Assembly: GCA_030390025.1 (NCBI GenBank)
Contig: CM059432.1
Span: forward strand, 65,288,001 to 65,352,000
Length of the DNA stretch: 64,000 nt
Source of the DNA: Squalus acanthias
Taxonomy: Eukaryota
Direction: 5' to 3'
Part shown: in pieces, positions 1 through 64,000 of the stretch
Position numbering within the stretch: position 1 is the stretch's first letter
Layout: the number at the start of each line of letters is the position of its first letter
Notes under the pieces: model-generated
What the model was told of the DNA's origin: nothing
What the model saw: the letters and a program-made list of their open reading frames with translations, nothing else
Databases searched by the model: none
Made by a program: the position numbers and the translations under genes

Positions 1-7
1 TTAGCCA

Positions 8-172
8 TTAATTTCTATGGTGTTCTCTTGATTGTCCACCATACCTTCAGCAGAAAATCTGTGGAATCCACAGAGAAATGGTGTAAAATCCATTTAAGCT
101 GTTTCTCAGGAGCTTCCACAGATCTTCCACCAGATTTATGCCAGACGACCGGGAGGACCACCGGGGAAATTA
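8..172. repeat. Small imperfect palindromic (MITE-like) element
   Basis: Ends ttaatttctatggtgttctc / gaggaccaccggggaaattaa are loosely inverted; a similar left half occurs at ~3367-3450. Confidence 0.4.
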
Positions 173-744
173 ATCCCGCTTGTCTTTTACATGTGCCCTC
201 ACATGTGTTCCTCCAGTTTATCTAAAGGCAGAATAAAATAATTTGGTGAGATGAGGCTAGAAGTGAATCATAAATTGCTTTATTTTGCGGACTGCATGTG
301 AACGAATAGAGTAACTAACAGATGTAATCAAATCTCACTTTGATTCAACTGCTGTTATTCTCCCAAAATAAATAAGGGCATCCTGCCTTAATGGACCTGG
401 GTGAGACAATTGACCCACATTGCATCAGTTACAATAGACTGTGAGCTGTGATGTTCTGCAAACTAGCTCATCTGGCTTTAATGCACATCTTCAATGCCTG
501 CAACCTATGGCTTTATTTTAAAATCAGTGCAAAAGTCACTTTATTTTAAAACAGACACTAATTTAATCTAAATTCCTTTCCATAAAGAAAGAAAAAAATT
601 AATGATCCCAAAACGTGATACAAAGTACAGCTTTTTAACAATTCAACATAAAACTGCTGTGAGAATAGGACAGCAAGCAAGAAAACATTGGACAAATAAA
701 ACAGGAAAGAAATAAAGAACACACTAATGTGGATGATTTCTTAC

Positions 745-914
745 TTGGAGTACCAAAGTATCGGAGTAAAACGCCTTGGGTTGTGGCCTCTCCCACTACA
801 TTTTTGGCCATGCACTGGTATGTCCCCTGGTCAGATTCCTGTGTGTTCTGGATCATTAAGGTACCATCATCTAGTAAATTCAGACGAATGTCATTCTTCA
901 TGTGTAATTCATTG
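745..914 (-). CDS. PXDN: Peroxidasin-family exon, second half of Ig-like domain 1
   Basis: Minus strand ttattctag|C AAT GAA TTA CAC ATG ... ACT CCA A|gtaag; 170 bp; translates (N)[56 protein letters not shown], closely matching vertebrate peroxidasin as I recall it. PXDN versus PXDNL not resolved. Confidence 0.9.
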
Positions 915-1440
915 CTAGAATAAAATAGAGATGTAAACAGTCAAAACGGTCTCAGACTAATTGAAGGAATGGCTGTATTACATCTTTGTGAACTCTTCTG
1001 CTTAACTTTGGGTAAAACACAAAGATCAGGGGAAAGAATTTCTCTGGTTGCTGTGTGTAGCAAAATTGTAAATATATTGAAGCAAAAATCTGTGGCTGTT
1101 TTGGCACATTCCCAGTGTAACTTCAGTGGAAGTAGATTGGAAAGGCGAGAAAGTGTACCAGGATCAAGATACACCTTGGCACAAAAATTTTGGGGGGGCG
1201 CAGGTTGGAATCCATATGCCTAAATGGTGAGGCCTGAGGTGCCCCTGATATTGGGAGTCGGGCATCAGCCAGCAAAGTGTAAACAAAGATTGGGCCAATG
1301 CTAGCATTGTAGCTACCCTCAGGCAAGTGAGGGCCTGGGAGGGAGAAACGGAGGCCGGGGAGGGGGGTGCGGGAATCCAAAGCTTGGGGGGAGGGGGTCA
1401 TCAGAGGCAGTGTCAGGTCGGGAGATCAGAGACCAGAGAG

Positions 1441-2362
1441 GGGGATTGGAGGCTGGAGAGGGGGAATCGGAGGCTGGAGAGGGGGATCGGAGGCTGGAGA
1501 GGGGGATCGGAGGCTGGAGAGGGGGATCGGAGGCTGGAGAGGGGGATCGGAGGCTGGAGAGGGGGATCGGAGGCTGGAGAGGGGGAATCAGAGGCTGGAG
1601 AGGGGGAATCAGAGGCTGGAGAGGGGGATCGGGAGGCTGGAGAGGGGGGAATCAGAGGCTGGAGAGGGGGATCGGAGGCTGGAGAGGGGGATCGGAGGCT
1701 GGAGAGGGGGATCAGAGGCTGGAGAGGGGGATCGGAGGCTGGAGAGGGGGAATCAGACACCAGAGAGGGGGATCGGAGGCTGGAGAGGGGGATCGGAGGC
1801 TGGAGAGGGGTATCGGAGGCTGGAGAGGGGGCTCGGAGGCTGGAGAGGGGGATCGGAGGCTGGAGATGGGGATCGGAGGCTGGAGAGGGGGATCGGAGGC
1901 TGGAGAGGGGGATCGGAGGCTGGAGAGGGGGAATCAGATGCCAGAGAGGGGGATCGGAGGCTGGAGAGGGGGATCGGAGGCTGGAGAGGGGGATCGGAGG
2001 CTGGAGAGGGGGATCGGAGGCTGGAGATGGGGATCGGAGGCTGGAGAGGGGCATCGGAGGCTGGAGAGGGGGATCGGAGGCTGGAGATGGGGATCGGAGG
2101 CTGGAGAGGGGGATCGGAGGCTGGAGAGGGGCATCGGAGGCTGGAGAGGGAGAATCAGAGGCTGGAGAGGGGGATCGGAGGCTGGAGAGGGGGATCGGAG
2201 GCTGGAGAGGGGGATCGGAGGCTGGAGAGGGGGATCGGAGGCTGGAGAGGGGGATCGGAGGCTGGAGAGGGGGATCGGAGGCTGGAGAGGGGGATCGGAG
2301 GCTGGAGAGGGGGATCGGAGGCTGGAGAGGGGGATCGGAGGCTGGAGAGGGGGATCGGAGGC
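1441..2362 (+). repeat. G-rich minisatellite, ~20-bp unit GGAGGCTGGAGAGGGGGATC
   Basis: About 45 tandem units with occasional variants (gaatcaga, gatggg, ggcatc); explains the long low-complexity ORFs in several frames. Confidence 0.97.
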
Positions 2363-2654
2363 CGGCCAGGGGAATCAGTAGCTGCGTCTGGAGGGAAATC
2401 AGAAGCCAGGTCAGGGGTAGTGGCAGTGATCGGGGGTGGGTGAGAGGCGGCCCATGTTCTTTAAATGTGGGGTTGGGAGGAGCACTCCTGCTCCTCCTAC
2501 CTCCACATTCAAGTAAGTGCATTTCAAAAACTTACCTTTTTGGTAGCAGGAATTCCCACGGTCTAGTTTTATTGAGTGTAGCCAATGCTGGCATTCACCC
2601 CATAACTAAGATGTTAATTTTTAATGGGGAAATGTGTTCTTCTGAATTACCACA

Positions 2655-2830
2655 TAGAATCATAGAAATATATGGCAAGAAGGAGGCCATTCGACCCATC
2701 GTGTCTGTGCCGGCCGAATCCCACTTTCCAGCTCTTGGTCCGTAGCCTTGTAGGTTACGGCACTTCAAGTGGATATCCAAGTACTTTTTAAATGTGATGA
2801 GCGTTTCTGCCTCTACCACCCTTTCAGGCA
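2655..2830 (-). mobile_element. CR1 LINE 3' end fragment
   Basis: ERVVEAETLITFKKYLDIHL peptide and catagaatcatagaa tail repeat. Confidence 0.75.
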
Positions 2831-5229
2831 TATTTTTAATTTAATTTAATTCTAAATATTCTAAAGGGAGATACCTGAACTTCTAGTGGTATTTCTCAGT
2901 GGTCTTTTATTATATTACTTTATATTTTAGAACTGATGGCTAGAAAGCAGAAATGCTACATAGAATTCTCCCCTCACGTGACATTGTGATGTCTTCCTAC
3001 AGTGACAAAAATTGATAAAAGGGAATTGAAGAAATACATGAAGGGGAAAAATTTACAGGGCTATGGGGAAAGAGCAGGGCAGTGGAACTAATTGGATAGC
3101 TCTTTCAAAGAGTCGGCACAGGCATGATGGGCTGAATAGCCTCCTTCTGTGCTATAAGATTCAAGGATTCTATGACGTCATGAATCAGAACAATAGAAGA
3201 CTGTGCTTCCCGGTCATGATGTCATTAGAACTGAACTTTATGATGTCACTTAAGGAAGAGTGCTATCTGACATTTAATTCCAAACTCTTTCTAATGAGCA
3301 GATCAACATTGTAATAGTATAAATATGGATGGCAGTGATGTCAGTCAGATCAGACACTTTCACCTATAATTTCTGCGGGGGTTCTCCTGACCTCCTGCCT
3401 TAGTTTTGCCAGAAGATCGGTGGAAACCCCAGAAAAATGGCATAAAAAGTGAATATACGACCCTCTTATATCATTGAACAGTGTAAAGATATCTTCATAG
3501 GATTAAAAGTACACGGCTTCCATTATGGTATTGCTGGGAGAATCCATGAGACATGGCATAAGTGTCAGTTGTGCCCAGAGCCTTGATATCTCTTCCTTTT
3601 TAAAGTGGTTATGTAGCAGAAAACAAAGAGGAATGCTCCACCACGGAATTATGGCCCATGGGTTGCAAAAACATGCTACTGGTTAAATTTCACACTCTGC
3701 AATCAAAAAGATCGGCTTGTCCCTAACTTCTCTAATGCGGGGTGACATTCTTGCACTCTCACTAATGAGTTAATTAAACTTAATCACTGTATCTGTGTGC
3801 TGTTGAATTATATTAGTATCACACATTCAGTAAGAAAATCTAGCCTATTTTTTTCAAAACTAAACATGCTGACAAATAAAGTGACTAATTGAGAATTTCT
3901 ATGATTTATTTTCTTAAAAGCAGTGGAGCAAACAGTACATTAGTCTCTTTACCAGACTAGACCATGAAAAAAGTTGACTGGAGAAATTTGACTCTTTGGA
4001 AATTAAATACATGCACAGTGGCTATGAAGAACCCTCGTGAGGTTAAATGAGAACAGAATGATAAATGGAGAGACTCCCTCTGGACATTTCATAATCAGAT
4101 AACATGCTGTACATACAGAAGAAAAATGAATCAGCTTATGTGGTCCCACTTCCTATAGTTTGTCATGATGATGGCTTTATGACCACATTGACATTATATA
4201 GGTTTTTATAAGTTTCTTTAGGAAACAATTATGAAGTTGTGAGTTTAATTAATAGACCATTCACTCATTATGAATGCCATTAACTCATTTTGATTTGAAA
4301 ATGCAATCTGCTGTACTTTAATATCTTTTCCATTCTTAAAAAAAAGTAACATATGTTTAAGTGCATTGGTTCAGAGGAAGCAGTCAAGTTCTTAAGAGAG
4401 CTTGAAAAGGCAAATAAGGATCATTACTGATGTATACATGATGCGGTATATTGGAAGTAAAAATGGGAGCTACATGTACTGCATGGGTGGGACTTTGGGA
4501 CGTTAGTTGACTTTTAATTCACCATGTCCAAACAGTGTGAACCTTCAATTATCTAATGTCATTTAATGTATTTTCCAGTATTTTGGAATAGACATATATA
4601 TATATTCTGATGTCTATACTGTTTCATATGGAAGAATAGACCCAGCAAGCTGGACAGAAAACTACATCAGTGAATCATGTGCACTGCAGTAATCTATTAC
4701 TAACAGAATAATATACTTGTCTCTTACTACACCTTTTCAGGCTAGAAATTACTGTTTGTGATACTAGCATGATGTTCCTTTGTCCACTGCTTTAATGGAG
4801 GCATTGGCCCATTTAAAACTCAGTTAAAATAGCAAACAGATGCATGTCATACAAACACATCAGAAGATGTTCTCTAATATTGCCAGCAGTAATTTCAAGG
4901 CTTTGGCCTCAAAATGAAGCAGTGATATATAATATAGTATATTGTATAAAGAATAGCTTTTCACTGCAGTAACTGCCACAGAGCCTAGCAATATTCATTG
5001 GAAGATGCCTTGTGTGATTTCCCATTGTGTGCAGTTGGAACTAAGACCTTAGCCTCTGAAACTGAAGAGTAGAAGTGCTCAGCATACTTATAATACATGC
5101 TGCCAAAAAAATCTGATATTCTCCCAGGTGCAGCATCATTGGTCATGTTCCCTCTAAAATTTCGTTGTTGTGCGGGGCCAGTTTTTCAATGCGGGTACCT
5201 ATAAATTTTTTGCGCAGCTGGATTGGTCA

Positions 5230-6985
5230 TGACAGGTAGATAAAGCCTTAAAAAAGGGCAATAACATTTTGTGTTTTATAAATAGGGGCACAGAATACAA
5301 GAGAAAAAGGTAATGACAAACATGCAATAATATATGCAGTTTTAAATACATCATTATAGAAATCAAAGCCATAGAGAGCATTTAGTGTGAATCACCAGAA
5401 CAATACCAGAGATGAGAAACAATACTAATGAGGAAAGACTTGAGATATTGGGACTATTTCCACAGGAGCAGATAAAGCTAAGAGGAGATTTAGTGGGAGT
5501 TTGATAGGGTAGATGATATTTATCCTCGAATCCTAAAAGTGAGACTAAGGAAGGGATTTTTGAGGCATTGTCGATCATTATGAAGAAGTCACTGGACACT
5601 GGGGAGCTGCTAGTGAATTGGAAACAAGCTAATATGGTGCCCTTATTCATAAAAGGTTATAAACAGACACAGAAAAATAGACCCATTAGTCTTACTTCAA
5701 TTCCGTGCAAAATAATGGAATTGATTATCAAAAGTAAACTTGAGGATCATCTTAATAATAAAAACATATAAACAGCAATCAATATGGATTCAGAAGGCTA
5801 AGAACACGTCTGATCAACCCTTCTAATCTCTTTGAGGAAGTGACAATCTAAGTAGACTGTGGAAAGCCCTACGGTATGTTATACTTTGACTTTCAAAATA
5901 CATTTGATCAGATTTCACACGGAAATCTATTAGTTAAGTTCAAAGATGTGAAATTCATGGTTAATCTTGGGAATGGATAAAACAATTGTCTGAAGGGCAG
6001 AAAACAACTGGTACTTGTTAGAGGAGTTATGTTGAGATGGGGAAAGTGAAAGTACTAATTGTAGTGCCCCAGGGATTGGGATTGGAACCACTACACATTT
6101 ACATCAATGACTTGGATACTGAAACTCAATGCAAGATGGTAAAATATGCAGATGATACCAAACAAAGAGTGGGAGTGGAATTGAAACAAATAGTTCAGAA
6201 ATTACAAAATGAGTTGGACAAAATATGTAACTGGGCACAAAAATGGTAGATAAAACATTGAATGCAGCCAAGTGTAAAGTACTGTATATAAGAAAAAATT
6301 ACACCACATGTACTCCGTCAATGGTTTTGAACTAGCTAAGCCTGAAGCTGAAAGAGCCTTAGGAGTCTTAGTAGTCTGATCAACATGTCCAACTAATGCA
6401 GAGCAGTAATCAACAAAGCCAGTAGCATGTTGAATTACACAGCAAAGCAGTAGAATAAATTCAAAGGAAGTCATAATCAAACTGTAGTGCTCTGGTTAGA
6501 CTAAACTTTGATTATTGTATCCAGTTCCAATCACCAAGGCACAGGGGTGACAATATAAGCATTGGAGGTAGTGCACAGAGAAACCACGAGGCTGATCCTT
6601 GGTACCAAAGGTCTGAGTTATGACTAAAGATTTTCAGTCCTGAATGTAAAGTGCCTGAGAGGTGAACTTCTAGAAGTAATATAAGATAGTTAATAGTACT
6701 CAAAAGGTAAATCTGGAAAATTACTTTAAACTAAACTGTGAGCAGGACAAGGAGACACAAGTTGAAACTAGAAAAAGAAAAAAATAGAATTGATATCACA
6801 CAAAGTTCATTTTCACACAAAGAGTGATCAATACATGGAATGGATCAGATGGAGTAGATGTGAAAATTCTGGATTAATTTAAGAACTAATTAGATGCTGT
6901 AATGGTAGGGTTTACGGAAATTCTGGATCAACAAACTAAGAAAGGCTGAATGGCCTTCCTCATACATAACTATGTTGTGATCTTA
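5230..6985 (+). mobile_element. Old degraded CR1 LINE (RT region)
   Basis: Fragments WKQANMVPLFIKG..NRPISLTSIPCK and VPQG..YINDLD..KYADDTK, with many stops and frameshifts. Confidence 0.8.
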
Positions 6986-7083
6986 TGAACAGGGAAAGAC
7001 TATTTCTTCTGGTTTGGGAATCACTAACAAGGTGTCTTCAATTTAAGAATAAAGTTACTAAGAAAGAACATATATTTATTAGT

Positions 7084-7382
7084 TTCCAGTTTTGATGAAA
7101 GGTCATCGACTTGAAATGTTAACTTTGTTTCTATTCTAGACACAAAAGGCATCAAGGGGTATGGGGAGAGAGCGGGAATATGGTATTGAGATAGAGGATC
7201 AGCCATGATCATATTGAATGGCAGAGCAGGCTTGAAGGGACAAATGGCCTACTCCTGTTCCTATTTTGCTATGTTTCTTTCTATGTTTCTCTCTCCACAG
7301 ATGCTGCTTGACCTGCTGAGTATTTCCAGCATTTTATGTTTTTATTTCAGATTTCCAGCATCCACAGTATTTTGCTTTTGTA
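7084..7382 (+). mobile_element. Penelope-derived tail element with degenerate hammerhead, interrupted by a CR1 3' end (~7133-7289)
   Basis: Homologous to 11436-11690; CR1 tail sequence lies between ..aactttgtttct and ctctccacagatgctg. Confidence 0.7.
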
Positions 7383-7384
7383 TA

Positions 7385-7820
7385 TTTAATAATGTCTTTC
7401 ACATCCCCAAGTGTTTCACAGCCAATTAATTAATTTTGAAGTATAATCAAATGTGGCAGCCAATTTGTACACAGTAAGGTTCTACAAACAGCAAAGTGAT
7501 GAATGATCAGTTGGTCTGTTTTGGTACTGAAGGTTATGGAATTAATGTTGGCCAGAACACCTGGAAAACTTGCTATTATTCTTTGAAGAAATGGCTTGCA
7601 ATCTTTACATCCATCTGAAGAGGCAGACAGGGCCTCAATTTAAATTCTCATCTAAAAGATGGTACCTCCTACAATCCACCTCTCCTTAAGTAGTGTACTC
7701 CAACAATGCAGAGCTCCCTCAGAAAAGCATTTAGGTGTCAACCTAGATTATGTTCTCAAGTCCTGGAGTGGGGCTTGAGCTCCTAAACCTCTTACTTAAA
7801 GGCAAGAGTACACCACTGAA
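7385..7820 (-). mobile_element. Diverged DeuSINE (SacSINE1-like)
   Basis: Homologous to the copies at 36305-36762 and 39097-39567. Confidence 0.7.
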
Positions 7821-9637
7821 TTAAGATAACACTTGTGTGAGGAGAGAGGTGAAAATAAATTTGTTTATGCAATGAGCTGTTAGAGGAAAGAATCTTTTGC
7901 TACAATGGGTAGTGGAGGCAGAGATCACTGTTTCTTTTAAGGGAAAAGTAGTTAAAGATGTGTAGTTGGATATATAGGTCAAATGGGAGAGAGAATGGCA
8001 GCGCAATTGTTCTTGCGAAGAGCCAGTACAGACATGATGAACCACCTGGCTACCTTTTGCGCTGTAAACATCTCCAGTTCTACGTACAGCGACTTCACAA
8101 AATACAAGCAGAATTAAAAAAAACACAGATAGATGCTACAATGGGAAGATGGTAGGGTTGGTATTCTAGAAGGATGAAATCAGATAGGTTGAAAGTCTAT
8201 TTTTGATCTTGATTCTGTGAAATTAGTTTTCAATCTGATTTACTCTTACTGATCATAAGTACCACTCCTTACAATTATCTAATATTGACAGTCAGCTGAG
8301 CTAGCTTAGTGCAAGACTTTCCAGGCCTCTAAGCAATGTGAAATCAAACAATTGTTACCAGTAGTCCAGCTAATAATCCTTCAGTCATTACAGATTTTAT
8401 TTTGCTCTGAGCATTAATGATAACATTAAAATAGATATGGCTAAATCAGTGAGCAAATGTGTACAAGACTTTGGTTCTGCAATTACTGTTAGTCTCAGAT
8501 TTACTCACACCTACAAGTCAGCCATAAATTAATTCACTGGAGTGTATGAGTATTTTACAATTTAAAAAATGCTAGCACTTAACTTCATATATATCAAGCA
8601 TTTCTATATTAAGAATGCCACACTTGTCACCTGAGTGTGTGAGCTATCACCAGGAGTCAGGTTGGATGAGGGGGGCTGACATCAGGAGTTGGGCGAAGCT
8701 CAAATTAAATATTTGTGAGGCCACATCTGCCAAGATTTGTTCACTCCACAGTCGGATTAAAGACATTTTCATTATTTTTCTCAGGTAAGTCCCAATTTAG
8801 GTTCTTGAGAAGTGTGAAATCAACATTATTTCAAGGAGAGCTATAATAAGTCAGTTTTTGTCATTACTGCTACTAAATTTGTATTTCATGGTGGGGGGAG
8901 ACTTTCAACTGCCAGCCACCCGTTTCACACCTGAAAAATGAGCGACTGGCAAAGTCCAGTCGGAACTTTGTGCACCCTTTCAACCTCAGGGTGGGTGCCC
9001 AGCACTCCAACCCAAAATAGGTGGGAGGCTGTATAAATATGAAAATCTCCCCCATGAATTCAACAGGAGGCAACCATACTGCCAGGCACAATTTTGATTG
9101 CTAGGTGTTTAAATATCAAAATAATTCAATAAAAATCTTCATTCTAAAGAACGAATTTTGATTAAAAATATACTCCTAAGTGAGCTATGTAGCTATCTTC
9201 CCTCAAAATCTTTTTTCCATCTGTTTATTTTCCAATCCCCACCTTGTTCTCCTGGCCCGAGGGAATCTCCTGCATTGACATATTCCATATTCAGTAGTCA
9301 ATATGATCCAGCCCACACACATCTGTTCAGGTGCTGTCAATGCTCATTGGTTGGTCCACTTGGTGAGCTGCACATTACAAGAAAGAATTCCTCCCTCCCA
9401 CAGACAAAGCAGTCATGGCAGGCAAACCATAGCCAGTAGGGGAAGGCTGAGTGTAATAAGTCATGAGTTCTCCTGGCTGAGAGCCTATTGTGCTCTGTTT
9501 TGATCTTATAAGTAACACGAATCACGATTCAGCATATTACGATAGAGCTGTGTTAACGCATGGCTGACGATATGAGATTACTTAAAGGTACATGACAGAA
9601 TGTGAAATCAATGGTATAGACTGAGCAGGAACAAGTA

Positions 9638-10089
9638 GAAACATAGAAACATAGAAACTAGGAGCAGGAGTAGGCCATTCGGCCCGTCGAGCCTGCTCCA
9701 CCATTCAATACGATCATGGCTGATCATCCAAATCCAGTACCCTGTCCCTGCCCCCTCACACAGAATCCCCATCGAGCCTGCACCGACACATATCCCACCC
9801 TATCCCCGTAACCCCACGTATTTAATTCCCCCTAACATATCCCATCCTATCCCTGTAACCCCACATATTTAATCCCCCCCTAACACTAAGGGTCAATTTA
9901 TCATAGCCAAATCACCTAACCTGCACATTTTTGGACTGTGGGAGGAAACCGGAGCACCCGGAGGAAACCCACGCAGACACGGGGAGAATGTGCAAACTCC
10001 ACACAGACAGTCACCCGAGGCCAGATTCGAACCCGGGTCTCTGGCGCTGTGAGGCACCAGTGCTAACCACTATGCCACCGTGTTGCCCG
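9638..10089 (-). mobile_element. V-SINE (HE1-like) with CR1-derived tail
   Basis: tRNA-like head (TGGCATAGTGG A box, GGTTCGAATC B box), V-domain TGTGTGGAGTTTGCACATTCTCCCCGTGTCTGCGTGGGTTTCCTCCGGGTGCTCCGGTTTCCTCCCACAGTCCAAA, and (TTTCTATG)n tail shared with CR1. Confidence 0.85.
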
Positions 10090-10419
10090 TATTGCTAAAC
10101 CATTTGTGGTAAGTTACAATTGCAGCACTAAAATTTTAGAGTATCTTCTGTGACAAGAAGAATTTTATATCTCAGTGATGTAGAATTTCACATATTTTCA
10201 ATACAATGACAATATTACCATTATTCCATCAAGTGAACAAATGTACAATATCAAAAGGTAACACCTTAAATTAAAAATTGAAGAGCATATAGTAGCTACA
10301 ACTTTCGAATAAGATTTTCATTACAATAAACTGCTCTTTCTTATACATGGTTTATATTAACGATCTAAATTAGTCTCAGAGACTGTATCAGACCCTGACC
10401 TGGATGCCGTGCAAATATT

Positions 10420-11145
10420 GGGCCGGATTTTCCGACCCCCACGGGTGCATACGAGGGGTGTACGCACCCATAGGGGCTGCGCAAGTGCCGGGTTTAGGCA
10501 TGCGAAGCGCATGTGCTAAAACCCGGCACTTGCGATCTGTCAAGAATCCTCTTGACAGATCGCACGCATGCCCTGGAGATGGGCCTCCATGGGCAGAGAG
10601 TTCCGCTTTCTGCACAACTTCCGCCCGCTGAACGCCTTTAAATATTTTACGCCTGGTAAAAGCAGGAGTAAGGCCTGCTTTTACCAGCATAAGAGTTTTA
10701 AAAAATTAAAAATAATTTTTTTTCACTGATTTATAATTTAAAAATACTTTTAAAAAAGGTAAGTTTATTTTTAGCTCTGTAAAAAACATTATTTTTTTTT
10801 TCAAAAATTTAAATTTTTGTTTCAAATATTTAATTTATTGTCATTTTAATTAATTTTAAATATGTGATTTAAAATATATATATTTAATGTTTTACTGTGT
10901 TTTTTTAAGTGATCCCCATTCATACTTTTGACAGATCTGTGCGTAGAGACCTGTCAAAAGTGTGAAGGGGGATTCCCTTCTTTGATTGGTTCCCCATGGC
11001 CCACGTGCTCCCAGCGACGCTTTTCGTAGAGCAGAGGCCCAGGATCGCAAACCTCGGGACCTACGGAGCAAGCAGGTAAGTTCGTAGATTTTTTCCGATC
11101 GGAGGCATTCGCCCGCACGAAGCCTCCGCTCGGAAATTCAGGCCC
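10420..11145. mobile_element. MITE, PIF/Harbinger-type
   Basis: 16-bp TIRs GGGCCGGATTTTCCGA / TCGGAAATTCAGGCCC (2 mismatches), 3-bp TSD ATT, AT-rich core. Confidence 0.85.
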
Positions 11146-11435
11146 ATTGTACCTAATTGTCATAATTTCTTTAGCTAAAAATCACACAACAAAGGACTTT
11201 GGAAGAAAAATAACTTCAAATGAGCTTTACTGGGCCAGTTCTTTAATGGGATAAAACTCAGTTAGGTTTTCCTCCAATATAGAATTAAGATGCATCTCTA
11301 TTGTCTTTAACTCTGTCTGTAAGGATATACTTGCCATAGAGGGAGTCCAGCAAAGGTTCACCAGACTGATTCCTGGGATGGCAGGACTGTCATATGAGGA
11401 GAGATTGGGTCGACTAGGCCTGTATTCACTAGAGT

Positions 11436-11690
11436 CTTTTAATCTCTCCTGCCTTCCATCCTATCACAGACCTTCCCTTTTGTTCTTTACTCCCCTCCCC
11501 GCTTTCCCTGCCCCTGCACTTGCATAAAAATCTGTTACATCTCTAACTTTTTCCAGTTCTGACGAAGCGTCATTGACCTGAAACGTTAACTCTGTTTCTC
11601 TCTCCACAGGTGCTGTCTGACCTGCTGAGTATTTCCAGCATTTTCTGTTTTATTTCAGATTTCCAGCATCCGCAGTATTTTGCTTTTGTT
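11436..11690 (+). mobile_element. Penelope-derived non-coding tail element
   Basis: Homologous to the tail of the Penelope ORF at 61350-61525 and to 40810-41027; abuts a short CR1 fragment at ~11320-11435. Confidence 0.75.
11555..11591 (+). ncRNA. Minimal type I hammerhead ribozyme motif
   Basis: AGTT-CTGACGA-agcGTCattGACct-GAAACGTT-AACT: intact core, stem I AGTT/AACT, palindromic ACGT at helix III; stem II is imperfect. Confidence 0.7.
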
Positions 11691-12959
11691 TTTTTATTTT
11701 ATTTGTTGTCTGCTTAATTCTCCAAAAATATTTTTGTTTGCACGTTGAGCATCGATGCCATCATTTTCTTATTTGGAAAATTTTGCTGAAGTGAATTCAT
11801 CTCGATCACCCTGTCAGCTTTAGTAACTCCTCCTAGATAGGTCCCTCATGATGTCATCCTCACTAATCATTTAAACATAAACATTCAATAGAAATAACAA
11901 GATAGTGCAGCTTGTTATAGTCCCGGTCCAGAACCTATTTCCATGTGGTTGTACTGGCCGATAGTGCGCACCCCAGCTGGGAGGCCCGAGGCCAACCTGA
12001 AATTGTTCCATGGGCCTCATTAACATTTTTTGAGCCAAAGTCTGTCGCGACTCCACAGGCAGCTCATGTATTTTACTAAGATGAATATTGGGCCACTTGC
12101 ATCGCTGGCAGCAGCCCAATGGTAAGTCCCGGGATCGAGGTTGGAGCTGCAACTGGGTAGGGGCAGCCAATCATGAGAAATGTGGACTTGGAGAAGTAAT
12201 TCTGCTCCTCCTGCCCCACAGGATTTTTTCTTACATTTAAAGTTACCTCTTGGTGGCAGCCATTGCTTACGCTGCAGCAACCAGAATCCTGAGTGGAGCA
12301 AGCCCGGCACCCGGTCCGCTCAATCCAAACCAATCTCTGCAAGGGGACCTGAAACAAACGGTTGGCCGATCCTTTACATATGTATGTTGCCTAAGGCCTG
12401 TTTTAGACGGTCACCCGGACACCAGCAAAGCCGCCTTTACCAAGATGGCGGCGCCCTTAATGCAGGCGCAGATCAGACACAGGACATTGTACCCTAATAT
12501 CGGTCCTTTTTGCCCCTGTTTTTCACCCAGAAAATGGGTGCAACAAAGACCAATTTCTACCCAGTGTCTGCTTATAGAGCTTCAGCAATCATCACATGGT
12601 TAGTTTGATGTCAACTTTCTGACAACTCCTAATCTTGGACTTATGTCTATGGGGTGATGTTGAGGGATGGCATATCCCTCAAGAAGGGACGTAAAGTTGA
12701 CCCTGGATGGCTGTTGTCCACTGTCTTGTGGACAGCTTCATACTGGCATAGGCAGAAGTTAGTGAGTAGATCATTCTTCCTGTCACCACAAAATCTTTTG
12801 GCCTGCTACCAGTCCTTCTGAGTCCTGCAGCCCCTAGGATTGCCAACCCCACTTTAAGCAAGCTATTCCAGCTTGGCTGCAGGAGGGAGCTGTTGGATTT
12901 CTCATGCCCCCAATTGGCGAGATGGCTATCAATGCTCCTTGGGTGCTGGCACATGACCG

Positions 12960-14015
12960 ATATTGGCGAATCGAATAACTAGGGCAGTCGACAGGGCTTC
13001 AAACTAAATAGTGGGGGGAAGGTTCAGATGAAGGGGAATTTAGAAAGTCAAAGAGAAAGGAGAAGGCAATAGTGCAGGGTAGCAATAGAGGTAATGATAA
13101 CCAGAGTGTGACAGGAGGAGACAGAGCGTACGAACATAAGCATGCACCAGCAAATAGAGTCAGAGTAGGGAAAAATGGTAAAAAGATAAAATTAAAGGCT
13201 CTTTATCTGAATGCACGCAGCATTCATAACAAGATAGATGAGTTGACAGCACAAATAGAAATAAATGGGTACAGAGGGATCTGGGGGTCCTCATACATGA
13301 AACACAAAAAGTTAGCATGCAGGTACAGTAATTAATTTGGAAGGCAAATGGAATGTTGGCCTTTTTTGCAAGGGGGATGGAGTATAAAAGTAGGGATGTC
13401 TTGCTACAACTGTACAAGGTGCTGGTGAGACCACACCTGGACTACTGCGTATAGTTTTGGTCTCCTTATTTAAGGAGGCATATACTTGCATTGGAGGAAG
13501 TTCAGAGAAGGTTCACGAGGTTGATTCCTGCGATGAAGGGGTTGTCTTATGAAGAAAGGTTGAGCAGGTTGGGCCTATACTCATTGGAGTTTAAAAGAAT
13601 GAGAGGTGATCTTATTGAAACATATAAGATTCTGAGGGGGCTTGACAGGGTAGATGCAGGGAGGATGTTTCCCCTCGTGGGGGAATCTAGAACTAAGGGG
13701 CATAGTTTCAGAATAAGGGGTCACCCATTTAAAACGGAGATGAGGAGGAATTTCTACTCTCAGAGGGTCGTGAATCTTTGGAATTCTTCATCCCAGAGAG
13801 CTGTGGAGGCTGGGTTATTGAATATATTCAAGGTGGAGATAGACATATATTTGAGCTACAGGTCAGTCAAGGGTTATGGGGAGCAGGCGGGAAAGTGGAG
13901 TTGAGGCCAAGATCAGATCAGCCATGATCTTATTGAATGGCGGGGCAGGCTCGAGGGGCCGAATGGCCTACACCTGCTAATATTTCTTATGTTCTTATGT
14001 TCTTCTGTTCTTATG
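12960..14015 (+). mobile_element. CR1 LINE with large internal deletion
   Basis: ORF2 start (LKALYLNARSIHNKIDELTAQI) joined at ~13270 directly to the C-terminal RT region (RRFTRLIP..SQRVVNLWN); (TTCTTATG)n tail. Confidence 0.9.
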
Positions 14016-14514
14016 TAGATGTGGCTCAACTATTAAAATGGTTCGGGCCTCCCGCTGCTGCCCTCAAGCGAGCATAGCGTATTCCTCACTCACTCACTGC
14101 CTGCTCGATTTGTCACCAGTGTTGACAATTGCCCCAATATCACAGATCACAGTGTAAACTGTTATCCTCTCGAGCATTAAATCAAATATTCAGTTTAAAT
14201 CTGGAAAGAAACTTAAGTTCATTAAAAAAGCGTCCAAGCAGAATGGTAGTTATTTGCCTGAATGCATTGGAAGGGAAATCACGTCTACTGCAGAGTCCAA
14301 ACTGCTAGGGAAGAAGATAAGGCAGATTAAATGGAATCAAAAACAAGTAATTATTCATTATTTACACCACATGTGTGGACAGAATATTGATTGTTTACTT
14401 GCAGTGATTTATTTGTGAAACTGGCATTTACTTTTAAATTTGTGTGATGCATAAGTTATGTATAAGATTAAGCAACAATAGGGTCCTTTCAGCTATTTTA
14501 TCTCACAAAAGCAC

Positions 14515-15300
14515 TGGGTTCGATTTTCATGTGGAGCATATATCTGGCAGATGGTGGGCAGGGCATCTGCTCTGTCTGCTTGTCAGTGGCATGCCCGATC
14601 AATTTTCCTGGTCGGGCCTCATTTGTATACAACAGTCAAGCTGCCAGCGCTAATCACGCTCCTTATAGGCAACTTACAGATTAGGAGGGTGGTAAATCCG
14701 TTGGGGCGGCTGCCACTTAAAGGCAGGCAGCAGTCCTTAAAAGGGAGGTGCACTTTTCATTGGTAGTCAGTGGAAAGCAAGTTGTTGAAGCAGTATGCCC
14801 CCCAACTCGCTGAAGCAGCCGGGATGTTGTTCATGGAACAAGTGGTACCCCATCAAATCAGCTTGAGGCAATGGAGAGAGGTGGCTGAGCAGGTCCATGT
14901 CACCAGCATCGTTCCCAGGACCTATCTCCAGTGCAGGAAGATATTTAGATGACCTCATAAGGGCTGCCAAGATAAGACTCTCCCCTCACATCTTTCATAC
15001 TCTATGTATAGCCCTGCACCAGCCTACTTTAGTTCCAGTACCATCAAGCCTTCCCTCAACCACTTGCTATGCCTATCCTCCAGTCACAACAGGACACTTT
15101 ACTGTGCCTCCTGCTGCCTGCACTCATACACACAACACCACACTCTACACTTGCTACTGCCCTCCAAACTATCTGTCCCTTGACCACACCTGCTGCTTCT
15201 TCCTCTCAGCATGCACAATATGCTAAACTGCCTCACACATCTTCAAAACCCTTCAACAGGACACACATTAACTGACTGCTGTTCTTCTTGCAGAAGGGAG
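14515..15300 (+). mobile_element. Degraded PIF/Harbinger fragment (Myb/SANT-like gene exon)
   Basis: WREVAEQVHVTSIVPRTYLQCRKIF..DLIRAAK resembles Harbinger Myb/SANT proteins. Confidence 0.55.
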
Positions 15301-15359
15301 AACCAAATGGAGACTTGAAGAACTAAAGGATGTTCTACTACACTGCAAACTCCAACACT

Positions 15360-15930
15360 GATGTTGTATAGAGCCTTGTTGAAACCGTGTCTGGAGTACT
15401 GCATTCAGTTCTGGGCACTACATCTCAGAAAGGGTATTACTGGACGTGAGAGGGGGTGCAGCGCAGATTCACCAGAATGATACTGGGGTTAAGGGTCAAA
15501 TTATGACAACAGGTTGTATAAACTTGGCTTATATTACCTTGAGTACAGAAGATTGGAGGGTAATCTAAGCAAGGTCTTTTAAAATGATAAAATGATTTGA
15601 TAGGGTAGATAAAGAGAAACAATTTTCTCTGGTGGGAAAACCATAACAATGGGGCATAATCTTAAAATTAGAGCTTGGCCATTCAGGAGTGAAATCAGGA
15701 AGCACCTCTTCACACAAAGGGTAGTCAAAATCTGGAACTTTCTCTGCCAAAAGGCTGTGGATACTAGGACAATTGGAGCTTTCAAGACTGAGATATAGAT
15801 ATTTGTTAGGTAAGGGTATCAGGGTATATGGAGCAAAAGCAGGAAAATTGACTTGAGGAGCAGATCAGCCATGAACTATTTGAATGGTGGAGCAGGCTCG
15901 AGGGACTGAATGGCCTAATCCTGTTCCTAT
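15360..15930 (+). mobile_element. CR1 LINE 3' fragment
   Basis: Homologous to 39955-40510. Confidence 0.8.
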
Positions 15931-16199
15931 TGTGGAGGGCTGCACAATTCATATCCTTCCAAATAGATGCAGAAGAAGGAGAGCTATCCAGTTCCACAGA
16001 CTACTTGCCAATCAGTAAATTTGGGGCTTGGAGTCCAACCAAGTTAAAATAGATAAATTTTCAACATCCTGCTCCTATTTCAATTAGATTACCCAGCTCA
16101 TACATTGGACTAAAAGATTTTTAAGGTTTAGTATCCAAGAATGTTTGAAATTCTTTAACCCATTGTGAACTTAGATTCCAACAAAGAATTGCTCAATTT

Positions 16200-16610
16200 T
16201 TTATTTATTTATTCCTGGGATGTGGGCATCACTGGCAAGGCCAGCATTTATTACCCATCCCTAATTGCCTTTGAGAAGGTGGTGGTGAGCCGACTTCTTG
16301 AACCGCTGCAGTCCGTGTGGTGAAGGTACTCCCACAGTGCTGTTAGGGAGGAAGTTCTAGGATGTTGACCCAGCGATGATGAAGGATCGGCGATATATTT
16401 CCAAGTAAGGATGGTGTGTGACTTGGAGGGGAACTTGGAGGTGGTGCTGCCCTTATCCTTCTAGGTGGAAGAGGTCGCGGGTTTGGGAGGTGCTGTCGAA
16501 GAAGCGTTGGCGAGTTGCTGCAGTGCATCTTGTAGATGGTACACACTGTAGCCACGGTGCGCCAGTGGTGGAGGGAGTGGATGCTTAAGATGGTGGATGG
16601 TGTGCCATTC
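16200..16610 (-). mobile_element. 3' end of a second LINE family (CR1/L2 group)
   Basis: HSLHHWRTVA..CTIYKMHC..LLRQHLP peptide; tail shared with 24140-24320, 43600-43770 and 49330-49435. Confidence 0.75.
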
Positions 16611-16639
16611 ACTACCTTAAGTAACCTTGGAAGTAACAA

Positions 16640-17350
16640 TGTATGTGCAGTAGACAAGGATATGGAACAATTATCAGAGATAACTGTAGAAAAGAAATTG
16701 GTTCTAAAAAAATGAGTAGAACTCAGTAAGTCACTTGGTCCTGCTAGCATGCAGCATAGACTGTTGAAAGAATTCAGAGATGAGATAGCAGAGGTTCTGG
16801 CCACAACTTTTTAATCCTCCTTAAATGTGCAAATTATGTCATGGGAGTGGAGAGTAGCCAATGCAACACCTTTGTTCAAGAAATTAGAGAAGGATAAACC
16901 AGGTAACTACAGATCAGTTAGTCTAACGTCAGTTTTGGGCAAAGTCATAGAAGCATTAATTTGAGATAAAATTAGTTTGCATTTAGAAATGCATGGATTA
17001 ATCAAGGACAGCCAGTAAGGATTTGTTAAAGGCAAGTTGTGTTGAAAAACATTAAGAGAGTCTTTTGAAGAAGTGACCAACTGGTTAGAAAATGGGAATG
17101 CATTAGTTGCAACATAAATGGATTTTCAGAAGGTGTTCAGTAATATGCCTCACAAGCGACTTGTTTAAAAAATTGAGGCATGGGGTATAAGAGAAAATAA
17201 GCAATATGGATAGAAGGTTGGTTGAGAGATAGGAAACAAAGAGTAAGGGTAAATGTGTATTGCTTAGATTGGAAAAAGGGTTGAAAATGTTATATCATAG
17301 GCTCAATGCTTTTGTTCTTGGTATATATAGATAATTTGGACATGAGCATA
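16640..17350 (+). mobile_element. Degraded CR1 RT fragment
   Basis: WRVANATPLFKK..GNYRSVSLTSV and MDFQKVF motifs readable on the + strand. Confidence 0.75.
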
Positions 17351-17364
17351 GCAAGCACAGTGCT

Positions 17365-18420
17365 ACCCCAGTGGCTGCAGCATGGCTGGTGGAAGGCTGC
17401 TGACTTTGCGTGGGGGACACTTTAGATGGGGTCTTAAGCTGAAATGCTGGTTTAGCACATGCTTAGCTTAAGACGCCATCTTGGTAAGGGAGTTGAAGCT
17501 TGCACAAGGAACGGCCACCCGGAGGCTCTATAGCGCCACCTAGAGGCTTGTTAAACAGCTGATTGCCACTTAAAATGCCTGCTAGCGCTCATTAATGAGG
17601 TGGCACAGCATTTTGGTGGCTAGCGCATGACCTCACGCCCTCTCCTAACAGCGATCAGAAGTCGTTGCTGAGGATTTTGAGCACTGCTTAAAGGCATATC
17701 ACCTTTTACTGTTCACTTGCTGCTGGAGGACTTTTGAAACACATCGGGAGACTTTCTGGGACACTTTGTCAAGACTTCACCAACATTCTATCAACATTTA
17801 TTCTGGAAATTCTCTGAGAACTCCAACTGAAAGGAGTGAGAGCTGTGCTACTCTACCTTATTGGACACCTTATAGGAGTCACCAGGAGAAAGGGCGTGTT
17901 TGTCATGGGCATCTTGCTAGGGGTCCCCCTTGGTCTGCAGGAGTAATGGGAGGTGAACATGAGGTCAGGCAGAGCATCACCAGCTGCTGCAGGAGAGAGG
18001 GACAGGAATGATAGGAGGGCGAGGTGGACTCCTTCCCCCCTGTGGGAACAGGACATTCCTCCTCCTCTGGACCTCCTCCACCAGGACCTCCAGTGCCACA
18101 TCCGAGAACCTGTGCACCCTCTCCTCGGTCCCTGAGCCATCCTGAAACGTGCTGCTGTGTGTCAGCCAGCACACTCCACACGTTCAGTGGAAATGGGTGC
18201 AAGAAGCCCACATACACTGCTCCACTAAAATTGTCTCTAATCAGTGCTTGAGTGCTAAACCTGCAGGTGTCTGTTTAGCACCTCCAAGCAAGTTCAAATT
18301 ATGGCAATTAGCAATTAGGACCAAAATTGTGCGCTAAAACCAGACTTTCAAATAGGTGTGTCTTATTAGCACAGTATCCATTTAGCACCTGTTTTCACCC
18401 TTTCACCAAAATAACCCCCT
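17365..18420. mobile_element. Internally deleted PIF/Harbinger element
   Basis: Minus-strand ERVHRFSDVALEVLVEEVQRRRNVLFPQGG is a typical Harbinger Myb/SANT N-terminus. Confidence 0.6.
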
Positions 18421-18542
18421 TCATCTACACAACAAATTAAAATCAATTAAGGTAAGATCCTCAAGAATCAATGCATTTTTTTTATTCAACCTCGGCCTAT
18501 GGGAGTCTCTGGCAAAGCCAGCATTATTATTACGCATTATTA

Positions 18543-18900
18543 AAAGAAAGACTTGCATTTATATAGCGCCTTTCACGACCACCAGACGTCTCAAAGCGTT
18601 TTACAGCCAATGAAGTACTTTTGAAGTGGAGTCACTGTTGTAATGTGGGAAACGCGGCAGCTCCCACTAACATCAATGTGATAATGACCAGATAATCTTT
18701 TTTGTTATGTTGATTGAGGGATAAATATTGGCCAGGATACCGGGGATAACTCCCCTGCTCTTCTTCGAAATAGTGCCACAGGATCTTTTACATCCACCTG
18801 AGAGAGCAGACAGGACCTCGGTTTAACACCGCATCCGAAAGACGGCACCTCCGACAGTGCAGCACTCCCTCAGTACTGCACTGGAGTGTCAGCCTAGATT
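18543..18900 (-). mobile_element. DeuSINE (SacSINE1-like), 5'-truncated
   Basis: Deu-domain sequence GTGCTGCACTGTCGGAGGTGCCGTCTTTCGGATG on the minus strand; (CTTT)n tail. Confidence 0.85.
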
Positions 18901-18999
18901 TATACTTTGTAAAATTTCATCCACTTATGTCTTTACGTCTGCTTGGCATCTGTGTCTTATCTTTTTTACTGTTGGTACCTGTGATTGCAGATGAAGTCC

Positions 19000-19490
19000 A
19001 ACAACAACAACTTGCATTTATAGAACTCCTTTAACATAAAAATGAAAGCGCATGAAAAACGAAAGCGCATGAAAAATGGGCACGGAGACTGGAAAAATAA
19101 ATTAAGAGAGATAACCAAAAGTTTGGTCGAAGAGATGGGTTTTGAGGCGTTTTTTCAACGGAGGAGAGAGAAGAGGACAACTGAGGTTTAGTGAGGCAGT
19201 TCCAAAGAGTAGGACCCAGGTGTCTGAAGGTGGGGCAAAGAGAGGCAGAATTTCACAATAGACTGAAGTCAGAACAACATAGAGTAGGAGGGGGAGGGGT
19301 GGATATATAACTGAAGGAGATTGCAAAGAAAGGATGGGACGAGTCCACAGAGGAATTTAAATATGAGGACAATCATTTAAACCTGAGGCATTGAGGGATG
19401 GGAAGCCAATGTATACCAACAAGGACTTGGGTGAAGGGTGAGCAGGACTTAGTGCTGGACAGGATAAGTGCAGCAACAATTTGGATAAGT
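19000..19490 (-). mobile_element. L2-like LINE 3' fragment
   Basis: ..HWLPIPQCLRFK and KKRLKTHLFDQ peptides, (GTT)n tail; related fragments at 33015-33175, 35350-35465 and 38818-39065. Confidence 0.65.
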
Positions 19491-19887
19491 TGGAGTTCGA
19501 TATAAATACTCCCTTCATTTACATGATACATGCAATAGCTCACTTGATTATTTTTTGGGATTATGGAGTATTTATGTTGAACTTCCCCTAAAGAGATTAA
19601 ATGGGTGGGATAGAGTCCACGATTGAGTTGATCAGACATGGTTGGAGAAAGCAGGTTTGATGGGTTCTCATTCCAAGCATTGTAATGTTGATATGTTAGG
19701 TCTATAAATGCAGTCTGCAGTAATGGTCATAGTTTATCAATGAAGGTTATGAATTTGATGACTGAATCATAAGAAAGTCCAAATGTCCAAATGCAGAGGT
19801 TCATGTAGCTGCACATGCCTGTTTATGTATACGTTATTAGCAGAATGGGCACACTGATTTGTTCTCTCTGTCTAATATGGACACTTA

Positions 19888-20539
19888 GGGGGAAAAATTT
19901 GGTGTTGACGATTTTGGGGTGCTAACATCGCCTGGGCGTTAATTAGCGACCGCAAAATTGAGTTTTAATGCCCCAAGAGGGAAGTGGAGCACGGGGCGAA
20001 GACATCAGCAGCGCTGCCGTATTCGAAGGCTCCTTCCCTCCCTTAAAGGGAAGGGCCATCGCTGCAGGCTCTGCAATTTAAAAAGTACCCACCTGGACCA
20101 CCAAGGCAGCCGCGATCCCGCACGATCAGCCCAGCACTCAAGCAGAGTGCCAGGCTGATCGATCGCAGGCAGAAACCCGCGAAAAAACCTTGAACAAGAA
20201 AGGTAAGTTGTTTTTTTACTTACCTCGGCCACCTCGCCTTTAATCATCGCCCCCGAAGCGGACGGCCGCCCGATGCACGCCTCCCGCAGCTGTCAGTGTT
20301 TTTGACTGGCGCTGCTGCAGGGGGCGGAAGTCAATTTCGGGTCCGGGGCGGACCGGAGCGATGCGCACGGCGATGGCGTCACGATCTCCAGGCGATGGTG
20401 ATTGGGGCGCAACGCCGTAGCGCCGCCGCAAAACTCCTGCCAAATATGGCGGGAGTCGATATCAGCGTCGCGCCCGGTCGCAAAGCCATTTGAACCCCGT
20501 TAGTTAACAGGAGGTGCAAAGGCAACGAATTTCACCCCC
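19888..20539. mobile_element. CpG-rich MITE, PIF/Harbinger-type
   Basis: TTA TSD on both sides; imperfect TIRs GGGGGAAAAATTT / GAATTTCACCCCC; related to 42546-43283. Confidence 0.85.
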
Positions 20540-21279
20540 TTAGATAAACAGGACATTTTGCTTACTATAAGGATGTTTTCTTTAAGAAGATTCTAATGTA
20601 TTACAAAATATTAGATTTTTTTCATCATTTGATGTAAATTGTCCTAACTTTGAAAATTCAGCGAGAAACATATTGATTTGATCTGTGCGCATCTGGAAAT
20701 CATATCATTCTAGCTTTTATTGAACAAAACCTGTTATTTTGGTCTCTGGATTTGCTTATGTGGATTATTGTTTGCCTTTATAACAGTTACTCCAGTTACC
20801 ATTTGTTTCACTGAAAAGAACTAATAAATTAAGGGTACAAATGTTATTGTATGAATAAGATTAACTGCAGAATTTACAAAGGCTTCTCAAAAGTGGGATA
20901 AAAAGAGTATTCTCCATTAATACATTGAATATGTTATTAAAAGCACTTTATTGCTGTATTACTTTTCAAAATTTAATGCAGTGCAGACTATTTTGGGAAG
21001 GTTTCATTCAAAAGTGACAAGCATAATACAGGATTTAGGGTGCTAAACTATGAGGTAAGATGTGCAGAGCTGAGACTGTTTTTGATTGATGAAGAAAAAG
21101 TTCCAGATCGTTAAAATACTGAGAGGTAAACTCTGACTGAGGTGGTGATTACAAAACAAGAGAATTCAGGCTCAAACAAGTCTTAAGCATGAGTAGAGTT
21201 TCAAAGATTTTGGCTCTGAATTTCCATGGGCTGCGATTCCAGCACTTACACCAGGATCGGTCATCAGATTAATTATACA

Positions 21280-23595
21280 AGCCCTATAATTAACCACCAA
21301 TTATAGTCCTTTCAGCCTCCTCCCAGTCATCAGCAAAGTGATGGAAGGAGTCATCAATAGTGCCATCAAGTAGCAACTACTCACTGTTAACCTGCTGACT
21401 GTTGCTCATTTCGGGTTCCACCAGAACCACTCGGCTCCAGATCTCGTCAAAGCCTTGATCCAGATGTGGATGCAAAAGCAGCAAGCCAGAGGAGAGGAGA
21501 AAGTAGCTGTCCTCAACAACAAGGCAGCATTTGACCGAGTATGACACCAAGGAGAGCTAACAGAATTGAAGTCAACGTGGGGGGGAGGGAGGTGTCAAGA
21601 AGATAAACACTCCAGTGGCTAGAGTCATACCTGACACGCAGGAAGATGGTTGTGATTGTCAGAGGCCAATCAGCACAGCCCCAGGACATTGCTACGGAAT
21701 CACATAGGCCGGAATTTTGCCGGTCCTCAGAGTGCGGGATTGGAGGCGGGAACGCAGTCAAAATGGCAAAGATTGACAGCTGGTAGGAAACCCGCTGTCA
21801 ACCCTCCTCCAATCAATCTTCCCAAGTGTCGGGTCCCCGATTTGCGCATGGACCCGACACCTAGCGGCGGGAAGAAGATTATAACCACTTACCTGGCTGT
21901 TAACAGGTACCTGATACTTGTTAACAGGCTCTTTTTCAATTTTGCCGCTTCTGCCTCGGGTTCCCCGACATCCGGACACAAGGCCAGGTAAGTGTGGTGT
22001 GTTGTGAGTCTGCTGTAATGTTTGTGCATTGATGACAGCTGCAGAAGTGGTGTGAAGGATCCAATGGTACACTGGTGAGTTTCAGAGGTAAGGAAATGTT
22101 GGGAAAATCATTTTTAATGCATTTACACTTTTCTGTAGGTAGCAAGTTTTGAATTGGCTGTCTAGTCCCACCTCATGGGGAGAACCTCTCTCACCAGTGA
22201 TAGATCGCTTCTGTAACCTCACCTGCAGCTGCCATCTGTTCTAGCCTAAGGAGGGAGTCACTGGAGAGCCTGGGTGCAAGAGCTCACCTGTGAACAGTCA
22301 TTGTCAGTGTTTGCAGCACCTCAATGCTGTCAAACACTGAGAAATGAGCTGTCAAAGAAAAATTGTGTGTGGTCCCTTTAAGAAAACCGGTAGATGACTC
22401 GTCATCAAATGACGTCATCTGACCGGCTTCCTCTTAATTGGCTGGCAAGCCCGCAGGGCGGGCTTAACAACGCCAATCAACGTAAATACATGTCCGTTGG
22501 CCGGATACGGTGGACGGGCGCTAACCTTTTCGGGGCGCTACATTACCCAATTTTTCCCCCTTACTTTCCCAGGAGTGTGTGGCCTCCTTATTCTTCCGAC
22601 CAAAATATACCACCTCACATTTATCTATATTGAAGTTCATTTGCCAATTACATGCCCATTCTGCAAGTTTATTAATGTCTTTCTGTATTTTGTCGCAGTC
22701 CACCTCAGTATTGACTACACACCCTAATTCGGTGTCAACCTCAAATTTTTAAACTGTGCTTCCGATTTCCGAGTCCAACTCATTTATGTAAATGGTGAAC
22801 AACAGTAGTCCCAGCACCAATCCTTGTGGAACACCACTTCTCATCTTAGGGCACTGTTCTTGGCCCAACCATCTTCAGCTGCATCATCCATAACCTTCAC
22901 TCCATCATATGGTCAGGAGTGGGGCTCATGACTTATGAGTCCCCAGTGTTCAGCTTTGTTCACAACTCCTTCGATAGGCCAGCCTACAGCAGGACTCGGA
23001 CAATATCCAGGTTTGGGAAGTGGCAAGTAAAATTTGCACCACAAAACTACCAAGTAATGATCAACACGAACAAGCCAAATCACCTCTCACTGACCTTCAA
23101 TGGCATCTCCATTGCCATGTTCCTCACCATTAACATCTTAGGGGTCTTCACTAACTCGAAGCTTAACTCGACCAGCCAGATCAATACCATGGCTACAAGG
23201 ACTGGGCAGAGGCTGGGTATTCTGGTAAGTAACTACTTTTCTGTCCCCTGAAAGCCTCTTCCCCATCTATAAGGGTCAAGGCAGCAGAGTGATGGAAAAT
23301 TCACCATTCATCTGGATAGCTGCAGCCGCAACACTCAATTCAAGAAGCTCTACACCAAGACAGAACAGTTCACTTGATCGGCATGCCATGCCATGCCACC
23401 AGACTCAATCTCTCTCCACTACCAGAATATTGTAGCTGCAGTATATATCATCTGCAAGATGCACTGCAGAAAATCACCAAGCTGACTTCAACAACATCTC
23501 CCAGCCTACAACCACTACCACTGAGAAGCACAAGAGCACGATAGTCTTGGAAACACCATCACCTCTAACTGACACACCATCTTGACTTGAACAAG
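21280..23595 (+). mobile_element. Degraded LINE (second family) split by a MITE and a CR1 fragment
   Basis: NYSPFSLLPVISKVMEG at ~21300; sequence resumes at ~22850 (WQVKFAPQ..ILGV). Confidence 0.7.
21707..22535. mobile_element. Harbinger-derived MITE, right end truncated; followed by minus-strand CR1 fragment ~22540-22845
   Basis: Starts GGCCGGAATTTTGC; collinear with 31886-32721. Confidence 0.8.
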
Positions 23596-24606
23596 TAAGG
23601 GGACTCTGCTTTTCAAGGTGAGTTCCAATCGGGCGGAACTACAGCCATCCCCTCCAGATCCACCCAAACCCCTACCCATTATCCTGGGTCAGGGTATATT
23701 CTGTATGCATAATGGACTCCTGACAGGATGAAGAAGCAGAATAGGACCTTAAAAGAGCAGAAGCACCTCAAGGAAGGCAACAAGATTTCCACTGAAGGTT
23801 TCAGCCGAGACTGAGGCCTTGGGCCCAACTTGAGAGAGAGAAGGATGGTACAAGGCCCTCTCTTTCCATTAGGGGTACTCAAATTCTTTACTGCTGCTTC
23901 CAGGGGCCTAATGCCACCTTACATATGGTGACTCAGAAAGGGACAGTAAGCGGGGACCTAAGCTATGCTCTGCTGCCACCATTTTCAGGCAAGGCAAAAG
24001 TGGCCAGTGGCAGTCTTGGCAGGGGAAGGAAATTCTGGTAACAATGCTGAGGCAGCTGTAAGTCTTTCCACCAGTATTTTTCATCATTCCCCACCAAGAT
24101 CCTGTCTGATTTCAGGTGGGCTCACAGAGAAGAACTCCTCCCACATTGTCTAATTGTTGCTTGATCAAAATCCCGGAATTCCTTACTGAGCAACATTATG
24201 GAAGCACCATCATCACAAGAATTTCAGCGGTTCAAGGAGAAGGCCCACCACCGCCTTCTCAGGGCAACCAGGCATGGACAATAAATGTGATCTTGCCAGC
24301 ATTATCCATATTTTCTGAACGTAAAATGTGCGCCAGATCGGATCTTGTCAGTTTCTTGGGTTTAGTGAAAATTTCTTCCGAGCCTAATTTAGGAAGAAAC
24401 TCTGGGAAATTTCTCTTCGACCCCTGAAGGCAATCAAATAAGCTGATATCACTAGTCTGAGTTTTAAACCACTCAAAGGAACACGTCAAGCTCTCTTTTG
24501 AAGGCTTGCAGTGCATGTACTGACAATCTATCCCAGACGCTGATAACTCTTGGCAAATAGAAATATCTCCTGGCACCAACCTAACTCTATCGTTTTCTAT
24601 TGTGTA

Positions 24607-26717
24607 AACATAGAAACATAGAAGATAGGAGCAGGAGTAGGCCATTCGGCTCCTCGAGCCTGCTCCGCCATTCAATGCGATCATGGCTGATCATCCAAAT
24701 TCAGTACCCTGTCCCTGCTTTCTCCCCATATCCCTTCATCCCCGTAGCCTTAAGAAATATATCTAACTCCTTCTTGAATATATTTAATGAATTGGACTCA
24801 ACTGTCTTCTGTGGTAGAGAATTCCACAGGTTCACCACTCTCTGGGTGAAGAAATTCCTCCTCATCTCAGTCCTAAATGGCTTAACCCTTATCCTTAGAC
24901 TGTGACCCCTGGTTCTGGACTCCCCGACCATCGGGACCTTCCTTCCTGCATCTAGTCTGTCCAGTCCTGTTAGAATTTTATAAGTTTCAATGAGATCCCC
25001 TCTCATTCTTCTAAACTCGAGCGAATACAAGCCCAATCGACCCAAGCTCTCTTCATACGTCTTTCCTGCCATCCCAGGTATCAGTCTGGTGAATCTTCGC
25101 TGCACTCTCTCCATGGCAAGAACATCCTTCCTCAGATAAGGCGACCAAAACTGCATACAATACTCAAGGTGTGGTCTCACCAAGGTCCTGTACAACTGCA
25201 GCAAGACATCCTTACTCCTGTACTCGAATCCTCTCGCTATGAAGGCCATCATACCATTTGCCTTCTTAACCGCCTGCTGCACCTGCATGCTTACCTTCAG
25301 CGACTGGTGCACAAGGACACCCAGGTCTCGTTGCACTTCCCCTTTTCCCAATCTATTGCCGTTCAGATAATAATCTGCCTTCCTGTTTTTGCCACCAAAG
25401 TGGATAACCTCACATTTATTCACATTATACTGCATCTGCCATGCATCTGCCCAATCACCCAACCTGTCCAAATCATACTGGAGTTTCTCTGCATCCTCCT
25501 CACAGCACACATGCCCACCCAGCTTTGTATCGTCTGCAAACATGGAGATATTACATTTAGTTCCTCGTCTAGATCATTTATATATATTGTGAATAACTGG
25601 GGTCCGAGCACCGATCCCTGCGGTACCCCACTAGTCACTGTCTGCCACTCGGAAAAAGACCCGTTTATTCCAACTCTTTGCTTCCTGTCTGCCAACCAGT
25701 TCTCTATCCAAGACAGTACCTTACCCCCAATCCCGTGTGCTTTAACTTTGCACGCTAATCTCTTATGCGGGACCTTATCGAAAGCCTTCTGAAAGTCCAA
25801 ATACACCACATCCACTGGTTCTCCCTTATCTATTCTACCAGTTACATCCTCAAAAAATTCCAGCAGATTAGTCAAGCATGATTTACCCTTTGTAAATTCA
25901 TGTTGACTTTGTCCAATCCTGTCACTGTTTTCCAAGTGCTCTGCTATTACATCTTTTATAATGGACTCTAGCATTTTCCCCACTACCGATGTCAGGCTTA
26001 CCGGTCTATAATTCCCCATTTTCTCTCCACCACCTTTTTTAAATAGTGGGGTTACATTAGCTACCCTCCAATCCATGGGAGCTGTTCCAGAGTCCATAGA
26101 ATTTTGGAAGATGACCAGCAATGCATCTACTATTTCTAGGGCCACTTCCTTAAGTAGCCTAGGATGTAGATTATCAGGCCTTGGGGATTTATCGGCCTTC
26201 AATCCCATCAATTTCCCTAACACCATTTCCCTACAAATACTGATTTCATTCAATTCCTCCCTTTCATTAGACCCTATGTTCCCCGACATCTCTGGGAGGT
26301 TATTTGTGTCCTCCTTTGTGAAGACAAAACCAAAATATGTATTTAATTGGTCAGCCATTTCTTTGTTCCCCATTATAAATTCCCCTGATTCTGACTGCAA
26401 GGGACCTACGCTTGACTTCACCAATCTTTTTCTCTTCACGTATCTGTAGAAGCTTTTACAGTCAGTTTTTATGTTCCCTGCAAGCTTACTCTCATACTCT
26501 ATTTTCTCCCTCTTAATTAATCCCTTTGTCCTCCTTTGCTGGATCCTAAACTGCTCCCAATCCTTAGGTTTGCTGCTTTTTCAGGCCAATTTATATGTCC
26601 TCTCCTTGGATCTTATGCTATCCCTAATTTCCCTTGTTAGCCACGGTTGAGTCACCTTTTTTGTTTTATTTTTATGCCAAACAGGGATGAACAAATTCTG
26701 TAGTTCATCCATGTACT
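24607..26717 (-). mobile_element. CR1 LINE, 5'-truncated, well preserved ORF2 (RT)
   Basis: ORFs 25420-26439 and 24701-25543 ([25 protein letters not shown]) separated by one frameshift; (TTTCTATG)n tail. Confidence 0.95.
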
Positions 26718-27017
26718 GATGCCCCTTATTCTTCCCGTGTCTGTGTAGCTCAAATAACATATCCAAATAACTTGGGCAGAATCATTATTTTACAGAACTC
26801 AATTATATCCCCTCAACGTTTACAGTTTTCAAAGTAAAAATACTCACTTCTCTATGTCAGATTTCAGGACCAACGTCAGCTTGCATCAATGGTAGAACTC
26901 TCACCTCTGAGTTAGAAGGTTGTGGGCTGAAGACCTTCACCAAGACTTGATTGCATGCTCTAGGCTGACACTCCAGTGCAGTATTGAAGAAGTGCTGCAT
27001 TGTTGGAGTTGATCATC

Positions 27018-30000
27018 AGAATTTTCTGGGGCCCATGTGGGTGCGATTGGAGGCGGGTCAGGTGGGAAATTTGAAAAAAGTCGGAACGGGTCGGGAACCT
27101 GCCCACATCCCGCCCCCCGGGAGCATTTGCCAGTGCGGCAGAGGCTGGCGACCTAATTGAAATCATTATCAGCTTGTTGTCAGACACTTAAGTGCCTTTT
27201 CCACCCTACCTTTCACATTTTCCTGCATGCCCACGGGATTCACGCAGCTCGGGAACCATGTCTATCAACCTGAGGCTGGAGTTGAGTGGCCATTGCTCCA
27301 GCTGATTACTAGACAGCATCATATGTATTATAAAAGCTCCGACCTCACAGTTGATCACTTTCCTCAGGCAGAAGCTGTTGCTGACTACATTGCCAGCACA
27401 GATTTAACTTTCTGCAGGCTGCAAGTGTTTCCAGCAAAGTCTCCATCCAGTATTACCTCATTGGAAGAACCTCTCTCACCATTGACAGATTGTTTCTGTC
27501 AACTCTACTTGACCTGCCATCTATTCCATCAGCATGGGTGCCATTTACATTGTCTCACCTTGGTCCTCAGAATCAGACCATGATGAGCCCCAACACCAGC
27601 AGCACCAAGCACACCAGCAGCACCAACAACAACACCAACCTTCTCCGCAAACAACTGATGCTGCACAGGACAGAGGGCATCAGCACCCGAGCACATTGAT
27701 GCCTGGGAGGCCAGGGATGGCCTCATCATGGCCAGATTTACTTAACTTTATGCTGTAGACTTATATGGCTGCCACATGCACCACCCCACAGCAACACCTC
27801 AAACCATCCCTACAATGACCAAGCCATTCCTTTCACACTAATGACCATTGGTGGAGGTACTGTTATGTCTCACCATTCACTGCAGCTCACTAAGCCACTT
27901 CCAAAGGTGCACACAAATCTCTCCAAGACTGGAAAGTGGTGAAAATAAAGATTTTTATGGTTGAGATCACATTAACGGAAACTTGACATTAACATTGAAT
28001 AAAACACACAAGTGGCTACCCTTGTGAATCTACTTGTGTGTCAACTTTCTCTTATGCATGCTTCTACCAGGTGCTACCCCTGTGGCTTCAGCAGAGGTAG
28101 AGGCAGCCTGCTCACTTACCTGCTGCGACTGCTTTGACACTATTAGTGGACGTTCTCTGCTCTTCTTGCCACTGCGCAGGGGTAGACTCGGCCATCGCCG
28201 AGGAGGCATCTGGGGCTCTGACTGAAGGGGTGGTAACGGGGGAGACGTGTAAGCGCTTTGAGAAGAGCCCACACTTCCATGTCCCCTCTCACTATCATCC
28301 CTCTATTGGGCTACCCGCACTTCTCTGCTAGCAAGGAGGTGAAGATCACCTTGCTGCACAGCAGTGGGGCCATGAGGACCCACGTCTACACTGACATCCC
28401 TCCTAGAGAGGAGGTCTATGAGACTCTGCCATCTATTCTCCATAGAGACCATGTGCTCATGTGAGTGGCACATCAGCTGCTCCATTCAGGTGGCCATCTT
28501 TTCCATGGAAAAGCCTACAGTTGCCATTGCCTGCGACACGGTGGTGCTCATGTTGGAGATGGACTTCTCCATTCTCTGAACATTTGCAGACATCGCAGTC
28601 ACAAAACCTGTCAAAGCCTCCTGCACTTCTTGCTGCACCTCCAGGATCACCCTCTTTCTGGATGGCGCCCAAGGCTCAGCGTCTGATTGCAGCTGAGCAG
28701 AGCTGGGAGCGTCCTGCGCCCTCCAGTGAGGAGTCTCCACTGCTGTCCCTGTCTCCACCATCTGCTCTTGCTCACTTATGACTTGTGAGACACCAGGTGA
28801 CAACACTACACTATCTCGCGTGGGACCCACCGAGGTGTGCGTGTCTGCGCTGGTGCTGGGTGCGCTTATGTCTGGTGGCGGTGCGCCCTCAGAAGCTGGA
28901 GGCTCCTCTGAGGAGTTGTCTTCCTCTTCCTCCTGTCCATTGGGGGGCGGCTCTTGATGGACCTGTGTGCGAGTAAAGAGATGAGTTAGATATGTCATAT
29001 GAATAATGGGTACAGATACCATTATGCACATGATGACCATTCAGTGGCTGATGACATCAATCCCCATATGAGTGACTGATATGTAATTCTGTCACCAGGT
29101 TGCTGAGATGTCCCCCTCTCTCTGTCTCCCACCTCCAGCTACTCGCAAATCCCGATACTTCTAATGCAGCCTCCTCTGCTGTTGTAAGGGTGGCAAATGA
29201 TGGCGTTCCACTTCCAGTTCTCTCCCTCACCCTCTTATTGTGCGCTTTCTTTTCCTGCAAGGAGGGAAAGAAGAGAAGGTTGAGTGACAGTGATGGAATG
29301 AGTGTAAGGAATGGATGGGTTAGATCTTTAGAGGGAGACTATGATGGAGTGGGGTGGCAATGCTAAATGGCCTCCTTGTGTGTTGTTAGTTGGTATGATT
29401 GCGTTAGGATGAGGGTGAGTGTGAGGGGTGGCTAGTAAGATGGGGATGTGACAATGTAGATGGAGAGAGAGGGATGGGTGGACGTGCAAGGTATGTTGGT
29501 GTGAGTAATGATGTGCAGGAGTAGGGTTGGGAACGCAGAGTGATGGCGATGTGATGAGAGGCACAGCAGGATGAGGTTGAGTGTGGTTTGTACTCACCTT
29601 TCCTGATCTAATGAGATAATTGAAACATTTCCAGCACTGCACCCAGGTCCTCCTGACCACATCCCTGCTGTTGACCTCCTCTGCAATTTGGAGCCAGGCT
29701 CTTTTTGTCTCCTGGTGAGGTCTCTTCTACCCATTGGAAGGGAAGAGGACCTCCCTGTGGCAAGCATATGGAGGGAGTCATCGGAGAGCCTGGGTGCAGC
29801 CCTCTGCCTCTGTGCAGTCGTGTTTCCAAGTGTTTGGAACAACCAAAAGCTCTAGTGCAGTGATTGCACTCTCCTAGATGAACCTTCAAATGCAATGTGG
29901 CCATGGCTCCTTTAAATCTACCGTTTGAAAATGTGTCATGGATGATGTCATCAGACCCGCACCATCTAATTGGGTCGGGTAACACGCTGGGCGGCTTAAT

Positions 30001-30114
30001 AGGCCCCATTAGCACAAAGTCGATTTCTGGAGCGGGATGGAAGCAGCAACGGGGTCGTGACCCGCCACACCGACCGCCCGCACCCAACCCGCCCAGGTAA
30101 AGAAAATTCCGGCC
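27018..30114. mobile_element. Non-autonomous PIF/Harbinger element: transposase mostly deleted, Myb/SANT gene retained
   Basis: Right TIR GAAAATTCCGGCC, left AGAATTTTC; + strand transposase-like start joined to a GREARDGLIMARF C-terminus; convergent spliced Myb/SANT gene on the minus strand. Confidence 0.8.
28030..29830 (-). pseudogene. Harbinger Myb/SANT-like DNA-binding protein gene, three exons (~29830-29598, 29254-29096, 28962-28030), frameshifted
   Basis: RAAPRLSDDSLHML..RRTWVQCWKCFNYLIRSGK|gtgagt; ttgcag|EKKAHNKRVRERTGSG; cacag|VHQEPP..acidic region..RSMHKRKLTHK*. Confidence 0.7.
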
Positions 30115-31885
30115 GATGTCTTTCAGGCTCCAGCTGCCTATCCCTGGCACAATTCAAAGGGCAGGGATTTCTCCTGGTGTCCTGGACAACATTCATCTCT
30201 CAACTAACAACACCAACATAAAATGGGTTATTTATCTCATTTGCTGTTTGTGGGGCGTGCTGTGTGCAAATTGGCTGTTGTTTGTTTACATAGCAAAAGT
30301 GACTGTACTTCAAAATAATTAATTGGTGTTTTGGGACATCTTGAGGATGGTCAAAGTTGCTGTTTAAATGCAAGTTCCTTTTTTCCAAACGCTTTTGTGA
30401 TGGAAGTAACATTAAAGATATAACTGGAATAATTATATTCTGTGAGTCCTCCTAGTTGTGAGGTTTATATGAATCATCCATGAATCCATTTTGTTACACA
30501 ATTTTTTTAAGTTTAAGGAAATTATTATTTTTTCATACACATTTCTGTAATAAAAAATTGAAATACTGATCATTTAAACTGAAAATTATTATAAGTTTTG
30601 TAGAGTATATACTTTTCTGTTGACTTTTGACTATAAATCAGTGGTGAATTGCTTCAGTTTACTGTCGCTAGCAGTTTTGTACATCAGTATGCAAATATAG
30701 TCGTGGTACAAAAAAAATTGCTTTCTCTCTACTTGTACCAAGTACAGATGTAAGAATGAGTTAATGCAGTTTCGAAATAGCTCTACAGCTGGCTAGTATC
30801 TTGCTGCAGTTGCTGGGTGCGAGATTCCATAAATTGCAGTACCAACGCCTCAGGTCACTACGCATGATGTTATTTTAAGTTGATAACATCATTACCTGAC
30901 TAAAGCAAGCAGATCAAACCGAAGGTGCATCAATAGGGTGAAAGAATACATGTGATATTTGTCACTGCAAAAGTTATTGCTCCAGATCTGGTTTTGTTTC
31001 CATTTTATTATGTCTCTCAGTTAGGAATTAAATTGAACCTGAATCTTATAGCTGAAGAATTTTGCAAAGATAGAGCTGTTCAAAGATCCCAGAGTGTCAT
31101 CATTTATTAGTGAACAGGCTGCTATTATTCAGGTTTCTCCACTTACAGCTGATACGTTGGACAGATCTGCCTTAATATCTTGTATAATGGCACTTTACCA
31201 ATATGCAATAAAATCACACTTGCAATTTGGAAAAAAAAAGATCATTTATTTGTAGTCCAGAGTATGGTTTTCTTCCCAATTTCTGATTGCATTTTATTGT
31301 CAACACCACAAATCATTGACGAATTCCATGAGCCAATTTATAATATTGTCTGATATGCTATTTTTGACTATTCAAATAAATCATTGGCTTTGAGTTAAAT
31401 AAGTAATTTCCGATTCTATAAAAGGCATAGAAAAGCAACATGTTAGTCAGCAGAGAGATTAAAGAACTGTACCATCTGAATACAGAAGAGACAAGCCTGC
31501 CTTCACTGGTCCCTCTTCTGAGGTATCCAAACCTCTGAAAAGACAACAGACCTAGCAAGGCCAGCCTGAAGTCTCTTCCTTTGCATCCTTTGATTTCTGC
31601 TGTGACTGGCGGTCCATGTTCCATCATGCACTGCATCCTGAAATTCACTGCTCATTTAATGCACCACACTGCACAATATCCTTGATGGCTTTCTTTTTTT
31701 CCTGGGTTCCTACCCCTGCCTGAAACCCGTGATTAATATTATAAATGCACCAAATCAACAGCTACTCATGTGTGTAGCTAAAACACAGGATGCTGTGATT
31801 TTACCTAACATATGTAGTCCAAAACGCCAAGCCCGCTCGTGACCTGCCGTCAATCAGAGCATTGGGTACATAGGTCCAACTTGTA

Positions 31886-32721
31886 GGCCGCGATTTTGCC
31901 GGCGCTCAGAGAGGCGGGTCAGAGGTTAAAGGCCTATTGATTGATGGCGGGTCCCAAACCCACCGTCAACCTGCCTCCAAACAGCTTTCCTAAGTGTCGG
32001 GTCCCCGATTTGTGAATGGACCCGACACCTAGTGGCGGGAAATGGATTAAAGGCAATTACCTGCCTATTAACAGGTACTTGTCAGTAGTTTTCAGCCTGT
32101 TTTTGGATTTTCTTGCTTCTGGGTCAGGTTTCCCAACATCCGGACACCATGCCAGGTAAGTGTGGTGTGTTGTGAGTCTAGTGTAATGTTTGTGAAAAGA
32201 TGACAGCTGCAGAAGTGGTGTGAAGGATGCAAAGTTGCAGATGGTGAGCTTCAGAGCAAAGAAAATGTTGGTTACTGCATTTTTAAAACATATACATATT
32301 TCTTTAGCTTACAAGTTTTTAAATCCAACTATATGTCCAGAACCCCTCTCACCAGTGACAGATCGCTTCTGTCATCTCACCTGCAGCTGCCATCTATTCC
32401 AGCATATGGAGGGAGTCATTGGAGAGCCTGGGTACAAGAGTTCACCTATGTGCAGTGATTGTCAGTGTTTTCAGCACCTCAATGCTGTCAAACACTGAGA
32501 AATCAACTGTCAAAATAAAATTGTTCATGGTCCCTTTAAGGAAACCGGCAGATGACGCGTCATCAAATGATGTCATCAGACCCACTTCCTGTTAGGGCGG
32601 GCTTAACAAGGTCAATCAAGGGAAAATCACGTCTGTGGAGCAGAGGCAGCTGGGGGCGGGACCGGAACCCGGAAACCAGGTGACACGCACCCATCCCGAC
32701 ACCGAATGCAAAATCGCGGCC
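31886..32721. mobile_element. Harbinger-derived MITE (836 bp)
   Basis: Perfect 14-bp TIRs GGCCGCGATTTTGC / GCAAAATCGCGGCC and 3-bp TSD GTA. Confidence 0.92.
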
Positions 32722-33184
32722 GTAGTGTTTTTGATCTTCCAGCCATTAAATTTACATCTCCAGTAACTGTTTCAAACTAAATCTTTTTCAAACATTTGTT
32801 TATTTTTTCCAAATTCTCATCATCTTTGTTTTAACTAACAACCAAGAAAGAAAATGAAGCATTTTCTATTCCCTATGGAGTTGTAAACCCAAATTAAGTA
32901 AAAGAATCTGGTATTTTAATTGTTTTTTTTGTTTTGTTACAGTTAAACAGCTAATTTTCCAAAGTTTCTCCATTTAACTCCAAAAATGCCATCTTTATTT
33001 TAAGAAATGGATCAACAGCAACAACAACCTGCATTTATATAATGCCTTTAAGCAAAGTAAAACATCCCAAGGCACTTCACAGGAGTGTAATTAGACAAAA
33101 AATAATTAAGGCCGAGCCAAAGAAAGAGACATTAGGGCAGGTGAACAAAAGCTTGGTCAAAGAGGTAGATTTAGAGGTAAAACC

Positions 33185-35345
33185 TTGGTCCAGACGGATT
33201 ACATCTGTGCATTTTAAAAGAATCTAGGGAAGAGATAGCAGAGGCACTATTACACATATTTAATAATTCGTTCAAGAAAGGTGTAGTGCCAAAGGACTGA
33301 TGGATAGCTAATGTTATACCTATATTTAAGAAGGGAGATAGAACATGTCCACGGAAGGAAAATCTATTTTAAACATCCCTGACAACAAGAAGAACTTTAA
33401 TACAAAAGAGAACTGTTAATGATAGCTAAACCACATTGAAATAGGAATATGGAGGAACATTTTTGACAGACATTACTCAGACAAAAGGCAGCTGTAGCAA
33501 AGGACAAATCTGGGGTTGCTATGGAACCAGCGGAACCGACCAGCACTGTCTTGAGATAAGGCTCTCTTTACACTGCAACAAGTGACACACATGATGAACT
33601 AACTCCACTAAACTTTTAACCATCCATGAAAAACAAAGAGAAAAGCTATGCTTGAAGGAGCCAATCATTGAGGTGTACATGTGAAAGCCACGAGAGGAAT
33701 CTGAACACAAAAAATATAAGAACTGACACAATACTTAGTTTTTTGCTGCAGTCGGCCAGGATAAACGTATCCTGGTCTAACGACGTCTAAAGATTTCAAC
33801 AGACTTCAAGTGATTGCCGGTTTGGCCACCAGGCACTTGAAGACTCCAGGAGAAGTTAAAATCAGTACTGTGTGGTCTTCTGTTAAGCTGGATTCAGGTG
33901 TATGAACCCCACTCTAACATCTAATGTGGGAGGTGTGCAAGTCATAAATAATCCTACACCAGGGAATTATAGACTAGTCAGTTTAACATCGGTAATAGGA
34001 AAAATAATGGAATCCTTACTAAAAGGAGAAAATAGAACAACATCTAGAAACCAAAAATATAATAATGCATAGTCAACATGGATTTTAAAAGGGAAGTCTT
34101 GCTTGGCCAACTTCATTGAATTCTTTGAAGAGGTAACAGAGAGAGTAGACAAGGGTAATGTAGTAGATGTAATATATCTAGATTTTCAAAAGGCCTTCGA
34201 TAAGGTACCACATAATAAACTAATGACTAAGGTCAAAGCATGCAGAGTCAGCGGACAAGTAGCAGAATGGATAGTTAGCTGGCTGCAAGATAGAAAGCAG
34301 AGAGTAGGGGTAAAGGGTAGCTATTTAGAATGGCGGAAGTGGGGTCCCACAAGGATCAGTGCTGGGATCACTGTTGTTCATAATTTATATTAACGATTTA
34401 GACTTTGGAATTAAAAACACAATTTCTAAATTTGCGGACACCAAATTGGGAGAGATAGTCAATACTGCAACAACTTACAAGAAGACATTAATAAACTTGC
34501 AGAATGGGCATATAATTGACAAATGAATTTCAACATAGATAAGTGTGAGGTATTACAATTTGGTAAGAAAAATAAGGAGGTCACATATTACTTGGAAAAT
34601 AAGAATCTAAATGGGGTAGAGGAGCAAAGGGATCTGGGAGTACAAATAGACAAATCATTAAAAGTTGCAACACAAATCGATAAGGCAATATCAGAAGCAA
34701 ATCACGCACTAGGGTTTATTTCTACAGGGATAGAATTGAAAAGTAGAGAAGATATGCTAAACTTGTGTTAAACCTTGGTTAGGCCACACTTGGAGTACTG
34801 TGTACAGTTCTGGTCGTCATATTATAAAAAGGATATAGAGGCACTGGAGAGGGTGCAAAAAAGATTTAAAAGGATGATATCAGAACTGTGAGGTTATACT
34901 CATCAGGAAAGGATGAACAGGCTGGGTCTCTTTTCTCTTGCAAAGAGAAGGCTGAGGGATGATCTAATAGAGGTCTTTAAAATTATGAAAGGTTTTGATA
35001 GAGTAGACACAGAGAGAATGTTTCCACTTGTGGGGAAGAGCAAAACTAGAGGCCATCAATATAAGATAGTCACCAAGAAATCATATAGGGAATTCAGAAG
35101 AAACTTCTTTACATAGAGAGTGGTGAAATATGGAACTCACTACCACAGGGAATAGTTGAGGCGAATAGTTTAGATGCATTTAAGGGGAAGCTAGAGGGAG
35201 CATATGAGGGAGAAGGGAATAGAGGGTTATGCTGATAGAGCTGGATGAGAAAGGATGGGAGGAGGCTCGAGTGGAGCATAAATGCCGGCATGTGCTGGTT
35301 GGGCCGAATGGCCTGTTTCTGTGTTGTATATTCTATGTAATTCTG
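33185..35345 (+). mobile_element. CR1 LINE inserted in an L2-like fragment, itself interrupted at ~33352-33958
   Basis: RT fragments ([32 protein letters not shown]); L2-like sequence stops at ~33175 and resumes at ~35350. Confidence 0.88.
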
Positions 35346-36003
35346 TTATTTTAAGGCAGATCTTAAAGGAGCAGAGAGAGGTCAAGAGGCAGAAAGGTTT
35401 AGGTTGGGAATTCCAGAGCTTTCACCATGGCAGCTGAAAGCATGGCTGCCAATGGTGGGGCAAAGGAAGATCAGGTAGAAATTTGTCTTAACTCAAAATA
35501 ACCTTGTCAGCGTTTGCTTTTAGTTAAATTTTTAAGACAAAAAATTTGGTGAGAAAGTTAGTCAATATAAATATAGGACTACAGAAGAAAGGTAAACTTC
35601 AGTGGGACAATTGGCATTTTTACTTCTGTAATTTTTCTTACGCTCTTTTTAATAAAGAACTGAAAAATTACTAGATAAAAAAATGTAGAAACAAATCTTT
35701 TATTTCACCCTTACAATGCTTAATTTTCACCAAAAACTGTTTAGTTTATTTAATGTGATTGATTCTCATATTGCTTGAATTCATTGCATAACAATGTTAG
35801 ATTTTATTTCAACTCAATTTCAGTTAGATGTTAGCAATTTCCTCAGAGCACATCATAGCAGTTATCTTCAAATCTCTACATTTAAAAAAAAATCAGTAAA
35901 GCTGAGTGTGTGCCAATGAACAAAGGTTATGTTTACCAAGGGTCATTTATTATCAGTTCTGAGCATCAAACTAGTAACTCAAAAGTTTTCCTGCCATACT
36001 CAC

Positions 36004-36121
36004 TTATTGTGCAGCCAGACAATTTTAGGCTTGGGGTTCCCCTCAGCTCTACAGGTGAAGTAGACAGTATTTCCTAAGGCTACATCTACATCCTGGGGCT
36101 GTGAAGTAATGCGGGGTCTCT
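36004..36121 (-). CDS. PXDN: Peroxidasin-family exon, first half of Ig-like domain 1 (not in ORF track)
   Basis: Minus strand tttttttttccag|AG AGA CCC CGC ... CAC AAT AA|gtgagt; 118 bp; (E)[38 protein letters not shown](N); its phase-2 end joins in frame with the exon starting at 914 (AA|C = Asn). Confidence 0.92.
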
Positions 36122-36304
36122 CTGGAAAAAAAAACCAAGTTGCAATACACACATATTTAAACAGTGTACGTGTTCAGTACAAAAATATCTCATTTCAGTA
36201 CATTCAGTTTTACCCTTGAAGATGGTATTTTTGTCTTTTATTTAATTATTAGTAATGGAAAGTTGGGTACCAATCTTGACAATACTATTTGTGATTCTGC
36301 ATAT

Positions 36305-36718
36305 AAAGAAAGAAAGACGTGCATTTATATCACGCCTTTCATGTCCTCAGGTGTTCCAAAGCGCTCTACAGCCAATGAAGTACTTTTGAAGTGTAGTCAC
36401 TGTTGTAATGTAGGAAATGCGGCAGCTAATTGTGCACAGCAAGCTCCCACAAACAGCAATGGGATAATGACCAGATAATCTGTTTTAGTGATGTTGATTG
36501 AGGGATAAATTTTGGCCACAACACTGGGGATAACTCCCCTGCTCTTCTTCGAAATAGTGCCACGGGATCTTTTACGACCACCTGAGAGAGCAGACGGGGC
36601 CTCAGTTTAACGTCGCATCCGAAAGACGGTACCTCCGACAGTGCACCACTGTACTGGGAGTGTCAGCCTAGATTTCTGTGCTCAATTCTCTGGAGTGGGA
36701 CTACAACCCACAACCTTA

Positions 36719-36750
<32 letters not shown>

Positions 36751-36762
36751 GTTGGCTAACAC
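36305..36762 (-). mobile_element. DeuSINE (SacSINE1-like), near full length
   Basis: tRNA-like head, Deu domain and (CTTT)n tail. Confidence 0.88.
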
Positions 36763-38119
36763 TCGAACATATCTGTATTCTTTTTCCTACTGGAATAAGC
36801 AAACTAGCCTTTGGTTTAGCCATTTTGTTTTAACTAGCTAAAATCAGTTAGCTAAAATCAGTTAAATCTATGAAGAAATGCTGAGGTCATTTGTTTACTG
36901 TATGAAAAATGATTAGAAAAATAGGAATATATAAGAAATAACACAATAGTAGCAATGTTTCACTTAAGGGCTAGTTATACTGCCACTTTAATGTTGGTGC
37001 AGGTGTGCATCATGACAAAAGTGGCAGCACAACTCTGGAGTCAGTCTCTGACCTAACCCCAGAAGGTCAAGCAGTGAAATCAAGCAGTGTGAACTTCACT
37101 CACAAAGGACCTCTCACATTGCTTGGACCCACTCTCCCAGTGGGAGCCACATGGAGTTAGGATAGGATGATGTAATTCATCCTGAATTCCGTGACTTTTA
37201 CCTTCCCATCCGCCCTTGAGAATGTGTGCCATTGTTTAAAAGTTGCAGTTTGTCAGGATCTGTTCATCAAGATGGAAGTATTTAGTTAAAGGGGGGCACC
37301 ACTCAATTGAAATTGCTTGTGGGGTCTTTTGGCCTTATCTTGGGACTTTCTGTAGGTATTCCACAAAAAAAATTCACTCGGAAAGCTCTCCCCTATATTC
37401 TGCGTTTCCCTTGGAAAGCATTACAGGGATTTTAACTCCCTCTGCTTGGTGGGAACCAACAGTATGGGAGTTAAAATTAAATTGTTAGACTTACCAATGG
37501 TCTTCTGTCCCACCACCATCTTCCTGCCATTGGTTTAATTGGCAGCTGAGATGCCAGCCTGACTCAGGCAGGTGCTTCATGAAGATACTTAAAGCAGGCT
37601 CCTATTACATGTAAATAGAACCCCAAGGTCATTTTTATGGTCTACTGGGCAGAACAACTGCCGTGGATGCTCCACTCAGTAGAACCTGCCGGCTAAGAAG
37701 TGGAAGCCCTCAAAGGTAGGTGAAAAAAATATTATGTGAGGCCAGGAGGAGCAGGAGGGCTCTTCCGCGTCCTAGAAAATGTATCTGGGCTGCTACTGCC
37801 CCAAGTTACGCACACCTACAATTGAAAACATAACCCCTTTTGGGACTTAGCTGTCTGCTAGAGGAGTAGCCTCTAGTTGGCTCGATATTGCAACAGCCCA
37901 AATCCGGCGAGGTGCATGAGGATGCCCGTTTGAAATGGACACCTTGCCGGTTCTATTTAAATTAAGTCCAGCCCTCTAAAAAGTTCAGGTCTCCTGCTGC
38001 ACCTCCTGATAGATTAGCCCACAATTTCTACCAATTGGCTACCCAAATGATAATAAAACAACCAAACAACCCCTTGTATTTCAGCACAATTAGTGAGATA
38101 GGATCCGAGAGATGCCTAA

Positions 38120-38815
38120 AGCAGATTAATCAGACAGCATGAGAGGAGAGCCAGACCATCCCAGCTACCCATCCAGCAGGATTTATAAATCCAGGTCCAT
38201 TTTCTGAGAACTTTCCCAGGAGCTTTGTCTCAGGAAGCTATACGTCAGTCATAAAGATTTGGAGCAGCTCTGTTCATCGTTGCAGCTAGATCTGCAAGCA
38301 AAGTCCACAGCATGTGCAGCTCTGACTGTGGCACAGAAAGTGACCGCAGCCGTCAACTTTTATGCTACAGGGTCGTTTAAGGGTAACAAGGGATTTTTGT
38401 CAGATCAGCCAAATTGTCGTCCACCCCTCTATAAAGCAAGTCACTCATGCCCTCTTTGCCAGGGAAGTTAATTTCTATAATTTGATAATGCTCCCAGACA
38501 GATGACTCAAAAATCTTTCTGAATTGCAGGATACTCCAGGGTTGCAGGGCTAAAGATTGCACCCATATGACATTGCTTGCCCCAAATATAAACTGCTATA
38601 TTTACATGAACTGCAAAAGTTTCCATTCCGTAAGTGTGCAGCTCATTTGCTAATACACTCAAAGCTTCTTGCACAAGAAGTCACAACATGATGAGAATTT
38701 TCATGATGCTTTTACACTTCATCAGTCCAGTGTCTCAGCGGGGCAAGGGCCATGATGGCAGCTGGCCAATAAAGAACACCCGCTACTCCCATGGCTGATG
38801 ATGCCTCGTCGTAGG
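38120..38815 (+). pseudogene. Degraded PIF/Harbinger DDE transposase
   Basis: LQLDLQ..ALTVAQKVTAAVNFYATGSF, ..DCTH.., YMNCKSFHSVSVQLIC (HARBI1-like motifs); the element probably extends to a TIR-like end GAAATTTCCAGGCCC at ~41778. Confidence 0.7.
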
Positions 38816-39096
38816 TCCAACAACAACAACTTGCATTGATATACCACCTTTAACGCAGTAAAACGTCCCAAGGTGCTTCACAGGAGTATTATCAAACAAA
38901 ATTTGGCACCGAGCTACATAAGGAGATATTAGGGCAAAAGCTTGGACAAAGAGGAAGGTTTTAAGGAGCATCTTAAAGGAGGAAAGAGAGCTAGAGAGGT
39001 GGAGAGGTTTAGGGAGGGAATTCCAGAGCTTAGGACCTCGGCAGGTGAAGGCACGGCCGCCATTACTGTAGAGTAGCTCTACAATGAAGCACATAT

Positions 39097-39567
39097 GAAA
39101 GAAAGACTTACATTTATATAGCGCCTTTCATGACCACCGGACGTCTCAAAGCACTTTACAGCCAATGAAGTACTTTTAGAGTGTAGTCACTGTTGTAATG
39201 TGGGAAACGTGGCAGCCAATTTGCGCACAGCAAGCTCCCACAAACAGCATTGTGATAATGACCAGATAAACTGTTTTTATTATGTTAATTGTGGGATAAA
39301 TATTGGGCAGGACACCGGAGATAACTCCCCTGCTCTTCTTCGAAATAGTGCCATGGGATCTTTTATGTCCACCTGAGAGAGCAGACAGGGCCTCAGTTTA
39401 ACGTCTCATCTAAAAGACGGCACCTCCGACAGTGCAGCACTCCCTCAGTACTGCACTGGAGTGTCAGCCTAGATTTACGTGATCAAGTCGCTGGAGTGGG
39501 ACTTGAACCCACAACCTTCTGACTCAGAGGCGAGTGTGCTGCCCACTGAGCCACAGCTGACACGGCA
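39097..39567 (-). mobile_element. DeuSINE (SacSINE1-like), full length
   Basis: TGGCTCAGTGG A box, GGTTCAAGTCC B box, Deu domain and tail. Confidence 0.9.
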
Positions 39568-39954
39568 TGGATAAGAAATGAGCAAGCCATCGGAATGCTC
39601 AAAGGGAGGTTCTGGTGTCTGGATGGGATCCGGGTGCCTTGAAGTATACGACCAGCACCATCTCGCGAATTGTGTGCTTTGCAATCTTGTAATTAGGAAA
39701 GGACTAATAGTAGTTGCCAGAGAGCCTGATGGTGACACTCATGATGCTATAGATCCAGCGTAAGTAGAACAGGAAGTAGACACAGTGGCAATGGTTGCTA
39801 GATAGCTAGAAACAGACGCATTCCGACACCTTCACAGGTGAGTAAAGTTCTATTATTTGGAAGTCTCACCAACCCTGCTCCTCATAGTTAGCCATCACAT
39901 CCTAATTATGAGCATCAGTATCCACATTACCTGTAATCCATTGTCATACTAGAG

Positions 39955-40510
39955 AACACCTGGAGTACTGTGAGCAGTTCTGGGCCCCACACCTTAGGAA
40001 GGATATATTGGCCTTGGAGGGAGTGCAGCGTAGGTTTACCAGAATGATACCCGGACTTCAAGGCTTAAGTTATGAGGAGAGATTACACAAATTAGTTTTG
40101 TATTCCCTAAAATTTAGAAGGTTAAGGGGTGACCTGATCGAAGTTTTCAAGATATTAAGGGGAACAGCTAGGGTAGAGAGAGAGAAACTATTTTTGCTGG
40201 TTGGGGATTCTAGGACTAGGGGGCATAGTCTAAAAATTAGAGCCAGACCTTTCAGGAGTGAAATTAGGAAACACTTCTACACACAACGGATGGTAGAAGT
40301 TTGGACCTCTCTTCCGCAAATGGCAATTGATGCTAGATCAATTGTTAATTTTAAATCTGAGATTGATAGCTTTGTATTAATCAAAGGTATTAAGGGATAT
40401 GGGATATGGGCCAAAGGCGGGTATATGGAGTTAGGTCACAGATCAGCCATGATCTTATTGAATGGCGGAACAGACTCGAGGGGCTCAATGGCCTACTCCT
40501 GTTCCTATGC
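39955..40510 (+). mobile_element. CR1 LINE 3' fragment
   Basis: ORF 40008-40613 QRRFTRMIPGL..RLRGDLIEVFK. Confidence 0.88.
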
Positions 40511-40586
40511 TCCTAGAACCAAACACCAAGCAGTCCTTACATCAAATATTTCAATAATTTTTAACAACTATTTACAAAAACATTAT

Positions 40587-41027
40587 ACTGCGGATGCTGG
40601 AAATCTGAAATAAAAACAGAATGCTGAAAACACTAGGCAGGTCAGGCAGCATCTGTGGAGAGAGAAACAGATTTAATGTTTCAGGTCAGAACTGGAAAAA
40701 GTTAGAGATGTAACAGATGTAAAGAAAGAAAAGGTGAGTTTAGAAGAGGTGTAAATGGGGATGGCAGAATCCATTACCATCTCCTTTTGCCTTGCACCAT
40801 AATCCCTTTTGTCTTTTAATCTCTCCTGCCTTCCATCCTATCACAGACCTTCCCTTTTGTTCTTTCCTCCCCTCCTCCCTTTCCCTGCCCCTGCACTTGC
40901 CTAAAATCTGTTACTTCTCTCATTTTTTCCAGTTCTGACAAAAGGTCATCGACCTGAAACGTTAACTCTGTTTCTCTCTCCACAGATGCTGCCTGACCTG
41001 CTGAGTATTTCCAGCATTCTGTTTTTA
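40587..41027. mobile_element. Inverted pair of Penelope-derived tails with 15-bp TSD
   Basis: TTACAAAAACATTAT at 40572-40586 and 41028-41042 flanks a minus-oriented partial tail and a plus-oriented tail; hammerhead motif at 40931-40967 with CTGACAA core variant. Confidence 0.8.
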
Positions 41028-42545
41028 TTACAAAAACATTATTTGGTTCTGTCACTACGCACACTATTGTGACGACACAAACTTTTTCTCTGTGCTATTC
41101 TCTGCAAAATACTGTGAGCCTCTTCAGATGGAGGTGGCCCTTCTCTCAGATCTCCCAAGTCCTAGGATGGACATGGGATAGGCTGACTCTTTTCATGGGC
41201 TGCTTGGCAGCCTGGTCCTACAAACATGAAGACTTCTGTGGGAGCTCTTCTGTGCCGCTGCAGTGAGGGTAAGCAGTCTCTGTGACACGCACACCAGTTT
41301 ATCCACAGGTACTGGGAACAGAATTCTGGTTACTAGCGATCAGTGAGATAACAAATCTCACGGAATCAGAAAGATCTTTACATCCCCGAGAGAGATTCAG
41401 CTGAATATCTTTTAGTCGCTCTGAGATGCTTCCCTGTATACTTTGCAACTCAGTTGTCATTAACTTCTCCAATGTCCCCAAGACCGGCAGCTATTCATTC
41501 AGTGTCTCCACATTGAGCCATATCAAAGTTCTGCGTTTGATTAGCTACCTCCCATTTTGCATCCCTGCTGAAGTTGAATTTCACACCCAAATTTTCCAGG
41601 CTCTCTGGCATATCTGACCCCCGACAGACAGGACTCCCATCCTTGCCCCACAAGCATTACTTAGATTAGTTGAAGCCAAAATTTCTGATAGGATCAGATT
41701 CCTCCAATTTCAGTGGGCATAAGTCCCGCTCCGCTGCATTTACGTCGCAGCATCAGGGCCCCAGAAATTTCCAGGCCCATAAGTACTGGTCCAAACACAC
41801 TCCTGGTGGTTAGAGTGTGAGTTACAATCCCACCCAGTACACAATATAACAATGGTCATGCTAGTTAATCTTCACACTCTGTACCTTCTGGTCTTAGACG
41901 GTAATGCAGTATAACTGCAGCCCTAACTCAATACATCTGTTACTGCCCGCATGCCATGTTCATTACTGCTTTTAGTGAACATGAAGAATAGCAGTTTGTG
42001 CAATGGTACAGCTAAAAAGTTGGGACTCAGCTAATTTATTCATCTAAACCTGAAGGGCTACAGCATTCCAAAATAATGTTGAATGGAGTTTTGAGTCATA
42101 TACCAGCTGGCAATGATGAGTTAATGATGGTGAGAAAAGAGAAGTAGAGGCTATGGAACCATGCTGCAGATAGAGCTTTTATTATGTTTAAGAATACACA
42201 CGGCTGGCACTGGCCCAAGCAAAAATTGGAATAAATGTTTTTGAAGAAGAATTTTGGTGACTGAAGATTGAAAGTTAATGTCATAGTGTAGACAACAATC
42301 TTGCTTCTACCCAGCACAATAGAGGATACTTTCAGAATGGGGAAGAAAATATTTTGGAGATAAATTTCAGTAACTAAGCTTTGACAGGGCTTTTTTTTTA
42401 AGACTATAATTGTACCTCTGCTAAAAGACATCAAACAGTACTTTCAAGGTTGGGAATAAATTTACTAGAGTCTGAAAGCACTTTGAAAACTCAGTCATTT
42501 TAATGTTGGAAAGGTGCTGAGGGAATATACTGGCAGCTGACATTT

Positions 42546-43283
42546 GGGGCGCGAAATTCGGTTACGCCCCGTTTGGGGGCAGTAACCGAGTTAAGGCTGG
42601 ACATTTAGCGCTCGGCGCGGAAGAACTGCCCTGGCTGCTAAATTCAGCTTACCGCCCCACACAGGAACTGGAACGCAATGTCGGGCGCTCCATTTCCTGG
42701 TGGGGCGGTAACCGAGGCGAAGCCGGGGCACGATCGGCAGCGCTCCGCGGAGGCCTGTTGCGTTTCAACGCCCCTCCCCTTCAGTTAAAGGGGAGGGCCG
42801 CTGTGCACTCTGCAGGGCCTCCGATGATCCACACTAGGCCACCAGGGTGGCGTGGTGCCATGGCAGCAGCCGGGTGCCGAGACGCAGTGCCGGGCTGCAA
42901 GATGGCAGCCAGGACTACGCCACGGCCCACCACGGAGGGCCGACCTAGAGGTCGGCCAAAAAAAGAAAATGGCGGTGTGGGTCGCGGCCGCACCTCCCCT
43001 TTAAATACCACCCCGCGAATGAGGTCGGCCCGGTTCGCAACCTGCGAGGCTGACGCTGACATCGCCCGCAGCAGCCTCGCAGGGCGCAGCCGAATTTCTG
43101 CCATGGAGCAGTAAGGGGGCGTGCCGGGGCGCAGTGGCCTGGGGCATTACCGGTGGAGGCGCGGCGCTATCAGGTAGCGCCTCAGCAACGCTCCGCTGAA
43201 TTTCTCGGGAGGTGCTCTTTCCACCCCTTTGCGCCCCCCGGAGGCACTAACGGCTGGTGCAAAGGAGCCGAATTTCTAGCCCC
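42546..43283. mobile_element. CpG-rich MITE, PIF/Harbinger-type
   Basis: TIRs GGGGCGCGAAATTCGG / CCGAATTTCTAGCCCC; shares internal motifs with 19888-20539; TSD not clear. Confidence 0.8.
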
Positions 43284-44946
43284 GTATTTCTATATCTTTA
43301 TAAAGCAATGTTGCTGCTAATAAAGAACCACACTAGAAAGTACCGTAAAAGGAAAGGGTGTTGTGCTGAATTGCTGCACAATACTAATTATAGTTAGTAA
43401 CACAGCCTCTCAGTCCTCCATTTTTTAAACTGACTGGGAAAAGGCATTTTGTGCAAAATTCTATGTACAGTAATATCGTAAAATTGCTATCCAATGACAT
43501 CATTCTTGTGGACAATAGATTGTTGGTAGTTCTCTCAAGTTACATGGTCAGTTGAAAGGAATTTTATAATGTCACTGGAAAAATACATTTTTATTATTTG
43601 TTCACGGGTTATAGATGATGCTGGAAAGGCCAGCATATACATTGCCCATCCCTACTTGCCCTGAGAAGGTGGTGGTGGGCTTATCTGACCCTGGTGGATC
43701 TTGAATTACTGCAGTCTTTGTGGTGTTGGTTCTCCCACAATGATATTAGGTAGGGTGTTCGAGGAACTTGTTTAAAGACTGTTACATCTCTAACATCTTC
43801 CAGTTCTGATGAAAGGTCACAGACCTGCAACATTAACTTTGTTTAAGAACATAAGAACATAAGAATTAGGAACAGGAGTAGTCCATATGGTCCCTTGAGC
43901 CTGCTCCATCATGCAATATGATCATGGCTTATCTTCGACCTCAACACCACTTTCCCGCCCGAACTCCATGTCCCTTGATTCCCCTAGTGTCCAAAAATCG
44001 ATCTATCTCAGCCTTGAATATACTCAATGGTTCAGCAACCACAGCCCTTTGGGGTAGAGAATTCCAAAGAATCATAACCCTCTGAGTGAAGAAATTCCTC
44101 CTCAACTCAGTCTTAAATGGCCGACCCCTTATCCTGAGACTATACCCCCTAGATCTAGACTCTCCAGCCAGGGGAAACAACCTCTCAACATCTACCCTTT
44201 AAATTCCCCTCAGAATCTTATATGTTTCAAGAAAGGAGGGAGAGAGAAAACAGGGAACTACAGGTCAGTTAGCCTGACATCAGTTGTCGGGAAAATGCTG
44301 GAATCCATTATTAAGGAATTGGTAACAGGGCACTTAGACAATCATAATATGATTAGGCAGAGTCAACATAGTTTTATGAAAAGGAAATCATGTTTAACAA
44401 ATTTATTAGAGTTTTTTGAGGATGCAATTAGCAAGGGAGATAAAGTGGATGTAGTATATTTGGATTTCCAAAAGACATTCGATAAGGTTACTACACAAGA
44501 TATGGCTCATGGGGTTGGGGTAATATATTAGCATGGATAGAGGATTGATTAGCAGACAGAAAACAGAGAGTAGGGATAAAAGGGTCATTTTCAGGTTGAC
44601 AGACTGTAACTAGTGGGGTGCCGCAAGGATCAGCGCTTGGGTCTCAGCTATTTACAATTTATATTAATGACTTAGATGAAGGGACCGAGTGTAATGTCTC
44701 CAAGTTTGTTGACGATACAAAGCTAGGTGGGAAAGTAAGCTGTGAGGAGGACACAAAGAGCCTGCAAAGGGATATAGACAGGTTAAGTGAGTGGGCAAAA
44801 AGGTGGCAGATGAGTATAATGTGGGGAAATGTGAGATTATTCACTTTGGTAGGAAGAATAGAAAAACTGAATTTTTTTAAATGGTGGGAAACTATAAAAT
44901 ATTGGTGTTCGGAGAGATTTAGGTGTCCTTGTACAGGAAACACAAA

Positions 44947-46827
44947 GGCTGGAATTTTACGAGCGCTGAGAGAATGGGTTCGGAGGCGAGTCTGCTGTCA
45001 AAATAGAAAAGATTGACAACGGGTCGGGAATCCGCTGTCAAGCCGCCTCCACGTGAGTCTCCCAAGTGTTGGGTCTGTTAGCGCTGAACAGACCCGACAC
45101 CAAGCGGCAGGGCAGACAAGTTAGATCATTAAATGCATTGTTAAGAGGCAATTAAATCTTATTTTAAGCTTACCTTTAGATTTTTAGAGTTTGTCAACGG
45201 CTTCCCCGCTGCTCGGGGATCACGTCAGGTAAGGAGGTCGGGTGTTGTGTCAGCATGGGATGATTTACTTACTTGACAGCTGCAAATGGTCTATAAAAGC
45301 TTCCATTTCATAGGTGTTCACTTTCCAAGGTTAGAAGCTCTTGCTTACTGCATTTGGAAGACAGATTGAGCTTTATGCAGCTAGCAAGTGTTTGAAGCAA
45401 ACTCTCTATCCAGTGTCACCTCATTGGAACAACCTCTCTCACCCTTGACAGATCGCTTCTGTCATCTCATTCTCACCTCCCATCTATTCCATCAGCATCA
45501 GTGCCCTTGAAAAAATCCATCTTGGTCCACAGAATCCCAACATGATCAGCGCCAACACCAACATCACCGGGCACACCAGCAGCACCAACAACAACACCAA
45601 CCTTCTCCGCAATCACTTGATGCTGCACAGGACATCAACACCCGACCACATTGCTTCCGGGAGGCCAGGGATGGCCTCACCATGGCCAGATTTACTTCAC
45701 GTGACACTGCACACCCTGGCTGCCACATGGTGCGCCAGGTTAACACCACCCCACACTAAGACAATAAAGCATCCCTACAATGCCCAAGCCATTCCTTTCA
45801 CACACATCACCATAGCAAGGAGGGGAGGGGGGGCGGGGAGGTACCATTATGTCTCACTGTTCACTGCAACTCATTAAGCCACTTCCAATGGTGCACACAG
45901 ATCTGTCCAAGAACGCAAAGTGTTGAAAATAAAGATTTCAATGTTTGACAGCACATTACCAGAAACTTCACATGAACATTGGCTAAAACACACAAGTGCC
46001 TACCCTGTGTGTTGTTAGTTGGTATGCTTGCAGTAGGATGAGGGTAAGGGTGAGGGGTGGCTAGTGAGATGGGGAAGTGATAATGTAGATAGAGAAGGAT
46101 GGATGGAGGTGAAAGGTCAGTTGGTGTGAGTAAAGATGTGCAGGAGTAGGGTAGGGAAGACAGAGTGATGTGGATGTGATGAGTGGCACACCAGGATGAG
46201 GTTGAGTATGGCTTGGCAGTAACGTTTCGTGATCTACTGAGATTATTGAAAGGTTTGCGCCACTGCTGCCTGGTCCTCCTGATGACATTCCTGCTTGTGC
46301 CCTCCTGTGCAATGTGCAACCAGGCTGCGTAGGTCTCTTCCGCCCATTGGAAGTGAAGAGAACCTCCCTGCATGCATATGGAGGGAGTCATTGAGAGCCT
46401 GGGTGCAGTCATTCACCTTTGTGCTGTGATTGTCAGTGTTTGCAGCACCTCAAAACTGTAGAACACTGACAGCACAACTGTCAAAATCAATTTGGACATG
46501 GCCCCTTTAAGGAAACCGGCTGATGACGCGTCATCAAATGACGTCATCAGACCCGCTTCCTTTTAATTGGCCGGGAATCTCGCTGGGCGGGCTTAAAATC
46601 AATGTAAAATCACTTGGAGAGAGTGGGCTGGAGCAGGCAGCGGGCTGGGACTGCACTACCGACCCCCCCAGCCACCCCGGACCCCGGACCCCGGACCCCG
46701 GACCCCGGACCCCGGACCCCGGACCCCGGACCCCGGACCCCGGACCCCGGACCCCGGACCCCGGACCCCGGACCCCGGACCCCGGACCCCGGACCCCGGA
46801 CCCTCCTCGGTCGGTGAAATCGCAGCC
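44947..46827. mobile_element. Non-autonomous PIF/Harbinger element inserted in CR1
   Basis: Ends GGCTGGAATTTTAC / GTGAAATCGCAGCC; collinear with 27018-30114 but lacks Myb exons 2-3; CR1 resumes gagttagtatgcagg. Confidence 0.85.
46673..46803 (+). repeat. Perfect 7-bp tandem repeat (ACCCCGG)n
   Basis: About 18 exact units just inside the right TIR of the Harbinger element. Confidence 0.97.
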
Positions 46828-47008
46828 AGAGAGTTAGTATGCAGGTACAGCAAACAATTAGGAAGCAAATGCCATGTTGGCCTTTATTGCAAAGGGGTTG
46901 GAGTACAAGAGCAAGGGCATCTTGCTACAATTTTACTGGGCGTTGGTGAAACCGCACCTGGAGTATTGTGCAAGTTTTGGTCTCCTTATCTGAGGAAGGA
47001 TATACTAA

Positions 47009-50000
47009 CAAGAGCTTGAGCACAGAGCTGGGTGAATCGCAATCGGAGTGGATTGCAAGCAGAGTGGAAGAATTTGGTGATAGTTGGAATTTGGTGTAGA
47101 GGAGGTAGGTGGTTTCTCATGTCCAACTCAAAAGGAGGAGTGGAGCCACAGAACCCAAGGACTCTAAGTTAAGTATCTAGATATCTAATATTTATGTTAT
47201 TTGTATTTTGTATTTCAGTGGTTCTTGTTAAACTTGAGTAAATAATTTTGTCTTTTTTCTCTCTAAGTTAGGACAGTGGGTTAAACTAAGAAGTTTAGTT
47301 AGTAGTCTAATAAATACAGGTATGGCAGTGCACCTCAGTCCTGTCGAATGCATATTCTGTGCCATGTGGGGAGTCCAGGATGCTTCTCGTGTCCTGACCA
47401 ACCACATGTGCAGGAAGTGTCGTCAGCTGGAGGAGCTCGAGCAGCGGCTGGCATCCTGTGAGGCTGAGAGTTCTGTGGATAGCACGTTTCAGGAGGTGGT
47501 CACCCTGCAGCTTAAGAGTTTGCAGGCAGAGGGGGAATGGGTGACCGCCAGACAGACAAGGAGGACCAGGCAGGTAGTGTAGGAGTCCCCTGAGTGCATC
47601 TCAGCTCCCTAACCGGTGGTGAGGGCGATGGTTTTTCTGGGGAGTACAGCCAGAGCCAAGCCCACGGCACCATGGGTGGCTCAGCTGTATGGGGGGGGGG
47701 AGGGCGGGTGTGGAGGATGAAGGTCAGAAAAGCAATAGAGATAGGGGACTCAATAGTTAGGGGAATAGACAGGCATTTCTGCAGCCACAGATGTGACTCC
47801 AGGATGGTATGTTGCCTCCCTGGTGCCAGGGTCAAGAATGTCACTGAGCAGTTGCAAGACATTCTGAGGGGGGAGGGTGAACAGCCAGAGGCCGTGGTCC
47901 ATATTGGTACCAATAACATAGGTAGAAGAGGGATGAGGTCCTGCAGGCAGAATTTAGGGAGCTAGGAAAGAGATTAATAAGCCGGACCTCAAAGGTAGTA
48001 ATCTGCAGATTACTCCCAATGCTACGCACTTGTGAGTACAGAAATAAGAGGATAGAGCAGATGAATGTGTGGCTGGAGTGATGGTGCAGGAGGGAGGGCT
48101 TTAGATTGCTAAGGCATTGGGGCCAGTTCTGGGGGAGGTGGGACCTGTACAAGTCAAACGGGTTGCACCTCAGCAGGGCTGGGACTAATATCCTAGCGGG
48201 GAGGTTTGCTAGTGCTGTTGGGGAGGGTTTAAACTAGCTTGGCAGGGGGATGGGAACCTGAGGGTAGATTCAGAAGGGAGAGAAGCAAAGCTGGAAATGG
48301 AAGCAAGTAAATTAGTAAGTGAGCTTGTAAGGCAGAGGAAACAAAGGCTAGAAAATAGACAATAAAGGGGTTTGGAAGTGCTTAATGGTATATACTTCAA
48401 TGCAAGGAGTCTAGTGACTAAGGCAGATGAGCTGAGGGCACAGATAGACACATGAAAGTATGATATCATAGCTATTACTGAAACATGGCTAAAAGGGCAG
48501 GAATGGCAGCTCAACATTCCTGGTTACAGGGTTTTCAGATGAGATAGAGAGGGAGATAAAAAAGGAGGGGAGTTGCAATATTGGTTAAAGAAACAATTAC
48601 AGCTGTGAGGAGGGATGATATGTTAGAAGGATCATCAAATGAGGCCATATGGGTTGAACTGTAGAACAAAAAAGGGGCAATCACACTGCTGGGAGTGTAC
48701 TATAGACCCCCAAATAGTCAGAGGGAGATAGAAGAGCAAATATGTCGGCAAATTTCTGAGAAGTGCAAAAATAATAGGCAGTAATAGTAGGGGATTTCAA
48801 CTACCCTAATATTAACTGGGATAAAATCAGTGTAAAAGATATAGAGGGTGCAGAATTCTTAATGCTTTCAGGAGAACTTTTTTAGCCAGTATGTAGCAAG
48901 CCCAACAAGAGAGGGGGCGGTTCTGGACTTGGTTTGAGGGAATGAAGCTGGGCAGGTGGAAGGGGTATCAGTGGGAGACCATTTTGGCAGTAGTGATCAT
49001 AATTCATGGGGTACGGTAACATAATGGTTATGTTAATGGACTAGTACTCCAGAGACCTGGACGTGACATGAGTTCAAATCTCACCATGGCAGCTTGGGAA
49101 TTTAAATTCAGTTAATTAAAATAAATCTGGAATAAAAAAGCTAGTATCAGTAATGGTGACCATGAATCTACCGGATTATTGTAAAAACCCATCTGGTTCA
49201 TTAATGTCCTTTAGGGAAGGAAATCTGCCATCCTTACCCGGTCGGGCCTATATGTGACTCCAGACCCACAGCAATGATTCTTAACTGTCCTCTGAATGGC
49301 CTAGCACGCCACTCAGTTGTCCGCTACGAAAAATTGCAGCAGTTCAAGAAGGCGGCTCACCACCACCTTCTCAAGGCAATTAGGGATGGGCAATAAATGC
49401 TGACCTTGCCCACATCCCATGAATGAATTTTTTTAAAAATCAGTTAGATTTGGCGTAATTATGGAAAAGGACAAAGATAGGCCAGGAGTAAAAGTCCTCA
49501 ATTGGGGAAAGGCCAATTTTACTAAGCTGAGATGTGATTTAGCAAAAGTTGACTGGAAACAGCTACTTGAAGGTAAATCAGTGTCAAAGCAGTGGGAGGC
49601 ATTCAAGGAGGAGATAGTGAGGGTTCAGAGCAAGTATGTTCCCTTAAAGAAAAAAGGTAGGACTCCCAAATCTAGAGACCCCTGGATGTCAAGTGGCATA
49701 CAAGGTAGGATAATGAAAAAAAGGGAAGCTTATGTCAGATACCAAAAGCTAAATACTGCAGAAAGCCGAGATGAGTATAGAAAAAGCAGGAGTGAAATTA
49801 AAAAGAAAATTAGGAAAGTAAAGAGAAAGCATGAAAAAATATTGGCAAGTAAAAGCAAGGAAAACCCTAAGATGTTTTATAAATACATAAAGAGCAAGAG
49901 GATAACTAAAGAAAGAGTAGGGCCTATTAGAGACCAAAAAGGTAACCTGTGTGTGGAGGCGGAAGACATGGGTATGATTTTTAATGAATACTTTGCATCT

Positions 50001-51642
50001 GTCTTCACAAAATAGAGGGACGATGCAGACATTGTAGTTAAGGAGGAGGATGTGTGAAATATTAGATGGGATAAACATCGTGAGAGAGGAAGTATTAAGG
50101 GGTTTAGCATCTTTGAAAATAGATAGATCGCCAGGCCCGGCTGTTAAGAGAAGCAAGGGAGGAAATAGCGAAGGCTCTGACCATTATTTTCTAATCCTCT
50201 CTGGCTACAAGTGTGGTGCCAGAGGACTGCTAACGTTGTACCATTGTTTAAAAGGGAGAAAGGGATAGACTGAGTAGTTACAGGCCAGTCAGCCTAACCT
50301 CAGTGGTGGGAAAATTATTGGAAAAAATTCTGAGGAACAGTATTAATCATCATTTAGAAAGGTACAGATTAATCAAGGACAGTCAGCAAGGATTTGTTAA
50401 GGAAAGTCGTGTCTGACTAACTTGATTGAATATTTTGAAGAGGTAATGAGGAGGCTCGATGAGGGTAGCACGTTTGATGTAGTCTACATGGATTTTAGTA
50501 AGGCTTTTTACAAAATCCCACATGGCAGACTGGTCAGAAAAATAAATGCCTATGGGGTCCAGGTGAAAGTAGCAAGTTGGATCCAAAATTGGCTCAGTGG
50601 CAGGAAGCAAAGGGTAATGGTCGACGGGTGTTTTTGTGACTGGTAGGCTATTTCCAGTGGGGTTCCGCAGGGCTCAGTACTAGGTCCCTTGCTTTTTGTG
50701 GTATATATAAATGATTTAGACTTCAATGTAGGGGGCATGATTAAGAAGTTTGCAGATGATACAAAAATTGGCCTGTGGTCGATAGTGAGGAAGAAAGCTG
50801 TAGACTGCAAGAAGATATCAATGGACTGGTAAGGTGGGCAGAAAAGTGGCAAATGGAATTCAATCTGGAGAAGTTTGAGGTAATGCATTTGGGGAGGGCT
50901 AACAAGGCAAGGGAATACACGATAAATGGTAGGATACTGAGAAGTGTAGAGGAACAGAGGGACCTTGGAGTGCATGTCCACAGATCCCTGAAGTTAGCAG
51001 GACAGGTAGAAAAGGTGGTTAAGAAGGCATATGGGATACTTTCCTTTGTTAGCCGAGGCACAGAATATAAGAGCAGGGAGGTTATGCTTGAACTGTATAA
51101 AACACTAGTTAGGCCACTGCTAAAGTACTGCATACAGTTCTGGTCACCACATTACAGGAAAGATGTGATTGCACTGGAGAGGGTGCAAAGGAGATTTATG
51201 AGGATGTTGCCAAGACGGGAGAATTTTAGCTATGAGGAAAAATTGGATAGGCTGGGGTTGTTTTCTTTGGAACAGAGGAGGCTAAGGGGAGACCTGATTG
51301 AGGTGTATAAAATTATGAGGGGCCTAGATAGAGTGGATAGGAAGGACCTATTTCCCTTAGCAGTGAGGTCAATATACAGGGGCATAAATTTAAAGTAATT
51401 GAGGGGAGTTGAGGATAATTATTTTCACCCAGAGGGTGGTGGGGGTCTGGAACTCACTGCCTGAAAGGGTGGTAGAGGCAGAAACCCTCATCACTTGGAT
51501 ATGCACTTGAAGTGCTGTAACCTTCAAGGCTATGGACCAAGAGCTGGAAAGTGGGATGAGGCTGGATAGCTCTTTTTTGGCCAGCACAGACACAATGGGT
51601 CAAATGGCCTTTTTCTGTGCTGTAAATTTCTATGATTCTAAC
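47009..51642 (+). mobile_element. Near full-length CR1 LINE (ORF1 zinc-finger/zipper plus SGNH esterase; ORF2 APE-RT), disrupted
   Basis: ORF1 VECIFCAMW..CRKCRQL and IGDSIVR..CLPGARV..VHIGTNN; ORF2 YFNARSL, ITETWL, GDFN, YMDFSKAF, FADDT; short CTAAC repeat at both ends. Confidence 0.92.
49008..49438 (+). mobile_element. tRNA-derived SINE with LINE-derived tail, inserted in CR1 ORF2
   Basis: B box GAGTTCAAATC; tail homologous to the LINE end at 16200-16310; CR1 reads ..gatcataattca before and aatcagttagattt after. Confidence 0.75.
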
Positions 51643-51821
51643 CTTCGAGACGGTTCAATGAAGGTTCACTGGACTGATTCCTGGGATGAGAGGGTTGTCC
51701 TATGAGGAGAGATTGAGTAGATTGAGCCTATACTCTCTGGAGTTTAGAAGAATGAGAGGTTTCGCTCTCCACAGCTGCTGCCTTACCTGCTGAGTATTTC
51801 CAGGATTTTCTGTTTTTATAT

Positions 51822-52258
51822 CAGTCAAATGCTGCCTTGGCGTCAAGAGCAGCAGCTCTCACCTCTCCTCTGGCATTGACCTCTTGTGCTCTAGTCTGGA
51901 TCAGAACTACAATGAGGTCTGGAGTGGCTCTGTCAAAACCAGAACTGAGTATCCGTGAGCAGGCTATGGTGAGTAGGTGCTACTTGATGACAGTTTTGAT
52001 TACTCCCTTCATCACTTTGCTGATGGTTGGGAGGAGGATGGCTGGGCATTAATTGATCTGGTTACAGTTATCCTGTTTTTTGTGGATTGGACTTAGCTGG
52101 GCAGTTTTCCACATTATCAATTAGATGGCAGTATCATAAGCTCTACTGGATAGGGTGACAGCTAATTCTGGAGTGCAAGTCTTCAGTACAGCTGCGCTAT
52201 TCTCAGGGACCATAGCATTTGCTGTGTCCAGTGCTGTCAGTCACTTCACATGCTGCCT
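51822..52258 (-). mobile_element. Degraded LINE RT fragment (second family)
   Basis: Reverse-complement homology to 21290-21540. Confidence 0.65.
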
Positions 52259-52409
52259 TTAACCAACAGTTTAAAGCATAATAAACAGAGGAAAAATAGA
52301 TGATTGAGAGACAATGGCAAGTATACTGGTGCCTTCTTTCATAATATATAGAATTGTGTATGGATGTGATCTGTATTATCATTGGCATAGTTAATACAAA
52401 TTCCTCTTG

Positions 52410-53431
52410 TGTAGCAGTTGGCGCAGATGCCATGGATTTTTAGATTATGAACCCTTATTAAAAACTGGATATGCTGCTTGGGGTGGGGGGGGGGGGGGGG
52501 GGGGGCGGCGGGGGTGGTGGCGGGGAAGCAGTGAAAAACCACTCAAGCTGGAGATGACTCATTCATATGGAAACGAACTGTCCTTGGGAACAATGGCCCG
52601 AGAGGCCCACTCCCAAGTCTTGATTAAGTCTTGATGACTCATTGTTCTGGTCAAGATGAACTCGTTATTTTAATCGGCTGGAAGATCGAAATGAGTTCAA
52701 AGACCATTCAAACCTGAGAGGAAGCTTGAAGACCATTCCATTAAAACCACAGACAACGGTCTGTGTATTGGAGGGGTATATTAGAGAGCAGTTTGGATAG
52801 CTCTCTCTCTCTCTCTCTCTCTCTCCTGCCCTCCACACAACGGAACGTCAAGAGGAGCAGAGCCTTGCTCTTCCAACCAAGACCGACTTCGACTAAGGCT
52901 GGGACTCACATGCCGCAAGGTCGGTACGGAACCAGGTAACCGAGACATACAGGAGGAAGCCGCAAGCAAGATCAAAAGGGCAATCTAGGTGAGCATTGCC
53001 AAGCCTACACGCCCACAAGATCACTTAGCTGTGTGAGGGGGTGCCTGTATGTTCCTACCAAACCAGAGGGGGTTTAGTGTTGGAAGGGTCCTGTGATAGT
53101 TTAGTTCACGGGAGGGTGTTTTTAGGCCGTGGTATGTCAGCATGGCAGGGGCTTGTTGGACAAGTCAGGGTTGTACTGTTTTAAATTGTACTGTTGTGTT
53201 CACACTGTGTACTGTATGCGAGTGGAGTGGTTTTTGTCAACCTTAATAAACACTGTACGGGTGAGCCCGAAAACGCTGTCCGTGTTCCAATCTGTCCTCA
53301 GTAATCCCTATCATCCAGAACTTGTAGTAAGGGGGTTTGTGTGCTCGCTATGGGTGGGGCAAAACCACTTACAATCATTGGCGATTGCGGCAGGGGCCAT
53401 AGGAAATTGGCCACCGCAAAAAACGGTTACA
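52410..53431 (+). repeat. 5' LTR (1022 bp)
   Basis: TGTAGC...GTTACA termini; TATA-like TATATTAGA at ~52796; AATAAA at 53245-53250; homologous to 61115-61346 plus 63101-63856. Confidence 0.92.
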
Positions 53432-53435
53432 GATT

Positions 53436-53452
53436 TGGCGACCGCGGCAGGA
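53436..53452 (+). promoter_or_regulatory. Primer binding site, tRNA-Arg(TCG)
   Basis: TGGCGACCGCGGCAGGA, 4 nt after the LTR, is complementary to ..TCCTGCCGCGGTCG-CCA, the 3' end of vertebrate tRNA-Arg(TCG) as I recall it. Confidence 0.85.
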
Positions 53453-53472
53453 TGCTAGGTTGTGGATTAGAT

Positions 53473-55136
53473 ATGGACGGTTTGGAGGGCAAGAGTTCCG
53501 GAATGGAGGACAGAGGTTCCTCCTATGTATTTAAAAAGGTTAACGTATCCCAGCAATGGGTGCTGGAGATGTTGTGCTCTGAGAGTCCCCAGGATAGGGC
53601 CGCAGAGTGGACAGGGAGCAAGGAGCACAGGAGTCCAAAGAGAAGGTGATTTGGCTCCTGTGCTTCCAAAAGCAAGTTCAACTGCTCTGGGAGCAGGTTG
53701 AAAAGCTCAAACACGAGCTGAAGGAGTCTGAAGACAAGTCCGACGTGAGGGGGATAGCTGGGAGTAGATTAGTGGAGGAGTTGCCCGAGGAAAGACAGGA
53801 AAGACGCGCACAGGAAGAGACATCCCGTAATATGGGGGAATACCTGCGGTGCCAGGTTATGGAGGCCAGGTTAAATGAGCAGGCCTTACGGGAGGAGAAC
53901 GCAAGATTAACAACGAGAGCTGATGGTTTGGAGGGTCAGCTAAGGGACATTAAAATAGCTCATAAGGTAGCTAGAAGTAGGGGCTATGAAAACTCTGATC
54001 ACGGTCCCTGCGAAGAAAGGATTAAAAAATTGACCCAAGCCTTGTCTGGGGCCAGAGGCATGGTCTATTTAATGGCACCTGGGGAAACCTGGGTGGAGTG
54101 GGATGAGGAGTGTCAGGAAACAGAGGATAAGGTTCAGGACAGGGAAGTCCCACCGGCGCCGGAAGCGCCACCGAGACCAATGTATCCTCTGCGGCAGCAA
54201 AAGTACGGTCCACTCACACCAAACGGTGACCAGGGCCCGCTGCAGAGCGATTACGTGGTCCCATTCACCACCCTGCAGTTGCAAGCCATGGTAGCAGAGT
54301 TGCCTAAACTAAAACAGGACGGGGACCCCTCAGTTCACTTTACAGAGGTCGAGCAGGTAGGGGGATCAACGGGTGTAGTGAGGGTGAGATCCACAGGCTG
54401 ATGCTGCTCTCCCTTGACGGGAAACTGTATCAGAGCCTGTCCGCAGCCACAAACGGGGCGAGGCACCACAGAGGGGTTGAAAGAGGAGATCCTGAGAGTC
54501 ATGGGGCATACCCAGGGTAGTCCGTTCTCACAAGTGGAACAGTTGGCCGGCGAGGCACCGGCTGCATTTGCGGACAGGCAATGGCCGGTGTACGCAAAGG
54601 CAACTGGAGGTGTGCCAGACCGCGCGCAACTGGTAGGGGTCCCCAGAAATCACTGGCTCAGGACCCTGGTAGCAAACAGCCTGCCACGGATTAAAGCCAA
54701 GGCAGAAGCATGGTTTGACTCCAAGAACCTCGCGAACACGGAGGCAGGCGTGCTCCGGAAATTGGGCTTAGCTTTTAGGGCCGGTTCCGGGGAGTAGGTC
54801 AAACACAAGGGGAGGGTACATGGGATGAAGGCCAGTAAGGGGGATAGGAAGGAATGGCGTCAGGAAGGGGGTAACGCCAACAAGTCTAAGACTTGTTTCA
54901 AGTGTGGGAAGACAGGACACTGGAGGTGGGATTGCCCGGCCCAAAAGGGGGGGTCAGGTCAAGGGGGTCCTCCCGTGCGAAAACCCCAGGTCACCGAGGC
55001 GAAGGAGGCGACCGATGAACTGTTTGATGTTCTGGTGGCCGCCCTTCGCATGGTGCTGGGGAAGGTCAAAGGAAGGCTAGACGCTGCCGTGAGCAACATA
55101 ACGCCGGCCTCACCCACATGTCCGCCTTCCTCCTGA
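53473..55136 (+). pseudogene. gag: gag: N-terminal coiled coil, capsid-like region, one CCHC zinc knuckle
   Basis: ORF pieces 53473-, 53607-54401, 54414-54797 and 54825-55136; CFKCGKTGHWRWDC at 54894-54935. Confidence 0.85.
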
Positions 55137-58100
55137 CTAGAACGCGCCCAGCCTGAGTACCTGTGTCCGCTCACTTTTGATGAGTAGGACAGGCCCTGTG
55201 TTGAGATGGGGGTGGAGACGGTGCAGGGGAGATATTTGGTGGACACCAGAGCTTCCAGCACGGTGGTCCATTCGGAAGACCCGACCAATTCACCCTGGTC
55301 TAACAAGGTCCCATTTAGCCTAATGGAATTCACAGGGAACGAGCAGGTGGGGGCAATGTCCAAACCCCTGAGAATAGAGCTAGGGTCCCTCTGCACCACG
55401 TGCAAGTGCGTGCTAATGAAATGGGAGCAACCAGGGTGTGGAGATTCCTCGGGGCTGATTTCATGTTAGCCAACTGGGTCATTGTGGACCTGAGGAATCA
55501 CTGCCTGTGGGGGGCAGTGGTCTCGGACAAGACAGAGGAGGTGATAGTAATCCCCAGAGATAAGGGAGGAGGGGTAGTGTATGCACCATGAAACCCAAAG
55601 GGAGTTACGACCTGGAACAGTTGGTTAGTAGCGCCCCAGCCCAGTACCAGGCGAATGTACGGGACAACCTTGCCGCATTCGCCACCCATAAACACGATTG
55701 TGGCAGGGTGACCGGGGTAGAGGTCCGGGTGCAAGGGGACCCCATGTCACGGCCACAAAAGCAGTATAGTTTCCCCCGGGAGGCAGAAGCCAACTTGGAG
55801 GCGGCACTGGGATCCCTGGTAAAACAGGGGGTGTTGAGACTAATAGCCACCCACGTGAACTCACCACTCTGGCCGGTGAAGAAACCCGACCAGTCGTGGA
55901 GAGCCACCGTGGACTATCGGGTCCTCAATAAGAACATCCCAGCTTGCGCGCCCACAGTCGCAGCTGTCGCCGATCTGATAGGGAGCATTCCAGCAACCGC
56001 AACCACATTCACAGTGCTGGATATCTCCAACGGGTTTTGGTCGATTCCCCTCAGACGGGAAGACCAATACAAGTGTGCATTCACTTTTAAAGGGCAGCAG
56101 TATACATGGACATGCCTTCCCCAGGGGTTCCACAACAGCCCCTCCATATTCCACCAATGCATGGCAGATGCATTAAAAGGCTTCAGCCGACCCCACCAGT
56201 TAATCCAGTACGTGGACGACCTGCTTTTGTTCTCCGCAGAGGGGGAGAACCATGGGCTACTACTGGACGAGCTGCTAAAGCTATTGCAGGAGGGGGGGTT
56301 CAAGGTCAACCCCAAGAAAGCCCAGATCGGCCAGGAGGAAGTCAAATTCCTCGGGCTGACCGTAAGGGCTGGTTAAAGGGCCATAGACGAAGCTAGGAGG
56401 AAGGCAGTACAGGAGCTACCAGCCCCCAAGAATGTGACCGGGGTAAGGTCTTTTCTGGGACTCACAGGGTACTGCCGGGACTTCATAGAGGGTTACGCAG
56501 CCACGGCAGCCCCTCTGCTTCGGCTCCTCCGCAAGGGAGTCGAGTGGGAGTGGGATCAGAACTGCCACTCTCCTCAAAGGGGATTTGCAGACTGCATCCG
56601 CATTGGGAGCCATTAACGGTGGGGAAGAATTCTTCTTAGAGGTAGTAGCCAGCGGGGATAGCTTGAGTGCAGCGTTGCTCCAGGAGCGACACGGCAAGCT
56701 ACGGCCCGTGGCCTACTCATCTAGGGTTCTCACCGAGGTAGAACGGGGATATTCCAACTGCGAGAAGCATCTCCTGGCCACGCATTGGGCTGTAAAGCGC
56801 TCACAGCCCTTTACAGGATCATCCCTGATAGTTCTACTCACCCACCATACCCCCACTTGGATATTGTTGGACGGGAGAATAAAGGACGGGACAGTGAGCA
56901 GTGCTCGCATTGCCCGCTGGACTTTATTGTTCTCGCAGATGAACTTGAGAGTGCAGGGGTTGACCGAGCCCAAGCTAGCAGCCAACATGATTTACCCAGG
57001 GACGGCCCACACGTGTACAGTAGAAGGGGTGTGGGATGTAGATGAAGGATTCTGGGCCGGGATACACCCGACGGGCCAGGACATCTATAAAGACGTGTTC
57101 TATCGTGAAGGGGGAGCGTCTCACCGGGTGCAAAATCTATGACCCTACGGCTAAAATAGCGAAGGCCATTAAACTCCCAACACCCTGAGCACTCAGCACG
57201 CCGAACTGGTGGCGGTGGCGTACGTGGTCACCCACCCCGACGAGTTCCCCACCCACTACACCATTTGCTCAGACTCTATGTTCACGTGCAACTCATGCAC
57301 GGAATACTTGGCAATCTGGGCCAGGCGCGGATTCAAGTCCGCAGATAGGAAGCCCCTAGCAACAGCACCGCTGCTAGGTAAAATTTTGGAGGCCACAGGC
57401 ACCCAGGGAGATCACTATATTCACAAAGTTAAAGCCCATTCAAAGACAGAGCCCAAGTGGGAGGGCAACCAAAAGGCAGATGAGCTGGCCAAACAGGGGG
57501 CCAGGGAAGGAGTATTCTGGGATCCCTACAAAGCAGGTCCGGTAGCCGCAATCCGGGACAAGGGAGGCACACAGCAGATAGCTTTGGCCCCCGACTTAAA
57601 GCAGGTCCAAGTCCAGGATCCCGCCCTTAAGGCCGTCCTGGTAAAGAGAGAGAATGGGGAGTCCATAGAAGGTCCATTCGGGGCAGCGGACATTAGTATC
57701 AAAGAGGGGATGCTTTTCAAAGGGGATCGGTGGGTAGTCCCAGCGCAGCACCGAGAGGAGTTCCTACAGTTGGCCCATGGGGGCCCGGGAGCGGGACACC
57801 CAGGGCCGGAAACTACTTGACAAAGGGTAGAGGAGGCAGGGTGGTGGCCCCAGCTCAGGGAGGATGTCTGAGTTTTCTGTGCGCACTGTTTGGTGTGCGC
57901 AGCCAATAACCCCGATCCGCAGCACAGGAAAGCCCCCATAGGACACACCAGGAGGGTAGAGGGGCCATGGCGGTCCCTGCAGGTCGATTTCATCGGACCA
58001 CTGCCCACCACTAAAGCAGGCAACAAGTACTGTTTAGTCCTGGTGGACGTATTTTCCAAGTGGGTGGAAGCCTTCCCCTGCTGAGCAGCCACGGCACTAG

Positions 58101-58997
58101 CAACAGCTAGAATCCTGGTGAGGGAAGTGTTCTCCCGGTGGGGGCTGCCACAGGTCGTGGAGTCCGACCAAGGGAGTCATTTCACAGGGCAGGTGATGCA
58201 GGCCACCTTAACTCTTGGGAATACAAGGGAAGTGGCATGTGGCTCACAGCCCCCAGTCATCGGGGATTGTGGAGCGCATGAACCGGACACTGAAAGAAAG
58301 ACTGAGGAAGGAGATAAGCCCGTTCCCGCAGAGATGGGACGAGGTCTTGCCTCTAGTCTTAATGTGTGTCCGGGCCAGCCCCTCCAGAAGCACAGGGTAG
58401 TCGCCACACGAGCTTATGACCGGGAGGATTCTGCGCACCCCAACCCATGTGTTGGCGCCGGTCCACACCGAAGCGCAGGTCAGGGAGGTAAACCGGGACA
58501 GGTTTGTCCAGAATCTGTACGAGACTTTAAAACAGATTCACTGGCAGGCAGCCAGTAACCTGGGGAGCCAGTACCAGAAAAATCGGCTGCTGTTAGAACC
58601 CCAGAGAACCCACGAGTGGGAGGTGGGAGACCAGGTAATGGTCCGTAATTTCGCCCGAGTAGGGGCGTTCGAGCCGCTGTATATGGGGCCCTATAATATC
58701 GTGGATAACGCGAGCCCCATAGTATATGCAGTAAAACTCCCGAAACGCACAAAATGGTTTCATGTAAACCAGTGCAAGTTGTTTAACCCCGAGGTGGGGA
58801 AAACAAAGGCCAAGAGGCACCAGGGCACAGCCATGAGCCTGGTGGACGCGGGTCTTCCTCCCATGGTGTGGGACGATGATGACCCGGAGGACGGGGCGGT
58901 AAGGAGGAGCAGTCGGGTCCCACGGCCTAGGGTGCCGTGGATGCCTCCCTTCTTGCCGACCGCGAGCCACAAGAGGCCTCAATGGGAGAGGTCTTAA
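55137..58997 (+). pseudogene. pol: pro-pol: protease, RT, tether RNase H, RNase H, integrase with GPY/F
   Basis: YLVDTRAS and FLGADF (protease); NSPLWPVKKPD, VLDISNGFW, LPQGFHNSP, YVDD (RT); PVAYSSRVL (tether); QHAEL, SDS, KVKAH, GNQKADELAK (RNase H); [33 protein letters not shown] (integrase). Confidence 0.93.
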
Positions 58998-59156
58998 ATG
59001 GGGCGCTCGTTAATGCGGCAGGGAACACTGTAAATATTTTGTAAATAATCAAAACCAGATCCGTGGAGGAAAACCCTCGCACAGAACGGAACTGTTTCGC
59101 TTTTGTTTTGGCAGGGAACCAAAGGAGATCAGAGGAACAGGGAATTTACGTGTGTA

Positions 59157-60916
59157 TGTGGGGGTCGGAACGGGTCTGCCCGGCAGGTGTGTCGATTGCC
59201 TTCTTGCGGCGGTGGCAGGATTCCGGGGCCGGGATCGGATGGGATCAGAGTGGGGACTCCTGCGTGATCCCAGACCCTCCCAACACAGTAAATTCCACAG
59301 AACCGGTAGCACACCAGAAGCCCCTGCCCACAGCCCCACCGGTACAGGAAACACAGATTAGTTGCCCCGCCACCACACCGGGACCGAGGAATGGGTTAGT
59401 GTTCATCCCGACCGGCAAGATCTTGTACCAAGACGTCCACTACGAAGTCGCATCGGTCATTCTAAATTTAACTCGGGTATAGCTGCCCCAGTGGTGTCCG
59501 GTAGAAGTTACGGGGACGTGAATCGGGAAAGTCTGTATGATTTAACGGTAAACCATCGCGTTGGTTCGGGGAGATATAGACGGGGGGTATTTAATGATGC
59601 GGCTACAGCCTTCAGCATAGGCACGTCCATTATCAACAGTATGGATGATGCACAGTTGCAGATGCAGGTCAACACCTTAAGGGACCAGCTGCGAAAGATA
59701 CTGGGGGAGGGTAACGTGCTAGAGGGGTCGGAGTTACGGGAGGACCAGGCTATGACGATACATTTAAAGGACGTCATAGCCGAGCTGGAGGCGCACGCTC
59801 AGACGATCAATAGTTTGATCAGGGAGGATCAGAATGCCTCGGCGCAGGCAGCAAAAAAAACCCGATGCGTGTGTGTTGTACGGTGCGTGGCTGCTGAACG
59901 AAGGGCACAGTAATTTGGAGGACCTACAGCAAGGTCGCGTCTCTTTGTGGGTCAGCAACCGGCACCTCACTGCGCTCAGCCCGTACGAAAATTTAATGAG
60001 CCCGTGCCAACTCCGACTGGCCTCAGCGGCATACCCGGTCCCAGTTGATTGTGGCCAGTCCAACCACACTGTAATGGGGACTGTACTCCGGATGCCAGTA
60101 ATGGGCGGGTCACCGCGGCCGGCACCGGTATACCGAGTAGAGAATATTGGCGTCCTAAGGGACGGGGTGCACATGCGACATCATGGGGCCCCACCGTTTG
60201 TTGTAAAGTGGGAGAACGCCATGACCGGCACTGACCTCAATGGATGCCAAAGCAGGGGCGCGCACGTGGTGTTGTGTCCCCAGCATTTGAATGCGTTTAA
60301 TTGGCCGGTGTGCGGGTTTGAAGCAGAGGGTGCGGAGCCCATTAATTGCACCATGGAGGTGATGGCCCAAAGCCACGTTCCACCTCAGGTAGCATATGCG
60401 GGCAGAGGGACGTACTGTGTCACGACAAGCGTGGACCAGTACTGGGTACACAACGACACTTGGTGCCCGGTCACCGATAAGACTTTCTGCTTCAAACCCC
60501 ACACAGAAGTTCAGGTGGCTCAAGAGCGCATCATTCCCATTCCAGAGCCCACCACGGTACACCTCACGGTGAACGACACGGTACAGGACCTGCAGCAATA
60601 CGTAACATGGTTCAGGTATGAAATTCCTCCTCTGCCCGAACACCTCACAAAATTAATAAAGGAAGTTGAACTCTCCCAAAAGCATTTCTATACCCTTGAG
60701 CAATGGAACAGGGAAACAAGGAATGAGATAAAAAAATTGGTTTCTTCGCCATGGTGGGACATCGGTCTGAATATCGAGATTCCCCCATGGATTCGTGTGA
60801 TTTCTCATGTGATTGTAGTAGTGCAATGTGTGTTAGTGTTTTACCTTCTCCGGTTATCATGCAGAAAGCGAAGTAAAACACTCCGAAACCGGTGGCAAGC
60901 TTTGATTAAAGAATAG
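59157..60916 (+). pseudogene. env: env-like class I fusion glycoprotein
   Basis: Three ORF pieces; furin site RYRR (59572-59583), fusion-peptide-like GVFNDAATAFSIGTSII, heptad region, Cys-rich region, N-glycosylation sequons, C-terminal TM (VISHVIVVVQCVLVFYLL) and basic tail. Start codon uncertain. Confidence 0.85.
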
Positions 60917-61103
60917 CCCGGAGTTGACTGTCTGTTTGTATATATACCTGTAACTGTGATGTGATTTGTTGTATAAAGTGTGAGATACAGGACCCTGGGG
61001 TAAAATTTGATGTACGGTTTGGTTGGGATATACAGTGCGCCTCCCGCAGCGGAAGACGACAGAACTTTTGATGATATTTCTGTTTGGGAAAAGTTGAAAT
61101 ATC

Positions 61104-61112
61104 AAAGGGGGG
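61104..61112 (+). promoter_or_regulatory. Polypurine tract
   Basis: AAAGGGGGG followed by CC and the TG start of the 3' LTR. Confidence 0.8.
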
Positions 61113-61346
61113 CCTGTAGCAGTTGGCACAGACGCCATGGATTTTTAGATTATGAACCCTTATTAAAAACTGGACAGGCTGCTTGGGGGTGGGGAAGCAG
61201 TGAAAAATCACTCAAGCTGGAGATGACTCATTCGTATGGAAACGAACTGTCCTTGGGAACAATGGCCCGAGAGGCCCACTCCCAAGTCTTGATTAACAAG
61301 GCTGATGACTCATTGTTCTGGTTAAGATGAACTCGTTATTTTAATC

Positions 61347-63090
61347 CGATAGCAAAATACTGCGGATGCTGGAAAGTTGAAACAACAACAAAAAACGCTG
61401 GAAAAATTCAGCAGGCCAGGCAACATCCATGGAGAGAGAAACAGAGTTAACGTTTCAGGTCGAAACCCTTCGTCAGAACTGAGAAAAAAGCAGGAAATGA
61501 AACAGATAAAAAAGCAAGGGGGAGGCTGTCGTCTTCCGCTGCGGGAGGTGCACTGTATATCCCAACCAAACCGTACATCAAATTTTACCCCAGGGTCCTG
61601 TATCTCACTTTATACAACAAATCACATCACAAAGATGTGCGGGTTAGGTTGATTTGGCTATGATAAATTGACCCTTAGTGTTAGGGGGGATTAAATGCGT
61701 GGGGTTACGGGGATAGGGTGGGATATGTTAGGGGGGTTTAAATACGTGGGGTTACGGGGATAGGGTGGGATATCTGTACTGTGGGGATTCTGTGATTCAC
61801 AGTTACAGGTATATATGTGGTAGGGGCCGAGGTTATGATCTGAAATTGTTGAACTCGATATTGAGTCTGGAAGGCTGTAAAGTGCCTAAACGAAAGATGA
61901 GGTGCCGTTCCTCGAGCTTACACTGAGCTTCAGTGGAACAATGCACGAGGCTGAGGACAGTGAGGTCTGAGTGGAAGTGGAGAGGTGAATTAAAGTGACA
62001 AGCGACCGGAAGCTCGGGGTCACCCTTACGGACTGAACGGAGGTGTTCCGCAAAGCGGTCACCCAATCTGCGTTTGGTCTCCCCAATGTAGAGGAGACCA
62101 CATCGTGAGCAGCGAATACAGTATACTAGATTGCAAGAAGTACAAGTAAATCGCTGTTTCACCTGGAAGGGGTGTTTGGGGCCCTGGAGAGTGGGAAGGG
62201 GGGAGGTATAAGGGCAGGTGTTGCATCTCCTGCGCTTGCACGGGAAGGTGCCGGGCGAGGGGGAAGGGGTGCTGGGTGTGATAGAGGAGTGGACTAGGGT
62301 GTCTCGGAGGGAGCGGTCCCTACGGAATGCTGAAAGGGGAGGTGAGGGGAAGATACGTTTGGTGGTGGGATCACGTTGGAGGTGGCGGAAATGGCGGAGG
62401 ATGATCCGTTGAATGTGGCGGTTGGTGGGGTGAAAGGTGAGGACAAGGGGAACTCTATCGTGGTTCCGGGAGGGAGGGGCCGGGGTGAGGGCAGAAGTGT
62501 GGGAGATAGAACGGACACGGTCGAGGGCCGTGTCGACCACGGTAGAGGGGAATCCTCGGTTGAGGAAAAAGGAAGACATGTCGGAAGCACTGGTATGGAA
62601 GGTGGCATCGTCAGAGCAGATGCGGCGGAGATGGAGAAACTGGGAGAACGGAATAGAATCCTTACAGGAGGCGGGGTGGGAGGAAGTGTAGTCCAGGTAG
62701 CTGTGGGAGTCAGTGGGCTTGTAGTGAATGCTGGTCAATAACCTATCCCCAGAGATGGAGACGGAGAAGTCGAGGAAGGGAAGGGAAGAGTCGGAGATGG
62801 ACTATGTGAAGGTGAAGGCAGGGTGGCAAAGTGAATGAAATTGTCTAGTTCAGGGCGAGAGCAGGAAACGGCACCGATACAGTCATCAATGTACCGGAAA
62901 AAGAGGTGAGGGAGGGGACCCGAGTAGGACTGGAACAAAGAGTGTTCCACATATCCCACGAAAAGGCAGGCATAGCTAGGACCCATGCGGGTACCCATAA
63001 CAACACCTTTGATTTGGAGGAAATGAGTGGAGTCAAAGGAGAAGTTGTTCAATGTGAGAACAAGTTCAGCCAGGCAGAGGAGGGTGGCGG
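61347..63090 (-). mobile_element. 5'-truncated Penelope-like element (RT C-terminus plus GIY-YIG endonuclease) with chimeric 3' region
   Basis: QIKGVVMGTRMGP, RYIDD, YKPTD, CxxxxCxxC linker, VYCIRCSRCGLLYIGETKRRL; 10-bp TSD TATTTTAATC (61337-61346) / TATTTTACTC (63091-63100). Confidence 0.92.
61445..61480 (-). ncRNA. Minimal type I hammerhead ribozyme in the Penelope tail
   Basis: Minus strand AGTT-CTGACGA-AGGGT-TTCG-ACCT-GAAACGTT-AACT: intact core, stem II with UUCG loop, stem I AGTT/AACT. Confidence 0.8.
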
Positions 63091-64000
63091 TATTTTACTC
63101 GGCTGGAAGATCGAAATGAGTTCAAAGACCATTCAAACCTGAGAGGAAGCTTGAAGACCATCCCCTGAGGCCATGTGTCCATTAAAACCACAGACAGCGG
63201 TCTTTGTATTGAAGGGTTATATTAGAGAGCAGTTTGGATAGCTCGCTCTCTCTCTCTCCTGCCCTCCACACAACGGAACGTCAAGAGGAGCAGAGCCTTG
63301 CTCTTCCAACCGAGACGGACTTCGACTAAGGCTGGGACTCGCATGCCACAAGGCCGGTACGGAACCAGGTAGCCGAGACGTACGGGAGGAAGCTGCAAGC
63401 AAGATCAAAAGGGCAATCTAGGTGAGCATTGCCAAGCCTACACACCCACAAGATCACTTAGCTGTGTGAGGGGGTGCCTATATGTTCCTACCAAACCAGA
63501 GGGGGTTTAGCGTTGGAAGGGTCCTATGATAGTTTAGTTCACGGGAGGGTGTTTTTAGGCCGTGGTAAGTCAGCACGGCAGGGGCTTGTTGGACAAGTCA
63601 GGGTTGTACTGTTTTAAACTGTACTGTTGTGTTCACACTGCTCGTACTGTATGCGAGTGGAGTGGTTTTTGTCAACCTTAATAAACACTGTACGGGTGAG
63701 CCCGAAAACGCTGTCCATGTTCAAATCTGTCCTCAGTAATCCCTATCGTCCAGAACTTGTAGTAAGGGGGTTTGCGTGCTCACTACGGGCGGGGCGAAAC
63801 CACTTACAATAATTGGCGATTGCGGCAGGGGCCATAGGAAATTGGCCACCGCAAAACTTGTGACTATGTCTAGAAAATATGAAATACATATTTCCCACTT
63901 TCCCTTGAATAGGGTTATTCAGTACAATGGGGAAATGTTATCACCTTTGGTTCTTTTGCTCCATGTTTTTCATTCAGCAGCCTGATGATATAAGTAGTCC

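Follow-up and report, generated by a model that had tools for sequence, protein, structure and literature searches.

Which retroviral lineage does the provirus in this stretch of the Squalus acanthias genome belong to, and where does its envelope come from? The stretch (hereafter the window) is 64,000 nucleotides long (GCA_030390025.1, contig CM059432.1, positions 65,288,001 to 65,352,000). From its sequence alone, the original prediction had read the locus as a complete lokiretrovirus ("Loki") that might extend the host range of that group. The provirus is ordered LTR-PBS(tRNA-Arg)-gag-pro-RT-tether-RNaseH-IN-env-PPT-LTR and is bounded by a 4-bp target duplication (Table 1). It displays the canonical traits of Retroviridae, i.e. 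TG...CA LTRs, a tRNA PBS, a PPT, gag-pro-pol-env and a short target duplication. Pfam matches follow each other in the window in the expected order (zf-CCHC, RVT_1, RT_RNaseH in the tether, RNase_H, rve, SH3_Tf2-1). The LTRs, target duplication, PBS, PPT and gag-to-env parts that had been predicted were all found at about the expected place; the 5' LTR end was moved from 53421 to 53431 (...GGTTACA) using 40 scored genomic LTR matches.

Table 1. Positions of the proviral features and of the later insertion, numbered from the first base of the window
Feature	Position	Strand	Evidence or remark
5' TSD copy CTTG	52406..52409	+	sequence
5' LTR	52410..53431	+	1022 bp; TGTAGC...GGTTACA
PBS	53436..53452	+	complementary to host tRNA-Arg(UCG) at its 3' end
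gag frame	53598..55136	+	two premature stops; TGA end at 55134
Aspartic protease	55188..55603	+	tblastn; starts in the gag frame, frameshifted
Reverse transcriptase	55564..56580	+	RVT_1 E 2.3e-35; carries LPQG and YVDD; one in-frame stop
Tether (degenerate first RNase H)	56573..57140	+	RT_RNaseH E 1.3e-18
Second, retroviral-type RNase H	57173..57520	+	RNase_H E 4.5e-14
Integrase	57730..58997	+	HHCC, core, SH3-like C-terminus; broken by stops and a frameshift
env	59045..60916	+	three frame segments
Polypurine tract	61104..61114	+	sequence
3' LTR, piece 1	61115..61346	+	LTR comparison
Later insertion, Penelope-like (5'-truncated) and SINE-like	61347..63087	-	1.74 kb
3' LTR, piece 2	63088..63856	+	final 10 bases missing
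3' TSD copy CTTG	63857..63860	+	sequence

The word complete holds for the layout and fails for the coding capacity, as tblastn recovers pol as five segments, interrupted by frame changes and in-frame stops, and env as three. This copy is dead: besides its stops and frameshifts, its 3' LTR is split at 61346/63088 by the Penelope/SINE insertion. The Penelope-like part includes an RT end, a GIY-YIG domain (61833-62801) and a hammerhead-like core (61452-61476). Its 13-bp target duplication is alike at 11 of 13 positions. The insertion also carries an inverted copy of proviral 60940-61062, inside which lies a SINE-like piece (61630-61777). The two LTRs differ at 40 of 980 aligned sites (K2P 0.042), and among the 40 genomic LTR matches scored the 10-base shortfall is unique to the window's own 3' LTR. 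A TATA-like signal (52777) and AATAAA (53245) are present in the 5' LTR. No accessory ORF was identified and no smc gene was seen in the provirus, and Rfam gave no match over the window. The PBS pattern has 429 matches genome-wide, versus none for the control, and ARAGORN identified one of the genomic matches as tRNA-Arg(tcg). The ancestral virus would have primed on tRNA-Arg(UCG), and its integration probably gave the 4-bp duplication.

The gag product has a coiled-coil-like N-terminal part and a single CCHC zinc knuckle (about 54888-54938), and no capsid match was found in the window with Pfam. Protease (weak Pfam RVP match, E 0.19) follows in the same frame after the terminal TGA. Nine sister loci were examined, and the position of this TGA is the same in all five that have both the knuckle and the protease motif. 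The ancestral virus may have made Gag-Pol by read-through of this stop codon. Further downstream, Pfam RT_RNaseH and RNase_H matches support the predicted endogenous retrovirus with a dual RNase H. A tether and a second RNase H are common to all retroviruses, and this arrangement is therefore not diagnostic of Loki.

Then, we investigated the position of the RT. Both predicted motifs, LPQG and YVDD, were located in the RT frame. LPQG had been taken as belonging to the Loki mixture; in data set S3 of Wang & Han, however, all 24 Loki RTs read PFG. Three RT trees (one FastTree, two IQ-TREE), which comprise neither class II nor Odin sequences, all put the window RT inside the canonical retroviruses, with a support in IQ-TREE of 100/95 (74 rows) and 100/98 (mixture model, 45 rows). 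In the two IQ-TREE trees the Loki RTs are apart from the canonical clade (100/100 and 99/99); their clade has been described as sister to all canonical retroviruses (PMC7947760; PMC9040795). The AU test rejected a grouping of the window with Loki (P = 0.021) and did not reject a grouping with SnRV and "NYNRIN-like" proteins (P = 0.346). The lokiretrovirus label is not supported, given the RT motif, the three trees and the AU test. As the RT is inside the canonical retroviruses and the AU test rejects the alternative, the locus does not extend the lokiretrovirus host range. The host list without elasmobranchs given in the original prediction stands, as a published search of six chondrichthyan genomes revealed no lokiretroviruses (or lokiorterviruses) (PMC7947760; PMC9040795).

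This position nearly amounts to the RT grouping within known retroviruses that the original prediction had named as refuting it, although inside the canonical clade the RT does not fall firmly in one named genus. Among named pols, the closest to it are proteins of frogs and coelacanth (49-57% RT identity), known from automatic annotations only ("NYNRIN-like" or "Gypsy retrotransposon integrase-like 1"), with which it forms one clade (94/94 and 89/97). On the tree alignment, identity to the window RT is 43% for SnRV and 35-40% for Loki. SnRV is the sister group at 0.86 in FastTree, while both IQ-TREE trees show an open fork at this point. By RNase H, too, the NYNRIN-like pols rank highest, and Loki and SnRV follow at about the same level. 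In the integrase tree, which was built without mammalian CGIN1, the window sequence is away from SnRV, in a loose set (90/92) with NYNRIN-like pols, two Loki integrases (41-44% identity) and gypsy integrases. We consider with good confidence that the locus is a dead copy of a large canonical, non-Loki ERV family of the class III/SnRV-related zone (clade Huo) in an elasmobranch genome, the kind of host that had been thought probable and is now supported. SnRV-like ERVs and the clade Huo of Xu et al. 2018 have been described previously (PMC6001957; PMC4977317), and SnRV-like ERVs are already known in cartilaginous fish.

In N- to C-terminal order, env encodes the last part of an Ig-like head (with a GxYxC motif), a Pro/Thr linker, an F2-like part and an RYRR cleavage site, followed by a fusion peptide, a heptad, a Cys-rich F1-like part, a second heptad, a W-rich juxtamembrane part and a TM; its start codon was not located. 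CX6CC and ISD, which mark the gamma-type (class Ia) TM, are absent in three natural sister env frames. In the language-model atlas, env matches a baculovirus F cluster, Baculo_F (0.96), and a paramyxovirus F cluster, Fusion_gly F0 (0.95; 82% of members), and the ten best family matches all belong to one family or clan. The atlas recognition (1586) is below its mark of 2300, and this score is therefore weaker evidence. PF00523 matches one of 36 Env rows (E 0.0096) and none of the window env pieces; its genome search gave no match, as did the control. Env profiles did not find F proteins among PDB sequences, and Pfam scores of the Ig-like head are sub-threshold (E 0.07-0.11). The AlphaFold2 models of Env have a low confidence (pLDDT 31.9 with 7 rows, 35.4 with 36 rows). 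With the second one, no Foldseek match in PDB or BFVD reached E<=0.001, the top five being foamy Env and RSV F (best E 3.3e-3, non-significant).

To this is added a link with the Env of SnRV, an unclassified member of Orthoretrovirinae (PMC12193657). The two Envs align over 287 collinear columns with 24% identity and cleavage sites in register. Their Smith-Waterman score has a z of 12.0 (none of 200 shuffles as high), and block shuffling gives z=9.9, versus |z|<=1.2 for four controls. With hhalign the pair reaches only E 0.045 (probability 1%), and hmmsearch with the Env profile missed SnRV Env among the SnRV frames (negative score). As judged from these alignments, the window env is homologous to SnRV Env, though very distant. 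The predicted F-protein-like nature of env is supported by this homology and by the atlas matches, though not by a fold. SnRV and the window also share the LPQG/YVDD RT, gag-stop-pol in one frame with a single CCHC knuckle and the LTR end TTACA. SnRV Env, like the shark Env, has neither CX6CC nor the ISD motif searched, and its N-terminal head contains a Y-x-C-M-W motif. SnRV differs by its PBS sequence, which we take to be an Arg(ACG) site, by an Env frame that is longer (1134 aa from stop to stop) and has a long tail, by accessory ORFs and by the separate grouping of its integrase. Entry would have relied on a fusion protein of class Ib (paramyxovirus-F-like) cleaved by furin, with the Ig-like N-terminal head as a probable receptor-binding module.

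The family is abundant in the genome, with at least 119 env and at least 150 RT matches and copies that range from old to very young, and thus offers ample natural material. In all 24 RT-env pairs within 12 kb, both genes are on the same strand with the RT upstream. A rival reading keeps the RT placement and has the envelope captured sideways, from a Loki-like or another F-bearing virus, in the SnRV/shark lineage, rather than inherited from the retroviral ancestor; we hold such a capture to be somewhat improbable. According to two sources (10.1101/2021.11.23.469661; PMC8278194), env swapping is frequent in the ERVs of anamniotes, and some class III pols are accompanied by a gamma-type env. Odin, the sister of Loki, has no env (PMC9040795). 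The integrase is also Loki-like, which makes an exchange with Loki plausible. However, the Env is tied to this RT type across subfamilies that are 64-93% identical, also occurs in sawshark and catshark and has its distant homologue in SnRV; any capture would therefore be ancient. Together with foamy viruses and Loki, the number of F-type lineages near the base of the tree would moreover rise to three.

It is unlikely that the family represents a deep branch related to foamy viruses (clade Tu), with an F-type Env shared with spumaviruses by descent. Foamy virus provides the best solved-structure matches for RT and integrase; for the integrase the score is 1.8e-14, versus 1.2e-8 for Ty3, and this protein is thus not especially gypsy-like, contrary to the original prediction. 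No SnRV-type protein is among the matches listed, so that foamy virus had no such competitor. The AU test did not reject the foamy grouping (P = 0.071), but none of the three RT trees recovered it. The CCHC knuckle and the gag-stop-pol frame fit SnRV, whereas foamy Gag is not known to have a zinc knuckle and foamy Pol is expressed from a separate RNA. Foamy Env also heads the non-significant Foldseek list, and PMC11468914 describes it as an F-like fusion core in a canonical retrovirus, with the receptor-binding domain inside the surface subunit; the head of the window Env is N-terminal, and the likeness is one of type.

A lokiretrovirus that brings this group into cartilaginous fish is very improbable given the RT evidence, even if several features look alike: the dual RNase H, the loose integrase set and, by eye only, the motif order and cysteine spacing of Env. 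Loki Env has been described as similar to Mononegavirales F, with an RxK/RR site, a coiled coil and a TM, and the Loki integrase as close to CGIN1/NYNRIN, with a capsid like MuLV/Ty3 CA and an optional smc gene (PMC7947760; PMC9040795). But Loki Env lacks a long head, its F2 part beginning at about residue 25, and the best identity of a lamprey Loki Pol to the shark genome is 32-36% among 53 scored matches. An env-bearing Ty3/gypsy element (errantivirus), which the mostly arthropod Baculo_F cluster and SH3_Tf2-1 at the integrase end could recall, is refuted by the separation of the RT from all 14 gypsy rows (100/99, 74 rows) and opposed by the dual RNase H, and PMC13524379 reports that vertebrate elements homologous to errantiviruses were not found; we give it practically no credence.

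For the canonical SnRV-related family, the new elements are the non-Loki RT placement and the link with SnRV Env. The F-type Env would be the inherited envelope of the SnRV-related lineage, homologous to Loki Env, and envelopes of the F-type would therefore be present in three groups, namely Loki, foamy viruses and SnRV-related viruses. Wang & Han find no detectable similarity between canonical and Loki Env and prefer independent origins (PMC9040795), and Fernandez et al. assign orthoretroviral Env to class Ia and foamy Env alone to class Ib (PMC11468914). In the literature searched, which lies outside subscription journals and bioRxiv supplements, no F-type env is described in shark or SnRV-like ERVs or in SnRV. 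We tentatively propose, at somewhat less than even confidence, that SnRV and the shark family constitute a third, so far unrecognised, F-type lineage of retroviruses, with an Env (Ig-like head and F core) linked in sequence to that of Loki; when foamy Env is added, the F-type would be ancestral and the gamma-type a later replacement. Such an F-type ancestor, common to the canonical retroviruses and to Loki, would contradict the published preference. There are hints that the F-type envelope is the older kind in retroviruses, and it may predate the gamma-type; the shark family is a candidate bridge between Loki and canonical envelopes. A canonical RT tied to an apparently Loki-homologous F-type env, with a link to SnRV, a cultured virus, makes the origin of retroviral envelopes testable by sequence and structure. 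Such a family would escape both RT-based Loki screens and gamma-type env screens.

Finally, we looked for other relatives. CmiERV lineage I of the elephant shark is an SnRV-clustered ERV of 9.6 kb with an LTR divergence of 0.033 (PMC4422223). It resembles the window provirus in its cartilaginous-fish host, size and LTR divergence, and differs in that this host is a holocephalan. The PBS and RT DNA motifs of the window were not found in its supplement, which is a weak test, and whether the two are one lineage is left open by this comparison. Neither Env relatives (metagenome and viral contigs) nor Loki loci (viral contigs) were found. Among the sequencing runs listed with the env DNA, none is an RNA run; short related contigs occur in four runs, whose RNA status is a guess. 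Near-identical env DNA is present in sequencing runs under six organism codes from nine studies, an observation of little weight (four examined).

The overall layout of the predicted complete provirus was confirmed. The LTR pair is flanked by CTTG on both sides, a primer-binding site of 17 nt begins four bases past the end of the 5' LTR, and a zinc knuckle, RT, tether (a degenerate first RNase H), RNase H, integrase core and SH3-like domain follow in retroviral order (Pfam). The 5' LTR ends in ...GGTTACA; 39 of 40 scored genomic matches reach within two bases of this end, and only the 3' LTR of the window stops 10 bases short. The element is however not an intact copy: pol is split into five segments and env into three, with stops in frame, and the 3' LTR is broken by a 1.74-kb insertion carrying a 13-bp duplication. 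This copy is dead. The insertion comprises a truncated Penelope-like element (GIY-YIG by Pfam; hammerhead-like core), an inverted proviral copy and a SINE-like piece that splits this copy. The inverted copy is 97% identical to its source, located 285-400 bases upstream of the Penelope-like insertion site, and looks like the product of a template switch onto nearby DNA during that insertion.

Features located in the window
Feature	Position	Strand	Remark
Provirus	52410-63856	+	LTR-to-LTR span
End of 5' LTR	53431		
Inverted proviral copy	61526-61631; about 61796-61815		derived from 60940-61062
Ig-domain host exon	752-907 (near 820)	-	presumably PXDN-like
Ig-domain host exon	about 36000-36110 (near 36059)	-	presumably PXDN-like
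GA-rich tandem repeat	1250-2745		long spurious ORFs on both strands
CR1-type LINE fragments (presumed class)	13455-13904; 24701-26580; 39912-40613; 44058-45016; 49437-51398		
Penelope-like tails	7281-7376; 11530-11684; 40585-41033		

The host gene carrying the two Ig-domain exons, which we take to fit the PXDN of the original prediction, is oriented opposite to the provirus. The provirus is likely intronic and antisense.

Then, we investigated the phylogenetic position of the RT. An RT match was present in 183 of 188 proteins, and FastTree was run on the 155 of sufficient length together with the window; IQ-TREE was run with LG+G4 on 74 chosen rows and with a mixture model on 45. The trees were built without class II or Odin sequences, and references were labelled from source names and by-eye motif matching to data set S3, the supplementary sequences of Wang & Han 2020 (PMC7947760). 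The reference Pol of snakehead retrovirus (SnRV), P0047, is 99% identical to a viral contig of 10,688 nt, the length given for the SnRV genome (PMC12193657). In all three trees, lokiretroviruses form a clade of their own and the window RT falls among canonical retroviruses (support 100/95 with 74 rows, 100/98 with 45), grouped with frog and coelacanth pols annotated "NYNRIN-like" (94/94 and 89/97, respectively). Placement with lokiretroviruses gave p=0.021 in the AU test, compared with 0.071 for foamy viruses and 0.346 for SnRV plus NYNRIN-like. Within data set S3, all 24 lokiretrovirus RTs carry PFG; SnRV, foamy, gamma and epsilon viruses have LPQG, as does the window RT. Based on this motif, the separate clade and the AU test, we reject the lokiretrovirus identity originally proposed. 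None of the six chondrichthyan genomes screened for lokiretroviruses is marked positive in that study's screen, and a lamprey lokiretrovirus Pol found at best 32-36% identity in the S. acanthias genome (floor search, 53 matches scored).

The integrase tree was poorly resolved. It placed the window integrase in a set (90/92) with NYNRIN-like, two lokiretrovirus and 14 gypsy integrases, apart from those of SnRV, ERV-L, feline foamy and gamma/epsilon viruses. A lokiretrovirus-like integrase is therefore common to the whole NYNRIN-like group and not diagnostic. Full retroviral pols of the window RT clade (P0002-P0006, P0009, P0015-P0018 and P0042, annotated "NYNRIN-like" or "Gypsy integrase-like 1") occur in frog and coelacanth; this lineage may lie near the donor of the retroviral domains of mammalian NYNRIN.

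The envelope of the window family is, judging from its sequence, F-type (paramyxovirus-fusion-protein-like), as had been predicted. Sister env frames encode a signal-like stretch of hydrophobic residues and a head that carries an Ig-like GxYxC motif (below the Pfam threshold for Ig_3, E 0.07-0.11), then a Pro/Thr linker and an RQRR site, followed by a fusion peptide of weak hydrophobicity, two heptads separated by a cysteine-rich region, and a TM. Neither CX6CC nor ISD was found in the three sister frames checked. The Env matched a Baculo_F cluster (0.96) and Fusion_gly clusters (0.95) of the ESM atlas, with recognition under the tool's mark, and the 10 best family matches all fall in one family or clan. 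Further support comes from motifs shared, by eye and with no E-value attached, in the same order with lokiretrovirus Envs (PMC7947760 supplement): PGP-x-x-G, a basic cleavage site, L-x-x-GR-x-P, Q-x-x-LA...A-x-P-x-x-x-D, L-x-x-P, Y-x-x-x-x-x-N-x-G and four cysteines (C-x9-C, then CG, then C). PF00523 matched one of 36 Env rows (Pfam, E 0.0096); foamy Env and RSV F made up the five best Foldseek rows for a low-confidence model, none significant.

The SnRV Env also showed neither CX6CC nor the form of the ISD motif that was searched for. Against the shark Env profile it is collinear over 287 columns (24% identity, cleavage sites in register), with a weak score (E 0.045). In shuffle tests against 13 full-length shark Env rows, it reached z=12.0, with 0 of 200 shuffles as high, and z=9.9 with 10-residue blocks; controls (reversed Env, two Pol pieces, Gag) stayed at |z|<=1.2. 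We take the two Envs to be homologous, and that of SnRV appears to be F-type. The SnRV Env (L082:6131-9535, on the SnRV contig) shows Y-x-C-M-W twice in its N-terminal part, which suggests one or two Ig-like head domains, and several basic cleavage-like sites. SnRV has gag-stop-pol in one frame with one CCHC knuckle; the provirus of the window likewise has gag and pro in one frame. The TGA after the knuckle is kept in all five sister loci, among nine examined, that have both knuckle and protease motif, suggesting read-through.

We favour the reading that the element belongs to a large shark ERV family related to SnRV, with a putative F-type, Ig-headed envelope. Ancient capture of env, instead of its inheritance, is a live alternative. 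A published comparison of canonical and lokiretrovirus Envs could detect no similarity between them and favours separate origins (PMC9040795). For the SnRV-related family, an exogenous retrovirus primed on tRNA-Arg would have made Gag-Pol by stop read-through, entered cells by means of an F-type trimer cleaved by furin, with an Ig-like head at the N terminus that may have bound the receptor, then reached the germ line and amplified; the window copy decayed and received the Penelope insertion. An N-terminal head is one described way of adding a binding module to an F scaffold (Fernandez et al., PMC11468914).

SnRV-clustered ERVs of cartilaginous fish are already described (PMC4422223; PMC6001957; PMC4977317), and class III RTs form the majority of chondrichthyan ERV matches (PMC11089739). 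An anamniote env survey was limited to gamma- and beta-type env (10.1101/2021.11.23.469661). PMC13524379 generally gives canonical vertebrate retroviruses a retroviral class I Env and names lokiretroviruses F-like, with no mention of SnRV in the text available; by the terms searched, the main texts of PMC12583693, PMC12690878, PMC9967133 and PMC8278194 do not mention SnRV either. Our literature search found no paper giving an F-type env to SnRV or a shark ERV. The family class is known. An envelope link that joins lokiretroviruses and SnRV with a canonical RT does not appear to have been described; it bears on how retroviral env arose.

In the 3.7-Gb assembly, at least 150 matches (84-100%) were obtained for the window RT and at least 119 for its env, in each case out of more than 10,000 first-look candidates. 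Pairing used 114 env places from the window search and 2 of the 94 from a second-subfamily search: 24 of the 150 RT matches, the window locus among them, lie within 12 kb of one of these env places, which is always downstream on the same strand. Among the 94 matches of this second subfamily, 85 lack a stop in the matched part; pairwise DNA identity over 30 loci is 73-99.97%, so the family includes recent insertions. The LTRs of the window differ at 40 of 980 aligned sites (K2P 0.042). Of the two rates in Han 2015, one converts this distance to about 10 million years and the other to about 96, so the age of the provirus is poorly fixed. The second subfamily (loci L051-L080) is the younger one: long open env frames are numerous in it, and it also holds copies that are almost identical. 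Its env, in a single compared copy, is about 64% identical to the window env, and its LTR has no match to that of the window.

The primer-site complement with the tRNA loop motif had 429 genome matches (control: 0). Tandem arrays hold almost all of the first 100 listed, and ARAGORN called tRNA-Arg(UCG) at one match; this is the tRNA on which the provirus primed. Large arrays with a period of ~1,623 bp and a tRNA-Arg(UCG)-like 3' end per unit lie at about 39.0-42.2 Mb of one contig (G000:C26) and at locus L081.

Named env relatives were found only in the sawshark Pristiophorus japonicus and the catshark Scyliorhinus torazame, in keeping with the elasmobranch host originally inferred. The sawshark "Niban 1-like" model (P0193) joins 250 residues of the window env family to Niban1 exons, six of which match the S. 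acanthias genome (64-87% identity, no outgroup control). Most probably this fusion arose in annotation, through a provirus lying in an intron; it could also be a chimeric transcript.

What the first reader, a model, noticed from the sequence alone, without database searches (positions are those of the whole stretch)
55128..55210. gag-pol junction uses a UGA-CUAG readthrough context
Seen: gag ends TGA (55134-55136) followed by CTAG, and the protease frame (ATG 55206, YLVDT) is in the same frame; one further in-frame TAG at 55185 may be a decayed TGG. Known: UGA-CUAG is a strong stop-codon readthrough signal (alphavirus UGA-CUA, AQP4, OPRL1), while gamma/epsilon retroviruses read through UAG and most others frameshift. 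Inference: this lineage makes Gag-Pol by UGA readthrough.
Basis: partly seen in the sequence, partly recalled or inferred. Interest (0 to 1): 0.72.

Follow-up and report, generated by a model that had tools for sequence, protein, structure and literature searches.

The report
UGA readthrough junction in fish retrovirus
A dead retrovirus copy in a fish genome separates its coat gene from its enzyme genes by a 'leaky' stop signal (UGA-CUAG) known from mosquito-borne viruses and some human genes, while its closest named relative uses a different leaky signal at the same spot.

Summary
TGA (55134-36) plus CTAG ends gag of a broken provirus, and the protease follows in frame. Contigs from 4 runs (four organism labels, three studies) show no listed variant at 55132-41 and no net frame change across the junction. 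The second stop (55185) is private to this copy. A 33%-identical full-length Gag ends at the same position. The codons between the stop and ATG 55206 align with the protease N-terminus of relatives, so that ATG is not the start. The nearest named virus is snakehead retrovirus (SnRV), which has UAG-GGC at the equivalent site. Best reading (0.85): Gag-Pol is made by type II (UGA-CUAG) readthrough. This is inferred, not measured. The main rival is a foamy-like splice acceptor at the same TAG. In-frame UGA junctions are already proposed for some fish and frog retroviruses, and UGA-CT for fission-yeast retrotransposons. I found UGA-CUAG noted for no retrovirus. Yet UGA-CUA sits at 6 of the 7 lokiretrovirus junctions I could see, and UGA-CUAG in a bullfrog provirus, in published supplements. 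A special RNA structure is not supported. New variant of a known mechanism; interest 0.47.

The parts
52410..53431 (+). 5' LTR
   Evidence: blastn against the 3' copy covers 52410-53421; end read from the sequence
53436..53453 (+). primer-binding site (TGG start); tRNA-Arg(UCG) assignment is recalled, not tested
   Evidence: sequence
53473..55136 (+). gag, broken: frame change near 53635, stops at 54399-54401 and 54795-54797
   Evidence: ORF list; tblastn of Gag P0031 53491-55118; start ATG read from sequence
54894..54935 (+). single CCHC zinc knuckle, 66 residues before the gag stop
55134..55140 (+). gag stop TGA plus CTAG: type II readthrough context
55137..55205 (+). in-frame spacer and protease N-terminal segment upstream of the first in-frame ATG
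   Evidence: aligns without gaps to P0004 and with P0007 (blastp E 8e-5 and 2e-5 on a three-sequence target, stretch includes the catalytic motif)
55160..55193 (+). possible hairpin about 24 nt after the stop (weak)
   Evidence: z -2.3, 6 of 300 shuffles, window chosen after the fact; four longer windows not significant
55180..55182 (+). out-of-frame ATG, the first ATG after the stop
55185..55187 (+). second in-frame stop, private to this copy
   Evidence: table 3
55206..55208 (+). first in-frame ATG, inside the protease domain, 12 codons before the catalytic Asp
55137..58997 (+). pro-pol (protease Asp codon 55242-44, RT, tether, RNase H, integrase), broken by several stops and frameshifts; the catalytic protease motif is altered in this copy
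   Evidence: Pfam; tblastn of P0001 and P0004
59045..60916 (+). probable env in three ORF pieces, C-terminal hydrophobic helix
   Evidence: position and ORFs; no Pfam hit at cut-off; weak atlas lead
61104..61112 (+). polypurine tract
   Evidence: sequence
61115..61346 (+). 3' LTR, first piece
   Evidence: blastn
63088..63856 (+). 3' LTR, second piece after a 1.7-kb insertion; 92.4% identical to the 5' LTR over 777 columns
   Evidence: blastn

Best explanation
The element is a dead endogenous copy of an SnRV-like retrovirus family. In its active members, most ribosomes stopped at UGA 55134 and released Gag. A few percent inserted an amino acid at the UGA, helped by the CUAG that follows, and went on in frame through a short spacer into protease, RT, RNase H and integrase. 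This sets the Gag to Gag-Pol ratio. Shown: position, frame and conservation of the stop and its context. Inferred: readthrough itself, its rate, and any downstream stimulator.
For: (1) No listed variant at 55132-55141 and no indel 55042-55184 in 4 runs; 8 of 32 shown records bridge the TGA with 31 or more letters each side, in all 4 runs. (2) Divergent families start to match at or 2 nt before the TGA: loose ends before 55132 (6, 6, 6 contigs) and before 55134 (4 contigs); summed depth rises about 7- to 320-fold between 55116-28 and 55142-67. (3) Gag P0031 (33% identical) aligns to 55118 at residue 614 of 619, so its ORF ends at about 55133; knuckle-to-end is 66 in the window, 68 in P0031, 64 in P0032, P0046 and P0047 (one cluster). 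(4) SnRV locus L001: in-frame TAG-GGC 68 residues after the knuckle and 32 codons before the protease Asp, against 66 and 36 here. (5) The codons between TGA and ATG 55206 align with P0004 and P0007, which are open there. (6) The first ATG after the stop is out of frame. (7) UGACUAG supports at least about 1.3% readthrough in 23 human genes (PMC13517186), 0.5-6.4% for four genes in one reporter. (8) Lokiretrovirus junctions keep UGA-CUA in frame while the next base varies.
Against: No RNA, ribosome or protein data: no RNA holder was listed. 82 variant rows were hidden, so minor variants at the motif are not excluded, and seven invariant bases alone are not unusual (p 0.35). The quiet 42-nt stretch after the stop is not significant once its choice is allowed for (permutation p 0.50). 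The same TAG is the most acceptor-like AG of the region in this copy (11 of 14 pyrimidines). No significant extended stem-loop. P0056 ends only 5 residues after the knuckle; I treat it as truncated or broken but cannot show it. P0004 has Gag and Pol in one chain with Gln at the aligned position; it is a gene model whose DNA I could not see. No DNA of the junction was obtained for P0031, P0032 or P0001.
Confidence: 0.85

Rival explanations
1. Foamy-like spliced pol: the TAG of TGACTAG is a 3' splice acceptor, and Pol is made from a spliced RNA, perhaps with a start in a small upstream exon.
For: Foamy virus Pol is the best solved-structure match of the RT (153 bits against 107 for MLV). The AG at 55139-40 has 11 of 14 pyrimidines upstream in this copy. 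Divergent families lose similarity just upstream of the motif, as an intron end could.
Against: An acceptor does not need TGA or the C after it, yet both are kept. Purines stand at -6 and -5. The upstream loose ends of other families are C/A-rich and hold an AG (table 7, read by eye). The first ATG downstream is out of frame. Spumaviruses have pol in another frame with its own start (PMC8278194), whereas here the frame is kept. SnRV has an in-frame stop at the same place.
Confidence: 0.08
2. Pol is made separately by re-initiation or internal initiation at ATG 55206.
For: The ATG has G at -3 and +4, and P0001 has a Met at the same position.
Against: It would cut off the conserved PL..RP.V segment of the protease N-terminus; P0004 and P0007 have Val and Cys at that position. 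An out-of-frame ATG lies upstream. Pol would not be joined to Gag for packaging (established for orthoretroviruses, recalled).
Confidence: 0.03
3. The stop is a mutation of this copy or of a non-autonomous subfamily, and active viruses had a single gag-pol ORF.
For: The copy has many other stops and frameshifts. P0004 is a fused chain. 10 of 24 lokiretrovirus entries are annotated as one gag-pol gene.
Against: Private changes show as near-100% rows (55021, 55066, 55186 and others); none at 55134-36. Full-length Gag relatives and SnRV stop at the same place.
Confidence: 0.02
4. Ribosomal frameshift or selenocysteine insertion at the junction.
For: UGA can encode selenocysteine (established knowledge).
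Against: The protease is in frame 0, so no shift is needed; the only slippery-like heptamer is 190 nt upstream and in the wrong phase. Rfam finds no family, SECIS included, in 52300-64000.
Confidence: 0.02

Closest known systems
Snakehead retrovirus (SnRV) and SnRV-related ERVs (clade Huo of PMC6001957; CmiERV lineage I of PMC4422223)
   Same: Closest named RT: 36 of 47 residues in the core block against 28 (CoEFV), 27 (WDSV), 25 (a lokiretrovirus), 23 (HERV-L), hand count on rows shown. 42% identity over 269 aa. One zinc knuckle, in-frame stop at the equivalent position.
   Different: SnRV has UAG-GGC (type III-like); this family has UGA-CUAG (type II). SnRV is sister to the window's clade with weak support only (80/16).
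Type II readthrough: Sindbis virus UGA-CUA and human UGA-CUAG genes (AQP4, OPRL1, MDH1, VDR)
   Same: Same stop and same +4 to +7 context.
   Different: Here it sits at a retroviral gag-pol junction. No extended stem-loop of the alphavirus kind could be shown.
XtERV-S and the African bullfrog provirus (class III, PMC8278194)
   Same: In-frame TGA between gag and pol, suppression proposed. The bullfrog copy in supplement file 5 reads TGA-CTA-GAG at the equivalent site.
   Different: ERV-L-related by the authors' trees. A Xenopus copy in file 3 reads TGA-CAG. The context is not discussed in the passages seen.
Lokiretroviruses (PMC7947760)
   Same: In the supplement, in-frame UGA-CUAG at 4 gag-pro junctions, UGA-CUAA at 2, and a sense codon followed by CUAA at 1 (frames read by eye).
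   Different: A different RT lineage (25 of 47). The paper's main text has 0 hits for readthrough, frameshift or stop codon.
Fission-yeast Ty3/gypsy Tj1, Tcry1, Tosmo1-3 (10.1101/2022.12.06.519325)
   Same: Conserved in-frame TGA-CT between gag and pol, read as programmed readthrough.
   Different: Retrotransposons of fungi, not retroviruses.

Membership tests
SnRV-related retroviruses (clade Huo) | RT closer to SnRV than to other named retroviral groups | tested here: met
   36 of 47 against 23-28 for four other named rows (hand count); 42% over 269 aa
SnRV-related retroviruses (clade Huo) | Supported clade with SnRV in an RT tree | tested here: inconclusive
   80/16 support; no foamy, ERV-L or loki rows were available for the tree
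SnRV-related retroviruses (clade Huo) | Gag with zinc knuckle and in-frame stop before the protease | tested here: met
   Gag relatives P0031 and P0032 hit SnRV Gag weakly (E 2e-5, 5e-4)
Lokiretrovirus | RT of the loki clade | tested here: not met
   25 of 47 in the core block; loki rows carry DVASGFW and RCPFGY motifs absent here
Lokiretrovirus | Env similar to paramyxovirus F (PF00523) | tested here: not met
   no PF00523 hit at E 0.05 for the three env pieces; the gene is broken, so sensitivity is reduced
Foamy viruses | Pol in another frame with its own start; Gag without zinc knuckle (second point recalled) | tested here: not met
   pol in the gag frame and a CCHC knuckle present
ERV4 / ERV3 | No zinc finger in Gag (PMC4299795 Table 1) | tested here: not met
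Type II stop-codon readthrough (Beier-Grimm) | Hexanucleotide UGACUA or UGACGG at an in-frame stop | tested here: met
Type II stop-codon readthrough (Beier-Grimm) | Measured readthrough that depends on the context | not testable with these tools
   needs a reporter or ribosome profiling
Type II stop-codon readthrough (Beier-Grimm) | Downstream stimulatory stem-loop (conditional for UGACUA) | tested here: inconclusive
   157-nt fold z -0.66; one of five windows z -2.3; no set of natural copies for a covariation count

The most novel reading that the evidence does not exclude
UGA-CUA(G) readthrough is a widespread, overlooked way of making Gag-Pol in aquatic retroviruses. It occurs in this SnRV-like family, in lokiretroviruses and in a class III frog provirus. 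Within the SnRV-like clade the signal has switched between UAG-GGN (type III) and UGA-CUAG (type II) at one homologous site. Readthrough, possibly of type II, would then be old in retroviruses and not a gamma/epsilon speciality.
Probability: 0.35. Interest if true: 0.68.

Novelty: new variant of a known kind. Interest (0 to 1): 0.47.

Why it matters
The mode of pol expression is used to classify retroviruses, and the 2026 review lists UGACUA only for alphaviruses and one insect virus. This family adds a retroviral case, next to a relative that uses another signal at the same site. It gives natural pairs for asking how readthrough signals turn over, and it explains gag-pol stops that published lokiretrovirus annotations leave unexplained. 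Readthrough at gag-pol is itself well known, so the surprise is moderate.

Tried and rejected
No whole genome is held for this window, so copies could not be counted in an assembly. No related loci came from protein-led scans of viral contigs or metagenome contigs; only the motif scan returned one locus. A search with the 112-aa Gag end for longer proteins found nothing. No RNA holder was listed, which is no evidence on expression. My first assignment to lokiretroviruses was rejected after the RT comparison. Exceptional nucleotide conservation after the stop: nominal p 0.015-0.04, but 0.50 by permutation, so not claimed. An extended stem-loop was not significant. By eye, loose-end letters of a divergent family could form the 55160-55193 stem with other bases, but this was not computed and is confounded by the conserved peptide. 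The Env model from a single sequence failed (pLDDT 36), so no fold search was run. The elephant-shark supplements (28.5 k characters held) gave no hit for the junction motifs. Earlier scan notes by sequence and by look-alike place were empty. 13 of the 17 TGACTAG hits in the loki supplement are not at junctions.

Full report
What is there. The finding lies in a provirus that runs from a 5' LTR at 52410-53431 to a 3' LTR split by a 1.7-kb insertion (61115-61346 and 63088-63856). The LTRs are 92.4% identical over 777 columns, with 33 mismatches. gag, pol and env are all broken by stops and frameshifts. Pfam finds a zinc knuckle, RT, tether, RNase H and integrase pieces in retroviral order. The host looks like a cartilaginous fish; this rests on recalled repeat types and on unchecked notes of the scan.

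The observation. TGA stands at 55134-55136, CTAG at 55137-55140, and the frame continues to the protease motif with one more stop at 55185-55187. Only 1 of 1159 TGA triplets on the + strand of the window is followed by CTAG; base composition gives about 0.004 for one chosen site.

Is the stop inherited or private? I laid contigs of 4 of the 24 listed runs (four organism labels, three studies) on 54960-55330. Of 122 variant rows the 40 best supported were shown, the weakest at about 22% share. None lies in 55132-55141. Changes private to this copy show up as near-100% rows, and 55186 is one: 4720 of 4720, 2027 of 2027, 575 of 613 and 1590 of 1590 of the laid depth differ. No indel is listed from 55042 to 55184; a paired insertion and deletion at 55185-55189 in two contigs keeps the frame. 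8 of the 32 records shown bridge the TGA with at least 31 letters on each side, in all 4 runs; 1977 records were not shown. More distant families begin to match at 55132 (6, 6 and 6 contigs) or 55134 (4 contigs), and summed depth rises from 1210, 928, 126 and 84 just upstream to about 15,000, 7,000, 1,170 and 26,000 at 55142-55167. Depth is no copy number, and in two runs it rises much further over the protease core. Limits: variants under about 22% are invisible, seven quiet bases alone are unremarkable (p 0.35), and the 42-nt quiet stretch is not significant after allowing for its choice (permutation p 0.50).

Protein evidence. A 619-aa Gag, 33% identical, aligns to 55118 at residue 614, so it ends where the window's TGA stands. 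Knuckle-to-end distances are 66 (window), 68 (P0031) and 64 (P0032, P0046, P0047, one cluster); P0056 ends after 5 and is the exception. The codons between the TGA and ATG 55206 align with P0004 and P0007 as PL..RP.V, the segment before the catalytic motif; reading it as the first protease strand is recalled from HIV protease. Starting at 55206 would drop it, and the first ATG after the stop (55180) is out of frame.

Which virus group? The RT's best protein hits are coelacanth and frog 'NYNRIN-like' models and unnamed contig proteins. I first took it for a lokiretrovirus and dropped that: over a 47-residue core block the window matches SnRV at 36, CoEFV 28, WDSV 27, a loki 25 and HERV-L 23 (hand count on rows shown). 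A motif scan fetched one viral contig whose RT block equals the SnRV row. It has an in-frame TAG-GGC 68 residues after the knuckle and 32 codons before the protease Asp, against 66 and 36 here; RT identity is 42% over 269 aa. In a 21-row RT tree the window joins P0001 (100/99) inside an 8-row clade (98/92), and SnRV is sister to that clade with weak support (80/16). Foamy, ERV-L and loki rows were not available; P0009 was left out of that tree and P0015-18, 21-24 and 29 of both trees.

Mechanism. The simplest account is readthrough: Gag ends at UGA, and a small share of ribosomes go on in frame. UGACUAG gives at least about 1.3% readthrough in 23 human genes and 0.5-6.4% for four genes in one reporter. 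A downstream structure is only conditionally needed for UGACUA, and I cannot show one: z -0.66 for 157 nt, and one of five windows reached z -2.3. The strongest rival is a splice acceptor at the same TAG, which has 11 of 14 pyrimidines upstream in this copy, given that foamy Pol is the best solved match. Against it, an acceptor needs neither the TGA nor a kept reading frame, and SnRV has an in-frame stop at the same site. A small upstream coding exon is not excluded. No frameshift signal in the right phase and no Rfam family was found.

What is known. PMC13517186 (passages) lists UAG for gamma- and epsilonretroviruses, UAGGGC for SnRV, and UGAAGA, UGACGA and UGAAGU for three fish and frog viruses; it names UGACUA for CHIKV, SINV and PSIV and has 0 hits for 'loki'. 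PMC8278194 (passages, supplement passages) proposes TGA suppression for XtERV-S; a Xenopus copy reads TGA-CAG and the bullfrog copy TGA-CTA-GAG. PMC7947760 (2 of 4 parts read, term search, supplement passages; the file is cut) never mentions readthrough in its main text. Of its 24 entries I could see 7 junctions: 4 UGA-CUAG, 2 UGA-CUAA, 1 sense codon plus CUAA, frames read by eye; 10 are annotated as one gag-pol gene. Fission-yeast gypsy elements keep TGA-CT, read as readthrough (passages). PMC3835772 found no pseudoknot after the SnRV stop (passage). Also seen: PMC4422223 (part 1 of 2, supplements searched), PMC4299795 and PMC6001957 (passages), PMC12440569, PMC9040795 and PMC12690878 (term searches), bioRxiv 2026.07.14.738498 (passages). 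Ten searches found no paper noting UGA-CUAG at a retroviral gag-pol junction. The library lacks most subscription papers, the original SnRV paper and Repbase were not seen, and bioRxiv supplements are closed, so prior notice is possible.

Verdict. The feature is real and inherited. Readthrough is the best explanation (0.85) but unmeasured. It is a new variant of a known mechanism: a type II signal where the nearest named virus has a type III-like one. The bolder case, that UGA-CUA(G) is a common overlooked gag-pol signal of aquatic retroviruses that swaps with UAG-GGN, I put at 0.35. Interest 0.47.

Noticed in passing
window 59045-60916: The probable env has no Pfam hit; the atlas links its last 365 aa to chuvirus-type (PF24664, class III) fusion proteins, score 0.93, but with low recognition (1634). 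An SnRV-like virus with such an env would be odd. The single-sequence model failed.
   Followed up: partly
window 53379-53396 and 53436-53453: A second PBS-like sequence lies about 57 nt upstream of the real one, inside the LTR, and is also present in the 3' LTR; the LTR end looks duplicated.
   Followed up: no
window 61347-63087: Insertion in the 3' LTR holding a short repeat, an 83-nt inverted copy of 60980-61062 (99%) and a minus-strand ORF with RT-tail and GIY-YIG-like look (Penelope-like, recalled).
   Followed up: no
P0004 (coelacanth gene model), residues 219-274: Gag and Pol lie in one chain, with Gln-Gly exactly where the window has UGA-CUA and like SnRV's UAG-GGC; it may be an opened amber junction or a modelling artefact.
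   Followed up: partly
PMC7947760 supplement: UGA-CUA in frame at 6 of 7 visible lokiretrovirus gag-pro junctions, not mentioned in the paper's main text; the pol genes are annotated from arbitrary downstream starts.
   Followed up: partly
window 55207-55324: Two runs show more than 100-fold higher depth over the protease core than over gag, pointing to a very abundant related family that diverges upstream of 55190.
   Followed up: no
window 1296-2374 and 46646-46820: A 20-nt tandem array and a 7-nt GGACCCC array.
   Followed up: no

Follow-up and report, generated by a model that had tools for sequence, protein, structure and literature searches.

Fusogens of the F type (class Ib) have been described as envelope (Env) proteins in the lokiretroviruses (PMC7947760; PMC9040795; PMC8922424), the foamy viruses (PMC11468914), and the errantiviruses (bioRxiv 2023.10.26.564294), and F-type Env in retroelements is covered by a wide survey (PMC12583693). 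In this literature, an F-like Env is treated as a peculiarity of the lokiretroviruses and foamy viruses, and the orthoretroviral Env as unrelated to it. The F protein is regarded as a minimal scaffold to which receptor modules can be added, either N-terminally or in between the subunits (PMC11468914). SnRV-like elements are the main endogenous retroviruses (ERVs) of the coelacanth (PMC4977317), and an SnRV-like lineage is present in the elephant shark (PMC4422223). No statement that the Env of the SnRV clade or of the walleye epsilonretroviruses is of the F type was found in the available parts of PMC12193657, PMC13709493, PMC5512871, bioRxiv 2024.03.25.586437, and PMC10699275, and none on the fold of the SnRV Env was found in the literature; the coverage of the literature was incomplete, and earlier work may overlap.

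The window, a 64-kb stretch of Squalus acanthias DNA, contained, at 52410-63856, an LTR element that is complete, if decayed, and of which the env region singled out in an earlier note is a part. The best explanation, given a probability of about 0.72 as a whole, is that the window holds one broken member of a multi-copy family of endogenous retroviruses from a cartilaginous fish, in which a polymerase that by its sequence belongs with the SnRV clade is newly found in combination with a class Ib fusogen and a probable N-terminal Ig module. The features of the element were as follows.

52410..53431, + strand: 5' LTR, TG...CA, about 1020 nt, with start and end identical in sister copies
53436..53453, + strand: primer-binding site (PBS), 18/18 complementary to the host tRNA-Arg(UCG) gene (tcg) plus CCA
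53598..55136, + strand: gag, interrupted by stops, with a CCHC zinc knuckle at about 54888-54938 (PF00098, E 2.8e-6)
55134..55140, + strand: gag stop TGA then CTAG, with the protease in the same frame; probable readthrough
55564..56373, + strand: reverse transcriptase (RT), SnRV-like, YVDD near 56209
56570..57502, + strand: tether (degenerate RNase H, PF17917/PF17919) then RNase H (PF00075), together a dual RNase H
57737..58997, + strand: integrase, broken (H2C2, rve, SH3-like; weak, below cut-off)
59094..59114, + strand: probable env splice acceptor (pyrimidine tract and CAG), just upstream of the env start of the sisters
59131..59142, + strand: deletion junction, about 500 nt lost at a 12-nt direct repeat, which removes the signal peptide and the greater part of the N-terminal domain
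59143..59377, + strand: remnant end of a probable Ig-like domain and Pro/Thr-rich linker
59378..59571, + strand: F2-equivalent core of the N-terminal subunit (two strands and HRC helix), broken by the stop at 59480-59482 and a deletion near 59505
59572..59583, + strand: furin site RYRR
59584..59643, + strand: putative fusion peptide, placed by position, in a part of low model confidence
59656..59930, + strand: HRA and central helices (model helices 282-301 and 319-374), with a frame change at the A-run
59931..60560, + strand: Cys-rich beta domains (F domains III, I, II) in the structural model
60635..60742, + strand: HRB helix (model helix 609-639)
60782..60916, + strand: transmembrane segment (TM), basic tail of about 20 aa, and stop (60914-60916)
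61104..61112, + strand: polypurine tract (PPT), from sequence, directly 5' of the 3' LTR
61115..63856, + strand: 3' LTR in pieces 61115-61346 and 63088-63856, separated by a later 1.7-kb insertion and lacking the last ~10 nt

The gag/pro junction TGA-CTAG, presumably a readthrough context, was kept in 17 of 19 sister copies, and the TGA itself in all 19. The integrase domains were all present in a relative (P0059). The LTRs differed by a K2P distance of 0.043 over 967 sites, which corresponds to an insertion age of 43 Myr at a rate of 0.5e-9 (PMC10699275), 97 Myr at 2.2e-10 (PMC4422223), or 10 Myr if a mammalian rate is used; the age of the provirus is poorly constrained. A search of the 3.7-Gb genome showed the family to be large: apart from the env of the window itself, at least 115 env matches at 63-94% were found with 112 of 10795 candidates scored, and at least 150 RT matches at 84-100% with 150 scored. 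Relatives of the RT or Env were found in Heptranchias, Pristiophorus, Chiloscyllium, Mustelus, Heterodontus, Scyliorhinus, a skate, the coelacanth, and frogs, a range that points to a shark as the probable host. Close env relatives (word share 0.29-0.42) also occurred in sequencing runs of several organisms, which places the subfamily in more than one host species.

Several side observations were made around the provirus. The sequence CTTG at 52406-52409 and 63857-63860 may be a 4-nt target-site duplication, with uncertainty from the missing end of the 3' LTR. The insertion within that LTR (61347-63087) is flanked by an imperfect 13-nt duplication. It holds a SINE-like piece at 61357-61480, a copy of the element's 60955-61062 in inverted orientation (97%, at 61526-61631), two tandem units of 47 nt, and, on the minus strand, a Penelope-like frame that includes GIY-YIG. 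Upstream of the provirus, LINE fragments, presumably of the CR1/L2 type, were recognised from their frames at 44600-45016 and 47238-51400, and a perfect 7-nt tandem repeat of about 20 copies was found at 46660-46806. The intron-containing tRNA-Arg(UCG) gene of the primer sits in long tandem arrays (period about 1.6 kb) at about 38.99-41.9 Mb of C26, of which other units also carry tRNA-Ser and tRNA-Lys.

The earlier note had proposed an Env with the topology of an F protein, and most of the parts it listed were located in the window copy. The furin site RYRR was present, with R-X-K/R-R in 18 of the 22 sister frames that span it, and it was followed directly by a modestly hydrophobic 20-mer (mean Kyte-Doolittle 0.78). 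Both peptides quoted for the long heptad region were found, at 59656-59703 and 59764-59820; the 365-aa frame at 59819-60913 included 12 Cys, and a second helical region came after the Cys-rich domain. The best 19-residue hydrophobic window (KD 2.24) started at 60791 and preceded a short, basic tail. The estimate of about 440 residues after cleavage agreed with 443 codons from cleavage to stop, and neither CX6CC, CXXC, nor an ISD-like motif was detected in the window env. The breaks named there were likewise present as a stop at 59480-59482, a frame change near 59505, and a frame change at the A-run near 59855-59864.

The short N-terminal subunit, in contrast, proved to be an artifact of the window copy, and the argument built on it fails, since it rests on a deletion of about 500 nt relative to the sisters, which leaves the Met at 59157 internal. 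Among 29 sister loci chosen by their C-terminal frame, 13 were uninformative at 59131-59142, and all 16 informative loci carried 483-555 extra nt there (mostly about 500). Contigs from four public runs (three studies) had loose ends at 59131-59139 in every case; the deleted part was also kept, by construction, in all 30 loci that had been picked for their N-terminal domain. Near 59505, 57-59 extra nt were present in 24 of 25 informative loci. Natural sister frames measured 328 and 333 aa from the signal Met to cleavage and 442-453 aa beyond it; the F core began at about residue 241-246, leaving about 85-90 aa to the cleavage site. Ahead of the F2-equivalent core, the family Env thus has about 210-240 additional residues at its N terminus. 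In all 29 sister loci translated, the frame between the signal Met and TM was interrupted.

The deletion junction itself occurred at three places in the genome including the window, where the two others (L120 and L122) matched at 93-94% identity, had different flanks, and lacked the remaining breaks of the window copy. The shared junction reflects either a copied sub-lineage without a signal peptide or a 12-nt repeat deleted more than once. The window copy is an ordinary dead provirus that cannot make Env, as it has no signal peptide, one stop, and two frame changes. Across the family, dN/dS in env was 0.10-0.34, a range calculated from chosen stop-free frames with some dS near saturation; together with the conservation of the furin motif, it indicates that the Env layout is not due to chance. 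The low dN/dS between subfamilies also suggests a spread largely by infection.

In the sister frames, a signal peptide is followed by an N-terminal module of about 190 aa and then by the Pro/Thr-rich linker. The module is conserved, including a Cys...Trp...G-x-Y-x-Cys pattern, and was under purifying selection similar to that of the core (in stop-free frames, with some dS near saturation). The family PF13927 matched 17 of 21 members, which are not independent, with a best E of 0.001 that is below the curated cut-off. All eight weak PDB matches were light chains, the Atlas neighbors were mostly Ig families, and the Chiloscyllium homologue is named Ig-like in UniRef. Modeled alone, the module gave a failed model (pLDDT 35), and in profile comparisons with two distant homologues the core alone was aligned. 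The signs of an Ig fold agree with one another but are weak, and such a fold is probable. A receptor-binding role, assigned by analogy because the virus lacks a distinct gene for attachment, is slightly favored; IgV-like receptor-binding domains (RBDs) are already known in gamma-type Env (bioRxiv 2024.03.17.585361). Long Env homologues of 739, 723, and 519 aa (P0006, P0014, and P0053) were annotated as host genes in bamboo shark and frogs, and the first two also carry an N-terminal extension.

The F-type fold proposed in the earlier note was upheld by structural models, which point to a class Ib fusogen and not to a gamma-type Env. The structure prediction and structural search suggested there were performed on a natural sister frame, not on the repaired protein of the window, and the resulting monomer (mean pLDDT 60.5, pTM 0.48) retrieved only F-type proteins in the top ranks. 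The alignments covered 275-344 residues, beta domains included, and agreed between two programs and two libraries, with TM-scores of 0.2-0.36 by query length and large rmsd. The match began at the F2-equivalent core (model residue 175 against F residues 26-38). In the model, nested domains I-III were built from both subunits, and the basic cleavage site, fusion peptide (by position), HRA, HRB, and TM followed in order. No sequence-level match to PF00523 or to any solved F was found in profile and PDB sequence searches, and one relative alone matched Baculo_F, weakly (E 0.0011).

Additional matches to the F-type model in BFVD included the predicted Envs of walleye epidermal hyperplasia virus 1 (WEHV-1; row 9, E 7.2e-10) and walleye dermal sarcoma virus (WDSV; row 31, E 4e-6), and a fish filovirus glycoprotein (E 1.5e-9); in the source table of Viro3D, WDSV and WEHV-1 are both scored 0 for class I hits. 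A best match to foamy Env, which the earlier note had counted against its claim, cannot serve as a refutation, as the foamy Env itself has an F core (PMC11468914), the lokiretrovirus Env resembles F (PMC7947760), and the walleye Env models match as well.

The polymerase was compared with published rows over a 47-residue RT block, hand-counted from print. Identities with the window were 36 for SnRV and 19-27 for the seven other rows: WDSV 27, FFV 26, SFV 24, Loki-Lca 24, Loki-Bsp 22, MuERV-L 21, and Loki-Str 19, where three of the 24 Loki rows were counted. A tree of 36 RT rows, built without SnRV, foamy, or Loki references, placed the element inside the retroviruses (99/99) and in a loose 15-row group with coelacanth and frog elements (82/92). 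The primer of SnRV is presumably also tRNA-Arg.

Of the earlier proposal that the envelope was captured from, or is shared with, a non-retroviral fusogen lineage, the sharing is supported, whereas a capture was not shown. Recombination, by which a backbone of the SnRV clade received an F-type env from a lokiretrovirus, a mononegavirus, or another F-bearing virus, is unlikely, if a serious contender. An identity of 9-16% to any F leaves no recent donor, Env homologues at 20-30% identity extend from sharks to frogs alongside the RT relatives, the fold is common to foamy and walleye-virus Envs, and the differences in Z depend on conformation and on the RBD insertion of foamy Env. Ancient descent inside the retroviruses is no less likely than capture, and the most probable course is that the F-type core was passed down in an old lineage of retroviruses rather than picked up recently. 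Its presence beside an SnRV-like polymerase is a hint that retroviruses have long had this envelope type.

An assignment to the foamy-like ERVs, as a shark FLERV with a reduced foamy Env, is improbable. The best solved RT match by PDB search was a foamy RT (E 1e-43), with no SnRV RT among the matches listed, and this is the main result against a placement in the SnRV clade; the foamy Env also has the same fold, and shark FLERVs have been reported, with pol alone detected in the ghost shark (PMC5512871). The RT block, however, shared only 24-26 of 47 residues with foamy viruses, and the PBS is of the tRNA-Arg type. Foamy viruses are not known to carry a Cys-His box (CCHC) in Gag and express Pol apart from Gag, whereas here Gag carries a CCHC knuckle and is joined to pol in one frame across the stop. 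In place of an N-terminal membrane span, the family Env starts with a cleavable-type signal peptide; the short stretch from core start to cleavage leaves no large RBD insertion, and no accessory region was found.

A lokiretrovirus, which would be the first in cartilaginous fish, is more improbable still. An F-like Env with an RXKR site and a dual RNase H are Loki features (PMC7947760) that were both found here, and the published Loki-Xtr Env showed, by eye, short motifs in the same order as the Env core; the dual RNase H is common to all retroviruses and thus not diagnostic. An RT of the Loki clade was not observed: by motif comparison, not by tree, all 24 Loki rows have PFG, where the window RT and canonical retroviruses have PQG, and the hand counts were 19-24 of 47 against 36 for SnRV. 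The Envs of Loki-Aro and Loki-Xtr begin the F core directly after the signal peptide, and Loki was found in none of six chondrichthyan genomes screened (PMC7947760). Finally, a divergent gamma-type Env, with the F match a side effect of a weak model and its long helices, could draw on the modest pLDDT, the lack of sequence-level matches, and the chance of high Z for helical models, but is largely refuted by alignments that take in the beta domains, concordant programs and libraries, top ranks of F-type proteins only, the absence of CX6CC and ISD motifs, and the 443-aa anchored subunit.

The domain order read from sequence and model is signal peptide, N-terminal module, Pro/Thr-rich linker, F2-equivalent core of ~90 aa, furin site, and an anchored subunit with HRA, beta domains, HRB, and TM. 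By comparison with paramyxovirus F and foamy Env, the protein would trimerise and be cleaved by furin, with nested domains built by both subunits; after triggering, HRA would extend, the fusion peptide would insert, and HRB would zip into a six-helix bundle. Further steps are more speculative: env may be made from a spliced mRNA via the acceptor at 59114, and the probably Ig-like module may bind the receptor, similar to the N-terminal modules of coronavirus spikes and the inserted RBD of foamy Env.

A broader proposal, offered tentatively, is that the class Ib Env is the ancestral retroviral envelope. The foamy viruses, lokiretroviruses, walleye epsilonretroviruses, and SnRV clade would have retained it, each with a receptor module of its own added (here an N-terminal and possibly host-derived Ig domain), and in other orthoretroviruses a class Ia Env would have taken its place. 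If true, the proposal would settle which of four scenarios applies, a choice that PMC7947760 leaves open. The F-type Env on an SnRV-like backbone, together with the walleye matches, would put class Ib fusogens into lineages classified as Orthoretrovirinae, allow the origin of retroviral Env to be tested directly on sequences that already exist, and add, for retroviruses, a third mode of joining a receptor module to the F scaffold.

Among known systems, SnRV and the ERVs of its clade, including CmiERV lineage I of the elephant shark (PMC4422223; PMC4977317; PMC12193657), had the closest RT of the published rows compared, and they likewise occur in sharks, the coelacanth, and amphibians. In SnRV, the Env tail measures 136 aa and accessory 3' ORFs are present (PMC12193657), whereas the short tail here is followed by about 190 nt between the env stop and PPT, which leaves no room for a 3' ORF. 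The lokiretrovirus Env (PMC7947760) has a similar F-like core, furin site, fusion peptide, coiled coil, and TM, but it is linked to a different RT, and the family described here adds its N-terminal residues and a chondrichthyan host. In the foamy Env (PMC11468914; 8rm0, 8rm1), the extra module is inserted before the cleavage site and not N-terminal, and two membrane spans take the place of one TM and a signal peptide, on a different type of gag-pol. The F proteins of paramyxoviruses and pneumoviruses (1ztm, 3maw, 8tvg, 6apb) were the best structural matches over the whole core, yet at low identity, and they have no N-terminal module and need a separate attachment protein. The baculovirus F, errantivirus F-type Env, and lispivirus G belong to the same fold family (E 6e-13 to 1e-8; bioRxiv 2023.10.26.564294), where the errantiviruses are Ty3/gypsy elements of invertebrates, in contrast to the retroviral RT of the element described here.
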